A DNA stretch of 63,980 nt, counting the filler, from Hausera hauseri (Eukaryota): assembly GCA_046269625.1 (NCBI GenBank). It is 13 parts of 13 records of this genome, joined end to end, with 100 filler letters (N's around TTAATTAATTAA, not from the genome) between each part and the next. Parts side by side here need not be neighbours in the genome. Positions count along the whole stretch, not along the records: positions 1 to 4,066 come from JBJURY010783757.1; 12 more parts are not named here. The stretch is one strand, 5' to 3'. The notes beneath the pieces were generated by a model, which was not told where the DNA came from, searched no databases, and saw only the letters and a program-made list of their open reading frames with translations. Below are positions 1 to 63,980 of this stretch, in pieces (positions within the stretch are counted from its first letter, which is position 1; every line of letters starts with the position of its first letter). The translations under genes and the position numbers were made by a program.

Positions 1-816
1 CATCTCTTTTTTAATAAATTTCAATCCATGCTGATCCGAAATTAATATAGTAGGTGTAGAGTGTTCTGATACATCCTCACGTGTCCTTGAATTGGTTTCT
101 GATTTGTCCACATATCGCTTTCCCGTAGTCTAATTGAACTTCAGTTCTTCAATTTTAATAAAATTACAATTTCTTCCAGATGGAGGTTCCCATATTATGA
201 GAGAACTTCTAAAAGCACAGGTCCCGTCTTGTAAATGACATTTTTGATTCTCTGTATATAGTTTGGTGACACTATGGAACATTACCTTTTGTGATCGCAT
301 TTCCAATTCGTAAAAATCCACAACCACTACGTTTGCCTCTAATCCTTTTCCGTTGTCGTATTCTGCTCTATTACAATGTCCACTATGTATATCCAATATT
401 CCGGCCACTATTTTGTATGCCCTGATTATTTTTCCTGGCTGCATCTCTAATTGCATACTGTCCCATTGTATTCTTCTAGTTTCCTTGGCTTGCTTGCAAT
501 GTTGGAATTCTAAGTTCATTGGAATTAATGGAGTCGTTGGTTTAATTATAGATGAGTGTCCATGAACCAACCCACAGTGAAAAATACTACGCGATCGTCT
601 CAGCATACATTCCATTTCGTCTAGCGATATTAATTCTTGTTGCTGATACAGGAAGTAATACTTCTCTTTTGTCTCTAACTTGTGTGGTCTGGCATCTTCA
701 CATACTTCCAGATCCATTAGGGAATATCTCTGCCCTAGCTTAAACTTATCGCAGTCGTAGACAGTTACAGCACCTATATGCTTAATTAGCATTATCAAGG
801 TGAGTAAGCTAATTAG
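1..816 (-). pseudogene. Chuvirus-like glycoprotein, N-terminal half with internal signal peptide
   Basis: Hydrophobic WLISLLTLIMLIKHIGA then VYDCDKFKLGQRYSLMDLEVC. Cys pattern aligns with 57674 onward (AYDCSKPKEGQKYSLDDLEKC; SIIKPTTP vs EIIEPTTP). Frame continues past the TAG at 130-132 to the contig end. Confidence 0.8.
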
Positions 817-1539
817 CCAGTTCGATTCATTTTTCCAGCATCCAACGTCCGCCGTTGTCAAATTACGTAACATATCGTCGAGTTTATTTCTGTTTCGTCT
901 GTCTTCTTCGCTGTCAAGTAGTCTTGACCAATTTACTTCGTAGGGCAATCTTCTCGCTGCTTTTCATGTTAAGCTTACCGCTCTATTGATTTCGCTCTCC
1001 CGGTTAGGGTTTATCTTGACAGCCAAGTATAGTAGTACTTTTCTCAACTCTTCATTGGTATTTTCTACCATGATCCTTTCTATTACCTATTCGTCGGTTA
1101 AGTTACGTTTTGCTAGTTTAAAACGTAAACTTCTCATCATTCTAGCTGCTTCGAAAATTATCTTTTCCTTATCATCTAATGCATCATCTCGAAGGCTCGA
1201 ATAATTTACAATTCGTATTAAATTCTTCATTAACTCGCTTAATTCCTCATTGTTTGTACTGGAGTCGGAATCAATATCTGTCTCAGTTCTCTAATCAATT
1301 CTCCATTATAGTCAACTTCTTCACGCGTTTTCTTAGGTCTACCCATTGGACGTTACAGCTTTTGGCCCTTATTGGTTATTTCACTCGGTGGTACTAAATT
1401 TATATCATATTGTTCCTTATCTTTATCCGTTTGTAAATACTCAAAATTCATTGCAGCATCTCGGAATTCCATAATTTGTCCTATGCATTGCTCTGTCTTG
1501 GCCTTACGCGTGACTTCCTCTTTTGTCTGTTTATTAGAT

Positions 1540-1756
1540 ATTGTTATTACTATGAGGTTTGTTTCGTCGGGGATAATCCCGTCGTCTATTAATTGTTCTA
1601 GGTCGTCGAGTATTCTACCTCTAAAGTAGAATCTGTAATTTAGCTCGTTTGTTTCACCATTGTTTATCAACCTTTCTCTTATATCTTTTACATAGGAATA
1701 GGTAGTTAATTCGCATTCTTTTCATCCATCCACTCGGATGATATCATTACTTTCAT
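1540..1756 (-). pseudogene. Ubiquitin-like (beta-grasp) domain within the retroelement polyprotein
   Basis: Across one frameshift it reads MKVMISSEWMDE/ECELTTYSYVKDIRERLINNGETNELNYRFYFRGRILDDLEQLIDDGIIPDETNLIVITIS, matching ubiquitin MQIFVK...DTIENVKAKI...[20 protein letters not shown]. No C-terminal GG. Confidence 0.7.
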
Positions 1757-2459
1757 CGCTACCTCAGGTTTAGTCCTTAATATTTTAGCATATTTTTTAT
1801 TAAAAATTTCGGCACCGTGCTATAAATTATGTTCTCACTAGATAATTTAGTTAAAGTTGGAATAAGTTGTCTTAGTCTATTTTCAGTAATATTTACGTTA
1901 ATTAGTTCAACCAAATCTTTTTCAGTTAGCGCTGAATCCAGAAGCATTTCCACATTGAATCTCCTGTCTTGCGGACATGTTTCTATTTCGTTTAGCTGTA
2001 CTGGAGTCATAGGTTTTTCCGGCAAGTATTTCGTAGAAGTATGCATCCCATTTTGGTTCGTTACTGACCTCGGGAAGTCCAGTATCTATCCCAATTGTTT
2101 TTGGTCTCTGTACATTTTCCCTAATTTCTTTCAATCTTGGTTGTATTTCCTTCATCTGCGTAGTCGAAAAACCAACTCCATTTCCGCAGCCATATTGAAT
2201 CATTTTCAGTAATTCCCCAAATTCGTTAGAGTCGATGAGCCCCTTTTGGTGATAATCTGTTAATTCGATGATTACATCCTTTTGACATCTCTGCACAAAT
2301 TCTCGTTTATTTTTAATCTCTGATTCGGCAAAGGCATATTTGTTTCGATAGGCTTCAAGCTCTTTTGTTATCTCATCTAACCTTGTCGCTCTTTATTTCG
2401 TTTTGATACATGTTTCTTCTACTTTCTGTATCTTGGGCATCAATTGCCTCATCTTTTCG

Positions 2460-3842
2460 TCACTCATACATCTTATTTATAATCTTTGAGTCAGGGTCCA
2501 TTGCATCCGACAACTTCTTTACGAAATTGTATTCCTGGAAACTAAAATGTGGGTCATTTCTTATTTTTGTCAACGTGGTATGGAAATTCTGATCCGATCC
2601 GGCCATCCATTTTTGTGGTTTATGCAAGACTTTTATTACGTCGGTTAGCATTTCTCGATGTCCTGGACAAATGTCTAAGATTTCAATGTCTTGTACAGAA
2701 ATTTCGTCGATCGGTTTTCCTGTTAAGTATTGGACCCATTCTAGTCGGACAATCCTTAACTTTGAATTTACATCGTAAATCATATTCCGTTTTCCCGTAA
2801 AGTTCGTCTCTTCGATCAGTTTGTAGATTTCCTCTTCCATCATCAACGCTTCTCGTTCCTTTTCCATAAATTTCAGTCGTCGTAATGCTTCGAATTGAGT
2901 GCGAATGTCTATTTCTATCCGCACTGTGCCTAAATCATGTGCACTTTCCTCTAGATGCTTCTTTACCATTGGTTCGCTTTGAGGAAATTCCTTCTTTCGA
3001 TCTTCTACTAATTTGGTTAATCGCGTTATTAGTTCAGACCACTCCGGCAGTTGATTTGCGATTATCGGTTTTGCCATTATAGCCTTATCTAGAATCTTAT
3101 ATGCATCTTCTAACTCATTGTCTGGTCCTCTTAGGAAATTCATAATCCAGCCGGCATAACTGAATTCATTTTTATATTCGTCCAAATCTATAGTACAGGC
3201 TTTCACTATGTATTTGGTTTCTTCGTTATTTGGAGACATAATTCGGTTTTTCAAACTATAAATCTGTACTCGCTTTTCATTCTCTATCTTAATCCGATTT
3301 TCTAGGTTTGTATATTTTTTAGGTGTAGCAAATGCAATTTTTATCATCTCCATCAAGGAAGGAATATCTATTGGGCCTATACCCGATATTTCTAAATCGA
3401 TATTGCTTCGATGGTTAACCGGTTTTTCCCTAAGCCGATTAATCACTGCATTCCGGATTTCGTCCATCATACGTTCTATATTACGGACTACTCTCTTCAG
3501 TTTTGGTTTGGCTTCTAAGGTAGATAATAACGTTTGAGCTTTCGTAACTTTTACATCGACACTATCATCGTTTTTACTCCATCCTTCCGAAAATTCTACT
3601 CCGCTTTCAGTCCATGATTCTAATTCCTGCTTCCATTTTAACAACGTTTCGGTTGATACTTATTCGGGTTGTTTTAAGTTGATTGCTTCTTCAAGCTTAC
3701 CTTTACTGTGTAATTTTAGGATTTTGTATAATCTCTCCGCATATTGTTGTTCTTTTCCGGATATATCTACTTGTTCGCTGATCTGCTTGAGTCTTTCTAA
3801 ATTTTGCTGCAGTATTTCTCGATTGTGGTATCTAATTCTCAT
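2460..3842 (-). pseudogene. Long charged, probably helical region of unknown function in the retroelement polyprotein
   Basis: 394-aa open frame plus an upstream 60-aa piece, E/K/I-rich, no recognisable motif. Confidence 0.5.
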
Positions 3843-4066
3843 TCTTTTTATCTTGTTGGCGTTTTTCCATGAACGTCGGACGTTCCATTGTTTTGGGTCG
3901 AACTAATCGATGTTCACCGTTTTTTCCTCAATAGTGGAAAGTGGGCAAATTTTGTTAATTTCGTTTCTGGTGTATTCAAACTATGGTCCACGTTACTTTC
4001 TACAACGATGTTCGGATTCTCTTTTTCTTCATTTTTCTTTCTACTTATTTTGGAGCGTGACCGACT

Positions 4067-4166
4067 NNNNNNNNNNNNNNNNNNNNNNNNNNNNNNNNNN
4101 NNNNNNNNNNTTAATTAATTAANNNNNNNNNNNNNNNNNNNNNNNNNNNNNNNNNNNNNNNNNNNN
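4067..4166. other. Artificial contig linker (N44-TTAATTAATTAA-N44), first of 12
   Basis: Identical 100-bp spacer with stops in all six frames at 4067-4166, 8326-8425, 13133-13232, 18936-19035, 23912-24011, 28102-28201, 33166-33265, 38618-38717, 42740-42839, 47444-47543, 52007-52106, 59774-59873. Confidence 0.99.
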
Positions 4167-4168
4167 TA

Positions 4169-4987
4169 TCGATTTTGATTTCCGCCATTTTGTTCTTTGC
4201 CATTTTTATATACTACTTACGATACTGTCGTAACAACGTATCGATTTCCGAGGGTAGGTTTAACTTGAATTTTTTTAAAAACAACAAAAACGAAAATGAC
4301 AAACGATTTTACGGGATCATTCGAAAATCCAATCAGAAACCCCAGATGAATTCGAATTGTCTCTATAAAGACCCATTCAAACTCGAAGAAAAACTCTACG
4401 ATGATGTTCCACTCTCCAGTGGTCTGTACATCAATTTTACCAAAAAGAAAAGCGAACAGAATTTCCATACGTTAAACTGTATGGATTGTCAAAATTACTC
4501 ACTCACTGACGAAGCAAATCGATCTACAGAACTTCCATTATATTGGTATTTAGATGATTCGGCAGATACTATTGATTATTTCTCAGCAGCTGCTGCGTCG
4601 GCTTGTCACAATGCTCAAATGGATCTAACGAATCGAGCAGTCATCACAAGAGTTCCCAGCAAAATGCCGTGTCCAGTTCATGAAACCGATCACCAATTAG
4701 GAATTCAATTTAAAACGTTCGTTCCACCACCAGATACGAATGAAACAGTTGATTCATGTCCGGTTCATGGTTGCAAAAGAATTCCAAAATCATCATCTGT
4801 TACGTTTAATATACCACATGAACAAAGTACATTTCAGAGTACAAGTAGATCAGAAAAGAAAACCAAATTGAAATTTGAAAAGGCTCAAGGTAAACCAAGC
4901 ATCGCCTCATCTGTAAATGCTTGCATTAGTGAAGCATTGAAAAGCCAACAGAGTCGATATTACTCTTGTGTTAATTCTGATGTTTAG
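4169..4987 (+). CDS. 5'-truncated ORF for an unknown single-pass membrane protein (probable host gene 3' exon)
   Basis: Open from the contig start, hydrophobic ILISAILFFAIFIYYL followed by R, about 270 uninterrupted codons, AATAAA about 30 nt after the stop. Confidence 0.5.
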   Translation, partial: SILISAILFFAIFIYYLRYCRNNVSISEGRFNLNFFKNNKNENDKRFYGIIRKSNQKPQMNSNCLYKDPFKLEEKLYDDVPLSSGLYINFTKKKSEQNFHTLNCMDCQNYSLTDEANRSTELPLYWYLDDSADTIDYFSAAAASACHNAQMDLTNRAVITRVPSKMPCPVHETDHQLGIQFKTFVPPPDTNETVDSCPVHGCKRIPKSSSVTFNIPHEQSTFQSTSRSEKKTKLKFEKAQGKPSIASSVNACISEALKSQQSRYYSCVNSDV

Positions 4988-6879
4988 AATTTTAATATTG
5001 ATTTTTTACAATATTTTTTAATAAATAATTGTTAGAATGTACTTATTTTTCATTCCATTCTAACTATTAAGTTAAAAACCATTTCATATGGGCAACTACT
5101 AACAACACACAATTTACAAAAATACCACACTTAAATTTTGAAAATCGATACTCAATATCAAAATTATCGTAGACAATCATAAGTATGTAACGATGATTCG
5201 ATTTTGATTCTTAATAGCAATTTAAACCAATCGTGAAATTATTAGATTTGTATTTCGTTGAATCAAGATCAGTTGAACTTTTTGGAAAATAATTTACTAG
5301 ATGTTACTTTTGTGAGTTTTTGACAAATCAGCAAGATAATTATGACACACTTATGCATACCGGACATTTAACAATGAAATGAATTCTGGATAAAAATCTA
5401 GATTAATTGGATTGGCTGTTTATGAATTCAATTATGAACCCTGCTGAAGCTAAATAATCCAAACAGGCCTAAAAATCATCAGGGGAATTTGTGATTTGTT
5501 ATTAAACAAATTGGTTATTATTTATTAAAAATTTGAACGATCAACTTTTATTATCAAACATTTAATGGTAAATGTGATTGATCTAAAAATGAAATTTAAC
5601 TTCATAATTTTAACATACTTGTGTGGAAATAATCTGTTTCCTGATTTAAATAGTTTGATTTTCAAAATTACTCAGCAGTGTTATGTACGTTATGTTGACT
5701 CATCCAGACAAATTTCAACTAGTTTAAATATTTAAATTTTGAAAATCAATACACAATTTCACAATTACTCAAATCAGACTTGAAAGTAAATTTTTAAGTG
5801 TTTTTGATAAACCAGCAACATATAACCCTGGTAGGGATATTTAATGAATTCTGATTAATTGGATTTGCTGTCTATGAATGTAATTATAAATATTGCTAAA
5901 GCTAGATAATTCAAGAAAGCCTAAAGACACGGCGAATAATACCAATGTCGTAAAAACAATCGAGCTTAACATAGACCTTGCACTAATAAAGGTCAGAGAA
6001 CAATTGAATTGATTATAATTAAATTAGGCCATCCTGTATATATTTATTGTAAATTAATTAGGCCATTATATGAGAAATATTGAACAGTTAAATTAAGTTG
6101 AGAGATTTTATGTAAATAAATGGAGATAAACAGAACAAATTGTAAATCTAATCGAATTAGCAGAGCATCAAGTTAGTATATAAGCAGATGTTGAACAGAG
6201 CAACTCGAACATTTATTTTGCGACTTAGTATCGCACTAGTTATCTGATAAACTTTGCGAATTAGAATCGCTTACGTATTCGTTGACTCAGAAGAATATTT
6301 ACTACGTTGACATTATTGACGATTTACTGATTGCTGTCTTTACGTGTTGCGAAATCGAATAAAAGGTATTAGTTATTTGTTGTTTTCTAAAATCTCCTAT
6401 AGTTTTCTCATCGGCTCTTAAAGCTGATTTGGACTACCCTAAGTTTAAAATAAAGTGTAAAATTAGATAGATAAGACTAGAATTTGTAATTTGAGACATA
6501 CACGAACACACGCAGTACCTGCATTGAGTCGTAATTATTATAAACTACTAAGGCACAAGCAGATTACTCGAGAACGAGTAATCCTAACCTGCTCAAAAAA
6601 GGAGATTCATAAATTAGAGTTAATATTGTTATAGTGGGGGACGATAAGGGCCACCCTAACCGTAACATGTGTAAGAACAGTTTAGAAGTAAGTGGTATTG
6701 CATTTACAACCTTATTGTCAATAGCTATGGAAATTCTGGATAGGAGCAAAAATAACTTATACCGGGTGTACCGGCCAAATCTGTACAATAAAAATACAAA
6801 ACAGGAAACGTCATGCAAGCGTTATTTTTCCAAATGTTTTATCACATATTTGTACAAAAAAGTTAGATAAATAGTTTTA

Positions 6880-8210
6880 CCTATTGTTTTACTCGAAAAA
6901 GTCACCATAAACATCAATGAGCTACTCTAACCTGAATCGGAATCTATTGCAAGCCTTAATCAGTGTGTCCCCATCGAGGTCTGCCAAATCTTTCAGTGAC
7001 TTGCAGTCAATTAAGGACTTACCAGCAAAATAGGATGGTGTTAGCGATAGTGATTATGAGGAAACACAACTGGTTTGGTCAAAATACAGTTGCAACTGTC
7101 TGTTAGATTATATGTTGGTGTATATGAAACTTGACGTATACTTGTTAAGTGATGTCCTTGAACGGTTTAGAAAGGAGGTTAAGTTGCAAGATGGTTTAGA
7201 AGCCGCTAATTTGTCTCAATTCCAGGCTTAAGTTTGGCAACGGCACTGAAAACCAGTCCTTGTAAGATTGAACTTATCCAGGATCCTGAGATGTATCACT
7301 TCTTTCAGTCGGGTATTCACGGTGGCATTACTTTTGTAATTAAGCATAGGATTGTTACAGATGAAAGCAACAGTCTTTTGTATATAGATGTAAATAATTT
7401 GTACGGCTGGACTTTATCTCAACCTCTGCCATTTGCGAATCTGACTTGGATTTACGATGAGGACGTCTTGACCAATCTGATCCAACAATTACCTTTTATT
7501 GACTGTGTTAGGGAAAAACGAGGTTTAGTTTTTGAAGTGGACTTAAGCATTCCAACAGGCAAACATGATAAGTTGGACCAATTGCTCTTGCTCCAATCAA
7601 CCAATATCCTCCTGGTTCTAAAGTTAAGACATTATTGCTGATACATGAGCGTAAGTCCAACTATGTTGTTCACTATCGGCTTTTACAGTTGTACATCGAG
7701 TTAAGCGCTGTAGTTGAAAAGGTACATCGGGCTGTTGAGTTTGACCAAGGTTATTTCTTTAAAGATTACGTTGACTTAAATACTGCAAAGAGGGCTTCAG
7801 AAAATAATCCATTTGAGAAGGATTTCTTCAAGTTGAAGAACAATAGCTTGTATGGGAAAACAGTTAAAAATCTGTTGAAAAAGTCAAGTTTGAGGCTGTG
7901 TAAAAATGCTAAAAAGTTACTTACATATGCTAGTAAGGCGCAGTTTAAAGCCACCATTATTATAGCCGATGACCTGGTTGCTGTTCTTTTCGATAAAGAT
8001 ATGGTCACCTTAGATAGACCCTCATACATTGGTCAGGCCATACTTCATTTTTCTAAGTTGAGAATGTATGAGCTGAATTACATTGAGTTGGAATCATATA
8101 GACAACAGTTCAATTATGACCTTAATGTTGTTGCCAATGACACAGACAGTTTCTTTCTTGAATGTCACGGTGTTGATTTGCGAACACAGCTCTTTCCGGC
8201 AATGATAGCA
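6880..8210 (+). pseudogene. polB: Protein-primed family B DNA polymerase (Polinton/Maverick/adintovirus type), C-terminal part
   Basis: YMKLDVYLLSDV (ExoIII), GIHGGITF, LLYIDVNNLYGW (motif A), FFKLKNNSLYGKT (motif B), NDTDSFFL (motif C). Frameshifted. Confidence 0.9.
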
Positions 8211-8651
8211 GTAGGGGAAAAAAGAGTGTTCTGGGCCAAAGGGGGGAGGGGGGGGTCCACCCACGCACCAATTGACCAATCACAAGCGTCTCGCATGCTG
8301 ATTGGTTAATTCGACAACGGCGAGTNNNNNNNNNNNNNNNNNNNNNNNNNNNNNNNNNNNNNNNNNNNNTTAATTAATTAANNNNNNNNNNNNNNNNNNN
8401 NNNNNNNNNNNNNNNNNNNNNNNNNTTAAATTAGGGGATGTTTCTACAAGACCACAATTCTTTGTATGTAAAATTCTGAATTTTTCAGTTGTGTCAGAGT
8501 GAGAAATTGTGTCAATTATTTTGATTTTGGTAATGTGGCTTGTTGTGACGGCTTTGTAAAAAAATTTTTTTTTGTTATAATAAACAATAAATTTTGGCAA
8601 ACTCTTGAATTTTGATGTTTCTTACGCCGTTTTTTTTGCTATAAATTTCGG

Positions 8652-8960
8652 ATGAATTTGGATTTTCATTTACCTTTGAATTGTTCAGATTTCGAATGGA
8701 GAGATAAGTCTTTTATAAACCATCCTATGTTAGGAAGTTTAGCTTTGGAAAGGCTCTTTGTTGAGACTATTGGTCAAGTAGACTTAATCAAGTGCTCTTT
8801 TTGCTTAAAATCGACAGAAATTTTAGATGGTGTGGAAAGATTACCGAAATCTATTTTTCATAATAAAAATTGTCAGTACCCTAACATCGAGTGTAGAATT
8901 GATGAAGTTGAAGCTCGATTGGATTCAGTCAAAGATCGTATTGAATTAAAATTGAAATAG
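8652..8960 (+). CDS. Small BIR-like / zf-C3HC-like zinc-finger ORF
   Basis: RDKSF..P..LA...F...GQVDLIKCSFC-x18-H-x3-C resembles the BIR consensus RxxSF/LA/GxxDxVKCxxC, but the H-x3-C spacing is C3HC-like. Confidence 0.45.
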   Translation: MNLDFHLPLNCSDFEWRDKSFINHPMLGSLALERLFVETIGQVDLIKCSFCLKSTEILDGVERLPKSIFHNKNCQYPNIECRIDEVEARLDSVKDRIELKLK

Positions 8961-9239
8961 ACTGGAAAAGACTGAGTCACTATTTGAATTTTTAATGGTT
9001 TTGACAGATCATACATTGCTTCGTTGGTTCGTAAAACTTTTCTACTTTTATAATTTCCTTGGTATCCTCGTCGTTGTTTGACACTTGCATTTCCTTTTCA
9101 TTTTATATTGCGGTGGATTATTTGCCGCTCTTATAGCGAATGTGTATAATCCGGATTAGACTCAAAAAGCTCTACTCTCGTTACAATTGGATCGAATTTA
9201 CTTGAACGAACGAACTTACGTATTAGAACATAACCCGTA

Positions 9240-9430
9240 GAATATTTTCCAAGACAAGGAATTCACCCACTGCATTTCGTCAATGAAAGAATGTCTGATT
9301 GAAAATTTTCCAAGCAAAATAGATCGATCGTCGAAGATCATGCCTGTGGCCAAAACGTTCCTCAATCAAACTCTACTGAAGTTTTCCTGTGGAATACGTG
9401 AAAACTAAAATACATGAAACCAAACCCTAA
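9240..9430 (+). pseudogene. IS630-Tc1-mariner transposase remnant
   Basis: Broken frames read IFQD..H / LIENFPSKI / WPKRS / YVKTKIHETKP, compared with FQQDGAPxH...WPPRSPDLxPxDFFLWGYVKxKVYxxKP. Confidence 0.5.
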
Positions 9431-10133
9431 GCAGAAAACCATATTCGTTAATTTCTAGATAAAGTTATAGTTTTTATAGAGAATGATGGCATATATGTAG
9501 AAAACTAGAAATAACTTAACACCTTGAATTAAAATTTTCTAGAACATCAATGAATGTGATACGTTTTTTTAGGAACACACAAGACAATAGTTTTAATAAG
9601 TCAAATAATTGGGATAAAATGTTTTGAATTAAATTTTTTCGCAAATAATTTTTATGTACAACTAATTCAAAAAAAAATTTCTTTTGGCAGGAAATTCAAA
9701 TTTTTACAATAACTTAAATCCATTCCGTACATGTACTTGTGTATATCCACTTTGTGACTGTGCGTCTTCTATCTCTGCTCTATTAACCGTGTATTTGTGT
9801 ATCGTTTTTTCTACCCCATGAATCATCCGAGAACCACATATATTTTCTCCGCGGGTGAAGGCGTGTCATCTGGTGTGCTCCCTTCCTTCGACTTTTAATA
9901 CTTGCATTAACAACACATTTATACCACATCCTGAACGCCCAATCATTAATAATCGAAAATTATTTGGAAATAGTTTATCTTGAAATGCAGTTTTGTTTAA
10001 ATTTAAAATCAGTGGTTTCGGATTATCCATCAATTTTTTTCTAAATTTTCATGAGAGAGCGGTGGTGGGGTGGCAAACAAATGAAAATGTAAAAAAATTG
10101 AGTGGCTGGCCCATAGCCCTCATAATACAACTA

Positions 10134-12408
10134 CTAACCGTACGGCAAGGGTTTTGAAAGCGCCCAGCCATACAAGTTATTAACGTATATGTACAACAGT
10201 AATGTGGTATCATCGCTGGTTACGTGATGCTTGTTGACAAATATCATTCCGTTACGAATACCAACATTAAACATTTGGTACATTTCCCGGTCTTTCAGTA
10301 GCTCGATATCCCAATCCAGTGACATCAGAGCTGATTTCCAACTCATTCCGGGAATTAAGTAAAAGTTGAGTGGCTCCAGTCTATCTTCCGGCAACGCTTT
10401 CGCTCGAAACGCCTGGAACACATCGGCTAATAAGTACACGTCCAGTTTAAGATACTGGAGCATGTAATTCAACATGTTTCTACAGCCCAGTTCTGTTAAA
10501 GATTTCTGTGCTCCCTGACATTCATCTTCTGTGATGTCTGTTCATTGCGGCGGTAATTCCTCTGCTGTCCGGATTTGCTCTTATGACGTTGCAAAGTCAT
10601 ATGGAAATATGCCTTTGCTGCGTGCAATATGTGTGGGGAAGTGCGTTGAAGTTATCGGCCCATCCGGCAAGGCATTTACCAGCTTTGCCAATGATTCATT
10701 GAGAAATTGCAATTAATCAAGGAAGTGTACCTGGAACCGGTTTATGCGTGAGGACAGGGACAGGTACTTCTCCATTGTTGTTGGGATTATGGACAGTTCC
10801 CAGTATGGAAATCCGTTGATGGCCCATTTCAGCATATAGTGACTATGATAACCTCGCAAATTATAGCCGCGAATGCCTTGTCAAATTGCATGTGTTGCAT
10901 GCTTCCCCCAAGTATCGACCGGTGAAATGATCATGGTCCGGAACGAGCAGTTCCTGTGCATCAAAAGTCAATGTTTTGTGACAGAAGTAACATTCATCGG
11001 TGGCAGCGAAAAGCAGTGGTTTATATTCGTCTGTCCATATCAAGGGCTTAGTGCTATTGTTACTGTACCATAGTGCGATTTCCGTTTCCACAATCGTTTT
11101 CAACTGTTGCAGGAAATCGTATATACAGTTCCAGCCATGAAAAGCGTAATATTGCAGTTGTCCGACGGCTTTTATTGGAACAACAAACATACCGACGGCG
11201 ATTAGAATGTGTTTTTAGTCGTACACTTTGTTCCGCGGTACGATTGCCTCGATATTGACATATACCACTTATGCTGGACTGTCTGTTTTTGACCAATCAC
11301 TTAATCTCAACTCCTTTTTGACTGGCATGACGTACATTGTTGTCCCTGATGAAGTTTTTCTCCACAGCGCCACATATTTTTCCCATGTGGCTTTTGACCT
11401 GAAATTATGTAAACATGTAGGGCACCATTTACAATTTATGCGCTTCTTGATCAATTGGTGGTGATCCATGTTCAGCAGTCTGTCCAAGTTGGTTAGTACC
11501 ACGTAGTGAAATTTATCTGCTTGCTCTAACAGCAACAAATTTACCGAGCGTTCATTCGGTTTTCGCCTGCGATAAATTATATCCACGTGTGAGTTTTAGT
11601 ATATCTCTTTGTTTGCTGATATTTCTACAATTGCGTTGTAACGGAACACGTTGATTGCCAGTGTGGAATTACGCCGTTCAAAAGCCGGAATGGTTTTGAG
11701 TTTCATCGGCATCCAACATTCGTCGTAGTCCAATTCTGAGAAATACTTATTGTACTGCTTTGGACAATTTGCATGATGTCTGGACACTTGATAATATTTC
11801 AGTATGGCCATGATGCTGTAAATAAAGCAATATTCGTCGTTAGTATTTTGTAAATTCACTACCGCCAGAGACTGCTTCAAGGATGCAGGTGTCGGCATGA
11901 ATTAACGTCCAGACAGGTAAATCATGTCAACCGTCTTGGTCAGAATAAAGCCGAGAGTAAAAATCTTTACAATTCGCCAACCAATGACCTTTTCGGTGTA
12001 GTTGGTAATTTTTCGTCAAGCTTTTCGCATACATCGGCAATAAAATCCTCGCAGTATGGTACGGCTCGATGTGACAGGTACCATTATTTCCTGTCACCCT
12101 GCAGATTTTTAAATTCTGCAAGTGCATAATATTGCACTTTGCAATAGTGTTGTTGTTGGAATTTGGCCACCTCTGATTCCAACCGGTTACGTACATTAGC
12201 GGGTACATCCTTCAATTGCGTTGCTATTTTCGCCGACGTGTCCACATTCATGTCCGCATACGATCTGTTCCGGTGGTATTTGACAGTAATGGACGGTTCA
12301 TGTTCCTACTGCTGCTGCTGCTGCTGTTTCTGACTTCTGTTGTTTTGAGAGTATTCATCCAAAGCTTGCTGATACTTGACGTTTCCTGTTACTTCTTGCT
12401 GAGTCCAT
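10134..12408 (-). pseudogene. polB: Protein-primed PolB (Polinton type) with endonuclease VII-like insertion, N-terminal to motif A
   Basis: AVVNLQNTNDEYCFIYSIMA, VNLLLL..HYVVLTNLDRL, CPTCLHNF, CYFC...PDHDHFTGRYLGEACNTCNL, YLKLDVYLLADVFQAFR, LLYIYVNNLYGWALSKPLPYG. Many stops and frameshifts. Confidence 0.9.
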
Positions 12409-12836
12409 TAATATTTCCTTTTTGGACCTCTGAAACTGTTCAAGTGATCCTTGTGAATGTTGTAGAATTGTTCATAATTGATTTCATCAACTATAGAACA
12501 ACCGGAAAAAACGTAGGCCAATTTCCCGTGTACCGTTATGGCACCTTAGTACTGCTCCATTACACTATGGCAACCATCAACGTCATGCACTCTACTACTA
12601 CAGTATCGCGGATATGTGGGGCAATGCACAACCATCATCTTCTTGGATCTCGTGAACAGACCGAGATGATGCTAATGCATCTCATAAAAGTCGGTGTACG
12701 TGCACGTGTTTTGAATAAAACACACGGGACACAGGTATGTGTCCTTGACCACTGAATAATATTTGGCTATTTCCTTGTGGCGTTGTCCACCCTCATGTAT
12801 ACGGGAGACACAATGCATGGGATATTACGAACATTT
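12408..12836 (-). pseudogene. Small Cys/His-rich protein with an internal tandem duplication, directly upstream of PolB
   Basis: Homologous to 51117-51550. Its TAA stop overlaps the PolB ATG (TAATG at 12410-12406). Confidence 0.6.
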
Positions 12837-13739
12837 CTGAATGATAAAATAATTAAAGTAAATGTTAAACTAAAAACAAATAAAAATGTATTAATTATAA
12901 AGAAATAAATTTAATTACAATACACCGTATTTTATACCCTTTACTGCAGTCTTAGACGTCACCTAAATCGGCCATAAACGTGCATCAACATTACTATTGC
13001 TACTCTAAATCAGATGGAAGAGTATACAAAAAGTGAAATTCAGAGATTGGTTCATGACATTTTTGTATTTGATGTACAATTTTTATGTGAGCTCACAGAA
13101 ACGAGAATAATGAGCAGGCGAGAGTATATTGANNNNNNNNNNNNNNNNNNNNNNNNNNNNNNNNNNNNNNNNNNNNTTAATTAATTAANNNNNNNNNNNN
13201 NNNNNNNNNNNNNNNNNNNNNNNNNNNNNNNNTTGACGGATTTACAGTCGTCCGAAAATAAGTTCGTGTGTTTAAATAATGTAAATGTGTTTTAAACAAT
13301 TTGGTAATTTTAAGTTGAATAAAGCATTGGATTTTTCTGCCATTTGGGACTTTTTTGCAATTTGTATATCGTTTTGTTTAATAATTACCAAATTTGGAAT
13401 TTTATCAATCATTTCATTTGGTGGAATTTTCAGATTATTCTTTTATTGGAATCTTACTATCGCTATAACAGGTATTTATCGGCCAGTCCTAACTACAGTG
13501 ATGCCCATGTTGATTTTGATCTTTGAATGATGCCAGCCTTTTCGAGTTCATTGAACTCTGATTCAACGACTTTTAGTCTACGAGGTGAAAATAGTCTGAC
13601 CTTTTGTCTGATAGGTCTTTGGTGTTCGGTGACTGTGGTGATAAGTTGTATAAGGCGGCTTGAAATTGATATCCTTTTTGAGTGTGCGAAAGCAAGAAGT
13701 TGTGATATAGGATATGAGAATGGAATTCATCGATGAGAA

Positions 13740-15450
13740 TTATTAAGGCACATTATCAGAAGCGACAGTGTATAGTATTGGCGAGGAACAAACGTAACTG
13801 CCACCATCAACACTGCGTTTACTCGGTTGTTTTAAAACCGACTTAGATACGTTTGATGTAATGGAAGAAATGGATGAAGTACTAAATGTACCGTTATTAG
13901 TCGACAAACAAGTTTTCAAATTTACACATGAATTAACAGCCGAAAACAACGGCGTTTCTACTGGGCTATTTGGTAGACATTTGTTGGCATCTACGATGGA
14001 ATTTCTGCTCAGCAGACAGCGATACTTGCAGTCAACTAGCAGATCATGTTAGGCCAGAAAATCTGAGCCGATTATGGGGAATTTAATATTTGTCACGTGG
14101 AACTTCTAGACAAACTTATCTGGCTAGTTGGCAAATGTGAAAATCAGTTCCATGGTACCTGCGATGTGCGACGGTTGACCACTGGCAGTGAAAATCTGTG
14201 GAGAAGAAACTGTGGTAGATGTAGGAGTGAAGGATAAGGGAAGGAGCGAAAAGGCAGCTCCTGAATCAGTAAGAAAGTCGATATGTGAAACATTGTTGGG
14301 GAGCAATGCAGCTTTTAACAGCAAAACTGCTGAGGCGGTGTTAAGAGGGCCAGAAGATTCAGCGGTATTGCTTATACCAGAATGTGACGTGGCATCTGGC
14401 GGCGTTGTTAGTTTTTTGAGGTTTGTTGGGAAAAAAAGGAATGAAAACAGCGAGGAGAGGAAGAAGAGGGAGAAAAACTAGAATTCTTTTTATAATATTT
14501 GCATCCTGGCACACACGACCTAGCCGTGGACTGATACTTTGTGTGATAAGTGCAGATTGGGCTGTCTACTGCATAAGGTTCGTCGTAAAATTTACAGCCA
14601 AAAAGACATTTCCTTGCGTTTCTGTGGAATTTGTTGTGATAAACAAATTATTCGCCCATTTCGAGATTTGGATCGAAGAGAATGACTGGAAATACTACGA
14701 TCACGCGAAACACGGTTTTCACATCGTCGAGCCACAGATAACTTACTAAATTAGGCTCTAATTGCAGAAATTGCTTGTTGAAGTGTGTCGAATTGTTTCT
14801 GCATCATTTGCAATTGTTGTGAAAATAAAATGTTATCTGCGTGTGATGGTGAGTGAGCGGTTGCTGCAGCTACTGCTTGTGAGTTGTTAAATTGAAAGAT
14901 GTCGAAATTTTTATCTGCCAATAAGGCGAGCTTTTCAAGTGCCATTGAATCGTCTACGACAGTCAGCAATGTTCTGATGGAAGTGCGTAAGGAAGAAAGA
15001 AAATACCAACAGAGAAGATCAGCATTGTTTGTAGGAGTGAAGCCTAAGGAACTCAGTTGAGAAATTGCGGTTTTAAGGAAATCAGACGGCTTTTGAGTTC
15101 CGATAGCATGTTCATTAAAGTATTTTTGTATTATATTGTCAATGGAAGGGTCGGTAATATGTAGGAATGATTCATAGCGCATGTCATGTGGATTTGAAGA
15201 GGTGAGTATATCGGCAAGATTATTGATTTGCTGCTTGATATTTGTTGGAAGAAAAAGCAGCAAGCTGTTTGCACGCAAGAAAGAATCGGTGATACGATTG
15301 GTTTTAAGCCATTGCAAATGAAATTGTAGCCAGGTGCGACTTGAATTAGTTTTGTCAAGGAAAAAATCTGTGCAAGGCAAATGGTATAGGGTCAGCAGGA
15401 TGACGACCAGATCTGGTCTTGGTGGAGTTTTCGGCATAAGAAAAATCGGA
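13740..15450 (-). mobile_element. Ty3/Gypsy CsRn1-like gag-protease remnant
   Basis: Gag IGTQKPSDFL..FLSSL..IRTLL..LEKLALLADK; CHCC knuckle CxYHNKFHRNARKCLFGC (frameshifted); protease FLTDSGAAFSLLP...PIIGSDFL..HDLLVD. Confidence 0.85.
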
Positions 15451-16559
15451 GTCCGATCCACCCCGTAGGCGAAAGTGGAGAGTGAGGTGGATGATTGGGG
15501 AGGAAAAGGAAGAAAGCTGGTCATGGACGTTAAGTATAGAACATGATACGAGAGATAAAAGTCGGAGGAGTGGAGTGGAAGGATAGATGTGTGCAGGCGA
15601 TGTAAAGTATCTCTGTGTTGCACTGAAGGTATAGAAGTGTATATTATTGAAAAAGACAAACAGGGATAAGGGATGTGGTACAGAGGGGCCGAGCACGCTT
15701 GGTCCCTCAGTCCGACAATTCATTGGTAGCACAAATAAAAAAAATAATTGTAGTCCAATTAAAATTACTTTGAATTTGACTTTGTGCGTTTTCTTGGTTT
15801 CTTTCTTTGGCAAGAATTTCTCCGCCTTTTCCATGTATGAGGCATCGCCACAACTTTGAGATAGAATGCTGTTCAGAGCTTTATTTTTGACAATTTTGTC
15901 ACAGAGAGCTTTAGAACGAATATCAGTATTTCTAAGAGCAGTCGTAGTGTTGATATTAACTGCAGGCCTGTGATCCTTCAATATTTGTATGAGTGGATGT
16001 TTCTCTGCATTGTTTAACTACAAAGTGAAAATATAACAACTGAATTGAACAAATTAAAATATCTTGGATCAGTGTTGTTATTGAGTTTGATGGCTGGGCA
16101 ATTGTAAATAAACTGAATAAAAAGCTGATCACTCAGAGCTCTGGTGTAATTAAGATTCAGAAAATTGCTTGAAATTAAACTTTCGACAGACGCAAAAGGT
16201 TCCTTTATAAAACGACAAATAGCAATATGAAGACATCGGAATTCCCTAAAGAGAGTAACATGACCATAGTACATGGTCATCATCAGAATTTTCCGAAAAT
16301 CCATCGATAACAGTCAACGTTTGATGCTCGGATGTTGTGTCGTGTTTGATGATAAAATATTCGTTGCCCAACGATATGTTGGTACCGCATGGTGTTTCAA
16401 TCGGATTGTGCCACCAATGAGGATTTATAAAAGGATTCAGAAAAAGGATATTCTTTATCCAAAGTCATTCATGAATTTCCGGCAGCGCACGTGACAATTT
16501 GAATACTCCGAATCAAATAATCAACGATAAAAATACTGGCCTGATATTCCTTTTTAGCA

Positions 16560-16975
16560 TTTTTGCGAAACAATGGTTTCAGTGACGGATGTGATTTTGC
16601 TGCCAAGGCTCCTGGGGCTTTATCAACGAACATCGAATTGAATACATCTTCTAATTCACTATTCATCACAAGACCTTTTATGGCGTTCTGTAAGTTGATA
16701 AGCGTCATTCTAACAAAAGAAATAAAACGAGTAAATCTAATTAAATCGTGTCGCAGAACCTTCATTGGGTCCACTCCAGGAGAAAGAACAAATGTCAGAG
16801 GCGAACAGCGATTGGAATCATTAAAAGAACTCTTAAGATCAAATATAGGATAATCAATATATGTTTGGCCAGGATTTTCAACAACAAAGGTTTGAACAGC
16901 TGGTATAATTGTATCTGGCCTAATACACCTAAGAATAGCCAATCAATCGAAACCTTTAAGAGATACCAAATGGCC
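16560..16975 (-). pseudogene. Axonemal dynein heavy chain fragment (DNAH3/7/12-like), internally deleted
   Basis: ILRCIRPD..PAVQTFV...FDLKSSFNDSNRCSPLTFVLSPGVDPM is joined to VLRHDLIRF..LINLQNAIKGLVMNSELEDVFNSM..KSHPSLKPL. In-frame stop upstream, TTTTCAG acceptor near 16976. Confidence 0.85.
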
Positions 16976-17612
16976 TGAAAATTGAAATTCAATTGGAGTT
17001 TGGTGGTTAATTTTAAAGCACGATCCGGACTGAAAAAAATTAGTTGATAAGGAATATAAAAACAGTTCATTTCCAAAGGTGATGAATAAAAATTTAAAGA
17101 ATTTATTAGAAAGGGTTTTAACGATAGCTAATATTCTTTCCAAAGATAATATTAAGGCTGTAGGTGAATTAGCGGAAATATTAATTTATGGACAAACAGT
17201 CCATGCCTGATTTCATGTGTACACGGAACGCAGTTATTTTGAAGATGCATCATTACACTACATGTAATTTTTGTATTATTTTCATTCCCATTTTTATTGA
17301 TGATCGGATAAATATCGGATATTGCTGTGTGTCGAGTAACTCATGGCAACATATCGGTACGATTTGTAATCGATTGGTGTTGCCGATATTTCGGAAACAT
17401 TTAAAATTTGCTTTCGAATCATTCGGATTTGGTGATTCAAAACATGTAATATGGACGATAACCGCACTTTTTCCATAAATCTACCATATCTAGATCTAGG
17501 ATGTCTTCTTTCATTTTCTTAGGAATGAATTGTTCACAAGATGTTGGTGTCCAATTTTTGATCGGCATTTGTTCCATCTTGGAAGAGTGTGGTGTCCTTT
17601 AATGCCGTGTCT

Positions 17613-18344
17613 TCATTTAGCATCGGTTCGTAATTTTCCGTTCCGTAATCCGGTAACAAATTCAACTCTTGCGCCATCAATGTAAACTGACTGGGAACAT
17701 TGATAACTGTTATGAAAGTAGCACATATATTTATCTGTTTTGAATATACTGTATAATTTATGGTAAAGTCTGTAACTTCCTTTATCATTAGAAATTTGAT
17801 TTGTCTTCTCTTCGATAATTATCGAAATGTCGTCCTTTTCCGTCGTAACTATAGCAAGTTTATCGTCAGCCATAATTTCGTTATTCAAGTCGTATGAATT
17901 AGGGGTTTCGGAAAAATTCAGGAGTTTTCTAGTTGTTTTTTTTTGCTTTATAGAAATATCACAAATACCATTTATCCCAATAGATTTGATAACACATTCC
18001 GTATCATCCAGTTTGATTTTATGATTAATAGGCTTTTCCTTAACTTCATTAACTGAACAATCGGTTTCATATAGTAGATTGGAGTTAATATACAATTTCA
18101 ATAAATCCACATTTTCAACATCGACACTCTTTGTTTTAGCAAATATCTTAAAAGATTCCGCCTCTAAATTTTCTTTGTACATGAGAATCTTGATATCTCT
18201 ATCGAAGAAAATACAGCCATATGCATGACTGCCAAAAGGTTGCATGCGTAAATTATTATTATTCCTCTGGTTTAGTTTTTCTTTAAATTTTTGATTTCTG
18301 TCAAACTGAGAATCAAACAGAAAACATAAAAAAATATCTGGCAT
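17613..18344 (-). CDS. Hypothetical ORF, possible host exon
   Basis: 243 open codons in AT-rich DNA, no recognisable motif. Confidence 0.3.
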   Translation of the reverse strand: MPDIFLCFLFDSQFDRNQKFKEKLNQRNNNNLRMQPFGSHAYGCIFFDRDIKILMYKENLEAESFKIFAKTKSVDVENVDLLKLYINSNLLYETDCSVNEVKEKPINHKIKLDDTECVIKSIGINGICDISIKQKKTTRKLLNFSETPNSYDLNNEIMADDKLAIVTTEKDDISIIIEEKTNQISNDKGSYRLYHKLYSIFKTDKYMCYFHNSYQCSQSVYIDGARVEFVTGLRNGKLRTDAK

Positions 18345-18779
18345 AGTTGATAAAGAGATGAGTCGACATAATTGGTTACTAATCCTGAATCATATTCAAC
18401 TACGGTTTTGAGAAATTTCTTGAGAGTACGTTTTCTGACACAAATTTAATATTGCAGTAGCGAAGCAAAACCGAAGAAAAATAGAATCCACGTACACGTA
18501 AACACTTAACACAGTCTAACGTTTATGTTTTAAATTTTCAAGTCAATCAATTCAATTATTTTTTACAACTTACAATTAAAAATATGTATATAGTCATAGA
18601 GGTGTTAAGACTAAGAAAATAAATAAAATGGTTACGGTGTAACGAGTAAAGTGTTCCTAGTCATTTAGTAAATAAGATAAATTCATCATAAATGTGGTGC
18701 CCACCGTGAGCCATGCCTATTCTGTCAGAAAATATAAATCCACAGGTTTTCTGCACTCCATTAAATATTGACATCGATA

Positions 18780-18935
18780 TTTTTTTCAGTGCAGGATTAC
18801 ACGAATACCTCTTAGCCAACGAATATTGAAGATCAACAACCGTTTCTGGGTCATCTTTGTGTTCATTTATCTGTACAGTCGCCATAAGCACAGTTCGTAT
18901 TGGTTGAGTCAAATCGGACACTTCCTCATAGAATG
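18780..18935 (-). pseudogene. DOCK9/10/11 (zizimin, DOCK-D) GEF fragment
   Basis: [48 protein letters not shown] vs DOCK9 [47 protein letters not shown]. Could be an exon cut by the contig end. Confidence 0.8.
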
Positions 18936-19364
18936 NNNNNNNNNNNNNNNNNNNNNNNNNNNNNNNNNNNNNNNNNNNNTTAATTAATTAANNNNNNNNN
19001 NNNNNNNNNNNNNNNNNNNNNNNNNNNNNNNNNNNAAAATTAAATATTTAAAGATTAAAAATTTAAAAATTTAAAAAAATTGAATATTTTATATTGATTA
19101 TCGATCTTTGGATGGGGCGGGGGTTGGTCTCATCTGCTGCTTTTTACCTACTAATTTAGCTGACAAATGTACAAACGTGTCATAGGTTACATATATTTAT
19201 GATACAATATACAATCATGCAATATATTGTATCCTGTCACAAAGGCAGCATACAAGCAATCGGTTGAAGGTGTAAAAAATTTATGTGCTATGCAAACAGT
19301 TCAAAGAATATTCGGTTTAAATTTCTTTGCTGTAGGCTTGTGCTTATGCTAAGCATTGGACAGG

Positions 19365-20830
19365 TAACGCTGAAGCAGTCTGTCTCCATAATTGCACTCC
19401 ATCAACTGTTATAGCGTGAATCCTTCGTCGAGCGTTAATCCTGTTCGTCACTAAGAACACCTACGTTTTTCGGGGAGGAAATCCAAATGCGATTGGAGGA
19501 GATGAATTTTCAGCAACATGTTGCAGCCCTGGCATCTGTACGTGTCAATGCAATGCTCTACAACTTGGACATAATTAGCAGATTTCTTATTTGCAAGGAA
19601 ATTGGCTATGACCAGCTTGAACGCCACCCATGCATCCTTTTCAGTACCACTCAACATGTCTTGAAAACGTCTTTCATTGATGAGGTTATTTATGGACATG
19701 AACACGCCTTCCTTCACATTCGCATCACTAACTTTCGGAAACTTGTTGCGTAAGTACTGAAATGCATCGGTTTTGCTATCTATTGACTTCACGAAATTTT
19801 GCATCAGTCCCAACTTGATATGAAGCGGTGGCATGAGAACTTTGTCACGCTGAACCAACGGCACATGAAGGAGGTTTTTACTTCCTGGCTGCATTCTGTC
19901 CCTGACTGGCCAATTTCTTTTTGAGTAGTGGTGTTCTTTAACTCTGCGTTCCACTTGCATATGAAGCAGCAGTACTTGGTATATACTTGGTATATTACCG
20001 CAGATACTTAATTTGTACTCACGATAACGTATTTTTTCCATAAGTACTGACATTTTTTCATATATCTGCTTCATGTACGTAGAATATCCGACTGATAATG
20101 ACGCTTCTATTTCAATTGTGCAGCAATACCGCTTTTAAGCTAGACTTCGACGAATCGATGAACAGTCGCCATTTTTCAACTTGGTGCTCGACTCCAAGGC
20201 ATGACAGAAGTTCATTGACATTCCTGCAGTAGCAAAAACTATCATTCATGTCAAAGTATTGAACAAGGTCATTATGTCTGTGCCGATAAATTGCTGTAAT
20301 TGTACCTAGAGCAAGCAAATGAAATTCGTTTAGACGTGAACCTAGCAGTTCAGCTTGACCTTTCGTAAGTGCCATGTTTCTCACAAGGTCTCAAAGTTCA
20401 TAATTAATCAAATGAATTTCGTTCTCTGCTTGGTAGTCAGAATCTGAGTCATTAGCAGGCAACGAGATGTCACTTTCTTCTTTCTTTTCTTCATGAACTG
20501 TGTATTCTGTTGGTGGTTTCAGTAGTGGGCGGGATACAGGATCGTGTGGAATTGGTTCTGACACTGATGGAAACTTCACATGAGAACTACTTTTGAAGGA
20601 GAATTCAGTAATATAAGTCATGCATAAATAACAATCCATAATGTGATTAGTCGGTTCACGCCATATCATATGAACTCCGAATGGTATGTGACTGTTCTTC
20701 TTTGCCTTCCTGATCCAAACTCGCAAGTTGCATGAACACGTTAAGCAGGTAAACCGTAGTGCCCACGACATACCGACGTCCACCTTGGAATCAAAGTATA
20801 ATTCGTATGATTGCGCATACAATTTTTATT
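19365..20830 (-). mobile_element. Decayed DNA transposase, probably Chapaev3-like (CMC superfamily)
   Basis: WREPTNHIMDCYLC, WRLFIDSSKSSLKAVLLHN, PPLHIKLGLMQNFVK, KIHLLQSHLDFLPE..VLSDEQ. The transposase call is firm; the superfamily name is from memory. Confidence 0.75.
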
Positions 20831-21617
20831 TGAAATCTGACATGATGGAAGAAAGTGACTTTCAGACTTTAAATCAGCGTCAAAAACGGGTTTAGAAAAG
20901 TGTAAATCATGTAAGATATCTACAATTTGCTTTTCATATTATTAATCAGCATAAAATTTTGTAATTGTAGAACCTGTAGAACTTTTAAAACTCCATAAGC
21001 GGTAAGGTGCGTTTCCTTGTGAGTAATCTTCGATGTAATCATCATCATTTCTTCAAGCACAAATAATACAAAATATTACGTTTGCTGGAATGGAGTGAAT
21101 TAGTTATTAAAGACCACAGAGTCAAAAGCTGTTCATGATACCAAATGTAACAAAACCAAAGTGATGAATTAAATTTCTTAATTCAAACAGATTCTATAAC
21201 TTGTATTCTATGTTGTCTCATTAACGGTATCAAATCTCAGAAAAGGACTCTACATATATTATTTAGTTAAAGTTAGGTATATAATAATGGTAACAATAAA
21301 AAACTCAGCGTTACTTCAATGTCTGATGCAGCTACTGTTGCCAGTATCTCTGCCCTTAAGTTGGTGTAATTACTAAGCCCTAAGCCGGCAACATAATGTA
21401 CGTAACTCCGGGCCGTATATATATAAATGGGTGAATTCTCCTTCCTTCCTTTATATAGTTAAGATTTTATCAATAACGTTAATAAAAAAACGTTGATAAA
21501 ATATGACAACGTAAACGAAAGAACAAAAAGGTTTACCTCTAGCCATCTTCTATTAACAACAAAAAAACAGTTTTTAAATAACAGAATAGTCTACTATATA
21601 TAGTGGTTTCAATCAAG

Positions 21618-21731
21618 AAATTTCTGTCCGATTTAATCAAATAAAATTTCTGTCCAAATTAATTAAATAAAATTTCTGTCCAAATTAATGAAATAAAATG
21701 TAATTAAATTCTGGCCGAATTAAATCAAATA
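21618..21731. repeat. 26-bp tandem repeat, 3 copies plus 1 degenerate copy
   Basis: AAATTTCTGTCC(G/A)A(T/A)TTAAT(C/T/G)AAATA units start at 21618, 21644, 21670 and about 21706. Confidence 0.9.
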
Positions 21732-21886
21732 GAAAATAATTCGGTTGCAGTAATTCGAACATACGCCGGGACAAAGTTAGCGCTTGTCCACTTGCGAAGA
21801 AATCAAAAAGCATCCAAATCAATGTCAAAAGAAGGGGAAGGTGGAGTTGGTAAACAAGGCGGTGCGTTGTCCAAACAGAAAGCCTT

Positions 21887-22415
21887 TCAATTGCATTTTG
21901 GAATATGGACTGAGGGCGTATTGCCTGGAATCCACAGATGGTCGAGGTGATTAAACTTGTGTACATTTTGGTAAATAGCAATTACATCCTGAGCCATGTT
22001 TAATGCAGAAAGCGTGCCGGGTGGTCGAAGTTTATTTATTCGGCAGACGTCTGAATAGGTGACCTGACCAAACGGGCCCCGCTGTAGGTCAGTAACTCCC
22101 AATAGATTTGCTATGGGAATGGAGAAGAGTGACATAAATAATTGAACATTGAACGACACTAAGACTCGACCGTATGATGCACGCAAAATGTGTCGATACA
22201 AAATTTCAAAATCCGGAGCGGAATCAAGGTCACGAAGGACGATACAATGACGGTGTGACTCGGAATTAGTCATACGAACAAGGGGATTAATAAGAGTGTT
22301 ATATCGGAGGATAGGCAAATCATGATGGAATTCAAATAAGGTGACGGCTATACACAAGGATACCGATCCAGACAACGCAGTTGAATATCCAACGATTAGA
22401 ATATCATCACTGACA
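21887..22415 (-). pseudogene. DEDDh (DnaQ/REXO-like) exonuclease-fold protein with degenerate catalytic residues
   Basis: ILIVGYSTA (ExoI position), YNTLINP..RHCIVLRDLDSAPDF..GRVLVSFNVQLF (cf. FxTLINP..HGIT..LxxAPxF..GxVLVAHNxxFD), LSALNMAQDVIAIY (cf. HxALxDA...LY). Confidence 0.6.
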
Positions 22416-23336
22416 GGTAGTCAATTAATTCGCATGTAGGAACGGTTAAGATAATCGGAGGGGGAAGAGGTAATTGATCAAAATCTGGTAAGCTCCGCTG
22501 TCCATCACGATGGGATTCCCAATAACAAAGCCAAGGACGCTCATCATGATATTCCAATTCAAGGTATACAATAGTCGGCACAGAAGTGATAGCAATTTGA
22601 GGATCATGGTCCTTCCAGATTTCTGACGAAACTAAGTGACTTTTGTCGAGGGATCACAATACTATTCGTAGGATTATGTATACCATTGTTGTAGAAGGTT
22701 AAAGATCCTTCGGCGACTGATAGCATAAAGGTGCTGGGATAATGAGGGAAATCCGGTTTGTGGCTCATATTAGCAACGAAGGTTCGTAACAATATGTTTG
22801 TAAGATGAGTGAAACGATGGATTATGATTAGACAATTTTGAATACTGTTACCCTTGTATTTGTTGGGGAGGGTATAAATAGAAGGATGGATTAAGGAGGA
22901 GCGTAAGCGACATTCAGCAGCGATTGCTTTATAAACCGAGCGAGATCGTTGAATTTCAGTAATTAGTCCAGATGGTATGTTTGTTCTTCGATTGAAAATA
23001 TACACCGAAGATAAATCCGTCAATTGATAACACTGATAGAACAATCAATAAAACGAATCCCGAAGTTATAAGTAACAGCATCGCCGAATGTTTCATAACG
23101 TTTGGGATAACACAGTGCTGTATACAGTTCATGATGTCATTGGCACTGATTGGAAGGAAAAAATTGAAAAATTGACTGGGAGGTATCCGTTTCATCAGAA
23201 AAGGTTTAATTTATCACTAAAAAGAAGAAAAAATTTAGAAAATCGCCACTGCAATACGCCTATCTGCCGTAGCTAAGAAAGGAATTAGAAAATATGCTAC
23301 AGCAATATGCCTAGGTGCCACAGCTATCTGTCGTTT

Positions 23337-23911
23337 TCATAATATATCTTCATATATAAGGGGATTTTTAAAACGATTTTGGCGATTACATATATATAGC
23401 ATATTATTAATTATATCGTAATCGGTCGAGTTGTCATACAGATTACCAGAATCAACTTCCAAAAGTAGTGATCTGCATTTGCAACAGAAGAGAAAAAGTA
23501 CAAATATTCCCACAAAAAGAGTAGGTCCAATAATTACACAAAACAGAAAAAGCCAGTTGGGGTGAATAGATGTAGCCAGCGGAGTCAAAAGCATCAAGGG
23601 AGGACTTGTATAGGATATTTTTGAACGGGTCTTAGCACATTAAGTATCCTAGGAGTAGTCTTTGTCCGTGAGGTAGTTAAATGAATTGTATAATCCCATT
23701 TGCGATTCAATGTAGTCGAACAAATAGTGCAGACCACGGGTCCCAAATAAGGACGTGGACAGACCTGTGTTCCAAAAATAGTATATAAAATGCACAAGGG
23801 TAGTAAATTGTGAACATACCTCAGAATGTGCGGTAAAGTGGTATTGGTGTGAAAAGCAATATGTGTTTCTAAAATTGTAACCTGAACGTCATTCCATGGG
23901 TCCATAACTGT
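23337..23911 (-). pseudogene. Possible FN3-like ectodomain plus TM protein (frameshifted)
   Basis: TTLNRKWDYTIHLTT (L-x5-Y-x-I-x-L-x-T) followed by TM WLFLFCVIIGPTLFVGIFVLFLF and CCKC. Confidence 0.35.
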
Positions 23912-24011
23912 NNNNNNNNNNNNNNNNNNNNNNNNNNNNNNNNNNNNNNNNNNNNTTAATTAATTAANNNNNNNNNNNNNNNNNNNNNNNNNNNNNNNNN
24001 NNNNNNNNNNN

Positions 24012-24483
24012 AGGGCCCAAGTTGAGAATTGATAGCATAAGTTTAAGGTCGTAAGACCAAATAAATTTTACACCTTCTAAACTTATCAATTCTGACAACT
24101 GTATTTATAACACTTTTGATTCTGACCTTGATGTTTTTACCCAATAGAATTTTAGACTAGAAATATTAACTAAAACAAAAAATTTGAAGTAATTAATTTT
24201 CATTCTTATTCACATTACCCATTTGTATTAATCTTTAAATTTAAAACCATAAACAACCTAAGAATACCATCAGTTCTGAAATAATAAACAGACCAAATTA
24301 GAACAAATTCTGTAAACAAAATTGCGATTTATTTGTAAAGTTTATTTATAAAATTATTTGTGCAGATGAAATATACATTTCTATTTGGAATGTCTTCCTA
24401 GGTAAGAGTTTCTTTCTTTATTGTAATTTTAACTTTCCTAATATTTATTGCAATCTAACTTTACTAACATTGCCCCACGCTTA
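24012..24483 (-). mobile_element. Putative PPT plus start of a 3' LTR
   Basis: The minus strand reads AAGCGTGGGGCAA then TGTTAG (TG at 24469) after the last ORF piece, followed by non-coding AT-rich sequence to the contig end. No second LTR is available to confirm. Confidence 0.35.
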
Positions 24484-25408
24484 AAGATTTGTACTTTTAT
24501 TTATAGGTGAAAAACGCTATAAAATATAATTACAGTACATATACCATGCAACAACAAAAAAAACTGAAATTACAGAGATATAAGAGTAAAGGAAAGAAAA
24601 TTAGATCACATAGTTCAATTAATCAGATTGTTATCACGTCAATGTCCTCCCTATCAGTCTTTTTGTTTTCCTTCGTGATTTCTTCTGGTTTGTTCGTCGT
24701 GTTGTTTTCTCCTGTCATTTCTTTGGGTATTAGGTTGTTTCGTATTTTAGCCAAAATGTCAGATGGTTTCCTCTCCTGATCAAGTCTAATCTTCTTCCGA
24801 AGCTTCACTGTTTCTACTGTATTTCCAAAGTGATAGTCATATTCATCATCCTTAAACAGTCGGTAAATTGAGTATTCTTGTTCGTCGTCATTCATTTCCT
24901 TTATCGGAATCCAACTGTTTTTTTTTCTTGCCTAACTACTAGTAATCCTGATAAAGTATGAGCGCTACTCTTTGTAACAACATTGGTAATCGCTTGTGCA
25001 GGGATAACTACTTGACATTTAAGTTCCTTAATGTTCGAAGCTCTTTCCGGGTTCATCTCAATTTTGAGATCTAAAATATCTGTAAAATTTCTGTAAGGAA
25101 TAAGTAATTTTCTTTCCCCAGTTGTTTTAGTATACTGTATTGCTATCAATCTATTACCAATTGACTCCCAGTCCGTTATCTGCTTATCGAATTCCTAATT
25201 GTAACGAAGCACTTTTCTCTTCCATAATCTCATCCAAGACTATAGGAATTATTAAGCCATTTCCCATAACTGCTAACAGTAATCCATTAATTCGAACTTT
25301 ATCTTTATTGGAATTTATAAGAGTACGGAGTAAGTCTTTCATCAATTCGTTACCCTTTATAGGTTCTGTTTGGACAGCTACGTTGGTAAAGTTTATTGTA
25401 TTCCAGTT

Positions 25409-26299
25409 TCATTTGGTGCTCTTAGTAGGAATTTCTTCATCATCGAACATTGGTTCTAGGATTTTACAATCCATCGTTTCGAATTCCTCTTTGTCAATCA
25501 TTTCGTCAGTTTTTATCGATTTAGTTTTATTTCCTTTCGTAAAAGTGGCATCGGTTTCGTATTTCCATTGCAATCCAGTTAAATAGGATTTATCACGATT
25601 TAGGAGATCTCCATGATCTAGAATATTATTGTGTGGGTCAGCTGGAACCCACTCATAGGTCTCTTTCAACTTTCTGTGAGCCCCTATATTGGGCTGAAGT
25701 CGTCCTTTTGTGGTGCTAGGAAATTTGTTTATTTGTAAAAATTCTATTAGTTGACTTATTGTCCTAATTCGGTTGTCCATAGTATTCGCAACATTCTTCA
25801 ATGGATCAAAAACTGCACATGCTGTATTCATGGGAATACACAACGCTTTAAAGGTTTTGTATGCTTCTAACGTCACTATTTTATAACCCAAGATATATTT
25901 TTTGATTTCTATTTGCACAGTTCGAGAGTCCATTCCATTCTTAATTTTGTCCCATGAGATGTCATGTCGTATATTATTTAAGTTGTGGATTACTCTTCTA
26001 TGTGTTGTCACTTGGTTAAAAACAATATCATCATTCTTTTCAGCTATTATTATCTCTACTGGGAGCTGGACCTGCAGACCATTGGATTTATGTCCATATG
26101 CAAATGATACAGCTATGTATCTAATGCTGTTTGATTTACTAGTATATAAAATATTCGGTTCTCCCATAAGGTCTTCTTCAGTCGGTTCTTCCTTATATTT
26201 CAAAGGCAATAAGATTGGAATTTTTCTTTCTCTAAAAATTTCTATCATTCCTATATTAAGTATCTCTTGATATGAGTCTGGTTCTTGATGGGTCGACAA
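25409..26299 (-). CDS. REXO4/ISG20-like DEDDh exonuclease fold with degenerate active site, probable retroelement cargo
   Basis: YIAVSFAYG..VEIII..IVFNQVTT..HDISWDKIKNG..TVQIEIKKYILGYKIV..FKALCI parallels YVALDCEMVG..VSIV..VYDxYV..SGIRPENLKQG..VVQKEVxxxLxGRILVGH..DLKVL. The acidic residues are absent. Confidence 0.55.
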   Translation of the reverse strand: MSTHQEPDSYQEILNIGMIEIFRERKIPILLPLKYKEEPTEEDLMGEPNILYTSKSNSIRYIAVSFAYGHKSNGLQVQLPVEIIIAEKNDDIVFNQVTTHRRVIHNLNNIRHDISWDKIKNGMDSRTVQIEIKKYILGYKIVTLEAYKTFKALCIPMNTACAVFDPLKNVANTMDNRIRTISQLIEFLQINKFPSTTKGRLQPNIGAHRKLKETYEWVPADPHNNILDHGDLLNRDKSYLTGLQWKYETDATFTKGNKTKSIKTDEMIDKEEFETMDCKILEPMFDDEEIPTKSTK

Positions 26300-26948
26300 G
26301 ATAGTTTATCTGACAAGATTCCTGTTCTGAAATAATTTCTAATGAGTTTTTACGCTCTCTTCCTTTCCCGAATGTTAGCATAATTTTTCCTATTGCCAGG
26401 TATACAGTTATTCCTTTGTTGTTTGATGTCCATTGTGGTAATCTAAAGGTTGTATCTGAATTGAATATCTTAAAAGGTAAAATTTGACGATTACGCTGTT
26501 CCTCGTATTTGAATGCGTTGGGAATCTTTGTAACTTCATTTATTGGACTTACCGAATTATTGATTTGTTCCATTATGTTATCATAAAATGAATAAGTCAT
26601 TTGTTTTCTGTACTGAGCTTCTGAATTCCGTTATCATCTTTATCTCTCCATATTGGATATTTGAAGTAATTCTGCTTTCCAATTTCTGTAGTTTTGCCAA
26701 TTAGTCGTTTGCTTCCGGATTCCGTAGCCGAATTGCATATTCTCTTAGACATGTTTCTTTGTGCCACTATATAACAATTTTCTTCGTTTTTATATTCCTT
26801 CAGATCTACTCTGATTTTGTAGCCAATCGTATTTTCATAACTTTTGTTCTTATTGGCCGATGTTTTCAAAAGGGTATGTAATATTATGATTGGTCAAATC
26901 ATCATACTTGCTACGAGTGTGTCTTTCATCAGGTTTTCCTTAAGGTAA

Positions 26949-28101
26949 TTACTCAACCCTATTAACTAGACTAAAAATCACAATGGGTGCAAAGCAAAAC
27001 ATAGTGCTTGTCATTTCATTTACATTCTCTTCATTACTTGCTATCATGTTTGAAGCTGTAGGCTCTCTATTTCGATTTTGCTCCTCAATTCTATTTAATT
27101 GTGAGCAAATCTGATTTCCTCTAATTATAGAGTAATATGATTCATCATTTTTCTTTTTACATCTGGGTTTTTTACCCAATGCAATACTTATCATAAGGAT
27201 TATTCCAATACCTGCTATTAATATGAATATCCACCAGTATTGTAATATATATTTTTCGGTAGTTATAATTGAAACACTAGTTAATTTCTATTTTTCGTCG
27301 TCGTCATTATATCTTATGTGACGGTATTGATCTATTGCTGGTTGTGTTTTTATGGCCACAATCTTTGAATTATCTAAGGTCTCTATTCTAACAAGGTAAT
27401 TAGTATCGGGTGTTAGTTTTTCACAGAAGTTTCGTTTATTTGTCTCGTACTTGATAATAACTTTTTCATGAGAACCTGTGCAAGTTAGTGTAATATTTCG
27501 TTCATTTATTGTGTTTTGCAATATTATTTCAATGCGATCTGTATAAGGCTTTAATTTGAATTTGATAGGAAATTCTTTCATCCATTGCGTGGTTTAGGTT
27601 GGACTGTTGATTCTCGATCCCGATCTCGATTTGGCTCACGATTTTGATCACGGTCCGCTCGATCTTTCTCTCGATCTCCCCTACCTTTAATGGTGGGTAT
27701 AGTCCATAATGTTGATGTTGTCGGTTTTTTCACAGAATGTGGTGAAGTTATATGTTGCTTAGCAAAAATCGGAATAGGTATGTGTGGTTTGACCGCGAAG
27801 AGAATAGGAATACGGTGAGAATGCACTCTAATAGATTGTTTATTTTCCAGCGTTTGGTATGCATCTAAACGGATTCTGTACCAGACGTATGGATAGAGTG
27901 TGCAACATGAACGGGTATCATTCCGCTTAAGATAACAATAATGTAGTTGTTTTATAGATGTAGAGTTTGGATCAAGCCATATGCTGATTTCGAATTCAAT
28001 TGTAATAACTGCGTAGTGCGAAAATTCATACAAGGTGGTTGTCTTGTAATGTTGATACTAGAAAATTCAATATCATGTTTTAAGAAGTGAGCGATAAAAG
28101 G
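26949..28101 (-). pseudogene. Type I membrane protein: two FN3-like domains, TM helix, basic cytoplasmic tail
   Basis: CTLYPYVWYRIRLDA and CEKLTPDTNYLVRIET (LxPxxxY tyrosine corner). After one stop it reads WWIFILIAGIGIILMISIALG-KKPRCKKK in frame. Confidence 0.6.
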
Positions 28102-28201
28102 NNNNNNNNNNNNNNNNNNNNNNNNNNNNNNNNNNNNNNNNNNNNTTAATTAATTAANNNNNNNNNNNNNNNNNNNNNNNNNNNNNNNNNNNNNNNNNNN
28201 N

Positions 28202-31200
28202 TTATCGAGAAAAGAAATACCCGGTGCAAAAACCAAAATCGATAAGAAAGACGTAAAGTTAACGCAATATTTCGATAATAAGATTGACTTTCTGATCAAT
28301 TACGTAAGGAAAGAAATTAGAGGTTTATATCGTGAAATAATAATGAACGAGTGTAAGTTGAATTACGAAATAATGCGTAATAAAATGGCGCTGGTAATAA
28401 CAAATCCGGACATGGTAGCACCTGTAATGCCTTTCGGTGATGGAATTATGGGCAGAATAATGGGCGAGGTATTAATAACAATAGAATGCAAAAGGGTAGA
28501 AGTATCGATTAGACCCACGGAAGAATGTACAATGGAGCTACCTGTTGTTTACCATTCTGAAGCACGATACATTATGCCAGTAACTAGGATACTTCTCGAT
28601 GCTAATGTAAAGCCCACTCCGTTATACAATTGTACTTTTAACATGTCACCGATGTTTAAGATTGATAATGATAAATGGATAAGAATGCCCAAGAGAGAAC
28701 CAATATCTAAACCAGAGACATTGAGTTTAATTAATTTACAAAGAAATCAAAAATTTGAACCGCTGACCGGAATATCACAGGGAGGAATTTATACACAACA
28801 AAATTTAGAAGATTATCGACGTATGTTGTTGTTTCCTCAGCAAAGACAGAGGGTCATAACGGAATTGACAAGGAAAGTAATGTGGGATGGTGAAGGTTCA
28901 CCACAGTGGGAAAACCTTATGGGCAAGGATTATCTAAAGAAGGTGACAAAAAACGTAATGGAAAAGATGTGGGGAAAGTTCCTGTATTTTGGTCAAGCAG
29001 CCTCCGGTTTTCTAGCCATATATTTTATTATTAGTGCCATTCGAACAGTATTTACGGCACTCGGTAAAGCATATGGAATACATGCAGCAGTAGGATGCTC
29101 CTGGAAGATTTTAATAGCGGTAATACCAGCAGTAGCAAGTTGCTTCTTGGCAAACCATGATGCCCGATGGAAGAAGAAAATATTAAAAAGGAGAGACATG
29201 AAAGAATCCCTATATAGTATACCGGATGATAATGATGTTGAATATAGCCAAAGGAAAGTAAAGAAACGAGTACCTAATATTAAACAATTAATGCTCAAGA
29301 CACGAAAACCTAAGTACAAACAGAAATTAATAACAGATCTACCTCGTTTAGATCCCGCGGATGAGTATCATGGGCAAATTTATAATGAACAACCGTTAAT
29401 AAATCCTTCGGCTCCCCGATACGTGGTACATGCAGGACTGTACCCTACGCAACAAGTACAACAGATGAGACAAAGTCTTGATGACAATATAGTCCCTTAT
29501 AAGCGTGAATCCACATACATCGTTGACGATAAAAACGAACAACAACCACCAATAAGACCCGAAATTGAAATAGAAGTGAACGGGTACCCCATGATGGCTT
29601 TGTTAGATACTGGGTCAACCACGACGATAATGAGCAAGAGCCAATTACCAAAGGAATTAAGAAAAAGGTTAAGAAAACCAACCACCACAATGGTAAACGT
29701 AGGAGCCTTCGGTACGGAAGAGGAAATCAAAATGGTCCTAGATGCTAAAATTAAAATTGGTGAGCAAACCTTGAAGCATACCATAAGAATAGCCGATAAT
29801 TTGACTAATGAAATTTTAATTGGATGTGACGTATTAAATCAATTGAAAGACGCATATATCGATATGAGAACATGTCAACTGAAGACATTCAGTGAAGACT
29901 GTAATGAAGGAATGGTTTCACTAACAAAAGACATTACAATCCCACCGCGGTCGGAGATAATAGTCCCGGGAAGAGTAGAAAGTCGAACGTTACCAGAGAT
30001 TATTTATTTTGAAGCATTCCCTCAAGTCATGGAGAAATATGAAGTACTAATTGCCCCTCATGTAGATAAAGTAAGAGATGGGAAAATCCATTTACGCATC
30101 TGCAACACAACGAATAAAGAGAAACGATTACGAAAAGATACTAGATTGGGAAAAGTAATAACAACGGAAGAAATAATAAAAGAAGGAATTTACTCAGTAA
30201 TATCAGACGTGGATAGAATAGAAAAAATGATGACAAAAAAATTGAAAAAGAAATCAGACGAAGACAAAAGAAATAAAACCACGAATATTGATTGGAACGA
30301 AAGGTTAAAAAAATGCGAAATTCTAAGTAAAGAAGAAAAGGAAATGTTAGTTAAACTATTAGAAAAGAATGCCAGTCGATTCGCACAAACCGACTATGAT
30401 CTCGGTACCATGAAAGTAATACAGCATGTTATTAAATTGAAGGATGGACAAGATAAACCAATTAAGAAAAGACCATACCGACTGGCCTATGATAAGAAGC
30501 AGGAAGCTCGCAAAATAATAAAAGAGATGAGAGAAAATAAAATAATTCGACCAAGCTGTTCACCATGGACAGCGCCAGTAGTAATGGTTAAAAAGAAAGA
30601 CGGAAGTATGAGATTTTGCATAGACTATAGAGCCTTAAACGAAATAACAGAAACGGACACATACCCATTACCGAGAATCGACGAGATACTGGATAAATTA
30701 CACGGATCAACTATATTCACAACTATCGATTTACAAAAGGGTTATTGGCAAGTGGAGGTTAAAGAAGAAGACAAACCGAAAACAGCCTTCTCAATTGGAG
30801 AAGGGTTATGGGAGTTCAATCGGATGCCCTTTGGACTGAAGAATGGACCTCCAACGTTCCAAAGAGGAACAGAGCTCCTGCTGTTGGACGCTCCACACGC
30901 CATGGTATATATAGACGACTTAATAATAGCATCATCAAATTTTCAGCAACACTTAAAGTATCTGCAAGATCTTTTTGATAGATGCGAGATAATGGGCCTA
31001 AAAATAAACCCTAAGAAGTATTCATTTGCACAAGCGGAGGTAGCTTTCCTCGGACATAAAGTAGATAGACATGGTGTAAGACCTCAGGATAAGCTCTTAG
31101 GGAAAATAAGAGATTTCCTTAAGCCAAGTACAGTTAGAGAACTACGTCAGTTTCTAGAGTTAGCCAACTATTATCGAAGATTCATAAAGGATTTTAGTAA

Positions 31201-31459
31201 AATTGCTAAACCTCTGTACGAGTTATTACGCGAAGATTTAAACAATGTCATTTGGACCAACGAATGTCAGAAAATTTTCGAATATTTAAAAGATAGATTA
31301 TTAACGGCTCCTGTATTAATCTACCCAGATATGACCAAACCATTTATTTTGGCAACGGATGCAAGTGATTATAGAATAGGAACAGTATTATTACAAAAGG
31401 GCGAAGATGGAAAAGAACATCCTGTCGCCTATGCTTCACGAAAACTTAATAAACATTAA
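28202..31459 (+). CDS. Polyprotein: chuvirus-like glycoprotein C-half, TM segments, aspartic protease, RT, RNase H (5'-truncated, premature stop in RNase H)
   Basis: One frame open from the contig start. GEVLITIECKRVEV..RPTEECTMELPV..PVTRIL, GGIYTQQNLEDYRRMLLFP and WGKFLYFGQAASG match chuvirus G motifs. Then ALLDTGS, RFCIDYRALN, YPLPRID, MPFGLKNGP, YIDD, LATDAS. Confidence 0.92.
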   Translation, partial: LSRKEIPGAKTKIDKKDVKLTQYFDNKIDFLINYVRKEIRGLYREIIMNECKLNYEIMRNKMALVITNPDMVAPVMPFGDGIMGRIMGEVLITIECKRVEVSIRPTEECTMELPVVYHSEARYIMPVTRILLDANVKPTPLYNCTFNMSPMFKIDNDKWIRMPKREPISKPETLSLINLQRNQKFEPLTGISQGGIYTQQNLEDYRRMLLFPQQRQRVITELTRKVMWDGEGSPQWENLMGKDYLKKVTKNVMEKMWGKFLYFGQAASGFLAIYFIISAIRTVFTALGKAYGIHAAVGCSWKILIAVIPAVASCFLANHDARWKKKILKRRDMKESLYSIPDDNDVEYSQRKVKKRVPNIKQLMLKTRKPKYKQKLITDLPRLDPADEYHGQIYNEQPLINPSAPRYVVHAGLYPTQQVQQMRQSLDDNIVPYKRESTYIVDDKNEQQPPIRPEIEIEVNGYPMMALLDTGSTTTIMSKSQLPKELRKRLRKPTTTMVNVGAFGTEEEIKMVLDAKIKIGEQTLKHTIRIADNLTNEILIGCDVLNQLKDAYIDMRTCQLKTFSEDCNEGMVSLTKDITIPPRSEIIVPGRVESRTLPEIIYFEAFPQVMEKYEVLIAPHVDKVRDGKIHLRICNTTNKEKRLRKDTRLGKVITTEEIIKEGIYSVISDVDRIEKMMTKKLKKKSDEDKRNKTTNIDWNERLKKCEILSKEEKEMLVKLLEKNASRFAQTDYDLGTMKVIQHVIKLKDGQDKPIKKRPYRLAYDKKQEARKIIKEMRENKIIRPSCSPWTAPVVMVKKKDGSMRFCIDYRALNEITETDTYPLPRIDEILDKLHGSTIFTTIDLQKGYWQVEVKEEDKPKTAFSIGEGLWEFNRMPFGLKNGPPTFQRGTELLLLDAPHAMVYIDDLIIASSNFQQHLKYLQDLFDRCEIMGLKINPKKYSFAQAEVAFLGHKVDRHGVRPQDKLLGKIRDFLKPSTVRELRQFLELANYYRRFIKDFSKIAKPLYELLREDLNNVIWTNECQKIFEYLKDRLLTAPVLIYPDMTKPFILATDASDYRIGTVLLQKGEDGKEHPVAYASRKLNKH

Positions 31460-33165
31460 AAGAAATAAGCCGTAATAGAGAAAGAGTTATTAGCAATGAT
31501 ATTCGCCTTAGAAGTATTTTCACCGTATATCAGCGAAAATAAACCGCTTGTGATTTATACAGATTATAGACTAAAACAACATGAAAATCCAAATAGCAGA
31601 TTACTACGATGGGCTCTAAAGTTACAACCATATACATTTAATTTTCAGTATAAGCCTGGCACACGAAACGCTAATGCTGATTACTTATCGAGACTACCTG
31701 ATAAAACAGAAACAAAAGCAGTAGTCGCAGCCGTATGGAGTATGGATGGATCAGTTGAGAAGATTAAAGCAAATCAAAATGAAGATGAAAAAATAAGAGC
31801 CATTAGGAATTACATAAAAGATAAAACCGTGCCCGTTGACAAAGAGTTAACCCGTCATCTGTCTCACTTTAGCGAAGCGTACGAGGAGAAGGAAGGATTT
31901 CTGTACTTTATTAGTCAAAATGGACCTGCATTAGTAATTTCTAAGAAAAATAGAGCTGTTCTACTAACACAATATCATGATGGATTACTTGGAGGACATC
32001 AATTAGCCAATGACATTAAACAAATTAAAACGAAAATACTTTTGGCCCATGATAACAAAAGATGTACAGGAATGGTGTGAGAGCTGTAAGCTGTGTGCCA
32101 CACGGAAAAACACCGGATCAAAATTCAAAGCACCATTAAAAGTATGGGATAACCCTCCAGCACCATTCGAGTTTACCGCTATGGATATAACGGGGCCATT
32201 ACCGCTGACACGGAACGGAAATAAATATATTCTAGTCTTTATCGACTACTTCACCAGATGGGTGGTTGCCCTACCAATGTCTGATATGAAGGCAGATACA
32301 ATAGCTGAAAGATTTGTGGAGAATATAGTATTCAATTATGGAGCTCCGAGAATCCTTTTGACCGATCAAGCATCAAATTTGACTGGAACTGTAATGCAGT
32401 CCATATATGATATTTTGAAAATATTAAAGTTACGGTCAACTCCCGGACATCCGGAGAATAATGGAATGGTTGAGAGGTATATTGGAGATTTAAAAGGAAA
32501 ATTACAAACGGTAGTAAATACTAGGCAAGATGATTGGGACGAATACATCAATGCATGTGTTTTCGTCAATCGAACATCAGTTCATGAAGCTACTAAAGAA
32601 ACACCTTTTTATTTAATGTATTTGCGAGATGCAAGACTACCAATCGATCTAGATTTTAACGTAAAACCCACTTCACATTTAATGGCAATAGAAGATTATA
32701 AACAGTTAATGCAAGAACGACTTCAGTTAGCCTATAAAATGATTGGTGATAATCAAAAAGATTATAAATTAAAGTATAAGAAATATTATGATCAAAAGAC
32801 TAAACAGCCTAAAATCAAGGTAGGCGACCGAGTAATGTTATATTCTCCAGCAATAAAAAAGGTAAAACGTCGAAGTTGGATAGACCATATAAAGGACCAT
32901 ATGAAGTGGAAAAAGTAGACCTACCGAATATTTGTCTAAAGAAAAATAATACTTCTGTAAAAGTCCACGTTAACAGATGTAAGCCCGCTGCCAAGGAGAG
33001 CGAACTAAGAAAAGGTGAAAAAGAGTCGGTATGTAGCGTTGGTGAGAGCATTGGTGAGAAGGTAACCGCAAGAGGTTCAATAAATAGACTACAATTAAAA
33101 AGAATATTAGTACTAATTGTCGTTCTATTTCCCTTAGTAATAGGACAGATGACGGATCAAGAAAT
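31460..33165 (+). pseudogene. RNase H C-terminus, integrase with GPY/F module, and a downstream signal-peptide-like segment
   Basis: EKELLAMIFAL, RWALKLQ, NANADYLSR, YHDGLLGGH/YFWP..CKLC, MDITGPLP, TDQASN, NGMVER, PYKGPYEV, VHVNRCK, then RILVLIVVLFPLVIG. Two stops and two frameshifts. Confidence 0.92.
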
Positions 33166-34269
33166 NNNNNNNNNNNNNNNNNNNNNNNNNNNNNNNNNNN
33201 NNNNNNNNNTTAATTAATTAANNNNNNNNNNNNNNNNNNNNNNNNNNNNNNNNNNNNNNNNNNNNGAAATTTTAAACTAATGAAAATTGCATTAAATTAT
33301 CAAACGAATGAAGGTAAAATCGATGAAATGGTTAATTAATATTTAATTAATTTATTGATCAAAGAAGTATTCTAATTAAAGTGTAAAATCAATGGAAAAT
33401 TTTGCAAAAATACAAATAAAGGATGCAAGTCGAATATTTACCGTTCATCTGCCAATGATATTGGCAAATTACGGATCCACATGTGTTTTACTTTATTTAC
33501 ATTTTAGTGATCGTTAACAGAACTAGCGACTGTTTTTTTACGCGCGTCGTTTAGAGATTCGGTGGATAAATAAAAAGTCGATATCTGAAATTATTTAAAT
33601 GTAACACATTAAGAATGACAATTTGGTGTAATGGTCAGATTGATTATTTGTATCTTATGTAAATCTTACAATTCAGATTTGTTTGTGTGTTACTATCGAT
33701 TCATGAAATACAATTATTCGAATTTAGGAAATGGTGCACAAAATGCCCATTTTACAATATGGATTTCTGTGCACAGTTTCTGAAATTTATTTATACACTT
33801 CGTAAACACATATCGACACGTCATTTCGATACCCTACCACAGCTATGGAGAGCGCAAAAGGGCATGTTGGATCGCTGCAAACCCGAATCTGCTATACTGC
33901 AGGTAAAAGCTGGCAATGCTTCCAAGCCAGACAAAATTGTTTTTATTTATTCGGTTTCAAAATCATGGCAATTTAATGTCCTTTCACTTAGGACAAGTTT
34001 GTCTTCAAGTTTGTCCTCTTCTGCCACCGAATGGCGATCTACTGACATCGGCCTTCGCAGTCGAACTCCGGTTAGACTGCGCAAGCCCCACTTCGCTGGG
34101 AACTTGGCACGCCTGAATCATACGTACTGCACTGCGCAACCAACATATCCGACAATTTCGTCTTAGTTATTCTTTTGTTCGAAAAAAAGCATTATGTATA
34201 CAAAAGAGCAACAATTGAAAACCTGTGTGATGTGTTATCACACCAAACAACTCTTACTTATTTCCGCTT

Positions 34270-36430
34270 CAGTCTTAATGGCTTCTTAAAGTCGTAGACT
34301 CTTTTCTTAAAGCCAATACCTTACTCATACTTTTACCCTCAAGCATTAAATCACAACTTTCAAACTTATCCGAAATCTTCCAAAACACTGACCCATACAA
34401 CGCATTCTTAAACTCGGTCTTAAAAATCACAGAGCCGCCTTTGGATAATATCATCCACAAGTATTTTAACGATAACCTTTCGAGTTTCTTCAGACTGCAT
34501 TAACTCAGTTGAGCATTCTGAGTGTCAGCCAAACGAATAACGCCGATTTGCTACGAAGATAGTTTCTGCCGTCTCTATCGCGGGACATTCGTACACTCTG
34601 AACGATAGTTGAGGATACCGAGACATTACAAAAGCTGGCACAATTGGCTGATAAAAGCCATGAAATATTACATGGACAATCACTGCCACTAGTTGCCGCT
34701 ACATTACAAATATCAACGACACAACAGATTAACGAAATAACAAACCTGAACAACCAAATAAATTCTTCACGTACTGAAAATGCCAATATATACCAGGCAA
34801 TTTCAGTAAAAGCCCTACCATGCCGAGGCGGAGTCCTTTCGATGCGGACCATAGCCGCACTTCGTCTCAAAATTCGAGACCTGCGAGGTTTCCTGCGCGA
34901 CCGATACTAAGTCCTACATTGTCTGCATATACCGTAATAAATTTAACAATAAAACACTCAAGTGCATAACAGGTTGCACTTTCACCAATCGATTCAATTC
35001 TTCACAGCCTGATTCTTCCAAAAACTTAAATCCTACTCTTAAAAAACTAGTAAAACCGCCAGATGTTTCGGCGCATGCTGGCACAGGCAAATATCTCCAC
35101 TCTGCCAGCCGTACTTATGCCCGTACTTATCAGTTAATTTTTTAATCGACTCTGGAGCAGCAGTGTCTCTCCTGAATCTGCCTACCAAAACCACAATTTT
35201 TCTCCGTCAGTCAAAAAATTATATACAGCTAATGGCCAAGCATGGCATGAGTGCGGCGCGTCCAAAATCTCGTTACGTCACAGCCTTTTCCTGACGTTTT
35301 CACATGGACCTTCACCATTGCCAACACGCAGTCACCAATTGTTGTCTCTGATTTTTTACCTTTCTACAACCTCCTGGTAGACTGTAGGCAGCGTCGGTTA
35401 GTCAGAAATAATTCGACAAACACAACGTGCATAGATAAACTCCCACCGGTTGCGCAGACTACTTCGTTTGTCGGGCCCATACTAAAAAAGTCATTATCAA
35501 ATTTAAATGCAAATACGAATTTTAACACTACCGATTTTGATAATTTTATATTTCAATCGAATGGTAACAGAATAGAGAACGTTGACATAAACGATTTAGA
35601 CAGTTCAATATCCACCATGTCCAGTTCTACAACTGATCAATCATCTGATTTGCTAACAACATAATTTGCCCCGTTAAGTCAAGAAATCCAACAATATTTA
35701 ACTAAGTCCTGTTTCCGCGCGATCTAAAAGGACCCAACTTTTAGACAAACTAGCTCGACATTCCATCACCTCATCACCGAGAATCCTAGGCTCATTAGGC
35801 AAAAACTCAGGCCAATCTCACCATGCCGTAGACAAGCGGTCCAATATGAATTCACGTCTCTCGAACAAGCAGGTATAATCCACCGTTCGAAGACATTTTG
35901 GGCTTCACAACTCTACGTAGTACTCAAAAACGATGGCAAATTCCGTCCATGTGACGATTATCGCCCACTTAATAACGTCACAATCGATGATGTTTCTCTT
36001 CTACCGTTGATAAAGGACACCTTACATTTGTTGCATAAAACTACAATCTACTCTACTGTATACCTAAAAAAGGGTCTACCACCAAGTACCGGTAGCACCT
36101 GAAGACATTGAAAACGGCGATAATAATATAATTTGGCCTCTTCGAATATGCCTTCATGCCATTTGGCTTAGTGAATGCAGCCAAATCTTTTCAACGACAT
36201 ATAGATTCTATACTTCCAGGCTTGCCATTCGTTTACCCATATATCGACGATATATTAGTAGCATCAACCTCACCTAAATAACATGCCGAACATCTCAAAC
36301 TTATTTTTCAACGCTTACATAACAAAAATTTACACGTAAACTTCACGAAATGCATATTCTTTCAAAAATAGCCATTTGTTATGCATATAATCACTCCTGA
36401 CAGTCACACTCCATAGCCTGATAGAATTCA
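34270..36430 (+). mobile_element. Ty3/Gypsy CsRn1-like gag-PR-RT remnant
   Basis: LQKLAQLADK gag motif, CIYRNKFNNKTLKCITGC knuckle, FLIDSGAAVS, SDFLPFYNLLVDC, DGKFRPCDDYRPLN, MPFGL, YIDDILVAS. Related to 13740-15450 and 59874-63980. Confidence 0.9.
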
Positions 36431-37277
36431 TTAATTACGAAAGTAGTATAGAAATGCGGGTTTTGGATTACCCCCCCCCCATGCAGGGAACGCAAAGCGT
36501 GCTTGATGTGCACACAGGTACTGGGTTTGTCAATTCGGCAAAGGATATTTCAGAAATCACACTGGCAAAGGTGCACGGTGCACCCCGGAAGCAGAGGAAG
36601 TGCACGAAGAAATGCGGATGTTAGAAGAAAGTGGTGCACGGTCATGTGTTGCACATAGAAACGGTGGGACAGCAATGGCTCATCGAATGAAGAAGGAAAC
36701 AAGGCGATCAGATGCAACCCAGAAACACGAGACGATGGAGAAAAAGTGATCCAGAACCCGCATATGGTTTAGGAGGAAGTGGGAAATGTTATTGACCAAC
36801 GGTTGATGGTCCCATAACAGTCGGCCTGTGGATAGTCGAACGGAACGGAAACGGGCGAAGCATGATGCACCGATGGCAATACAGACTCTGATGTGTGTGC
36901 ACTGATGATAGAATCCCGTGTCGAGTAGTACAGGAAACGAAAGCCCATGACGAGCGATATTCGATAATGGTGTCCAAATGGAAATAACGCATTCCCGAAC
37001 GGAAGTGCGATGAGAAAAGTCGAAAATCGGCACAGGGTATACCCTTTGGAAACGGGAAAAAAATTTCATCGAAATTCAACATAACCGGGTTTAATCGATC
37101 GTTCGTCAGTTACTGATTATGGATGTGTGTCGGAAAGTTTTTGCGCAACTTCATCAATGTACAGAAGAGGCAAACGAAATTTCAATGTAAATGTGAACTT
37201 TGAGCGTATGAACTTTTATGTGGTTTTAGACAAATACTTTTGAAAAATATCGATTTTTTAGGTTTTATGGATGTCTT

Positions 37278-37669
37278 TGTTAAATGTTAAAGCAAATGTT
37301 AAAACACACCACGAGATAATCAGGATAATGTCTATCAACAGAAAAGTCAAAAGTCTTTTTGAAGCACCAAGAATTACTGTGCAATCCTAAGTCGCTAAAT
37401 TGTTTTGGTGCTGTCTTCTCCAACGTTTGTTTATATAGTAATAGGTTCAGCTCAAATACAATATAACCAGATGTTAATCAATTTTATTCTCATTTCTTCA
37501 CATTAATACAATATTCTACAATTCTTTATTATTTACAACGATCTAATACTCGCAATTATTACCAGCTGTTACACAATAATGTCTAATACTAACAATTACT
37601 AGCTAATAGTCTATTCTTAGTCAGCTGCTGAAATCAATATTCGATCAGTATTTCTACATTTCTCCTCCT
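37278..37669 (-). mobile_element. Polypurine tract plus putative 3' LTR
   Basis: The minus strand reads AGGAGGAGAAA (37669-37659) directly followed by TGTAG (37658), with internal TATATAAA and candidate ...TTTAACA ends near 37278-37297. Confidence 0.55.
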
Positions 37670-37869
37670 GAGCGGCATCCTCGGAACAGCCTATTGCGTC
37701 AGAAGAGGTGGCGCCCAACGTTTTAGGTTGTCTTAGCTGGTTCATTCTTTCGGATAAATCCTATGGAGAGTTTTGATGATTTCGACTAGTTTCGGGGTTC
37801 GTTTCCAGGCTATAACTATGATAGGGTTGTATTCAAACAATGCGTGTATAGCTTCCGTCAGAATAATAT

Positions 37870-38617
37870 TTTAATTCTGTGGCCTTAGGCCGACATACTG
37901 GACATGTTGTTTTCCCGTTGTCGAGTGTCTATTTCTCTAGGCAGTCTCGACAATATTTATGACGGCAGTTATTGTTATCTAATACCACATATTCTTGCCT
38001 CAAATTTGCATCACATACGAGGCATTCACTATCTTCTTTGTCCCAATCTTCTCTATCTAAATAGACTTGAATGATCAGTTCGATGGGTTCAAATACAAGG
38101 CCGTCACCATCTTGGTATAAGTACCCATGAAGTACCTTCTGTTTAGGGTTTATTGAACTTTTATGCGGGTCACAATCTACCTGAATCAGGGTCCAGTGCG
38201 CTATAAGGTCTTTATCTAAATCAGGAATCCTCCCTTCTATTTTATATTTCTGATATTGTTTCTTCAGAAATATTCGGATTTGCTTGTCCACGAGAACTAT
38301 TATCTTCCCTGTCCTTTTTGATCAAAAAATTGATGTAAGGTAGGTTCCAAGTTTAGTATTCTCCAATACACAAGTGTTTTCAAAAACCTCTCTGGCCGGG
38401 GCAAGTTTAATGAAGAACATAGCTTCCTTTATTATCTTTTTGCTGTAGTATTCGGTAGTTACCAACATTCTGGGAAAATCTTGGGTTGTTTTAAAATATG
38501 CGTCCTCTTTATTTCTTTTTTCTATTAAAGCGTTAAATTCCGTTGTAATGGGACTCCTAATTCCCTTCTTTAACCTTTCTATGTTCTGCGAAGTACTTGG
38601 TTGATTTTGTTGGTTCT
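37870..38617 (-). pseudogene. ORF ending in a C3HC4 RING finger (probable retroelement cargo)
   Basis: CLVC-x14-CRHKYCRDCLEK*TLDNGKTTCPVCR at 38024-37890. The TAG sits at the conserved RING Trp position (TGG to TAG). Confidence 0.8.
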
Positions 38618-38717
38618 NNNNNNNNNNNNNNNNNNNNNNNNNNNNNNNNNNNNNNNNNNNNTTAATTAATTAANNNNNNNNNNNNNNNNNNNNNNNNNNN
38701 NNNNNNNNNNNNNNNNN

Positions 38718-39140
38718 GCAAAAAAATGGATAAAAAAAAAACGTGAACAAAGTCACGACCATCGTAGAGTGATTTACGATTCTTTGTTGACTCAAACTAA
38801 CAATGGAAAATGGTGCCATTAAAGAAACAGCTGAAAAGTTCAAGGTTTGTACAAAGGCTGCAAGCAAATTGTGGAAACAAAGTCAAGAAAGTTCACCATC
38901 AAACGTTGCTTCCAAAAACGAGGAAGAGTTGGTCGTAAAAAGAAGGACTATAATTTGGCAGGTCTCATCCGACAAGTACAATTGAAAAAACGGAAAATTA
39001 TTTGATCATTAGCAGGTGCAGCAAAAATGTCAACAGCAACATTATATCGGCGTTTAAGGGCTGGTGATCTTCGTGTTTGTACTTCTGCTTTACAGCCGTT
39101 ATTAACAGATTGTAATAAAAAACGAAATGTGTTTCTTACA
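38718..39140 (+). mobile_element. DD39D-type mariner transposase, N-terminal HTH part
   Basis: AEKFKV..ASKLWK, KRGRVGRKK, SLAGAAKMSTATLYRRLRAGDLRVCTSALQPLLTDCNKKR (cf. LKPxLTxxNKxxR). Confidence 0.7.
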
Positions 39141-39204
39141 TCACTTACAATTTTTTGAAGACGGGACCATTGCGGAACCATTGCGTTCGTCGGAATTGTT
39201 CTGG

Positions 39205-39542
39205 ATGAATTCATCAATTAAATCTACAGCGTTTGAGAGGTTTTCCTCCGGTTCCCAACTGTCTTCCTACTCCTTATAACCTTGCCATCTAACTTTGTAG
39301 AAGGATTTGCCATAGTTCGATTTGTGGCCGATAATTTACTCGACAATAAAGAAATCATCGTTCAAATTGTCTTCTTTCGATAATTGACCATTTCGTTTCG
39401 TTGATTTTTTACTTCCACAAGTACTGCTCCGATTACTGTCGACATCACAATGGAATAAACTTGCTGGACGCTTCTTAATTTTGGTTGTTTCAGCATCGTC
39501 AGATATTTGCTTTTTGCAATTCCACTGAACCCGACTTAACAT
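39205..39542 (-). pseudogene. Chromodomain pseudogene
   Basis: FIVE*IIGHKSNYGKSFYKVRWQGYKE*EDSWEPEENLSNAVDLIDEF is a canonical chromodomain with two in-frame stops. Confidence 0.85.
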
Positions 39543-39689
39543 CCCTCTCAGTTCTAACTAAGTATAGACAGAAATGCGATAATGTCTTTTTAGAATTTTT
39601 CGCACTGTACGAGATTTTGAATGTTTGAATTTTTAAAATTATTGATTATTCATATTTTTTCCTGTCAAATTCTGTATTACAGCAAAGGA

Positions 39690-40085
39690 TCAAATTTTAG
39701 GTATCTCAATAGTCATTTCTGGTGGCAATGACCAAATGTTGCAATGGTAAATCCTTCTGCTAGTCATTTTGCAACTTTTCAGTGCCTTGGTAGCATGGCA
39801 GAATTCTGTTTTACTAATTTTAAACACCCCACTTCTTAGATCTAGAATATTCCGTTTTACACATTCCTTTAAACTTGCCCACTCCAAAGTGTCTGGATCG
39901 AGCACAGTATCAACTTTATAAGCACATCTAATATCATTTTCATTTTGTAAAGGTTCAGTTTTATTCAGTTGGATTGTATCGGATGTTGGTGCAAGTACAA
40001 TCAGGTTTTCAGTCAATGCTTCACTGAAGAAATGTTTAATATTTGTTTCGGTATCCAAATATTCAATCGCATCAACGATTTTCAT
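39690..40085 (-). CDS. ORF with a possible plectin/plakin repeat fragment
   Basis: VLDPDTLEWASLKECVKRNILDLRSG resembles the plectin repeat V.DP.TG..ISL.EA..RG.ID. Confidence 0.3.
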   Translation of the reverse strand: MKIVDAIEYLDTETNIKHFFSEALTENLIVLAPTSDTIQLNKTEPLQNENDIRCAYKVDTVLDPDTLEWASLKECVKRNILDLRSGVFKISKTEFCHATKALKSCKMTSRRIYHCNIWSLPPEMTIEIPKI

Positions 40086-42369
40086 TTGGAATGTTTAGAA
40101 TTAAATAACGACTGTATGCGATCTGTGCAGTGACTCAGATACATTCTATTACGATCTTGCATATGGAAATGATTTGATTTTGATTTTGTGTCAGATCTGT
40201 TTATTGTAAATGTATTCGATCGTTGTACTGTAGGAACTTTAAAACTGTTGTAGTATGCCAAAAGTACAGACTATATTAGTCACCACGGCAGATTGTAACA
40301 TTGACACACACACAATTGATTGAATTCAAAACATAACAAAAGCACAATTGAACTCGGATATGGAAGTAAATTTCTAGATGAGAAATTTCCAAGTAAATAT
40401 TAAGACAAATTGTCATTTGTGTTATTTTATCAGTATTTGAGTCGTATTTATTGCTTGAATAAATTATTGCAGTTTATTATACTTCTTATTAGTAAAATTG
40501 GTAAGTACAATCTGCAGAAGGATTGTAACTAAATAATACATTTTATACCTTCAGCACATCTTACATACAACTAATTATTAATACATATTCGCCCCCAGAA
40601 TTTGAATTTAAGATTTTTCTGAATTCAGAAATCTCAAAGAAACAATAAAACCATTTCTCGATATGTCAGATAAATATTGATTGGTTACATGGAAGTTCTG
40701 ATTCAGATTCTCTACTGAAGGTTTTACTAATATCCAAAACCGAACGTAAACTAAAACTCTGCGGTTCACTTTTTTGAAGTGAGGAATTAATCGATTTTGA
40801 AACAAAGTCTTTTGTACAATCAAAATATGCTTTGTCTCAGGCCTTAAACGCCAACAACATGGAAGTAATAATCGAGTAAAATAGTGACTGATATCGACTG
40901 ATGATTTCGGCTTTTCCAACTCAAAACGCTGAACTTCCTTTTCTGCTGGAACAGGTATTTCTATACGAGTAGTTCGAGATGCTTTTTTCGAATTTTGGTT
41001 TCCGGGTTTGGCTAGAAATTCTGATGGTTTGCATTGGGCGTAAATTAATTGTTCAGAAATCTTTGGAATGTTGAATTTGATTTATTGTTTGTGAATTTAC
41101 TACAAGCGATGACACAAATACTTTACCCAAGTCAACTGATTATCTGCAGAGAGAATTCATAGTAAGTCATCAGACGGATTAGTATTTGTTGAAATACAGT
41201 TTCCACAATTCAGCGTTCATTGTTACGACTTTTAGTAGTAAACATTTTTTCTCCTTTGCTTAACGAAGTCTTGTTTCCTTTAGAATTTTTAAGTATTATG
41301 GCCGGCCTTTTAAATTCCACTCTAGAAACTCTCAAACCAAGTGGCGTTATTTTGCGGCTGTTTTCATATCAAAATTTCGATTTTCTGCCACCATTTTAAG
41401 TATCTTGTAATATGCTCTGTTTCAATTATCCATGCTATCCAGCTGTGATAATTAAATCATTCCATCTTCCGTTTAATCGCGCTGATTATTATCGGAATTA
41501 CTGACACATTGACCTCTACTGACTCATTACACCTCATCGCGGTTAGTATGACATTGCACGCAAATTCCATTTGACCAAGAGGCCGTGGGTAGTTTGTTGT
41601 GTACGCACGGTGCACAATAGGTAGAATTTTTGCTCAGAAGCGACATTTGTTTCTTTTATTTCGTGAAAATAATGTACGATATTCACGAAAACGCCTACTG
41701 ATTCCTGATGTTTTGATTCAGTTCGTTTTTCAATAGTGAGTTCAGCATGTTCTGGTACTTTGCCTTTGTTTTTGTAATTGTACCAGTAACAGCTCGGTTT
41801 GTCGTAACGAAATGTATTCGGATATGGCCTTGTGAATTGCGTAATTGGTAAATATTGAACAGTAATTAGTAAATTGTTCGGTAAGCATATTGGACCAATT
41901 TTGGATTACAGAAGAATCGGAACACCATAAAAGAGGAGATTTATCCCATGATGATGTAGACATGCGTAGAAATATTTGTACACCAACCTCCATTGAATGT
42001 AATATTACAGCGAGAATAATAGTGTGTTAATAGATATTGTCTCTGTCGCCCGGTTCTCCGAACTCCTACATGAATCATGGCACTCTTACCTATAACCACA
42101 ACGCTTTACTCTTTTATATTTCCGCACATATTTTACATTTTCAAACACGTATTCTTTTCAAACAAACTCAGTCGCACATAAATTTACATGATTAACCTAA
42201 AAAGTATATGTACAATATCTATATATAACTTCAACATTCACAAAACCCATTATATACATGTAAATGCACACACTTTCATATACACACTATATACATTCTT
42301 TTTCTTATTTATATTTCTCATATCCTCCGAATTACCCAACTGAACAGTCAAGTTCCAACAACAACCATT

Positions 42370-42739
42370 GAGTTTGAAGAAATGTTCTATATGATTCATA
42401 TTGATGAAAAATGTTTCTATTTAACAGAAGAACAAAGTCGATACTACTTGGAAATCGAAAAAACAGAGCCACGCCGACAAGTTAAATCCAAAAGATGTAT
42501 CAGAAAGGTTATGTTTTAGCAGCTGTTCCCATACAAGATTTGACCTACTAAAAATGAATGGTTTTGGCCATTTGTCGAAAAGGAAGCCGCAGAGAAAAGT
42601 AGTAAAAAGCGTGAAAAAAGGTACAATGGTTACAATACCAGTTGTAGTGGACAAAGCAGTATATTGTACAATGCTAATTGAAAAACTTATCCCAGCAATT
42701 AAAGCAAAGTGGCCTGGAAACCGAATTAATCTAAGCCAT
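42370..42739 (+). mobile_element. DD39D-type mariner transposase, catalytic N-part
   Basis: FEEMFYMIHIDEKCFYLT..KSKRCIRKVMFLAAV..KGTMVT.PV..MLIEKLIPAIKAKWP. Confidence 0.85.
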
Positions 42740-42839
42740 NNNNNNNNNNNNNNNNNNNNNNNNNNNNNNNNNNNNNNNNNNNNTTAATTAATTAANNNNN
42801 NNNNNNNNNNNNNNNNNNNNNNNNNNNNNNNNNNNNNNN

Positions 42840-43125
42840 ATTCATTTCCTTTGCCACTTGCACGGTTTTTCCTGTCTCATACATAGTTCTAACATTCCAT
42901 GTTCCTATATACATGAATTGCCCTGGTTGAGAGACTGGTTGTCAGTCTGTTGGCTTCCAGAATATTCTGGCTTTCACCACCAAGCATCGTACTGTTTCCA
43001 GGAGAAGCCTCATCCCTTCCAAGGGCGGTAGGTTCTTGAGTTCGTTTCGACATTTTCGTAGTAATAGTTTTTACGGTGTCGGGCGACTAACCCTGCGACC
43101 AACCCCCAACCTGGAGGACCAGATC
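42840..43125 (-). mobile_element. RTE-clade LINE 5' end (5' UTR and APE N-terminus)
   Basis: The minus strand encodes IGTWNVRTMYETGKTVQVAKEM. The plus-strand CCAACCCCCAACCTGGAGGACCA motif is typical of RTE 5' UTRs. Confidence 0.8.
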
Positions 43126-43199
43126 GCCACTTTTTTACACGATTTAAAATATATAAGGAAAGATGGAGTTACTGTCCGCATTCTTCATTTACCAACGGC

Positions 43200-43392
43200 A
43201 CGTAATTGGGTATGTGGTCAGTTTAACGGCAGGCTGTCTTTACTTTCCCAAAGAATTTCTACGGTACTCATTATCTGAGACTGAGTGGACCATTGGAGCC
43301 GTTTTGATATAAAATAAATACAATCTGTCACCATTGGGATTAAACTCACGATGATAAGAACAAAAGCGAACGCACTAACCACTATCCTATCG
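43200..43392 (-). mobile_element. tRNA-derived SINE remnant
   Basis: Minus-strand A-box-like TAGGATAGTGGTTAG and B-box-like GAGTTTAATCCC at tRNA spacing, followed by a SINE-like body. Confidence 0.5.
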
Positions 43393-44787
43393 TTGCTCGT
43401 TGAACTGTTGGAGTTATGAGCTGCTTTTTTCCATAAGGAAAAAAAAATGTAATTGTTGGTAGTGCGTTCCAGCTCCCATCAGTCGCTAGCTTTATTGTTA
43501 TTTTTTAGTGCATGCTAATGGCATCAGTTTTTATTAACAATTTTGAAAAACGTGGACTTCGTTAAGCGCCTCATACACCTTATCATCGTATAACCTTAGC
43601 AGCAACTCGACACGGAGGATAGAAGATGAAATGTGACAGTCTGCAGTTCAGAAGAGAATACAACGACATCATATCATTTCGCCACATGTACTGATTGTTA
43701 ATGTCAGAAGATCATGAAAAACGTAAGCGAAGGACAAATAAATTTTAACCCTTCATTACATCAGCGATATCAGATTCTACACACAGGAAAAGGGTGCGGG
43801 GGGGGGGGGTGCGGGGAGCTACCGTCTATCAAGCGGTCTATTCTTCGCGGATAAGGGCACATACGATGGTTAGCTATCAATATTCGTTAAGCAGTCGCTG
43901 ACAGTAAGTAGTCGCCATTTAAAAATCCTCATTGACAGAAAAATGAACACAAACATTGAGACTAGAGCGCTATAACCTTAACCGGGCTGCTGATATCTGT
44001 TAGCCAGGGGTAGCAGACAACAATCCTATTGCCTTCCAGGAAGACTGGGGACGGCCAAAGTAAAACCACACATACATTCTTGTTGAAGTTGGATGCACCT
44101 GGCCCCTGGCGCTAATTTCACAACTAATGTGCATCATAAATAAAGCTTAACGACAGTTACTCAAAACGCGTCAGGCTTTGCCTAGGGTGTTTCGACATGA
44201 AGTTATAATGGCGGACCGTAAGTCTCGAAAAGGTCCACACCACGCTACAGGTGATTTTACAACTTGTTAAACAAAAACGGAAAACAAATGAAAAATTACT
44301 GATCCCCAAAACAAGAGGGATGAAACTTGAGAAATCACAAACACATATTGAAATGAAATGTAGAAGGAGTGAAAAACAAAAAAAGGTGGCACTCACTAAA
44401 AGACTACATTAGGAATAGCCTACATACTTAAACCATAACAACTGGTTTAATATAAGAGGATACCAAACATTCGGCAGGGAAAGACACAAAGTAGGAATAC
44501 CGATTCTGGTGAAAAATACAACAAACAAAGGAGGAAAAAAAACGCAGAGAGACATGCTGAACCACAAGGAGTAGACACTGCTGCTAAAGCAGAATAAATC
44601 GGATTCTGCAATATATACTGTCTTCCAGACAAAGTCGTGCTTTTAAAACACACATGGAGACGACAAATACTTGGAGACTGCAAAGCCACTCAGAAAGATC
44701 GGGATACAAGGGACACAGACAACGGTGGAAAAGAGGTGCAACAAAGGGAAGTAGATAAGAATCTACAAAAACAAAATGGTTTGGCGC

Positions 44788-44899
44788 ATTAACTATCTTC
44801 TCAAGAAGGTGGCTGACAACCCAACACTAATCTTGTATTTTCAATTAACAATCTTCTCAAGCAGGTGGCTGACAACCCAACACTCATCTTGTATTTTCA
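44788..44899. repeat. 56-bp tandem duplication
   Basis: ATTAAC(T/A)ATCTTCTCAAG(A/C)AGGTGGCTGACAACCCAACACT(A/C)ATCTTGTATTTTCA starts at 44788 and 44844. Confidence 0.9.
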
Positions 44900-45499
44900 A
44901 CTATTGATATCGCACACTGATCAGAAAGACTTGGAGGAAGTAACCATTGGCAAGTGAAATTAACTATAAATGTTACTCAGAGATTACAAAACCAGAAATC
45001 ATCAATACGATGGAATTACAAATAAGCGGGCTGGGAAAAGCGCGATAGTCTATCAGATCTAAACTGCCAGACTACAAACACCCGTCACGAAAATGCCAGT
45101 AAAATGATAACTAAACACAAAACTAATAATAGCAACTTTCGAATCACTTCCACGAGATGCAAGGAAAACAGGAAACTTAACATTCAAAACAAAAGAAGCC
45201 CAACAGTCTGGTTACAACATAACTAAAGCAAGGGATGAGGCTGAAAAAAAAAACAAAATGTGAAAAACAATAAAAAGCTTATAGAAGCACATAACATATT
45301 CAAAGGTACAATCCAGGCAGCAACAAATAGCTGGGAAGACAATAAGTTGGATACAAAAGACAAAACTCAGTCAGAGTGCAACAATAAAAAATGTAAAAGG
45401 CCAACATCGATAAGCAGAAGACCAAGTAAATTACATAATTAGAAATAGAAATTGCTTACCAGAAAAAGATGTTGTTGATGTTGTTGATCTCCTCATCGA

Positions 45500-46300
45500 C
45501 GAGCGTCAGCTCTTGTGGTGGGCCCTGAGCAAGGGCCGTGGCCCTAAAAAGGACCACAGGAGTGGTTTTTTTGAGCATTCCTTCTGTCCAGTGGAGTCTA
45601 GTAGGGTGGACCAGGGTCCTCCAGGCTTGAGTGTTATGCTTGGTCTCCTAGAAGTGATCTACTTCTCAACGTAGGGATTGTGGGCGATCCTTGCATCGTC
45701 AGCCAGAGTTTCCTCTCTTTCCAGGACGGACCACGCGGAGGTGATGTATGGTCTTGGCCAGTATGTTGGTGCCTGGCCCTGACGAGATTGCGAAGCGATT
45801 TCACTTCTCACCATCCCAGCCAGTAAAAGAAAAGCTCATCATCTGCATCTTCAACCAACGGAATGACTTTGTGACTGCCATTAGCTCCATTGTCATACTA
45901 CTTGTAGCCACCACAAAAGCTCCACTGTCCTCCTTAACGATTCTTCCCGCCCGACGAAACGTGAAGGCCCATTCACTGTGATCGTGACGAACAACAGAAC
46001 CATCAGTGAGTCGACAACCAACGGATTGGTCGATTTCATTTTTTCTGTTAAGTTTGATGACGACTCGAAACGAGCTCATCAGGTCTGAAGGTACCGATAC
46101 GCACTCTTCGCCAGGTTCAAAACCTTCTTGGACACACACACGTTGAAGCACAATTTCTGCCCCACCCAGCCATGGCTTTTCCCATTTTAGTCTGACGCCT
46201 TTGGTTTTCTGTATTTCACAATGCACTGGGTGGTTTATATCGCTGCTAATGCGGAGGTATGCCCTTGCTCGACACAACTGTGTCCGGTAGTCTATGGAAT
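45500..46300 (-). mobile_element. RNase H / 3' region of a second LINE inserted in inverted orientation
   Basis: TDGSV..SEWAF..EDSGA..TSSMTMELMAVTKSFRWL RNase H motifs lie on the opposite strand, inside the host LINE RT region. Confidence 0.7.
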
Positions 46301-49300
46301 ATCAGAGAAAAACGATAAAAAAGAGGCTCGAACCTAAGCTGCGCCCTCTTCCTTATCTATATCAACGATCCGGCAAAGTATATTAATGTGCCCAATGTCT
46401 TGTTAGCAGACAACCTGGTTGTATGGGTAGAAGGAAAAATCACCGCCGCAAATCCAGAAAAAAAAAAACTAGATCAAGCACTATCTGCACTAACAGCGAT
46501 TTGCAGTCTCTGGAAACTGGTAATTAATTCAAGCAAAACAGTGTATACAGTTTTCACCCTCCGCAGTCAGATAGCCAGGAAAGATTTACAACTAAAATTA
46601 GATAGCAAAATGTTGGCGAAGAAAACAACCCTACTTGCCTAGGAGTTCGGCTTGACACTATATTTACAGAATAAGCATTCACGCACTTGTAGCAAAGGCC
46701 TCAAAAAGACTGGCAAGCACCAATTCGGGAGCCAATCACCACACACTACGACAGCTATACCTGGGATATGTGCACTCTGTCACTGCCAGTCAGACTCAAA
46801 GAAACAGGTTAGACCGAATGCAGAACTAAGCACTCAGATTAATTTGTGGAGGCATGCGATCTACTCCAACAAATGAGTGTGAGATTTCTGCCAATGATGA
46901 ACCCCTAGAACTGAGGAGAGAAAGGGCAGTTATGACAACAGCAGAAAAATTTCTGAGAAAAGATGAGTATGATCTATGCAAGAAGATTGTAACTAACTAC
47001 GTACCCAGGAGACGAATCAAGAAAACTTCATGTATACAAAGATATAAAGAGCTACCAGAAACAAGCATGACAACAATAATACTCACAAGTCTCCTGTGTC
47101 CAGCAGATAAGAGTCTCCTGCCTACATTGCTAAAATCACTTGCACTAGAAGTCATCGACCATTACAAAGATTCCATCCATATTTAGACAAATGGGTCAGC
47201 TTTTAAAGCAACAGTTGATGCAGGATATGGACATGTAATCATTCCATCAGACACAGAAGAATCCGTCAAAATATTAGGCCCTTATGGAACGTATTGTACA
47301 AGTTATGAAGCAGAAGTGGTCGCCATACATGAATCTCTGATAAAAATCTTTGAGCGATTTGAATCTAAAGGAATGAAATCAAAGGATATTGTAGTCTTCT
47401 CAGATTCACAGGCAGCCTTAACAGCAATAGAAAATTGGAGAATNNNNNNNNNNNNNNNNNNNNNNNNNNNNNNNNNNNNNNNNNNNNTTAATTAATTAAN
47501 NNNNNNNNNNNNNNNNNNNNNNNNNNNNNNNNNNNNNNNNNNNTATCTCAATATGTATTAACAGTGGATTAACAATTTGTGCTATGGTCAAATTGGGCAA
47601 TAAAAGTCAAAACAATAAATATATAGCTAGTGATATAATTGATGTCGTATACGACGCCAATAGTTTGCATGCAAGATGTCTTTTAATACGAGTTAAATTC
47701 AATGAAATGATATAGTTTGAATATACGACACTGGGAATGCATACAATTTTGTCTATAGTGGAAATCGAACATTTTCAAATTCTAAAATGAAATTGATTAA
47801 CTAAAACAACAATTACTTCAGAATTTTTCAAATTTGAAATTTGAAATTTCGCATGTATCAATGAATTACCGCAGATAGAATTTTGTCAGAATTTTTATCT
47901 TGCTTATTTTCTAACAACGTTTTATTAAACTTAGCATGAAACAGTTCGCGAATGTTCTTCGTAAGACTTAACTAAAAAGATTTCATTTATATTTTTTAAA
48001 TCAGTGTTCAGTAAAATGTTTGAAGAAAATAATTTTGAGAAGAAATTATTTGACGTCATATTGAATATTAAGAGGTCGATTTCTGAACTTTTAAAAGGAT
48101 CCACTTCGATATATTTAATTTATTTAAAAAATGTGTAGAGATAGACCAACCTCTGTCATTTATTGTGTTGTACTAAAATTTATAGAACCTGTAAAAACCG
48201 GTGAAAAGCTTGAGACAAAACGAGTTCATTCACATTTCCAAAAGAAATTCACAAATTATTTATGGTATTTAAATCTGTCCACATTTGGATGAAACATAAT
48301 AACAGATGAATTACATTTGAGCCTTCGAATATGACAGCATTTGCACGTATTCAATTCTCCCCTCCTGCATGCATAAGAATTCTATAAATATTCCACTAAT
48401 ATTCGATTTTGTAGAGTATCGTTCACATTCTGTAAAACTACAATAAATCTAACCACCAAATCATACCGAAAACATTATTAGCCGAATATTAGTGGAACAC
48501 AGAAAATCTCAAAGATTTGTGCTCATTAGGGGGGGGGAATAAACAAGTGCCAAATCCTATCACGTTTCATCTCTTCAATTACGTTTTTGACTTTGTTTGT
48601 ACAGCCATAATTTGCAGTAAAGTCATGAAGGCGAAAGTATTTGACTAAACAAGTACATAAAAAATCGCTGCCGAGTAATTCAAAACCAAATTAGTTCATA
48701 TATAAACTCATTTTCTACAATCAAATTGCGTGTTTGTCAGAAAACCTTGTGAAATTGTTGATAAATAACCAAAGCGTCATGATGAATAATAACCAACAGA
48801 CGTTCCCGATTTAAGCGGCATATATCATTGGCATCATCATATCCGTTTGATTTAAGTACAAAAACTATTACAACTTAACTAAGAAATAATTTTATCGAAA
48901 AATCAATTTTCTGTCAAATTTCGAATTATTAGCTCAACACTGATAATCAATTATTTGTAGGAAGAACACATTTTGTTAAATATTCCGAGTCAGAAAATAT
49001 TTTAACAACTGCAATCAAATTCAAAATTTATTGATGACTCTAAACCCATTTAATTTTGAATTTTCAAAATCTTGTGAATCACTGAGATTATTTGTTGAGT
49101 TTAGTAAGCGTTGCCATACCGAATAAAATAAAATCGTTAGTCCATGTTCAATTTAAACACAATTACAATAACAAAAAACTTACTTGATCTAAAATCGACA
49201 CTTTGCAGAGACATAAAAAAGAGGTTGGAATAGAAACTCTATGGAATTACGAAATCTTAGCAGAATATTGAATAAATTCAAATCAAATTTCCATTTTAAA

Positions 49301-50169
49301 TTGCCAAAAGCCAAAGCAGCGTGATTGGCCGGACGAAGAGCAGCAGTCTGGCTGGTCCAACCTCTCTTGACTAGCTGCTAATCCGGCATATTGACTGCTC
49401 TTCTAACTCAGAATAGCAGTGGGCATCATTCAAATAATCCCTCTCCGATTTGGGATTTTGCGCAGCTGCTCACGATTTTATTGGTTGTTTGCTACCAGAT
49501 TAGTTTGAATAAGGCAGCTTGATTTTGGAGAATCGGATTGTTGCTACAGATGTCAAAGAAGCTGAGAATGACAGTGCCATGTTTATAATGCTTGTGCGTA
49601 GTAAGAAAATATTAATAATAATAAATTAGTACTTGTGTTACAATTTGTTCGGTAACTAAAAATACAATCGAAGAAAAAATCGATTTTTTTTCTTTTATAT
49701 ATTATTTGTTGGTGTTATTTACAAGAAAATTTAGTTACAAGAAAATTGATTTTACAGTAAATCAGAGTTGCTATGACGAATTGTCAAAAATAAACATTCT
49801 TGTATAGTAAATAATATGAATATATTTGTCAAATAGTCCAAAATAAGGCAAAAGCAACTTTACCCACTTATTCAATCCCCCTGTAATAATGTATGATAAT
49901 TTTGAACCTTTAAAAAATTTTCTCCATTTAATTGAACCAGGCTTGTTTAATTCGGTTTGCACAAGTTAACAAAAATCTCTTATGCTATTATCTCTATTAT
50001 GTACAAGAAATTCTATAAAATGTCCATAATTTACGTAACTTGTATGTTTCTGAAAATCTGTTTAATCCATCTAAGTACGCAGAAGTGACCTCTCCACCGT
50101 ACTTATCTGATTGGTCCGCCGACCACTTTTCCCCACCTGATTGGCTATTCTGAACATTTCACTAAAATT

Positions 50170-50908
50170 TTCTCACACCCAGAAAATGAGGTCAAGCAAA
50201 AAGGTTCGGACTAGATGATATCGATAACAAGTGACAAGATGAGCAAAAGCTAACAGATGTGAGGCTTACAGAAATGTAAGAGAGAGGCGCTAGAACAGGA
50301 AGAAGCAAATCGGGAAATGCTCTACGTGTAACGCCAAACATGTTGCTAGCACTAAGAAAATGTGTTCAATTGGTACATTGATATTGACGATTGCAATGGA
50401 CACTGTTGCAAGTCTGTCAGACCATGGGAATATGTGCAAAAACCGATGGGAAAATTTCAAGCGGGTAAAATTTCCCATGTTCAAGTCTGCCGATGATGGA
50501 AATTGATCTAATACATTGCCCATAAACTGGGGAAAATTTTATATTATAGCCGCTTCACGATCGAACCAATGGATCGGGGTGAGAAACGCAATCAAACGAA
50601 CGAACGAACCAAAAAAGCGCAATGTTAAAGTCAAAATCATTATAGTAGGTAGAGTGTCCTCTCCTAACCACTTCCCAAAAAGTGCTCAGATCGAGCTGGA
50701 AACCAGTTTTCCACACCTGTCTCGCAATTCTGAGCATTTCATGTTTTGTGGTCGAAGACCTTCCCCCAGCCGGAAGCATATGTCACATGTCGCACATGTC
50801 GCCGTTCTCGTTTCTGTGAGCTAATATAAAAACTGTACATCAAGCACATGTCCGGACAAAATGTCATCGGTCAATCTTTGAATTTCACTTTCAATATACT
50901 CTTCCATT
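50170..50908 (-). pseudogene. Decayed unknown ORF of the PolB element, divergent from the small-gene/PolB unit
   Basis: Start MEEYIESEIQRLTDDI is conserved with MEEYTKSEIQRLVHDI at about 13014 (+) in the homologous contig. Confidence 0.4.
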
Positions 50909-51116
50909 TGATTTATACAAATTAAGTGCTGAGAATGGTAAATGTTTATAGCTGAGTATGTTAAGCCCTCAGACCACCACCACCACCATAACAACAACCA
51001 CCATAGAAGGAGCGGTATAAGGTGCGGTGATTTAAATGAATTTTAATTTAAATTATAAATGCGTTTATATATATTGTATGACATTTAACATTTACTTTAA
51101 TTTGTTTCTCATTCAG

Positions 51117-51550
51117 AAATGCAATCAATATTCCATGTATTGCGTCTCTCGCATACATGCGGAGGGGGATCCGTGCCATCAAAAGATGGCTAAATACTAC
51201 AAAGTTGGTCCGGACACGTATGTGTGTCCAACGTGTAATGTTCCAACCCGTTGTCCGTACCCCAATTTTTATGAGATGTACAAGCATCAACTCGGACCGT
51301 TTACTCAGTCTAAGAAGATGATGGTTGTGCACTGCCGCATGTAACTCGATACTGCAGTAATATAGTGCATGACGTTGATGGTTGTCATAGTGTAATGGAC
51401 AGTCTATGGCATAACCACAACGCTGTACAATAAACGGGCCTACGTTTGTTCCGGTTATTCAATAGTTGAAACTCAAATCAACTATAAACAATTTTATAAT
51501 CTCACAAGTACCACTTAAACCAGTTTAAGGGGTCGAAGAAACAAATATTT
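51117..51550 (+). pseudogene. Small Cys/His tandem-domain protein upstream of PolB
   Basis: KCNQYSMYCVSRIH..CHQKMAKYY..CPTC..FYEMYKHQLGPF, homologous to 12408-12836. Confidence 0.6.
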
Positions 51551-52006
51551 ATGGACAGCAGCAGCAGCAGCATCCTGTCAACAACAAGAACAAGAACAAG
51601 AACAACAACAACCAGTAGGAAACGTCAGGCCTCAACAAGTCTTGACGACTTAATCAGAATCAGTACCCAGCAGCAACAGCAGCAGCAGCAGCAACAGGAA
51701 CGGCATCAACAAGAACAGGAGGCCAGTATTCCCAACATTACAGTCAAGTACGATCTAAACAGATCGTACGTGGACATGAAGGTGGACATGTCAGAGAAAA
51801 CAGCAACGCAATTGAAGGATGTACCCGCTCATGTGCATAACCGGTTGGAAACAGAGGTGGCCAAATTTCAACACCACCACCACTGCAAAGTGCAATATTA
51901 TGCACTTGCAAAATTTGAATATTTGGAAAGTGACAGGAAACAATGGTACCTGTCACATCGAGCCGTACCGTATTCCGAAGATTTTATTGCCGACGTAGGC
52001 GAAAAG
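51551..52006 (+). CDS. polB: N-terminus of Polinton-type PolB with poly-S/T/Q low complexity, 3'-truncated
   Basis: Nucleotide homology to the reverse complement of about 12020-12408, which leads into the PolB motifs. Confidence 0.7.
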
Positions 52007-52106
52007 NNNNNNNNNNNNNNNNNNNNNNNNNNNNNNNNNNNNNNNNNNNNTTAATTAATTAANNNNNNNNNNNNNNNNNNNNNNNNNNNNNNNNNNNNNN
52101 NNNNNN

Positions 52107-54560
52107 GTCCGTATTAAATTGAATGTACGGTTGAAGCCACTTTGACTGACTGAATTGCAAAGCCCTGTGGATTTTTTTAATCTGCACGCCATGTCGCACT
52201 GCCTGCTGTAAAGAAACATAATGGCTGATATATCGTTTTCGATTGTTTAAGTGCAACAATAATTTTTAAGATTTTCCATTTGGTGATGGCAGTTTTGATT
52301 CCTGCAGGAACGGTAGCTGATCATGTTCGTCAATCAGTAATATGGGTGAACTACGTCAACCTCCAAAATGTACCCTGTTTCTGCATCTAGTGGAATAGCC
52401 ATGATATCACTTTGACTGAAATAATCTGCCCATTGGAAATTTCCATAGGGTAAGCTGCATCACATAGCTTAGACATAGAGATTATTTGCGCCAAGGTACA
52501 TGATGAATGACGATGGTATGTATGAATTACTTGACATATTCCTCCTTGTATTGCCCCCTCCAACATCAATATCATATCGTAGTCCTTCAACGCTTGCAGC
52601 TGAACTCCTGTGTATTTCAACATTGCTGACTGTCATTCCGGGAGCCGCAAAAAATCAGCAGGATCAACTTTCTTGTTTGCCATTGTCACATTTTGGAAAC
52701 TCTCGAAAACATCAGCTAGAAGAATCACATAAGTTAGTAGATATACATCACTGTAATCACCCAGTGTCTTACATTTGAATGAGCTCCAAACGTTTTGAGC
52801 ATGTGCATAATCTTCATCGCTAATGCTCGAATGCGAAAATTTGTTGTAAAACATTTACAGAGGTGGTAATCTGGTTTCATCCAATTTGTTTATGACGTGA
52901 TGTAGTCATCGGGAAAACACCATTTCGCTTAACTCAGTAAAATGTGTCCATCTAGAAGTATCTTCTGGTCTCCTTTAGTTCACTATCTTGCAGATTTTTC
53001 ACCAGTTTATCCAAGCTGTTGCTCATAAGTTTTAGACTGTTTTTAAAACGCAGCTGCATCGTTCCAAAATGCAGTGAAAGTAATATACTTTTCTTTACTG
53101 TGTGGAATAACATCAATTTTTCCATTCACATTTCGCAGTTCTCTGATAATAAAATGTGAATCGTATCCACTTAAGTTGTGAAATATTCCGGGGATAAATT
53201 TAACAGTTGGACCACGGTATTTTCCCCTGATGTGACAGTGATCTCGAACTTTGTGATTTTCAGCGGTAAATTGTTTTGCACACAAGTAGCAAACTGAAAC
53301 ATTTTTCCATTGGGTTTCCTTAATTGCTGTAATATTTATTTTTTTCGGTTTCATATCTTCGATACTGTGAGCAAGTTCTTCCAACCGTGTCATAAAATTG
53401 ATGCTGCATTTCGGGTCCTGTATAGGTATGGCTCGTTTGCAAATCCTTTTGAAAACATACAAAAAGACATTACCTCATGCAATTGATAGGCAGTATTACT
53501 TGAATGATCCTTGTTTGGGTTACGTGTGTGGATTGGAGTCAAGATAGACTCAAAATCACAGTAAATAACGAACGGTACTCGTAGAATTTTTTTATATTCC
53601 TTAAAATAGACGATATCCTCCTGGGGAAAATCTAACTTGACAGATTTTTTCTCATTGAAACACAATTTATGTTCCTTTAGTTTGCCTTCAGCTAATTTTC
53701 CATGTTGATCATCAAAATGTGAAAAACACGTCTTGCATATTAATATACCATTCATACTCTTCGTGATCTGTGATCTAATTAACCGACCAATATTTTTTAT
53801 CTACACATAGTGGCTTTTTTCACCATTACTTAATAACAGCAAATCCCGATGGTCTGATTTTTCTTCATTGCAAACCTTGAGTGGATATATTTTATTCTTT
53901 TTATCAATCGCAAAAATATTGATAGATATATCATTGAAATTTTCAAATTTCCTGATATCAAGAAACGATGAAGGGTATGTTATACAAGAAAAATTATATG
54001 GATGATCAAGGTTTGTGTATTTGTCAACCCGATGTGGATTTGTGTCTAAAAATTTCGATAGAATTGAATACTTGAAGCATAAATCATCATCAATGTTTTG
54101 TACATTAATGCATGCCTTTTATCTTCAATCCATTGAAGCAGCTTAATGTATGATGATCCACGCATTGGGGAATACTTGTGAATCCTCATGTTGAGTCCTT
54201 TGATGTTCGAAAGAGTCCATCCGCTTTTCTTAGCATGGCTTTTTTCGGCTTCAGTTACCAATTTCGTAAACTCTCCATCAAAGAAATCGGTAATTTCTGA
54301 GGCATGCAGGATAGGCTTGCTTTTTGTTTTGAAAGAACTTTTAGATAGTTCACCATCCTTTTCACAGTCAGCCTCGATAACTAGGTTAACTTTCAGGGCA
54401 TTGATTTCTGATAGATTTTCATTTAAGGCTGTGGTTGCATCCGCTTTTGAAAATTCCAAAAATTTAGGGAGACTCTTTTGACCGGTTGCAGGAATAAAAT
54501 GGGTAACAATTTTACGAAAAAGTTACATCGAATATATTTTATTTTTGATAAAGAAATTGT
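52107..54560 (-). pseudogene. polB: Protein-primed PolB (Polinton type, different subfamily) with EndoVII-like insertion
   Basis: SGWTL..KYSPMRGSSYIKL, PFVIYCDFESIL (ExoI), CYLC..KVRDHCHIRGKYRG, FHNLSGYDSHFII (ExoII), LGDYSDVYL..LLADVFESF, KIHRALQFSQSKWLQPYIQFNT. Confidence 0.92.
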
Positions 54561-54624
54561 TCGCTAAATTATTTTAAGTAAACTCAGTACGTGAATAATC
54601 GTCTAAGCAATTTGGAAGCTCAGC

Positions 54625-54892
54625 CGTTCAGGTCTAACCTACTTGACGGCAGTCCGTCTAACTCTCAATAATCAGAACCAAGGAACTACGTAGAAAGTAA
54701 AGCTGAAATAAGCCTCATTGGCAGTTGACCCCGACATATTACCTATAGGATAGGACTAGGTAGGAAACCCATCTGTCTGAACGTACATACCACTGTAAGT
54801 ATAATCCTAAGTATAACCTTGTTCAACCCATTAATTTGAATAAGTCAACAAAGAAAAGTCTCTTCCCAAATAGAATTAACGGGAACTGAACA
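54625..54892 (+). repeat. Putative 5' LTR
   Basis: Bounded by CGTTCAG...CTGAACA (terminal inverted repeat, first base C instead of T) and ends 2 nt before the PBS. Confidence 0.6.
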
Positions 54893-54894
54893 AC

Positions 54895-54912
54895 TGGTGC
54901 CGTGACCCGGGA
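54895..54912 (+). promoter_or_regulatory. Primer-binding site complementary to the tRNA-His 3' end
   Basis: TGGTGCCGTGACCCGGGA vs tRNA-His PBS TGGTGCCGTGACTCGGAT, located right after the LTR-end CA. Confidence 0.85.
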
Positions 54913-55018
54913 CCTTTAGATAAAACCTTTAGAGAAGCAGAAGTAGTTAGTATTCAAAATTACAACTACGAAGGGAACACCTTACCAAGTAGAACCAGAC
55001 GATAATCCGCTCTTTGGA

Positions 55019-56041
55019 TTGGAATTCATAAATCATTTGAGTGAAGAAGACGAAGATAGAATGACCCGGAATGATCATGTAGTAGAGCAGGTGATCCAGT
55101 CCAATGCTAACTTCACCCTGCCAATGAAAAAATTCTCAGAGAAGGAGGACGTACAGGACTTCATCATGGAATACGAGGTATACTCGAGAAGTTTTGGATG
55201 GACGGACCAACAACTAATGGAGAGGTTACGCCTTTACCTGAAGGGAACAGCCCTAACAATCTACTTCCAGATGCCTGAAGATGATAAGAAGGATTGGAAA
55301 ACCGTCGAAGAAAAGTTGCCACAGAAGTTTTTAGTTGATCCCTCTGGAAAAGGAAGGATAGAAGAGTTTATGCGAAGAAGGCAACGGAAAGATGAGACGG
55401 TCCAGGATTTTGTGTGTGCACTGAAGAAATTGGCAGCTAGGGCATATCCTGATGCAACGATAAGAGGTAATGCGTTACTGGCTTAATTCCAATAGAGACT
55501 CGAAGGGAAGTTAAGAACAATAATCCTGCAGGCTGATCCACCCACATTTCAAGAAGCCATAAGGAAGGAACGCAAAGCAGAACGGGACGAAGAAATATAC
55601 AGGTGGAATAAACCCAAAAGATATAAAAATTACGACGATAACCGAAAGAATTATAGTACACAAAAGTATGAACGGTATAACAGAAACAGAAGCCCTTCGC
55701 AAACTTCAGCTGCGGAAGCTGAGTCCGACGCTGAAAAGAAGGTACGATTCAAACTAAAGAACGATGGTGAAAATGCATTTTATAAGAAGAAATCCCCCAC
55801 AAAGGACGGAAGAAAGTTGCCTAATATAGATGCTGAAGGAAGACTAAAATGTTTTAATTGTAACAAGTATGATCACATAGCAAAAATATGTAGATCACGA
55901 AAAAGGAAATCCTCAAAACCTTATAAGCAAAAGAAAAAGGAATATACCTCAGAAACGTCGGACGAGTCATACGATCAAGAGCATAAAACGGAAGAAAGCA
56001 ATAGTGAGCATGAAAGAAAGAATAAAAGAAGAAAAGTGTAA
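55019..56041 (+). pseudogene. gag: Gag (capsid plus CCHC zinc knuckle)
   Basis: FSEKEDVQDFI..GW..LRLYLKGTA..RRQRKDETVQDF..PPTFQEAI and CFNCNKYDHIAKIC, all in one frame with internal stops. Confidence 0.92.
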
Positions 56042-56657
56042 ATTGCATTAATGATATACTATCTCAACGTATGAGAACGCAACTGGATATTGAGGTAAAA
56101 GACTATAAAACCCAGCAAAAGAGATTAAAAGAAAATAGTATTTACGTAGTGGAAGAGAAACCGAAAGGCAGAAAGTCGCGTCAAGGAGGAAAGAAGAGTA
56201 ATAAAAAAATAATCGATGATATCGAATCAAGAGAAACCTCCGTAGAGAGGAGTAACCCAGAAAGGGTAAAAGAATAAAATAAGGACGAAAGAAGAGTAAA
56301 CTCAGTACACCCAAGAGTAGCCCCAGTACACTGGAAACAGAACCAGAGGAAAGCCAACCTACAAAAATTTTCGATGAAACCGTTATTGAACAAGTGATAC
56401 ACGATATAGAAGTAGATTTAGATGCCGAAGATGACATAATCCAAGCAGTGATTGCTATAGACCCTGAAAATATAATAGATGTAAAGGAAGCAACAAGTAC
56501 AATATTAAAGTTAATAGATAATAAGGTATGTACTGATAAGATAAATGAAGTACTATTTTAATTATTACTACTCGCCCACGATACGAGTCCGATAAGAGAA
56601 ATAGCACGGACAATATTGGCCAGGGCAGCTGAAGATGAGAAAGGAAGAAGCGAAACA

Positions 56658-56882
56658 GTAAGAATAATATTAAAAGAAAGAAACCAAGATATGAGGGTTA
56701 TAAGAATGAATGAAACAGACGATGTATTGACATTACGAGAAAAGATTGGAGAACTAGAACCGTTTTATAAGGAAAAGACATATGGATTAATCTTTTATGG
56801 CAGAACACTATACAGCTACGACAATTTGTTACGAGTGGGATGTAGGAGTGAAAACTGTAACCCAATTACGATAACAGAGATA
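56658..56882 (+). pseudogene. Ubiquitin-like domain within the retroelement polyprotein
   Basis: VRIILKERNQDMRVIRMNETDDVLTLREKI..YGLIFYGRTLYSYDNLLRVG aligns nearly gap-free with ubiquitin MQIFVK..EPSDTIENVKAKI..RLIFAGKQLEDGRTLSDYN. Confidence 0.75.
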
Positions 56883-57601
56883 CACCCCAATGCAAGAGCA
56901 GAAGCAACGATAGATAACATCATAAGGGAACTGGAACCTCAAGAGGTTGACGAACAACCATTAGGCAATACACAGGATGTTACGGTGCCAACAGAAGCCT
57001 GAAGGAGAGGAAGACCAAGAGGAACAAAGATAAGTGACATTCGGAATAAACGGGATGGAAATGAAGAAATCGTGCGACGTCTATTATTGGCAGGAACAGG
57101 TACAACGCCAGAATCTATAGATATAGATCCTTTGTTAAGAAAGTTGTTAGCCAAATTACACACGTCATTTGCATCGTTTAATATGCAAGTGGCAGTCCCT
57201 GACGAATTGTTACAGACGTTACGTAACGGCATGTTGAAAATTAGTAGGCAGTTTTATAAAAATATTGGAGAGGAACGAATCAATAAATTACATGAGCAAG
57301 ACTCATTAGAAAAGATGTTTGCGACAGGAATTACGCAAGAAAAGTTTAAACAGCTATAGCCTATTTATTATATAAAGTGATTGTGATCAATCACCAGACC
57401 CAAAATTTAGAAGAAATTGATCGAAGTATTAAAGCAACGGTTAAGGCTTTGAAAGATACGATAGAAAGTTGAGTCCAGTGTAGAGGCGGGTGATTGGAAT
57501 GTCTTACAAAAAATGTAAGAGCAGAAGGATACGGAGGACTAACAGAAACGCCAACCGTCGCACAATCAAACCAACACACGCCAAAACAAGGCATAACGGG
57601 A

Positions 57602-59322
57602 ATGACGATGATGATGATCTTTCAGTTAATTTTAATAACATCGTTACTGATGCCGAAGGCAATGGGAATAGTAGCATACGATTGCTCGAAACCTAAGGAA
57701 GGACAGAAGTATTCCTTAGATGATCTAGAAAAATGTCCCAAAGCTGACCCAGAACAATTAACGACGACCAGCGGTCACAGATATTGGATTTATCAGGAAT
57801 CTGAATTTATAAAAGTCAAGGTCAGGGAATGTTATGTAAAGAAATCTTTTTCCCTGTTTAACTGTGCGTATTATTCCAGAAACTCTGAAATAATTGAACC
57901 AACAACACCATTTGAACCAATAATAATATCGCGTGCAGAATGCCAAGATGCCTTTAAAATCGGAGTGATAACGATACAAAATGTACAGATATCAGCAGTA
58001 CGAAATAAGATAAAATATACTCGAATATTTAGAGCGGGAAGAATAGGTAAAACGAGGGAAGGCACCTGCAAAGGGGTAGATTACGATGTGGAAGGATCGA
58101 TAGCACCAAGAACAGTGGCAATTGAAGATTATCAAGTTGAATTAAAGGAATACAAAGGATTATTAGACTCCCAGACCAAACTCATGACGACAATGAGCGA
58201 GTGCGAATATGAAAGTGGCGAATTCGATACTAGCGCATTCAAAATGACGTGGGAAGTAACTTCAAATAGATGTCATTTGACCCTGCTAAAAGAAGGAAAA
58301 TTCAATAAGACAGTGGGAAAAACAGGCGAAAAGGAAGCAACAACATACAAGGAAGGGATCAAAAAAGTAAAAATGACGGACGTCGCTACGATAGTCTATT
58401 CAGAAAATCCTGAAGAAATGATGCGATTTAAAAATACGGGAACAACGAATAAATGTGACGAAGAAATATCCAAAACTAATTATAAAGGTATTTATCTTTC
58501 ATCTAAAGCGATAGTACAAGCAAAGACAAAGATAGATAAAAAGGACATAAAGTTAACGCAATACTTTGATAACACGAATGAGTTTTTAATCAATTACGTT
58601 AGAATAGAAATTAGAAGTTTATATAGGAAAATAATAATGAACGAGTGCAAGTTAAACGATGAAATTATACGAAACAAGATGTCGTTAGTAATAATAAACC
58701 CTGATATGGTAGCATCATTGATGCCATTTGGTGACGGAGTAATCGGAAGAGTAACTAGGATATTACTAGACGTCAATGAAAAACCAGTTCGGCTGGATAA
58801 CTGTACCTTTAATATGGCACCCATGTTTAAACTAGATGAGAAGAGGTGAATCAGGATGCTAAATTTTAATAAATGTTAAATTTGATAAATTTACAAAGAA
58901 ATCAAAAATTCAAACCACTTACGGGAATATCTCAAGGAGGAATTTACACACAACAAAATTTAGAAGATTATCGACGAATGTTGTTATTCCCCCAACGGAG
59001 GCAAAGAGTAATAACGGAACTAACAAGAAGAGTAATATGGGACGGCGAAGGCTCAACACAATGGGAAAACCTGATGAGAAAAGATTATTTAAAGAAAGTT
59101 ACACGGAATATCATGGAAAAGATGTGGGGGAAATTTTTGTATTTTGGCCAAGCAGCCTCAGGATTTCTCGCGATATATTTTATTACTACTGCGATACGAG
59201 TGATATTCACTGCTATTAGCAAGGTTTATGGCATACACTCAGAAGTAGGTTGTTCTTGGAAGATTCTGATAGTAGTAATTACGGCCGTAGCTAGTTGTTT
59301 TCTAGCGAAACACGATGCTTAA
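57602..59322 (+). pseudogene. env: Chuvirus-like envelope glycoprotein (signal peptide, ectodomain, TM), decayed
   Basis: Signal MTMMMIFQLILITSLLMPKAMG then IVAYDC, Cys-rich ectodomain, GGIYTQ..LLFP, WGKFLYFGQ and TM segments. Stops and a 41-codon deletion relative to the copy at 28202 onward. Confidence 0.88.
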
Positions 59323-59873
59323 TGGAAAAAGAAAATGTTTAAAACAAGAAATAAAAAGAATTCTCCGTATAGTAATGTAAACAATAAAAACGATGATGAT
59401 GATGATTTCGACGTCAAGAAAAAAAGTGATAAATATATAAGGAGATGGAGACATTTTTTACTAAAACCACGAAAACAAAAATATAAACAAAAGTTCATAG
59501 TTGACTAACCGCAGTTAAATCCAGTAGACGAATATCACGAACGAGTTTATATCGAACAAACAATAACAAATCCATTAGCTCTTCAATATTCAAGGCATGA
59601 GATGTACCTTATGCATCAAATACTACAAATAAAGCAGAATTATGATGAAAACCTCACACCGTACAATCGCGAGCCCACTTGCAAAACAACGGATAAAAAT
59701 GAGCCACAATCACCTTTAAGGCCAGAGATAGATATAGAAGTAAACGGATATCCAATAACGGCCTTGTTGAATANNNNNNNNNNNNNNNNNNNNNNNNNNN
59801 NNNNNNNNNNNNNNNNNTTAATTAATTAANNNNNNNNNNNNNNNNNNNNNNNNNNNNNNNNNNNNNNNNNNNN

Positions 59874-62800
59874 TATACTTGCTGAATGTGACTCTGCATG
59901 TTTTGTGTTTATGCTGTGTGTTTGCTTGCAGAGGTTGAAGTTGGGGAAAAAATGGTCTAATTTCATGGTACGTGTTGTGTCATGCAAAGACGAGTCAGAA
60001 AGAAGAGAAGAAGAAAAAGGTGAAGGAGGAAGAGAGATTGTTGAAGACGGATTACTAAAAGTATTCAAGAGAGTGTTAGAAGACGAAGAAATGATAAAAG
60101 GTGTAGTGGCGGATGAAGGAAGAGAGATGATGTTATTTTCGAAGTTTTCAATTACAATTTGTCCATTTATTGTACGGTTATCCATTGATAGCCAGAATTC
60201 GTCAGAAAATAAAACTATTACAATAATACATCCAACATCAATAGAAAGTAAATTGAAATCGTCTAGAAGGATTTTGTAATTAAAGAAAATATAAACTTGA
60301 CAAACAGTTCATTTTGGGATTATTCATGACGGTATTTACAGAGATAACGTTCAAATTGAAATCAATTAGAAAATAACATTAAATGAGTTACAGTAATTCG
60401 ATAGCTGCCAGACCATGACAATCAAATAGTAATGACTTTTACCTGGAACAAATCAGGAATTCGAAATAAAAGACTATCAATTAGAGTGCAAAACGGCGAA
60501 TGAAACAGGAACTGAATCGACTTAAAAAACTGATAAAATTGAGACAGAGGTATTAGTAGAGAGCGGAAGACAGATAGGGATAGAAGTAAAGAGAAAAGAA
60601 AGTTGCGAAGCGGAAATGAAGGGGGTAAAAGACGATGTGTGAGAAGAAAGGGAGAAAGAAAGCGCCGAAGATGAGGAAGGTGAGGAAGGAGAAAGAGAGA
60701 CGAGAGAGAAAATGGCGAAAAGGGACAAAGTGGAAAAGAGCAAGAAGATGAAGAAGGAGAAGGAAAGTAGTTGAAAGGAGGTATGCGAGAGGTTGGAATG
60801 ATAAAAGGGGTAGATGGAGAGATTGGTGAAGTCGAAGTGGTGTTGGATGGCGGAAGTACTGTAAAAGGAGAAAGCAGGTTGTTATGAGGGGATGAAAGAG
60901 GTGTGAAAAGGCCTGGAGGTGCAAAATTGCGTGGAGAAAAAGAAGCTGAATTGTCAAAAGAAATTAAAGTAGAAGTCTTGGGAGAACGCGTAGGCAAAAG
61001 TGGATTAAGAAATTGAACAGAGATGGAAGGTGAATTGTTGGATTGCTGTGCGTCGTGTAAAGATATTGGTGGAGAAGTAGTTTCGATGGGAGACGTAGCG
61101 TCAATGAAGAAAGCCGGCTTAGCGTTGTTGATGTGGACTGTTACTTCTTTGTCGTCCTTGAGAATGATGAGGTTGTGAGTGTAAAAAAATTACTTTGTAA
61201 GGGTCAACATACTGAGGTTGAAAACCACACGGCGTCTGATTCTTCAGCCATACAAACTTGGCAGTATATATCGTCGGGTATGTAAGGTTTATTTCCGTGT
61301 AAAAGTCTACAAAATGAGTCTTTGATGATCACAACGAAGTATCTCTGAGCCGCTTTTATGGTTTCGTCTGTAGGAATATTGTCCAACTCAGCCAGCTCGA
61401 ATAATGGTTTGATAGAAGTACCAAACAATGCTTCTGCAGGTGAACAGCCTGTAGATGTAGATGATGTGTTCCGCTAGCCAAGCAGAACGTATGGAAGGAG
61501 TGTATTCCAACTGCGATTGGACTCAGCAAGGATTTTGAGGGACGTTTTCATCGTTCGGTGAAAGCGTTCGAGAAGGCTATTCGATTGAGGATGATATGGT
61601 GACGTATGAATGTGGTTAATTCCAATCGATTGACAAGAGCTTTAAACAGGTTGGATTCTAACTGTGGACCTTGGTCCGAAATTATGTGACGAGATGATCC
61701 AAACCTGCTGATCCAAGTGCGGATGAAAACGTCTACGATTGTTTCTGTGTTGGTGCTCCGAAGCGGGACAGACTTTGGCCATCGTGAGGAACGGTCCATC
61801 ATTGTTAGGATGAACTGATGGCCGTTGTCTACAGGTAATGGGACTACAAGGTCAATGTGAACAGATTCAAAATGAGACGTGCAGGAAAAATGATATAGTG
61901 GTGGCTTTAAGTGCTTAGTAACTTTGTACTTTTGGCATGCCACACACTGCCTAACCCATGTCTGCACGTCAGAGCGCATCGACGGCCATACTACTTGGCA
62001 TTGTAAGAGTCGAAAAGTGGCCTTGGAATCGAGATGATGCAACGAATAGATGTTGTTTAATGCTTCTTTTTGAAGCAATTCAAAAAGGATGACTTTAGAA
62101 TTATTAGGTATGTAGGTGTCAAAGGCCACACTGCCGATGGTTTTGCACAATTTGAAAGATTTAAGGATGTCAGGAGGTGGCTGGTTTTGTTGAAGTATGG
62201 ATTGAGGAAAATTTGGTGTAAAATCAATCGAGCTGATTGATCTGGACAAAATGTCAGCTACTAAATTGCCGACTCTGTTTAGGTGCTTAATTTCAAAACT
62301 AAATGTGTACAAATACGATATTTGCCTCTCCTGACGCGGAGAAGGAGATTTTATGGTGAGAACTTGACGCAAGGGCTTGTGATCCATTTGTATTGTAAAA
62401 GTTCGTGCTTAAAGTGTTTTACGACAAGGACCATTGCAAGCAACTCTCTGTCAAAGGTGGAATATCTTTGCTCTTGTGCCGTAAATTTTCGAGAAAAGAA
62501 TTCTAATAGCTCATGGGATCCATTTTTGACTTGATGAAGGACAGCACCTGCAGCTGTTATTGATGCATCCGTGGTTAAGAAGAGTTCTTCATGGGAGTCG
62601 AGATAGGCCAGGATTTCTACGGTTTTTAGATTATTTTTAAGGTGATCGAAAACGTTGAGTAGCTTAGCGGTCCATTAATGAGGCTGTTTTTTCCTGCCAG
62701 ACCTTAGTGATGCAAATGGACCGGTAAGAGTGGAGCAGTGTGGAACATACTTTTGAATGAAGTGCAAGGTTCCGAAAAAAGAACGCATCTCTGTGCATGT

Positions 62801-63980
62801 ACGTGGTAGCTGTATGTTTTTGAGCTGTGTGATGCGCTCTGACTGAGATGAATGTCCGGAGGAGTTAATAACATGTCCTAGGAAGTTGACCTTATGTTGA
62901 AAAAGGAGCATTTGGCGAAATTAATTTGCAAATTGTTTTGGTGCAAGAGCTGGAAGGTTAAACGTAAGTGTTCGGAGTGTTGTTTCGAGGAACATGATGT
63001 AATAAGGATATCATCGATATAATGATAAGCAAAGTCTAAACCTGAGAGAACTGTATCAATATGCCTTTGGAAGGTCTGGTAAGCACTACGGAGTCCAAAA
63101 GGCATGAAAAGGTATTCGAAAGGTGTAATGACAGCCGTTTTCGTAATGTCTGCTGGGGTCACCGGAATTTGGTTGTATGCTTTGTGTAAATCAATGCAGG
63201 AAAAAATGGTCGAACCATGGAGCATGTGAAGGATGTCGTTGATTAATGGTAGAAGGTAGGCATCCATTGTTGTTATGATGTTGAGTTGGCGATAACCACC
63301 ACATGGGCGAAAGGTGCCATCTTTTTTGGATCTTCTGATTATTCCTGATCTTTCCAGTTCGAGAAACTCAGCCTCCACTGCAGGTCTGCAACGAGACGAT
63401 AGCGGATGGACCTTTTGACGTATTGGTCTTTGATGTGCTGTTACTATGTGATGGAAGGTGCATTTAAGTGGTACGAATGATTTGTCCTTTTGCAACAGAC
63501 GTGTGCAGGAAGACGAAATATATTGCTGTAAGTCAGAGGGCAACAATGAAAAGTTTTCAGATGGTGTTGATGCATCGTGACTGGATGCAGTTAAGGTATG
63601 AGTTGTAGACGAGGTGTTATGACCAGGTGGTATTTGGTACAGGATGTTCGTGTTGAAGTTGGTGTTAGCAGATGTACTATCAGTAATAGGTGCCATGCAG
63701 TTGGCAATATCGTATTTGTTGCCGTAATGAAAATTTCTACATAATGAATGATTACAAAAATAATTCAAATCGGAAATCGCTTTCTTTAGTATTGACTTGC
63801 TGGAAGTGATCGCCCGGGTGGTCACCGAAATGCTGCTAATTTAATTAAAATTATTTCCGCTCTTTAAGGAACATCGGTTGCAGTCTACAAGTAAATTATA
63901 GTAGGACAGAAAGTCTGAACCCAATATAGGTGTGCGTACATTGGCTACTGTAAATTTCCAAGTGAATGTGTTTGGGAAAT
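59874..63980 (-). mobile_element. Ty3/Gypsy CsRn1-like pol remnant (PR end, RT, RH, IN, Ser/Pro-rich tail)
   Basis: PILGSDFL..LLVDC, DGTFRPCGGYRQLN, MPFGLRSA, YIDDIL, LTTDAS..GAVLHQ, DHKPL, NLVADILSR, CVACQKYK, HIDLVVPLP, SDQGPQ. Confidence 0.93.

Follow-up and report, generated by a model that had tools for sequence, protein, structure and literature searches.

The window analysed here, a 63,980-nt stretch of Hausera hauseri DNA, is made up of 13 unrelated segments of 4-8 kb each, with N spacers between them. The minus strand of segment 1-4066 is uniformly A-rich (A 0.36-0.44 per 300 nt) and carries, at 1-1756, the cassette under study, in which a ubiquitin-like domain (UBL), a basic GRP motif, a Bcl-2-like helical domain, a signal peptide and a chuvirus/gB-type glycoprotein (G) follow each other in that order. 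The features of this segment are the following:

1922-3980, minus: decayed reading frame or frames of about 700 codons on the same A-rich strand, not gag
1757-1940, minus: probable position of a small helical domain, which in relatives stands ahead of the UBL; not significant by itself
1530-1756, minus: type II UBL (beta-grasp) lacking a C-terminal diglycine; its first strand is read in a different frame from the remainder
1637-1575, minus: UBL motif YRFYFRGRILDDLEQLIDDGI, from the sequence
1470-1505, minus: helix after the UBL, KAKTEQCIGQIM, aligned to the copy at 57 kb
1329-1352, minus: RPMGRPKK, basic GRP[RK] motif with the non-canonical core MGRP, from the sequence
913-1245, minus: degenerate Bcl-2-like helical domain, ~110 codons, two in-frame stops
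766-816, minus: internal signal peptide of G, from hydropathy and the start of the PF24664 match; proposed to be the C-terminal anchor of the upstream module too
762-751, minus: VYDC of G, from the sequence
1-771, minus: chuvirus/gB-type fusion glycoprotein ectodomain, N-terminal part, interrupted by a stop at 130-132 and truncated where the segment ends

The cassette is colinear with 56562-58330, on the segment 52107-59773, where a second copy (the 57-kb copy) provides the comparison. A third piece lies on 28202-33165. Their features are:

54895-54906, plus: tRNA-His primer-binding site of the 57-kb copy, 12/12 complementary to the His_GUG 3' end (PMC13524379 supplement 1)
54947-56041, plus: Gag capsid and CCHC knuckle of the 57-kb copy (zf-CCHC E 2e-4; 52% to the Gag of P0002, iE 3.5e-50)
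56652-56882, plus: UBL of the 57-kb copy, by profile and Pfam ubiquitin
57003-57023, plus: RRGRPRG, AT-hook-like motif of the 57-kb copy, from the sequence
57120-57505, plus: Bcl-2-like domain of the 57-kb copy, by leave-one-out search, with a frame break and in-frame stops
57602-59322, plus: signal peptide and G of the 57-kb copy (PF24664 E 2e-35 and 1e-27; hydropathy)
28202-32918, plus: third copy in Env-Pol order: the C-terminus of G shares a frame with protease, RT and RNase H, and integrase comes next

The initial annotation had read a UBL, KAKTEQCIGQIM, RPMGRPKK, a hydrophobic signal and VYDC on the minus strand, and all of these motifs were found again at their places. It had also described the similarity of the two regions as evident at the protein level only, and this is borne out: G matches 57632-58306 with 34% identity over 230 aa (tblastn, E 1.5e-33) and the UBL is recovered in a leave-one-out search with p=0.0005, while blastn with a word size of 7 gave no match between the regions. 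When 49 region pairs were compared by the Smith-Waterman algorithm with 1000 shuffles each, p fell below 0.01 in four pairs, all of them colinear: UBL with hook (0.004), UBL core (0.006), the helix before the signal (0.001) and G (0.001), the UBL pairs being such that they alone would fail a correction for 49 tests. What had been overlooked in the earlier description of the cassette as UBL, hook, signal and G is the Bcl-2-like domain between the hook and the signal.

The copy at 1-1756 is a pseudogene. The uninterrupted ORFs by which PMC13524379 recognises an intact errantivirus are broken here by four in-frame stops (130-132, 964-966, 1087-1089 and 1353-1355, minus) and two frame changes, one near 1706-1745 and the other near 1240-1290. 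Segment 1-4066, which ends inside G on one side and at 4066 on the other, shows no gag, CCHC, pol or LTR, and the 2.3 kb upstream of the UBL contain no CCHC or gag similarity.

With the 1-1290 piece as query (stops replaced by X), phmmer found 54 proteins at E<=0.001 in the full library. Fifteen long or N-terminally extended relatives were scanned with Pfam, and the N-terminal parts of 16 were inspected. Four relatives (P0004, P0005, P0013, P0021) continue from G through protease, RT and RNase H to integrase in a single ORF. A CCHC knuckle lies upstream of G in P0002, P0006 and P0021 and a Gag domain in P0037, and the best match, P0002, has Gag-CCHC, UBL, RGRP, a helical domain, the signal and G in one ORF. 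The Pfam matches of pol are of the Ty3/gypsy type, with Ty3_capsid and Retrotrans_gag in the relatives. In the third window copy, PF24664, RVP, RVT_1 and RT_RNaseH_2 share one open frame of 1085 codons, and Integrase_H2C2 and rve follow downstream. The intact relatives thus have one ORF in the order Gag, accessory region, signal, G ectodomain, transmembrane segment, protease, RT, RNase H and integrase. We are highly confident of a GAG-ENV-POL architecture with an accessory module, and 1-1756 itself is best explained as the remains of a Ty3/gypsy LTR retrotransposon of this type, env included, that is now dead. Two or more aspartyl-protease-like domains stand in tandem after G in P0005, P0006, P0011, P0012 and P0037. 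Word-based searches with the accessory region of P0002 against shorter proteins and with the G of 1-1756 against longer ones yielded 0 of 4137 and 0 of 925 candidates, respectively.

The G piece at 133-963 matches PF24664 with E 8.7e-18. The hydrophobic segment at 816-766, whose Kyte-Doolittle 17-mer value of 2.11 is the sole one of at least 1.6 in the 430 codons of 1-1290, immediately precedes the conserved YDC with which G starts, and more hydrophobic segments follow the ectodomain. A tree of G was built from 25 rows, namely the 23 of the 54 relatives that span the N-terminal ectodomain and two window copies. The 1-1756 copy sits on a long branch in it, and since most of the group is poorly separated and the bootstrap did not converge, we claim no order of gains and losses from this tree.

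The UBL of the 1-1756 copy is detected by profile rather than by pairwise search: plain tblastn against the 57-kb region gave E 0.5 only, while a profile made from five database relatives with window sequence excluded ranked this copy second among 78 window frames (12.5 bits, iE 4e-4; the best of 20 whole-window shuffles reached 4.8 bits), and it scored 25-26 bits in the leave-one-out search. The UBL of the 57-kb copy scored 40 bits in the same way and matches Pfam ubiquitin with E 0.035. Among the relatives the domain was confirmed by leave-one-out in P0002, P0004, P0006 and P0017; an apparent UBL in P0018 (p=0.10) was not counted. Foldseek and VIA-align confirm the beta-grasp fold with an rmsd of 1.3-1.6 A at only 10-22% identity to ubiquitin-fold chains, and in the P0002 model a helix follows right after the UBL (residues 156-174). 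Neither the two window copies nor P0002 have a diglycine after the last strand, and the position that we take to be equivalent to Ile44 of ubiquitin is H, I, Y, D, W or Q across six sequences. These two features make it likelier that the UBL is an integral domain for docking or folding than that it acts as a cleavable ubiquitin or a ubiquitin mimic. In this it resembles the type II UBLs of ubiquilin, Rad23, UHRF1 and midnolin, which are likewise integral beta-grasp domains without a terminal diglycine, but it differs from them in that its Ile44 patch is not conserved and in that it is packed after a small helical domain. The arrangement of DDI1, in which a UBL, a helical domain and a retroviral protease follow each other, was considered as an analogy and set aside, since G and a membrane intervene here between UBL and protease.

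That small helical domain is present in the UBL-bearing relatives (P0002 model residues 1-74, equal to P0002 383-456, pLDDT about 90), and its counterpart in the 57-kb copy is at 56385-56650; a direct comparison of 1757-1940 with the 57-kb copy was not significant. Farther upstream, 1922-3980 has no Pfam match at E<=0.1 for its two largest pieces, no homologue and no Atlas or credible PDB match; it resembles neither the Gag of the 57-kb copy nor any of the 54 relatives, and a word-based homologue search with the upstream 399-aa ORF gave 0 of 3386 candidates. The PDB matches obtained with the upstream ORFs, to NDUFS5 (E 0.27) and uL29 (E 0.22), give the impression of coincidental similarity between helices, and a SAM-like pattern noted by eye at about 2520-2780 lacks Pfam support at E<=10; both were discarded. 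The region is possibly further accessory cargo, for which the more than 900 residues upstream of the UBL in P0017 provide a precedent.

The AT-hook of the initial annotation stands as a motif and must be qualified as to type: RPMGRPKK is present at 1352-1329, but its core is MGRP and not the canonical RGRP. The core is RGRP in the 57-kb copy, P0002 and P0006 and PGRP in P0005 and P0012. GRP[RK] occurs five times in the 54 relatives against 0.75 expected and a maximum of four in 200 shuffles; it always lies upstream of the signal peptide and was found in four of the 16 relatives inspected (P0002, P0005, P0006, P0012). The hook is positionally conserved and may serve nucleic-acid binding or localisation. 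A stop precedes it closely in both window copies (1353-1355, minus; 57000-57002, plus). Programmed read-through was rejected as the reason, because the codons and offsets differ and P0002 is open at this site, and the two stops probably arose by independent decay.

A leave-one-out search recovered the region 913-1245 at 12 bits, with p=0.001 when the stretch itself was shuffled for the null, but in a scan of the whole window it scored 1.3 bits, inside the null distribution; BH2 is not recognisable in this copy, and no window piece has a direct Pfam Bcl-2 match. We regard it as a weak, degenerate, putative member of the Bcl-2-like family, whose Bcl-2 identity is transitive through its relatives. 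The domain of the 57-kb copy scored 66.7 bits in the leave-one-out search and is 40-52% identical to that of P0002; the domain was confirmed in the same manner in P0002, P0003, P0011, P0017 and P0051, and its members recognise one another at 29-91 bits. In alignment A2, Pfam PF00452 matches four of the 11 rows (best E 2.1e-5, all scores below the curated cut-off of 31.4 bits), the match of P0002 spanning model positions 6-100 of 100. Residues 9-82 of P0003 match Bcl-xL/Bcl-2 chains of the PDB, the best 60 of 61 matches being all of the Bcl-2 family, and with the A2 profile the best 60 of 98 PDB matches are all Bcl-xL-containing or UBL chains (E 0.007-0.16). An hhalign result was set aside as circular, as the alignment included the same window piece. 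The glycine of the BH1 motif NWGR is replaced in all six sequences that cover the site, and BH2, (W/Y)-(I/V)-xxx-GGW, is kept in all five intact relatives having the domain. In the four relatives measured, 25-57 residues separate the BH2-like end from the hydrophobic signal that follows; a C-terminal hydrophobic segment after the domain, which is also the signal peptide of G, is found in both window copies as well.

Structural modelling is in agreement with this assignment as far as helix count and order are concerned. In the AlphaFold model of P0002 383-756 (pLDDT 75.9) seven helices occupy 243-370, with a long hydrophobic helix after the BH1 position, and their number and order fit Bcl-2. 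Helices 5 and 6 are long and amphipathic. A single-sequence fold of the whole P0002 reached a pLDDT of 34. In Foldseek and VIA-align searches with the two-domain P0002 model, UBL matches fill the lists and no Bcl-2 chain is among the matches listed, an outcome that weighs neither for nor against the fold; there was no usable Atlas match for the Bcl-2-like domain. The viral structure library gave two matches of ~147 columns (ranks 15 and 48; target-normalised TM-scores 0.54 and 0.44; rmsd 11.3 and 7.4), which may be vBcl-2 proteins and to which we attach little weight; one of them, Q8BEN2, we take to be a BHRF1 homologue. Taken together, the helical domain very probably has the Bcl-2 fold. By homology, the accessory region in this lineage consists of a unit of helical domain and UBL, a basic GRP motif and a Bcl-2-like domain, the last being weak in the 1-1756 copy.

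It had been proposed that the cassette is old, shared between subfamilies and maintained by selection. Its age is supported: the 1-1756 and 57-kb copies share about 35% identity in both G and the UBL core, and the UBL and the Bcl-2-like domain recur in the four and five database relatives named above. As to selection, the claim holds for G in the two closer window copies (pS 0.77, pN 0.067) but is not demonstrable for the 1-1756 copy. Between the latter and the 57-kb copy, identity at third codon positions is 0.38-0.39 against 0.51-0.60 at positions 1-2, and dN/dS is about 0.43 for G and 0.71 for the UBL, values that are unreliable with synonymous sites near saturation. In comparison with P0002, the Bcl-2-like domain of the 57-kb copy is 40-52% identical against 22-28% in the linkers and the pre-UBL helical part, and purifying selection on the domain in the 57-kb lineage is suggested. 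To speak of the same cassette throughout is too strong. The UBL and the Bcl-2-like domain occur together in two of the 16 relatives, several having neither, and some records start too late to show a UBL; in P0014, P0021 and P0037, Gag runs to the signal with neither domain between. The Bcl-2-like domain is missing from P0004, P0005, P0006, P0012, P0013, P0014, P0021 and P0037 and is therefore dispensable in the wider group, and scans of all 54 relatives revealed no further UBL or Bcl-2-like domains. Judged by these sequence comparisons, the region between Gag and Env is an accessory slot of variable content, and the cassette is modular and not fixed. DEDD-exonuclease-like stretches were seen by eye between Gag and Env of P0013 and P0017, with no Pfam support.

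Other elements share the window. The minus strand of 24012-28101 is A-rich and coding; it contains a stretch at about 27560-27150 that is fibronectin-III-like and transmembrane, and an ORF (25412-26305) that by eye resembles a DEDD exonuclease and has no Pfam or PDB match; this may be the accessory region of another retroelement. The fragments 7034-8306, 10137-11900 and 52107-54522 are mutually similar and DNA polymerase B gene-like, presumably of Polinton/Maverick type. Decayed copies of a second Ty3/gypsy-like family, in which no env was seen, lie at 13496-15719, 34279-36365 and 60422-63978. A repeat is present in two copies of opposite orientation (11854-13130 and 50742-52006), up to 87% alike over 271 nt. 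Finally, 16469-16942 (minus) resembles, by eye, a dynein heavy chain fragment, suggesting a pseudogene or an exon.

The type of element is known. GAG-ENV-POL errantiviruses with an env of the HSV/gB type are described from Nematoda, Bryozoa and Platyhelminthes in the accessible text of Chary and Hayashi (eLife 2026, PMC13524379), which cites Sacco et al. 2022 for such elements. Going by this host range, an invertebrate animal is the probable host here. According to that text they have, like the elements described here, a Ty3/gypsy pol, a chuvirus/gB-type env between gag and pol and a signal peptide before the ectodomain; what sets the present elements apart is the UBL and the Bcl-2-like domain carried within the one ORF, after Gag and ahead of Env. 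In the main text and the searched supplementary files of PMC13524379, ubiquitin, AT-hook, Bcl and accessory domains receive no mention; its figure supplements, which are images, may carry domain labels of relevance to the novelty. The Anakin BEL/Pao elements and chuvirus glycoprotein EVEs, as presented in the consulted parts of PMC7642597 and PMC10084718, show capture of the same PF24664 family by an LTR retrotransposon, whereas in our case pol is of the Ty3/gypsy type and G is upstream of the protease. Exchangeable accessory domains are also known from LTR elements of bdelloid rotifers (an extra ORF3, DEDDy exonuclease, GDSL esterase), but these are separate 3' ORFs, and Bcl, ubiquitin and AT-hook occur 0 times in the portion of PMC5408684 at hand. 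No Bcl-2-like or UBL domain in an LTR retrotransposon was found in titles and the openings of abstracts, a result that is provisional, with most subscription papers and the Repbase annotations outside its reach. We know of no description of a viral Bcl-2 in a reverse-transcribing element. Thus, while the element type is known, the UBL and Bcl-2-like cargo and the proposed use of the signal as a tail anchor appear to be new.

Viral Bcl-2 proteins are encoded by large DNA viruses, examples being BHRF1 of EBV, F1L and M11L of poxviruses, A179L of ASFV and E1B-19K of adenovirus. For BHRF1 an anti-death role is documented in the accessible part of PMC4063692. The domain described here shares with these proteins a divergent Bcl-2-like sequence, BH2 (in its intact relatives), a C-terminal hydrophobic anchor and residence in a selfish element. 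It differs from them in being part of a retroelement polyprotein, in having an envelope signal peptide for an anchor, in the absence of the BH1 NWGR and in that its function is putative. Since the canonical NWGR is absent, anti-apoptotic activity is unproven; some viral Bcl-2 proteins do bind BH3 without it.

By analogy with viral polyproteins in general, the following sequence of events can be envisioned. The internal signal peptide would insert into the ER membrane during translation, and signal peptidase would free G into the lumen, while the signal would stay behind and anchor the C-terminus of the cytosolic Gag-accessory part in the membrane. The Bcl-2-like domain would thereby acquire the topology of a tail-anchored Bcl-2 protein. 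After the transmembrane segment of G, Pol would be back in the cytosol, and the element's protease may release the domains. By analogy, the most likely role of the Bcl-2-like domain would be that of viral Bcl-2 proteins: it would keep the producing cell alive while enveloped particles are made, via control of apoptosis or autophagy through a non-canonical, divergent groove. Given the fold, we put the chances of a survival function at about even, and we somewhat favour this explanation as a whole. A bolder reading, namely that an enveloped Ty3/gypsy clade captured a Bcl-2-fold gene and made of it a membrane-bound anti-death protein by using the envelope signal peptide as tail anchor, in a slot that also takes UBL, hook and exonuclease-like domains, is put forward tentatively, as somewhat less likely than not.

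The domain could have the Bcl-2 fold and yet play no part in cell death, serving instead as a scaffold to block signalling, innate-immune or other, in the manner of the poxviral A46, B14 and K7-type proteins. Loss of the BH1 glycine in six of six sequences, the high divergence from cellular Bcl-2 proteins and the presence of other cargo in the same slot, such as the by-eye exonuclease-like regions of P0013 and P0017, would fit this. However, the poxviral scaffolds are not known to have either BH2 or a C-terminal anchor, while here BH2 is kept in five of five intact relatives and an anchor follows it, so that we hold such a role to be unlikely. A function in particle assembly or exit, by Bax/Bak/Bok-like membrane insertion or as a matrix-like tether of Gag, would agree with the position of the domain between Gag and the membrane-anchored signal, where a link of Gag to the membrane is needed, and with the amphipathic character of helices 5 and 6 in the model. 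The Gag-Env-Pol relatives P0014, P0021 and P0037 do without the domain, which argues that assembly does not need it, and membrane remodelling in place of a survival role appears less likely still.

The remaining alternatives concern the UBL, the state of this copy and the nature of the segment. The UBL might be a built-in ubiquitin that provides a cleavage site for host deubiquitinases, as in the ubiquitin fusions of cytopathic BVDV and baculoviruses, or a mimic of the Ile44 patch, bringing in ESCRT or the proteasome to assist budding or turnover. Its close fit to the ubiquitin fold and its location C-terminal to the nucleocapsid, where retroviral late domains also sit, speak for it, but with the diglycine missing, the Ile44 position variable and the identity to ubiquitin-fold chains so low, we find it improbable. 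Equally improbable in our estimate is that a module useful in an ancestor has been drifting in the 1-1756 lineage, where it survives only to keep the polyprotein frame open. It is true that the UBL and the Bcl-2-like domain of this copy are 22% and 26% identical to P0002, no more than the linker (25%), that BH2 is lost and that the branch in the G tree is long; yet the core UBL pattern persists at 35% identity to the 57-kb copy despite near-saturated third positions, and the order and spacing of all four units are kept. Lastly, segment 1-4066 could be a fragment of an RNA virus that became endogenised, or a different element by which module and G were acquired together, since it shows no gag, CCHC, pol or LTR and its roughly 700 upstream codons resemble nothing, the accessory regions of relatives included. 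Against this, the nearest and long relatives of the 1-1290 piece are retrotransposon polyproteins; stand-alone chuvirus-like G proteins of 650 aa score far lower and form a separate clade (100/100); no match to a nucleoprotein (N) or polymerase (L) lies upstream in Pfam, as one would look for in a chuvirus EVE; and P0017 shows that a long region before the UBL has a parallel. We consider this origin very unlikely.

The copy at 1-1756 is dead, and its worth is that of a divergent witness to the age of the module. Between Gag and Env, the accessory slot offers concrete domains, each of which can be tested separately, and the design is an economical one in which a single hydrophobic segment could act as signal peptide and as tail anchor. 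Large DNA viruses are known to use Bcl-2-fold proteins. The mechanism by which most env-bearing elements outside Drosophila are transmitted is unknown, according to the accessible text of PMC13524379. A Bcl-2 fold in a retrotransposon polyprotein, if true, would suggest that enveloped retroelements of invertebrates manipulate the survival or signalling of the host cell in the way complex viruses do.

Follow-up and report, generated by a model that had tools for sequence, protein, structure and literature searches.

GAG-ENV-POL elements of the Ty3/gypsy group with an env of gB type are described from Nematoda, Bryozoa and Platyhelminthes in sections of a recent article (Chary & Hayashi, eLife 2026; PMC13524379), which attribute the nematode elements to Sacco et al. 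2022 (J Gen Virol 103:1739). According to the same sections, Schmidtea families reach up to 215 copies, and the gB-bearing elements are without gD, gH and gL, with their route of entry stated as unknown (PMC13524379). The main text of that article makes no mention of a fused or in-frame arrangement, of a polyprotein, or of fibronectin or accessory proteins, and in its sections a single frame, the membrane topology and a membrane protein after integrase are left unstated.

The window, i.e., the whole stretch of Hausera hauseri DNA analysed here (63,980 nt), consists of 13 contigs joined by spacers of the form N44-TTAATTAATTAA-N44. An env-pol frame extends over the initial two thirds of contig 7 (28202–33165). 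We read the element as a decayed, multicopy GAG-ENV-POL Ty3/Gypsy copy, in which a class III env is in frame with protease (PR), reverse transcriptase (RT) and RNase H (RH), likely as a single membrane-threading polyprotein (probability about 0.68). The original prediction held that no element with this layout had been described. This claim fails, since GAG-ENV-POL Ty3/gypsy elements with gB-type env appear already in sections of PMC13524379; the novelty of the gene order is thereby refuted on the prediction's own terms, which named a described family of the same order among the refuting findings. The gene order is known and thus would be no discovery alone, and the interest lies in how a single chain that contains capsid, fusogen and enzymes crosses the membrane, is cleaved and is kept in balance.

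The env-pol frame of contig 7

A stop-free frame runs from 28202 to 31456 (1085 aa), and its 5′ end is open, as the contig starts at 28202. Contig 7 carries the C-terminal half of the glycoprotein (G) only, the N-terminal half lying beyond the contig edge. All the motifs named in the original prediction were found where claimed. Those of the glycoprotein are GEV at 28463, ELPV at 28535, GGIY at 28781 and WGKF at 28970, the two hydrophobic segments are located at 29006–29062 (H1) and 29096–29152 (H2), and ALLDTGS (29597), YIDD (30908) and TDAS (31355) are present in the same frame. The uninterrupted passage from glycoprotein to protease, RT and RNase H is likewise confirmed by Pfam domains that follow in this order within 28202–31456, i.e., PF24664 (Monjiviricetes_fusion) at aa 10–345 (E = 5.1e-64), RVP at aa 452–549 (E = 3.4e-11), RVT_1 at aa 796–954 (E = 1.1e-33) and RT_RNaseH_2 at aa 1018–1084 (E = 7.1e-24). 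The features of contig 7 are as follows.

28202–28969, plus strand: class III fusion protein ectodomain, C-terminal half, with long helix, beta-rich domain and arm (PF24664, AF2, Foldseek)
28970–29152, plus strand: membrane anchor, with membrane-proximal stretch WGKF..FG, H1 (29006–29062, predicted to be a true transmembrane segment) and H2 (29096–29152, predicted to be re-entrant or amphipathic) (hydropathy, family comparison)
29153–29554, plus strand: basic tail (RWKKKILKRR) and low-constraint linker, in frame and open (sequence)
29555–29848, plus strand: retroviral-type aspartic protease, DTGS at 29606 (RVP, E = 3.4e-11)
30587–31063, plus strand: reverse transcriptase core, YIDD at 30908 (RVT_1, E = 1.1e-33; Ty3 RT 4ol8)
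31253–31633, plus strand: RNase H, interrupted by two stops (PF17919 and PF17917 flanking the stops)
32007–33055, plus strand: integrase (IN), with H2C2 zinc finger, rve core and C-terminal part (PF17921, PF00665; tblastn with P0001)
33104–33145, plus strand: signal-peptide-like segment with basic residues before it, in frame with the integrase C-terminus (KD 2.85; position matches relatives)

The assignment of the glycoprotein to the chuvirus/gB-type class III fusogens, as originally proposed, agrees with both the PF24664 match and structure matches to gB and chuvirus-type G. An AF2 model of G aa 1–345, built from a 124-sequence alignment, reached pLDDT 84.9 and pTM 0.49. When this model was submitted to Foldseek, herpes gB was the only protein among the PDB matches listed (best E = 2.6e-4), with seven gB entries at E ≤ 0.001 among them, and gB domain IV superposes with the model at an rmsd of 4.2. 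In a viral structure library, the best matches were chuvirus-type and related G proteins, with E values down to 3e-16 (chuvirus-type 1.5e-15). The TM-scores are low (0.23–0.33) because half of G was modelled. A profile search of the PDB with G returned gB in 30 of 32 rows, but at E values of just 0.19–1.6, and a single-sequence PDB search with G gave no useful match.

The pol part is of Ty3/Gypsy (Metaviridae) type as predicted, which both the order PR-RT-RH-IN and the Ty3-type RT fit. The best solved-structure match of the RT is Ty3 RT 4ol8 (E = 3.6e-73), above caulimoviral-type and retroviral entries in a comparison from which BEL/Pao RT was absent. Membership in BEL/Pao was rejected, given that env precedes the protease, that the RNase H and H2C2 integrase Pfams are of Gypsy type, and that the BEL-type protease family is absent among the hits. 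No repeat pair that could represent paired LTRs was found between window pieces, the contigs being too short, and no tRNA gene was found in the window. Slippery heptamers are common in the A-rich DNA of the window and were given no weight as evidence.

Two stops interrupt the RNase H of the contig 7 copy (31457–31459 and 31466–31468), and its integrase lies in a shifted frame (32007–32915), with shifts near 32010 and 32855. The first RNase H stop looks copy-specific because most contigs from sequencing runs differ there from the contig 7 copy (11,252 of 11,516 in depth in run X1, and 286 of 286 in run X2). The contig 7 copy is unable to produce intact Pol.

Recurrence of the join

A second, diverged copy with 69–78% DNA identity to the contig 7 copy is carried by contig 12, in the order PBS, gag, spacer, signal, G, linker and protease start. 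It is listed below together with other related pieces of the window.

54895–54906, plus strand: tRNA-His PBS of the second copy (exact match; 0.06 expected by chance)
54947–56041, plus strand: gag of the second copy, with stops, CCHC at 55847–55894 (PF00098; tblastn with P0001 gag, E = 6e-17)
57494–59319, plus strand: entire G of the second copy, internal signal at about 57602, interrupted by stops, one deletion and one frame shift (PF24664, E = 2.2e-35 and 1.2e-27)
59320–59773, plus strand: linker and protease start of the second copy, with two stops, then the contig end (tblastx)
133–963, minus strand: third, more distant relative on another contig, signal and N-terminal half of G (PF24664, E = 8.7e-18)
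26952–28057, minus strand: probably a membrane protein located after integrase, from a related element on contig 6, with beta-rich unit and transmembrane segment (TM) (relatives' profile, E = 3.3e-6, partly circular)

A PBS preceding gag, which is a Ty3/Gypsy feature, is present in the second copy; contig 7 is without that end. The PBS is complementary to the tRNA-His end given in supp1 of PMC13524379. In the second copy, the G anchor, linker and protease start are in a common frame, with two stops and zero shifts (tblastx). The in-frame env-pol fusion proposed within a Ty3/Gypsy element therefore holds, as the domains share one frame in contig 7 and the join recurs in contig 12. Comparison of the two copies in gap-free blocks shows saturation at synonymous sites (about 0.76), with dN values of 0.10 and 0.07 for G, 0.41 for the linker and 0.26 for the protease start. 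Among 40 differences listed from run contigs (36 further ones exist), the third codon position holds 12 of the 15 in G, 8 of the 10 in the protease and 5 of the 15 in the linker.

Eight sequencing runs, from eight studies, contain the stretch, two of them with at least half of its words. The family is highly repetitive, with 21,014 contigs placed in one run. Contigs of four runs were placed on 28900–29800 (3,218, 457, 66 and 15; total 3,756), where they cover 30/30, 30/30, 30/30 and 26/30 bins, and a single row from one contig contains indels among these 3,756 contigs of four runs. The original prediction called for reads that span the junction between G and protease. Depth has no gap across the 30 bins in three of the four runs; a contig reaching from the anchor to the protease motif is absent among those listed; the longest bridging contig listed (419 nt, run X6) passes gap-free from the anchor into the linker. 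A scan of metagenomes gave 30 pattern matches, none of which was confirmed.

Intact copies of the layout were sought and exist as relatives. In a search among longer proteins, two of seven hits carry G. One protein, P0001 (4029 aa), is a single chain of gag-G-PR-RT-RH-IN plus more, and its cluster has 20 members, 14 others of which are listed as 97.4–99.7% identical and unbroken. The P0001 cluster, being intact and near-identical, shows that the layout is in recent use. A query of G plus protease against 1.84 billion representatives returned 910 hits, and 17 of the 150 listed, picked for length or for several stretches, were scanned. A protease is C-terminal to G within one chain in 12 of the 17; the remaining ones are P0029, P0031 and P0034 with G alone at the cut-off (P0031 has a weak protease match in another Pfam scan), one G without a pol domain, and one with integrase before G. 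Eight database proteins have G-PR-RT-RH-IN as a single chain, and env lies between gag and pol in the second copy and in the relatives P0001, P0027 and P0030. The linker is open and in frame across proteins that are just 30–40% identical in G.

In the proposed G phylogeny (40 rows, FastTree), one side of a branch with a support of 100 contains every one of the 15 G-then-protease rows, together with four shorter relatives, and the 21 others lie on the opposite side. The corresponding RT phylogeny was unresolved, with long branches, in a first tree, and a second tree grouped nine fused non-nematode RTs at 88/68 only, with P0002 outside. A chuvirus-like endogenous glycoprotein nested by chance beside a Gypsy pol, or a chimera of the assembly, would be another origin of the junction. 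The assembly is fragmented and the family highly repeated, which makes chimeric contigs possible, as does the absence of a full-junction contig among those listed. However, the same join occurs in the second copy and in eight intact single chains, on which ground chance nesting and assembly chimera are both rejected; the single side taken by the 15 G-then-protease proteins on the support-100 branch and the depth in three of four runs also make them extremely improbable.

Threading and expression of the predicted chain

In the relatives, the start of G is a hydrophobic segment with a conserved [YF]DC behind it; gag precedes it in frame, as expected of an internal signal. The anchor order of WG.F..FG, H1, short loop, H2 and basic tail is common to fused and free G proteins. 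A KD of 1.6 or above is reached by H1 in all 8 fused members and in 102 of the 111 others (five rows are without the region), and by H2 in 1 of 8 and 12 of 111, respectively. As H1 is strong and H2 mostly weak, the predicted family pattern is one crossing with a cytosolic Pol. The contig 7 copy is the one fused member with a strong H2 (KD 1.92 vs 1.85 for H1), and the H2 of the second copy is also hydrophobic (KD 2.09). Since H2 is as hydrophobic as H1, hydropathy alone permits two crossings in the contig 7 copy.

If H1 and H2 both crossed the membrane, a readthrough Pol would be lumenal and useless, and Pol would come from another product. The hydrophobic H2 of both window copies and the short loop between H1 and H2 are in keeping with this, whereas H2 is weak in seven of eight fused members and is followed within 15 residues by seven K/R, a mark of the cytosolic side. 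An anchor of 60 residues could moreover hold three crossings, which would leave Pol cytosolic again. We regard two crossings as quite improbable. Judging from sequence, the seven K/R after H2 and the paired segments of P0175 favour a cytosolic Pol; in P0175, the protease on the RT side is preceded by an additional pair of hydrophobic segments, and thus the crossing count stays even. The AF2 monomer model, which is membrane-free, has a helix at 242–297, a short helix at 301–307 and a helix at 309–337.

Under the single-polyprotein reading with one crossing, a cytosolic Gag would be followed by an internal signal that directs G into the ER lumen, and signal peptidase would free the N-terminus of G. 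H1 would be the one segment by which G returns across the membrane, and H2 would rest on the inner leaflet or dip into it. The enzymes of Pol (protease, RT, RNase H and integrase) would be cytosolic, attached to the G tail, and a second signal after integrase would lead to a further lumenal domain with its own TM. By analogy with retroviral practice, packing at the budding membrane may cause the protease to dimerise and cut Pol free. Tethering of Pol to G and its release by the protease, as originally suggested, is the most likely arrangement, and each enveloped particle would therefore also receive Pol.

With a single ORF, Gag, Env and Pol are made at 1:1:1. This ratio is unusual for a capsid, and further products may therefore arise by splicing or by early termination. 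It is also conceivable that, although the frame is continuous, functional Pol and the surplus of Gag are translated mostly from spliced, env-skipping RNAs, with readthrough minor or Env-only. Such splicing would remove the 1:1:1 problem and has a precedent in foamy viruses, in which Pol is made from spliced RNA. A linker kept open and in frame at such low identity in G would be unneeded under pure splicing, however, and a simple pattern, which is a weak test, found no match to a polypyrimidine-AG acceptor in 28901–29600. We consider this explanation unlikely and prefer the single polyprotein.

The frame of the integrase C-terminus, after another shift, reaches RLQLKRILVLIVVLFPLVIG at 33104–33145, with basic residues directly before it, and the contig ends 20 nt further on. 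A signal-like segment after integrase is present in six full-length relatives; P0077 ends too early to show this region. In five of the six, the signal is followed by an ectodomain of 200–390 aa, a clear TM and a short tail, P0047 being less clear. The ectodomains are barely alike, and the motif C..L...T.Y is found at five places in four of these six relatives, never upstream in those four. A profile of this unit matches 1 of 1113 window segments (27593–27291, E = 3.3e-6), which precedes a TM on contig 6, a contig without a link to contig 7. The test is partly circular, as the motif was picked after this segment had been seen. With a profile built from the whole post-integrase segments, no significant match was obtained in the window. 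Pfam fn3 gave no hit in scans of the relatives, and the Atlas fn3 clusters scored 0.90–0.92 for P0026 (low recognition) and 0.80–0.81 for the window unit. The beta-rich window unit gave a low-confidence model (pLDDT 51.7), and its fold search had a best Z of 4.3 and no FN3 row. In five of the six full-length relatives, the post-integrase segment starts a second predicted type I membrane protein, which is possibly FN3-like.

A literature search for a post-integrase signal or FN3-like protein in gypsy env elements found none, and one for a planarian envelope polyprotein or Bcl-2 found no paper on point; the second surface protein is apparently undescribed in print. We tentatively propose, at somewhat less than even odds, a two-glycoprotein polyprotein that would consist of Gag, signal, class III fusogen, TM, one to several proteases, RT, RNase H, integrase, signal, FN3-like surface protein and TM. 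Its second protein would act as a captured partner of the gB-like fusogen, for receptor binding or as an immune decoy, Pol would be membrane-held at both ends, and some members would have Bcl-2-like and ubiquitin-like modules before env.

Comparison with known systems

The contig 7 element is a decayed member of the published GAG-ENV-POL kind, and its fusion is real and conserved. Two features of GAG-ENV-POL errantiviruses were found, namely env between gag and pol and an env of HSV/gB type (class III). The intact ORF that serves as inclusion rule in PMC13524379 is lacking in the contig 7 copy, which has stops and shifts after RT. With the Platyhelminthes_C1a group of "ancient errantiviruses" (Smed_errantivirus_1-6), as presented in parts of PMC13524379, the window element has gene order, gB-type env and high copy number in common. 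The second-copy motifs YQES (4/4) and TNYKGIY (2/2) are confined to Schmidtea rows in supp2 of that article, which makes the Schmidtea group the closest published one by a match of short motifs rather than by an alignment. A PBS is unlisted in the Smed_errantivirus rows, whereas the second copy has one for tRNA-His.

Env ahead of pol is also shared with the non-canonical nematode ERVs (Sacco et al. 2022, as cited in sections of PMC13524379). In Caenorhabditis remanei, CRE_29046 (P0002) is annotated with gag-G-PR-RT-RH-IN in a single chain. Its RT is 39% identical to the window RT, vs 46–56% for the other relatives, and falls outside their tree group; it has one strong TM and is without both the WG.F..FG anchor and the post-integrase signal-like segment. 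Nematode elements with one continuous gag-env-pro-pol ORF were reportedly described by Sacco and colleagues in 2022.

Stand-alone chuvirus-type G proteins (PF24664) share the fusogen family and the anchor layout with the window G, but they are about 25% identical to it, lie on the opposite side of the G tree, and are free ORFs or post-integrase (P0139). The chuvirus-G BEL/Pao elements of mosquitoes (Dezordi et al. 2020) reportedly have a G of the same fusogen family, whereas the window pol is of Gypsy type. Yeast Ty3 has the order PR-RT-RH-IN and the best RT structure match in common with the window element, but is without env. The layout of the proposed two-glycoprotein chain can be likened to that of the flavivirus polyprotein. 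In herpesviruses, gD and gH-gL serve gB, and the proposed second protein would play that role for the gB-like fusogen. A conserved, in-frame second membrane protein would be a concrete candidate partner for a gB-like fusogen that is without gD, gH and gL.

Segments between gag and env

Three segments were recognized on the two contigs that carry the second copy of the element (contig 12) and the third copy of the fusion protein G (first contig).

57311-57514, plus strand: Bcl-2-like segment of the second copy, immediately 5′ of its G signal (profile match)
56694-56825, plus strand: ubiquitin-like stretch in the gag-env interval (Pfam, E = 0.035)
1356-1721, minus strand: ubiquitin-like stretch on the first contig

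When a profile built from three relatives was compared with 858 frame pieces, the segment at 57311-57514 was the sole match (E = 0.007). The name Bcl-2-like derives from a single weak Pfam match to Bcl-2 in the related database protein P0029 (E = 0.00096, below the cut-off). The first-contig ubiquitin-like stretch is weakly matched by the spacer of P0001, a related gag-pol chain containing G (E = 6e-4).

Other elements and long frames

7572-8306, plus strand: protein-primed DNA polymerase B fragment (Pfam, E = 4.3e-7)
10137-11214, minus strand: protein-primed DNA polymerase B fragment (recognized by eye)
53046-54522, minus strand: protein-primed DNA polymerase B fragment (recognized by eye), adjoining the second copy on its upstream side
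35251-36419, plus strand: decayed, unrelated Gypsy pol copy, with no env on its contig
61303-63840, minus strand: decayed, unrelated Gypsy pol copy, with no env on its contig
24620-26900, minus strand: broken reading frame of about 2.3 kb, downstream of the transmembrane protein on the sixth contig
1925-3659, minus strand: long A-rich frames (399 aa and 156 aa) on the 5′ side of the third copy of G

The three polymerase fragments are of the type found in Polinton-like elements. Judged by eye, 16472-16942 (minus strand) resembles a fragment of a dynein heavy chain. The broken frame is possibly a further accessory gene; Pfam returned no match for the two pieces of it that were scanned, nor for the A-rich frames.

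Database relatives

P0026 (HBK71150.1), which belongs to the env-pol family, carries a Flavobacteriaceae annotation and lies on a 9-kb contig; its source is probably animal DNA placed in a bacterial bin. Additional C2H2 and ankyrin matches were found in P0175 by Pfam scan. Protease-like DTG/DSG motifs number 2 to 7 per chain in P0001, P0023, P0024, P0027, P0028, P0030 and P0175, some of them C-terminal to integrase; the window copy has one.

Follow-up and report, generated by a model that had tools for sequence, protein, structure and literature searches.

A contig in the genome of Hausera hauseri (assembly GCA_046269625.1) carries a gene for a viral-type glycoprotein between a retroelement gag and the start of a protease gene. 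Is this glycoprotein part of the element, and is the element of a new kind? The window, i.e. the whole analysed stretch of 63,980 nucleotides, includes the element copy on its own contig (JBJURY010001792.1, 52107-59773), flanked by artificial N-spacers. We conclude that the copy at 54625-59773 is very probably the decayed 5′ half of a high-copy Ty3/gypsy element, likely of a flatworm, that follows a compact Burro plan and whose active members likely make one polyprotein. The copy reads LTR-type end, primer-binding site (PBS), capsid/CCHC, ubiquitin-like domain (UBL), AT-hook-like motif, signal peptide, PF24664 glycoprotein, transmembrane (TM) region and protease (PR) start, and its features are as follows.

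54625..54892, plus strand: putative 5′ LTR; 3′ end (...CTGAACA) supported, 5′ start uncertain (~54520 to 54625)
54895..54912, plus strand: PBS, complementary to a tRNA 3′ end in CCA (TGGTGCCGTGACCCGGGA), presumably of tRNA-His
55061..55582, plus strand: Gag capsid (Ty3/Arc-like); stops at 55484 and 55493
55850..55891, plus strand: single CCHC zinc knuckle (nucleocapsid); PF00098, 21.7 bits against a cut-off of 20.8
56026..56400, plus strand: charged linker of low complexity; the reading frame changes near 56030 and again near 56280
56406..56636, plus strand: four-helix domain ahead of the UBL; stop at 56559
56661..56876, plus strand: UBL; PF00240 E 0.012, below cut-off
57003..57023, plus strand: AT-hook-like motif RRGRPRG, immediately after a stop at 57000
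57117..57500, plus strand: predicted Bcl-2-like domain with BH1-like and BH2-like motifs; frame change near 57344, stops at 57347, 57470 and 57491
57602..57667, plus strand: internal signal-peptide-like segment, by hydropathy; small-residue (-3,-1) cut site before IVAYDC
57668..59319, plus strand: Env, a mononegavirus/chuvirus-type fusion glycoprotein (PF24664); in-frame 123-nt gap near 58752, stop at 58847, frame change at ~58865
59146..59310, plus strand: TM helix (~59146-59208) and second hydrophobic segment (59245-59310), read as amphipathic
59320..59712, plus strand: basic cytoplasmic tail joining env to protease; stops at 59320 and 59506
59713..59773, plus strand: aspartic protease, first 19-20 codons, aligning to the RVP/gag-asp_proteas region of the 28202 copy
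28202..33165, plus strand: second copy, on another contig; C-terminal half of env, TM, tail, PR, dUTPase-like segment and RT-RH in one open frame of 1084 codons

An initial annotation had presented a full 5′ order for this copy. Everything that it named is in place: the LTR-like end CTGAACA (54886-54892), the PBS, the capsid with CCHC, the UBL, RRGRPRG, the internal signal peptide, the AYDC glycoprotein followed by a TM region, and the protease start at the contig end. However, the order was not full, as it omitted the helical domain before the UBL and overlooked the Bcl-2-like region between the AT-hook-like motif and the signal peptide. The copy is also diverged from the one at 28202, as that annotation held, with a DNA identity of 69-78%.

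The element family is repeated and high-copy. In two runs, X1 and X2, 21,278 and 2,252 contig pieces matched the element contig (7.7 kb) over its full span, and 30 of 30 bins were covered in both. The run with the best DNA match may be the window's own source; X2 has a small word share (0.09) and was used solely as contigs placed on the window. Contig depth has a peak in both runs at 54863-54916, across the end of the LTR and the PBS. The 5′ end of the LTR is less certain. A repeat upstream of it ends near 54517, an inverted-repeat match of 6/7 gives a weak hint of a start at 54625, and summed contig depth at ~54620 rises from 84 to 769 in X1, with no such rise in X2. TGTTC at 54558 was dropped as a possible start because most X1 contigs differ there. 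The putative LTR contains TATAA at 54800 and 54812. Its CA end, 2 nt before the PBS, was observed on this contig, which ends inside PR without a second LTR. The first 12 nt of the PBS occur once in the window, against 0.0017 expected by chance. Like the initial annotation, we assign it to tRNA-His, presumptively; ARAGORN found no tRNA genes in the window, so there is no local tRNA with which to compare the PBS.

The gag portion is of Ty3/gypsy type, with a Ty3/Arc-type capsid and a CCHC nucleocapsid. The capsid (55118-55582) matches the dArc2 capsid with an E-value of 7.9e-5, and the capsid region is 45% identical to residues 16-217 of a related protein, P0001. This relative has Gag, CCHC, UBL, Bcl-2-like domain, signal peptide and Env in one ORF, collinear with the window copy at 31-45% identity. 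The four-helix domain falls within a 31%-identity match to P0001 376-698 and corresponds to helices H11-85 of the P0001 model, with equal positions in P0153 and P0006; no fold match to it is among those listed for the P0001 model. For the UBL, an alignment profile gave a best E-value of 8.6e-5 against the PDB, and the P0001 model matched ubiquitin, SUMO and ISG15 folds with Z up to 9.2 and an rmsd of ~2 Å. RRGRPRG, which we take to be AT-hook-like, has counterparts in P0001 (NRGRPKG) and P0006 (RGRGRPKR).

The region at 57117-57500 is homologous to P0001 623-759, for which a Bcl-2 fold is predicted. The top four fold matches of the P0001 model are all Bcl-2 proteins: CNP058 (Z 10.4, rmsd 2.8), A179L (9.5), MCL1 (9.5) and BHRF1 (9.2). 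The model belongs to P0001 rather than to the window's broken region and comes from a noisy 10-row alignment (pLDDT 70), and a Z of 10 is middling for helical bundles. Sequence matches are weak (PF00452 E 0.055 in P0001 and 0.00096 in P0009; Bcl-xL E 0.007-0.01). The window's own pieces of this region gave no Pfam Bcl-2 match and no BLASTP match to P0005, and an Atlas search with the region gave no usable match. Foldseek with the predicted fold returned nothing at E≤0.001, listing ubiquitin-like chains first and a poxvirus Bcl-2 protein at rank 47. A nearly blind word-index search with the UBL-Bcl2 region found no match among shorter proteins. If the prediction holds, the Bcl-2-like domain is the best clue to the element's identity, since a Ubi/SUMO-like and then a BCL2-like domain ahead of env, here with the fold tested on the collinear P0001, is the Burro arrangement.

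The signal-peptide-like segment opens with four ATGs (MTMMM). A hydrophobic stretch occurs in its place in all 14 long relatives, and 13 of them have a small residue at -1. The AYDC glycoprotein that follows from 57668 matches PF24664 with E-values of 2e-35 and 1e-27; a sequence search of Env against the PDB gave no match. This class of Env is named HSV/gB-type in PMC13524379. The whole ectodomain, the signal peptide and the TM helix are conserved in distant relatives. Codon differences in env between the two window copies (58 synonymous versus 20 nonsynonymous of 143, and 28 versus 16 of 78) point to purifying selection. In most relatives the second hydrophobic segment scores weakly or does not reach the threshold. 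The topology of one TM helix followed by an amphipathic segment is inferred; if that second segment spans the membrane, it would break the topology proposed below. The tail has 45-52% amino-acid identity to the open frame of the 28202 copy, with changes enriched at third positions.

In the contig at 52107-59773, pol is represented only by the PR start, PLRPEI...ITALL (59713-59769, ~19 codons), and the contig ends at the active-site motif. The rest can be read in the 28202 copy, which has the Ty3/gypsy order RVP, RVT_1, RT_RNaseH, Integrase_H2C2 and rve; its open frame is followed by the remainder of RH, by IN and, at 33089-33154, by a second stretch that resembles a signal peptide. Its RT matches Ty3 best (E 5e-73), which supports the earlier assignment to Metaviridae and led us to reject a BEL/Pao identity. 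Between PR and RT, a segment at 29912-30190 has dUTPases as its top three PDB matches (E 0.06-0.11); these are weak, and they occur in the place expected of a Burro-like element.

Could the glycoprotein be a chuvirus-like endogenous viral element (EVE) that landed inside a gypsy element by chance, or could the contigs be chimeric? The PF24664 family consists of glycoproteins from negative-strand RNA viruses, glycoprotein EVEs of Jingchuvirales often adjoin gypsy fragments without shown capture (according to the available text of PMC10084718), and the contigs are short pieces from an assembly rich in repeats. However, env and pol are fused in frame in the 28202 copy, and env is followed by PR and/or RT in 13 of 21 scanned relatives and in all three cluster members. 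The initial annotation had argued from the glycoprotein-protease linkage shared by the two window copies against misassembly or chance nesting, rightly in our view, and had placed env within the element between gag and pol, which the analysis supports. It had also named a glycoprotein bounded by its own target-site duplication or termini as evidence against its reading; we found that no repeat brackets env, whose borders have just (GAT)n and scattered 7-8-mers, and the A-rich composition continues across them. Env shows synonymous bias and clusters with envs embedded in polyproteins. In a quick tree of 61 of 144 proteins that cover the C-terminal half of env (16 polyprotein-embedded and the 45 best others) plus two window rows, in which P0014 is a long branch, one group (SH-aLRT 100) unites the two window envs with two short fragments and every one of the 16 polyprotein-embedded envs; the other 43 glycoproteins fall outside it. 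As for chimerism, independent X1 contigs span the junctions from linker to env (57517-57831) and from tail to protease (59464-59773). We therefore regard chance nesting or misassembly as refuted by the in-frame fusions, and give it almost no weight.

With env belonging to the element, the best reading of its expression is a single polyprotein cut by signal peptidase and the element's protease, as was originally proposed. This copy is itself incapable of such a mechanism. It has 10 stops along the homologous path, four frame changes and the 123-nt gap in env, and so lacks the intact ORFs that mark GAG-ENV-POL errantiviruses in PMC13524379. Because it is broken, a single ORF is demonstrable only in other copies and relatives. 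Gag runs into env in one frame in P0001, P0006, P0010, P0011 and P0050; the 28202 copy joins env to pol, and P0050 contains capsid, CCHC, env, PR, RT, RH and IN within one ORF. The full chain is pieced together from different relatives, and no natural ORF was found that has UBL, Bcl-2, env and pol together. By Pfam, gag or CCHC precedes env in 3 of 21 scanned relatives, and a nearly blind word-index protein search gave one match among longer proteins and none at near length.

Alternatively, expression could be split, with Gag ending past the zinc knuckle and followed by a programmed frameshift, or with Env made from a spliced or subgenomic RNA that starts at MTMMM. The gag frame closes at 56039 and is followed by an open frame in another register, the signal peptide begins with the four ATGs, and a 1:1:1 ratio of Gag, Env and Pol is unusual among gypsy elements. 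Given that the copy is broken and that linker 56026-56400 has no detectable match to P0001, a frameshift after the zinc knuckle could occur in this subfamily. However, the frame change near 56030 is explained by decay, since there are three further frame changes and 10 stops. The uninterrupted gag-env frames of the five relatives also argue against split expression, as does the fact that just 6 of 14 relatives have a Met 22-40 residues ahead of the cut. Burro, too, is described as a single ORF in the available text of PMC6431247. We consider split expression improbable.

Under the polyprotein reading, the order would be Gag, helical domain, UBL, AT-hook, Bcl-2-like domain, signal peptide, Env, TM, tail, PR, dUTPase-like segment, RT, RH and IN. 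Translation would begin in the cytosol with gag; Env would then be directed into the ER lumen by the internal signal peptide, and host signal peptidase would cleave two residues ahead of AYDC. The Env TM helix would bring the chain back to the cytosol, so that the protease would be made tethered to the Env tail, from where it could release Gag, RT, IN and itself. After cleavage, the signal peptide would remain with the upstream piece, holding Gag to the membrane at the site of Env accumulation, and could double as a C-terminal anchor for the Bcl-2-like domain. Such an anchor is a normal feature of Bcl-2 proteins. However, no Bcl-2 domain was detected in P0003, P0006 or P0153, which do have the signal peptide, and the tail-anchor role is therefore optional at best. 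The UBL and Bcl-2 modules would likely be host-modulating cargo that keeps the expressing cell alive.

It is also conceivable, though we think it unlikely, that env and cargo are retained because they act inside the cell or serve the host, for instance in membrane anchoring or cell survival, and not for infectious particles. An IAP module of Burro1 is reported to protect planarian stem cells (work cited in the available text of PMC13465017), and gB-type elements are without demonstrated particles or transmission (PMC13524379). By contrast, the conservation of ectodomain, signal peptide and TM in distant relatives and the purifying selection on env speak against such a role. This alternative is about function alone and does not conflict with the architecture described here.

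The gene order itself is not new. The planarian giant Ty3/gypsy element Burro/GYPSM1 was described in 2019 as a Gag-UBL-BCL2-Env-PR-dUTPase-RT polyprotein (Arkhipova & Yushenova 2019, PMC6431247, citing Grohme 2018 and Jurka 2007). Judged from this published description and not by direct sequence comparison, the two share Gag with CCHC, Ubi/SUMO-like and BCL2-like domains, a dUTPase-like domain between PR and RT, one polyprotein, and an in-frame env between gag and pol with mononegavirus glycoprotein matches. In our material the in-frame env is seen in the 28202 copy (env-pol), P0001 (gag-env) and P0050 (gag-IN). In addition, GAG-ENV-POL gypsy elements with gB-type env have been catalogued in Nematoda, Bryozoa and Platyhelminthes (Chary & Hayashi 2026, PMC13524379). 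Since both were already published, as far as the available Burro text goes, we reject the earlier suggestion of a candidate new lineage of enveloped Metaviridae; the element is a compact new member of the known Burro-like kind.

It is classed as a compact relative and not as Burro itself because of its size, its single CCHC and the lack of Pfam matches to the giant's cargo. In the window copy ~869 codons separate the first gag ATG from mature Env, whereas the available text of PMC6431247 gives Burro ORF1 4,873 aa, extra domains before env, and two or three CCHC motifs. The ORF1 of ~4,900 aa and internal region of up to 25 kb described there for Burro sensu stricto (Burro1-4/GYPSM1) were not found, and neither the window copy nor P0001 has a Pfam match to MATH, BIR, RING, SMC or ankyrin. 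The compact member narrows the core to Gag, UBL, Bcl-2-like domain, Env and Pol.

The HSV/gB-type "errantiviruses" of PMC13524379, especially Smed_errantivirus_1-6, share with our element a Ty3/gypsy pol, a gB-type env before pol and multiple copies; the PF24664 match at 57668-59319 lies between CCHC and the PR start. By eye, the window env (YWIYQESEF..VRECYVKK) resembles the Platyhelminthes_C1a rows of that study. The motif aromatic-x-[VI]-YQE occurs in 11 of 157 fetched proteins, all of them close env relatives, and is absent from the nematode env rows of its supplement. Its nine flatworm rows have "none" or "others" as PBS, whereas we assign a His-type PBS to the window copy. With this copy the Burro-like group gains a member that is compact and His-primed. 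The study treats three ORFs and contains the words Burro, Bcl, ubiquitin and polyprotein zero times each. Our copy thus links two literatures, on Burro cargo (PMC6431247, in its available text) and on GAG-ENV-POL errantiviruses (PMC13524379), that do not name one another. GAG-ENV-POL elements are reported not to be monophyletic (PMC13524379). Non-canonical nematode ERVs (Sacco et al. 2022, as described in PMC13524379) likewise combine a metavirus with an RNA-virus glycoprotein and share the flipped order of env and pol. According to the available text of PMC7642597 (Dezordi 2020), Anakin has an equal glycoprotein class in an LTR retroelement, but is BEL/Pao, whereas our element is Ty3/gypsy by RT.

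What seems less well described in the literature is a likely second, post-integrase membrane protein, together with the placement of the signal peptide as a Bcl-2 tail anchor. The former is unmentioned in the Burro text of PMC6431247, figures apart. We tentatively suggest a two-glycoprotein retroelement, although the odds are somewhat against it. Its polyprotein would enter the ER twice, first with a gB-type fusogen whose signal peptide is the Bcl-2 tail anchor, and then with a post-integrase type-I receptor-binding partner. This reading was not found in the literature searched, which covered Burro in its text. If the post-integrase protein is a virion attachment protein, it would bear on how elements with only a gB-type fusogen achieve entry, an open question (PMC13524379). 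A second signal-like segment, with a TM further on, is found in each of the five relatives whose ORF continues far beyond integrase, and the contig at 24012-28101 carries a matching ectodomain and TM for the post-integrase protein.

The envelope glycoprotein (Env) belongs to the element. In the second element copy (28202..33165, plus strand; the 28202 copy), one open frame comprises the C-terminal half of env, its transmembrane segment (TM) and tail, the protease (PR), the reverse transcriptase (RT) and most of RNase H (RH). As the initial annotation had claimed, the 54625-59773 copy is diverged from this one (69-78% DNA identity), and the two are collinear across the tail-to-protease junction. 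The env codons that differ between them are mostly synonymous (58 versus 20 of 143, and 28 versus 16 of 78). No repeats bracketing env were found in the 54625-59773 copy, whose A-rich composition is even throughout. The in-frame env-pol arrangement, the synonymous bias and the lack of a bracketing repeat argue, as previously proposed, against a misassembly or a chance nested viral insertion. Contigs from two coded public runs cover 30 of 30 bins of the 7.7-kb contig, although one run may be the source of the window. Single pieces from one of these two runs, X1, span the linker-to-env and tail-to-protease junctions.

A search of the env-PR part against 1.84 billion representatives gave 917 matches, and domains were scanned in 21 top or long matches. 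Env is followed by PR and/or RT within one ORF in 13 of these 21 relatives, and gag or a CCHC knuckle lies ahead of env in three. One relative, P0050, is a 2,146-aa ORF containing capsid, CCHC, env, PR, RT, RH and integrase (IN). In two matches, P0119 and P0135, env is placed after integrase-type domains. All three further cluster members have env and then PR. A quick tree built on the C-terminal half of env places both window copies in one group with two fragments and every one of the 16 polyprotein-embedded envs (SH-aLRT 100); 43 other glycoproteins stand apart.

The 54625-59773 copy fills the final 5.1 kb, at the 3′ end, of contig 52107-59773. Its start and flank are as follows.

52107-54520 (ends near 54517), minus strand: very high-copy flanking repeat, different from the element, first 2.4 kb of the contig
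54886-54892, plus strand: CTGAACA, LTR-type end, from sequence
54895-54912, plus strand: primer-binding site, complement ends in CCA (12-mer chance expectation 0.0017 occurrences)

We take the primer-binding site to correspond to tRNA-His; the 5′ end of the LTR is putative. Every feature in the order originally described, from LTR end to protease start, is present: gag has an Arc/Ty3-type capsid and a single CCHC knuckle, and is followed by a ubiquitin-like domain (UBL) with a weak Pfam match, RRGRPRG, a signal-peptide-like segment, a PF24664 glycoprotein with a TM and 19 codons of protease. This copy is dead. Stops lie on the homologous path at 55484, 55493, 56559, 57000, 57347, 57470, 57491, 58847, 59320 and 59506, the frame changes near 56030, 56280, 57344 and 58865, and env has a 123-nt in-frame gap relative to the 28202 copy, with 5-nt microhomology. 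The flanking repeat weakly matches endonuclease VII (E 0.0012) and presumably resembles a Polinton/adintovirus-type DNA polymerase region. The 12 spacers between the window's 13 short contigs (N44-TTAATTAATTAA-N44) are artificial, so neighbors across any spacer are unlinked. The next contig (59874-63980, minus strand) holds the decayed pol (RT-RH-IN) of an unrelated gypsy element without env; this pol shares 28-35% identity with that of the 28202 copy.

The initial annotation missed a predicted Bcl-2-like domain before the signal peptide. From capsid to env, the relative P0001 (1,130 aa) is stop-free and collinear with the 54625-59773 copy. It gives a weak Bcl-2 match (E 0.055) in the interval from the AT-hook-like motif to the signal peptide; in another relative, P0009, the same match reaches E 0.00096, and Bcl-xL is also matched. 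All 60 matches listed for a profile of the UBL-Bcl-2 region were either ubiquitin-like or Bcl-2 proteins. In the AlphaFold model of P0001 residues 372-790 (pLDDT 70), a ubiquitin fold is accompanied by a four-helix domain and a helical bundle. The bundle's four best structural matches are all Bcl-2 proteins, with Z values of 10.4-9.2, which are middling for helical bundles, and rmsd 2.8-3.7 across 112-117 residues. BH1- and BH2-like motifs in this region agree with a Bcl-2 fold. The window copy's own broken pieces of the region have no Pfam match.

In the 28202 copy, PR and a Ty3-like RT are separated by a dUTPase-like segment. A third, more diverged element follows the same plan.

1-4066, minus strand: element with a PF24664 env containing AVYDC (E 9e-18)

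Its much longer pre-env region has a UBL-like stretch, RPMGRPKK, a helical region and a signal-like segment, with the UBL and Bcl-2 labels tentatively assigned by eye.

It had been proposed that the polyprotein is cut by signal peptidase and the element protease. The domain order and in-frame fusions are demonstrated in natural copies, and we infer the processing itself. The products would arise as one polyprotein, although a programmed frameshift after the zinc knuckle could operate in the window copy's subfamily. Under the single-polyprotein reading, the internal signal peptide would translocate Env and then be cut by signal peptidase; among 14 relatives, this segment is hydrophobic in all, has a small -1 residue in 13 and an upstream Met in six. 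The Env TM would bring the chain back to the cytosol, where a membrane-tethered protease may free Gag and the enzymes. Another hydrophobic segment follows this TM; since most relatives show it weakly, we interpret it as amphipathic. Bcl-2 proteins normally have a tail anchor at their C-terminal side. The leftover signal peptide would occupy the position expected for this anchor, and would anchor the upstream Gag-cargo piece.

The suggestion of a candidate new lineage was not upheld, since GAG-ENV-POL gB-type gypsy elements are already catalogued in Nematoda, Bryozoa and Platyhelminthes in PMC13524379, which cites Sacco 2022, and features are shared with Burro, a giant planarian element. By eye, the window element's env is similar to the Platyhelminthes_C1a env rows there. 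The window element works like Burro, but lacks its giant size and MATH/BIR/ankyrin domains; we therefore class it as a GAG-ENV-POL gypsy element of compact, Burro-like form. Its likeness to Burro and to the Platyhelminthes rows suggests a flatworm host. In other papers, chuvirus glycoproteins are described in BEL/Pao elements and as EVEs (PMC7642597, PMC10084718), and Burro1 is reported to be expressed and to have an IAP module with anti-apoptotic activity, citing Lee 2026 (PMC13465017, PMC8532177).

Potentially still new is a second signal-like segment and TM following integrase, in frame in all five relatives whose ORF extends well past integrase. The papers searched gave no description of such a second membrane protein, which the Burro figures, Grohme 2018, Sacco 2022 or Lee 2026 may cover. 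The window has these candidate parts.

33089-33154, plus strand: signal-peptide-like stretch at the contig end in the 28202 copy, beyond the C-terminus of integrase
27291-27593, minus strand: ORF of post-integrase ectodomain type, from a profile match, in contig 24012-28101
26952-27287, minus strand: TM following this ORF, from sequence

The ORF was the sole included match (E 1.4e-4) among 1,113 ORF pieces for a profile built from the post-integrase ectodomains of three relatives. The stretch 26952-27593 is probably the 3′ part of an element with this ectodomain. A two-glycoprotein polyprotein whose signal peptide doubles as a Bcl-2 anchor is a tentative idea that we consider somewhat improbable.

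Several relatives (P0155, P0003, P0006, P0010 and P0153) have at least two aspartic-protease-like domains in a single polyprotein. In P0155 (4,844 aa) there are as many as seven such stretches, alongside ankyrin and C2H2 matches.

Follow-up and report, generated by a model that had tools for sequence, protein, structure and literature searches.

The DNA analysed here ("the window") is a stretch of 63,980 nucleotides from Hausera hauseri, in which 13 short contigs are joined by spacers. The cassette of interest sits on one of these, the contig at 52107-59773 (JBJURY010001792.1). Its + strand carries, in order, a primer-binding-site-like stretch, a gag gene with a CCHC knuckle, a region with a ubiquitin-like (UBL) domain, a glycoprotein recognised by PF24664, and the start of a protease. 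The features are as follows, with the evidence in parentheses; the last lies on another contig.

54895..54912, + strand: primer-binding-site-like stretch that starts with TGG, upstream of gag, which we take to be of the tRNA-His type (sequence)
54947..56041, + strand: gag, capsid and nucleocapsid regions, with stops at 55484 and 55493 and a terminal stop at 56039 (tblastn with P0086 residues 16-356, 35% identity)
55850..55891, + strand: CCHC zinc knuckle of Gag (Pfam zf-CCHC, E 2.1e-4, above cut-off)
56427..56630, + strand: helical domain of ~70 residues, ahead of the UBL in the family, with an in-frame stop at 56559-56561 (family profile, alignment, model helices)
56658..56885, + strand: ubiquitin-like (beta-grasp) domain without a C-terminal di-glycine (profiles, model, fold matches)
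56889..56999, + strand: short helix and acidic linker, poorly conserved (9/49 identical to P0086)
57000..57002, + strand: in-frame stop codon that divides the UBL ORF from the hook; the same region is open in the intact relative P0086
57003..57023, + strand: AT-hook-like motif RRGRPRG (family retention; Pfam AT_hook below cut-off in three relatives)
57054..57505, + strand: putative Bcl-2-like helical domain split between two frames (57054-57347 and 57332-57505) and further broken by stop codons at 57470-57472 and 57491-57493 (P0086+P0041 profile)
57593..57673, + strand: hydrophobic stretch, predicted internal signal peptide of Env (hydropathy scan)
57674..59322, + strand: gene for a class III (gB/Monjiviricetes-type) fusion glycoprotein, broken (Pfam PF24664, E 2.2e-35 and 1.2e-27; tblastn)
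59713..59772, + strand: start of an aspartic protease, where the contig ends (translation; the equivalent stretch is PR in the sister contig)
1512..1923, - strand: second, divergent copy of the helical and UBL domains (found by a profile that leaves out the window's own rows, with E 1.4e-8 for the UBL part and 0.23 for the helical part)

A sequence-only reading of this DNA had placed a ubiquitin-like domain between Gag and the glycoprotein, and the motifs that it quoted are all found there, in one frame. The copy itself (the focal copy) is decayed and dead. Stop codons interrupt it at 55484, 55493, 56559, 57000, 57470 and 57491, several frame changes are found as well, and its env gene has suffered an internal deletion relative to the sister copy, a stop, and a change of frame. 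Contigs from two public sequencing runs span the whole stretch and carry many variants, the UBL included, as is expected for a multi-copy family; some single contigs from these runs have deletions that run through the helical and UBL domains. In both runs the 5' part of the focal contig (52107-54666) is covered far more deeply than the element, and this part is probably another repeat. A weak endonuclease VII-like match (E 0.0012) lies at 53046-53474 on the - strand.

The class of the element is seen by combining two contigs. A sister contig at 28202-33165 carries env DNA that is 78-82% identical to the focal env; there, the second half of Env is in frame with protease, RT and RNase H, and integrase follows. 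The same order (PR, RT, RH, IN) is found by Pfam in P0001 and P0002, two long polyproteins from other elements. Because the focal contig provides the Gag knuckle and the sister contig the Env-PR-RT-RH-IN order, the element is a gag-env-pol Ty3/gypsy (Metaviridae) element; the focal contig itself stops within the protease. PF24664 is located between the knuckle and the protease, which puts a class III Env between gag and pol, the arrangement that defines GAG-ENV-POL errantiviruses with a gB-type Env. Hydropathy finds two hydrophobic stretches behind Env in the window copies, versus one above threshold in four relatives, a mismatch that speaks against reading the membrane topology there firmly. 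By eye, the sister contig also has a dUTPase-like stretch between PR and RT, and its post-integrase frame ends, with the contig, in a hydrophobic, signal-like stretch.

The divergent copy at 1512..1923 is followed on its - strand by a GRP motif (~1329-1352) and then by an env that is 33% identical to the focal env. Ahead of it on the same strand (window 1-4066) is a 399-residue ORF (2460-3659) with no Pfam match. Elsewhere, the window holds another retroelement fragment with RT and integrase matches (59874-63980, - strand), fragments of a DNA polymerase B of the protein-primed type (PF03175, 7210-8309), which are presumably Polinton-like, a C-terminal fragment of dynein heavy chain (16472-16942, - strand, E 9e-12), and weak matches to a UBZ zinc finger (19454-20134, - strand) and to RING (37932-38321, - strand).

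The helical and ubiquitin-like unit

Taken alone, the UBL ORF matches Pfam ubiquitin with an E of 0.035. A family profile of six rows, searched against the PDB, returned ubiquitin-family chains in 60 of the 60 matches listed. An AlphaFold2 model of 56409-56897, calculated from a 22-row alignment with the focal copy first and an X at its stop codon, has a pLDDT of 92.9 and a pTM of 0.85, and displays helices followed by a beta-grasp. Here, the model is best taken as a property of the family; it does not imply that any protein comes from the dead focal copy. Under Foldseek and VIA-align, the second half of the model matches ISG15, ubiquitin, SUMO and others at ~1.4-1.7 Å over ~75 residues. As modelled, the UBL is a member of the beta-grasp superfamily (beta-beta-alpha-beta-beta-(alpha)-beta, ~75 residues), the fold by which the sequence-only reading had asked that its domain be checked. 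The pTM suggests, in turn, that the helical bundle and the UBL are packed against each other in a fixed way; together they are called the unit below.

These matches single out no UBL family: identities are ~10-20%, and none of the families ranks above the rest. UBLs that are not conjugated (ubiquilins, Rad23, FAT10, midnolin) are among the profile and fold matches. In the ESM Atlas, the best match to the UBL (0.90) is an unnamed cluster, with named clusters that are ubiquitin- or SUMO-like at 0.85-0.89, all to be taken as leads only. Fold searches with a 423-residue model of P0086 had only UBL-containing rows among the matches listed, so that neither the helical domain nor the putative Bcl-2-like domain received a fold match; for the model of 56409-56897, too, the UBL took up the fold lists. 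By eye, the helical part has a possible likeness to a TFIIS N-terminal (TND/IBD-like) domain; the TFIIS-N family was not among the Pfam matches listed for 24 alignment rows (25 of 42 families listed) or for 14 proteins, nor among those of a PDB search with P0048. Integral UBLs, such as those of ubiquilins, Rad23, Rad60/NIP45 (SUMO-like), SF3A1 and UHRF1, likewise hold a beta-grasp without a di-glycine inside a larger protein, and every one of these is found among the profile or fold matches; unlike them, the UBL here follows a helical bundle.

The unit recurs in intact relatives. Using the Env half of the sister copy as query, two long polyproteins (P0001 and P0002) were recovered among 345 candidates, and both, although found by Env alone, carry the unit ahead of Env. 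When the focal region is compared with P0001, the best BLAST match falls on the unit (E 2e-4), and 0 of 1000 shuffles reach its score; for P0002, 25 of 1000 do. Three more long polyproteins with the unit were recovered by a query that included it. In the intact relatives, the unit is part of Gag-Env-Pol polyproteins that have one frame for all genes. Thus, the co-occurrence of the UBL with Gag, Env and RT that the sequence-only reading had proposed to look for exists within single polyproteins, and the conservation that it required is found among the relatives. When the window's own sequences are left out of the family profile, the profile matches the focal copy at 56427-56912 with an E of 7.9e-12.

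A profile search of 1.84 billion representatives gave 184 matches; 22 of the 150 listed were examined, and 20 were kept as module-type. Gag (a capsid match or a knuckle) is present in 7 of these 20 and Env in 2, while 13 are short or have neither marker; P0174 is a doubtful member of the family. P0096 and P0177 were dropped as ordinary multi-ubiquitin-type proteins. The remaining 128 of the 150, nearly all of which have several stretches on the UBL half, are outside the family counts. The UBL ORF used directly as a query among longer proteins found none in 1679 candidates, which is weak evidence, and a back-translated pattern search from the family profile over JGI metagenome contigs gave 33 pattern matches, of which 0 were confirmed.

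The closest relative among those examined is P0086, which is 31% identical over 328 aligned cassette positions. Its frame is open from Gag via the unit, the hook and the putative Bcl-2-like domain into Env. A programmed frameshift between gag and the cassette is therefore unnecessary. Measured against P0001, the identities of four relatives across the helical part, the UBL and the linker are 78/71/46, 58/47/34, 57/48/30 and 28/28/17 per cent; the helical part and the UBL are better conserved than the linker behind them in all four. On the same scale, capsid, Env and RT, in those relatives that have them, are better conserved than the unit.

Several other features of the relatives may be recorded here. 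P0045 and P0048 each have two tandem units. After integrase, the C-terminal 500 residues of P0001, P0010 and P0011 form a second predicted membrane protein, with a signal-like stretch and a C-terminal helix; that of P0001 has many N-glycosylation sequons and no Pfam match. P0001, P0002, P0010, P0011 and P0044 have several aspartic-protease-like copies per polyprotein, whereas the sister copy in the window shows one. In four polyproteins, a D[TS]G motif is present three times, namely behind Env, ahead of RT and behind integrase, and P0044 has at least three protease-like stretches.

The hook motif and the domain behind it

The sequence-only reading had an AT-hook following the UBL. At 57003-57023, RRGRPRG does have the Gly-Arg-Pro core and basic flanks of an AT-hook, and the motif is conserved: 9 of 16 family rows have [RKP]GRP at a distance of 40-181 residues after the UBL, compared with 0.10 expected by shuffling. 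In the focal copy, however, the stop codon at 57000..57002 splits the two. As the rows are related, the nine occurrences show retention and not nine origins. The hook is missing from the other seven rows (P0001, P0010, P0011, P0012, P0067, P0071, P0088), among which are four of the five long polyproteins found by the Env and unit queries. Matches to Pfam AT_hook, seen in three relatives, are all below cut-off (best E 0.027). The motif is likely to bind AT-rich DNA; it could instead be a nuclear localisation signal only.

Behind the hook is a second domain, which the sequence-only reading overlooked. The focal copy, P0086 and P0041 have in common a helical region with what we take to be the BH1- and BH2-like motifs of a Bcl-2-like domain. 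Across it, 0 of 1000 shuffles reach the alignment score of P0086 with P0041, and a profile of these two matches both focal pieces (E 1.7e-15 and 1.1e-13). Pfam Bcl-2 matches P0086 with an E of 0.016 over profile positions 6-100 of 100, at 16.1 bits versus a cut-off of 31.4; such matches, below cut-off, occur in 2 of 24 alignment rows. PDB matches include six BCL-2 chains (E 1.5-2.8); with P0041 and P0086 as single-sequence queries, no Bcl-2 match came back from the PDB, and the ESM Atlas gave no usable match to this part of P0041. In the model of P0086, the region is all-helical, with a pLDDT of ~70-85. The Bcl-2-like profile matches 2 of 26 family proteins, many of the 26 being short or ending early. 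The predicted Env signal peptide starts ~35 residues after the BH2-like motif. These results hint, weakly, that the domain is Bcl-2-like; it is located where published Burro elements have BCL2.

With no hook in 7 of 16 rows and a match to the Bcl-2-like profile in 2 of 26 proteins, the unit is the sole part of the cassette that is universal, and the parts need not act together.

Burro elements and errantiviruses

The layout of the cassette has, for the most part, been published already for flatworm elements. In 2019, Arkhipova and Yushenova described planarian Burro elements with Gag, MATH, Ubi2/SUMO-like and BCL2 domains, an in-frame Env, protease and RT (PMC6431247). In the sections of that review on these elements, Burro1-4 / GYPSM1 of Schmidtea mediterranea and a Burro-like element of Dugesia tigrina are given a CCHC Gag, a Ubi2/SUMO-like and a BCL2-like domain, Env, protease, a dUTPase-like stretch and RT; in these giant planarian elements, the Ubi2/SUMO-like domain had been recognised by comparing profiles, and Env was related to the fusion proteins of mononegaviruses (PMC6431247). 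The authors propose there that the elements meddle with host apoptosis and ubiquitination (PMC6431247). The novelty implied when the sequence-only reading called the UBL no standard domain of LTR elements does not survive this comparison, as the 2019 text already places such a domain, Ubi2/SUMO-like, after Gag and before the in-frame Env of Burro (PMC6431247).

The element described here shares with Burro the knuckle, the UBL, the candidate Bcl-2-like domain, the PF24664 Env and the protease, and the Env of its sister contig is in frame with PR-RT-RH. The Burro order, in which a Ubi2/SUMO-like domain is followed by a BCL2-like domain and then by an in-frame Env, is that of the focal copy and also of P0086, whose frame is open; the Bcl-2 call in it is weak. 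However, ORF1 of Burro, as reviewed, has ~4,900-5,100 residues, with extras of the MATH/BIR/ankyrin/Smc type ahead of the UBL (PMC6431247). The present element is far more compact, with one knuckle, ~180 codons from the knuckle to the helical domain in the focal copy, and ~175 residues in P0086. Pfam found no MATH, BIR, ankyrin or midasin-like match in the focal ORFs scanned between the knuckle and the helical domain, and the long relatives, at 3,036-4,029 residues, have no Pfam matches of the MATH/BIR/ankyrin/Smc type. Strict Burro elements are described as exceeding 30 kb in total, with very long LTRs and a planarian host (PMC6431247); the focal contig has 7.7 kb. Compared by description only, the element departs from a strict Burro in insert size and in extra domains, yet would work like one. 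The divergent element at 1-4066 may be a larger, more Burro-like relative, given the long insert ahead of its unit.

Chary and Hayashi (2026) reported GAG-ENV-POL elements with a gB-type Env in Platyhelminthes, Nematoda and Bryozoa (PMC13524379). With their errantiviruses, and with Smed_errantivirus_1-6 in particular, the present element has in common the gag-env-pol order and a class III fusion protein; by eye, motifs of its Env ectodomain recur in the six Smed rows, and much less in one bryozoan row (PMC13524379), a likeness that makes a flatworm host likely. In the portions available, the annotation of that paper is confined to Gag, Env and Pol; the word "ubiquitin" is absent from its main text and supplements, and "AT-hook" from its main text (PMC13524379). 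Likewise, the available text of the Burro review has 0 occurrences of AT-hook, and no helical companion of the UBL is named in its section 7 (PMC6431247); a word search of the accessible part of PMC6338049 gave 0 matches. In the retroelement literature, those mentions of AT-hooks that were found concern retroviruses only. No description of the paired helical domain or of the hook was found in the texts covered; the primary reports on such elements may hold one.

Possible roles of the cassette

Processing of the pestivirus type requires a C-terminal di-glycine, and UBLs of the Rad23 type bind their receptors via an Ile44-equivalent patch; Rad23- and midnolin-type UBLs deliver proteins for proteasomal degradation. 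Ubiquitin fused to Gag, which in the published constructs has the ubiquitin fold without a di-glycine behind Gag, as here, can replace a late domain, and this depends on Leu8 and Ile44 (PMC2958808). The element family does not keep these residues. At the Ile44-equivalent, Ile is found in 3 of 23 rows, and a charged or polar residue in 12; at the Leu8-equivalent, 2 of 22 rows have Leu, and both places are aliphatic in a single row of the 22 (positions assigned by aligning to ubiquitin with HMMER, with a possible shift of about one residue in the Leu8 loop). Conservation in the UBL is highest at an acidic motif and at a glycine close to its end, and not at the Ile44 column. The focal copy belongs to the three rows that have Ile there, and this accounts for its marked likeness to ubiquitin. 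The absence of a C-terminal GG noted in the sequence-only reading extends to the family: no di-glycine occurs within 32 residues after the conserved motif in any of 23 UBL domains, and the residues after the last UBL strand are not conserved. This argues against cleavage by ubiquitin proteases. With the di-glycine and the Leu8/Ile44 patch lost family-wide, ubiquitin mimicry in budding or processing is unlikely.

Each of the roles that the sequence-only reading had suggested for the UBL is touched by this. Were the UBL to recruit ESCRT by mimicking ubiquitin on Gag, it would fill a gap, since PTAP/PPxY/YPxL-type motifs occur in the first 1000 residues of only 2 of 21 relatives, most of which thus have no classical late domain; a fused ubiquitin can do this work (PMC2958808), and the focal copy has its Ile. 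However, the near-universal loss of the aliphatic pair, a charged or polar Ile44 column in about half of the rows, and a predicted packing on the helical bundle that differs from a freely tethered ubiquitin leave this role quite improbable. (One relative, P0194, has a PPxY motif directly behind its UBL, at residue 847.) Cleavage behind the UBL by a cellular ubiquitin or UBL protease, freeing the downstream part as in pestiviruses, is very improbable: the UBL does lie inside a polyprotein, and pestivirus polyprotein fragments with captured ubiquitin are among the viral fold matches, but the C-terminal signal is nowhere present, what follows the last strand drifts, and the element encodes its own protease. 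Targeting to the proteasome or p97, by which part of a one-to-one polyprotein would be degraded or partially processed to tune Gag:Pol, gains from the Gag:Pol ratio problem that a single frame for all genes would pose, and from the non-conjugatable UBLs among the matches. These ubiquilin/Rad23-type matches tie, however, with ubiquitin, SUMO and ISG15, so that no UBL family is singled out, and the patch for receptors is not conserved; we regard such targeting as rather unlikely.

Two further readings do without any ubiquitin-like activity. That the UBL is a captured host domain without function, a neutral passenger, would fit a dead focal copy and single contigs deleted through the unit, but scarcely fits a unit whose frame stays open in elements that share only ~40% identity in Env, better conserved than the adjacent linker in four of four comparisons, and confidently predicted to fold; this is the least probable of the readings. 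The rigid unit could also be a structural adaptor, a matrix-like spacer or lattice that couples capsid to membrane during assembly. This idea arises because there is little sequence ahead of the capsid (it begins ~20-60 residues from the N-terminus in P0001, P0041, P0050, P0071 and P0086) and because the only membrane anchor, the Env signal peptide, is behind Gag; in 5 of 5 long polyproteins, the unit is the one conserved folded piece between the knuckle and that signal peptide. Against it are a linker to the signal peptide of ~200 to 360 residues, poorly conserved, and the tandem units of P0045 and P0048. Such an adaptor is unlikely, if worth keeping in mind.

The reading that we favour, and consider moderately probable, is that a compact Gag-Env-Pol Ty3/gypsy element of the Burro-like kind has left a broken copy of its cassette at this locus. 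The cassette would be one for control of the host: the helical domain and the UBL would be a non-conjugatable docking unit, the AT-hook would bind AT-rich DNA, and the Bcl-2-like domain would dampen cell death. Here, the bundle and the UBL, as one predicted rigid unit, would dock host or element proteins via a surface other than the Ile44 patch. Because the cassette is N-terminal to the internal signal peptide of Env, it would be expected to stay on the cytosolic side, and it is likely to be released from the nucleocapsid by the protease of the element. Once freed, a unit with its basic hook might act in the nucleus or on chromatin, with the hook either binding AT-rich DNA or serving as a nuclear signal. 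The Bcl-2-like domain, where present, may be held at the membrane by the Env signal peptide, much as cellular Bcl-2 proteins are by their tail anchor, and may there dampen apoptosis.

A different use of the same parts is unlikely, though conceivable by analogy: the unit and the hook, cut from Gag, would form a chromatin tether, the hook resting on AT-rich host DNA while the unit docks capsid or integrase. MLV p12 tethers retroviral complexes to chromatin, and the host factor LEDGF, a chromatin tether for retroviruses, combines AT-hooks with an integrase-binding bundle of the TFIIS-N type. If the tether reading were true, a conserved and undescribed pair of domains would mark a whole clade of enveloped gypsy elements, and the signal peptide of Env would have a second job, as tail anchor for a Bcl-2 that a retroelement encodes.

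The confidently predicted fold and about two dozen relatives confirm the Ubi2/SUMO-like domain of the 2019 review, and compact elements carry it too. The present analysis adds to this the helical domain that is paired with the UBL, the retention of the hook, and arguments against a mimicry of ubiquitin. A small, rigid unit of ~160 residues is thereby defined, which bears on the proposal that such elements manipulate the ubiquitin and apoptosis systems of their hosts.
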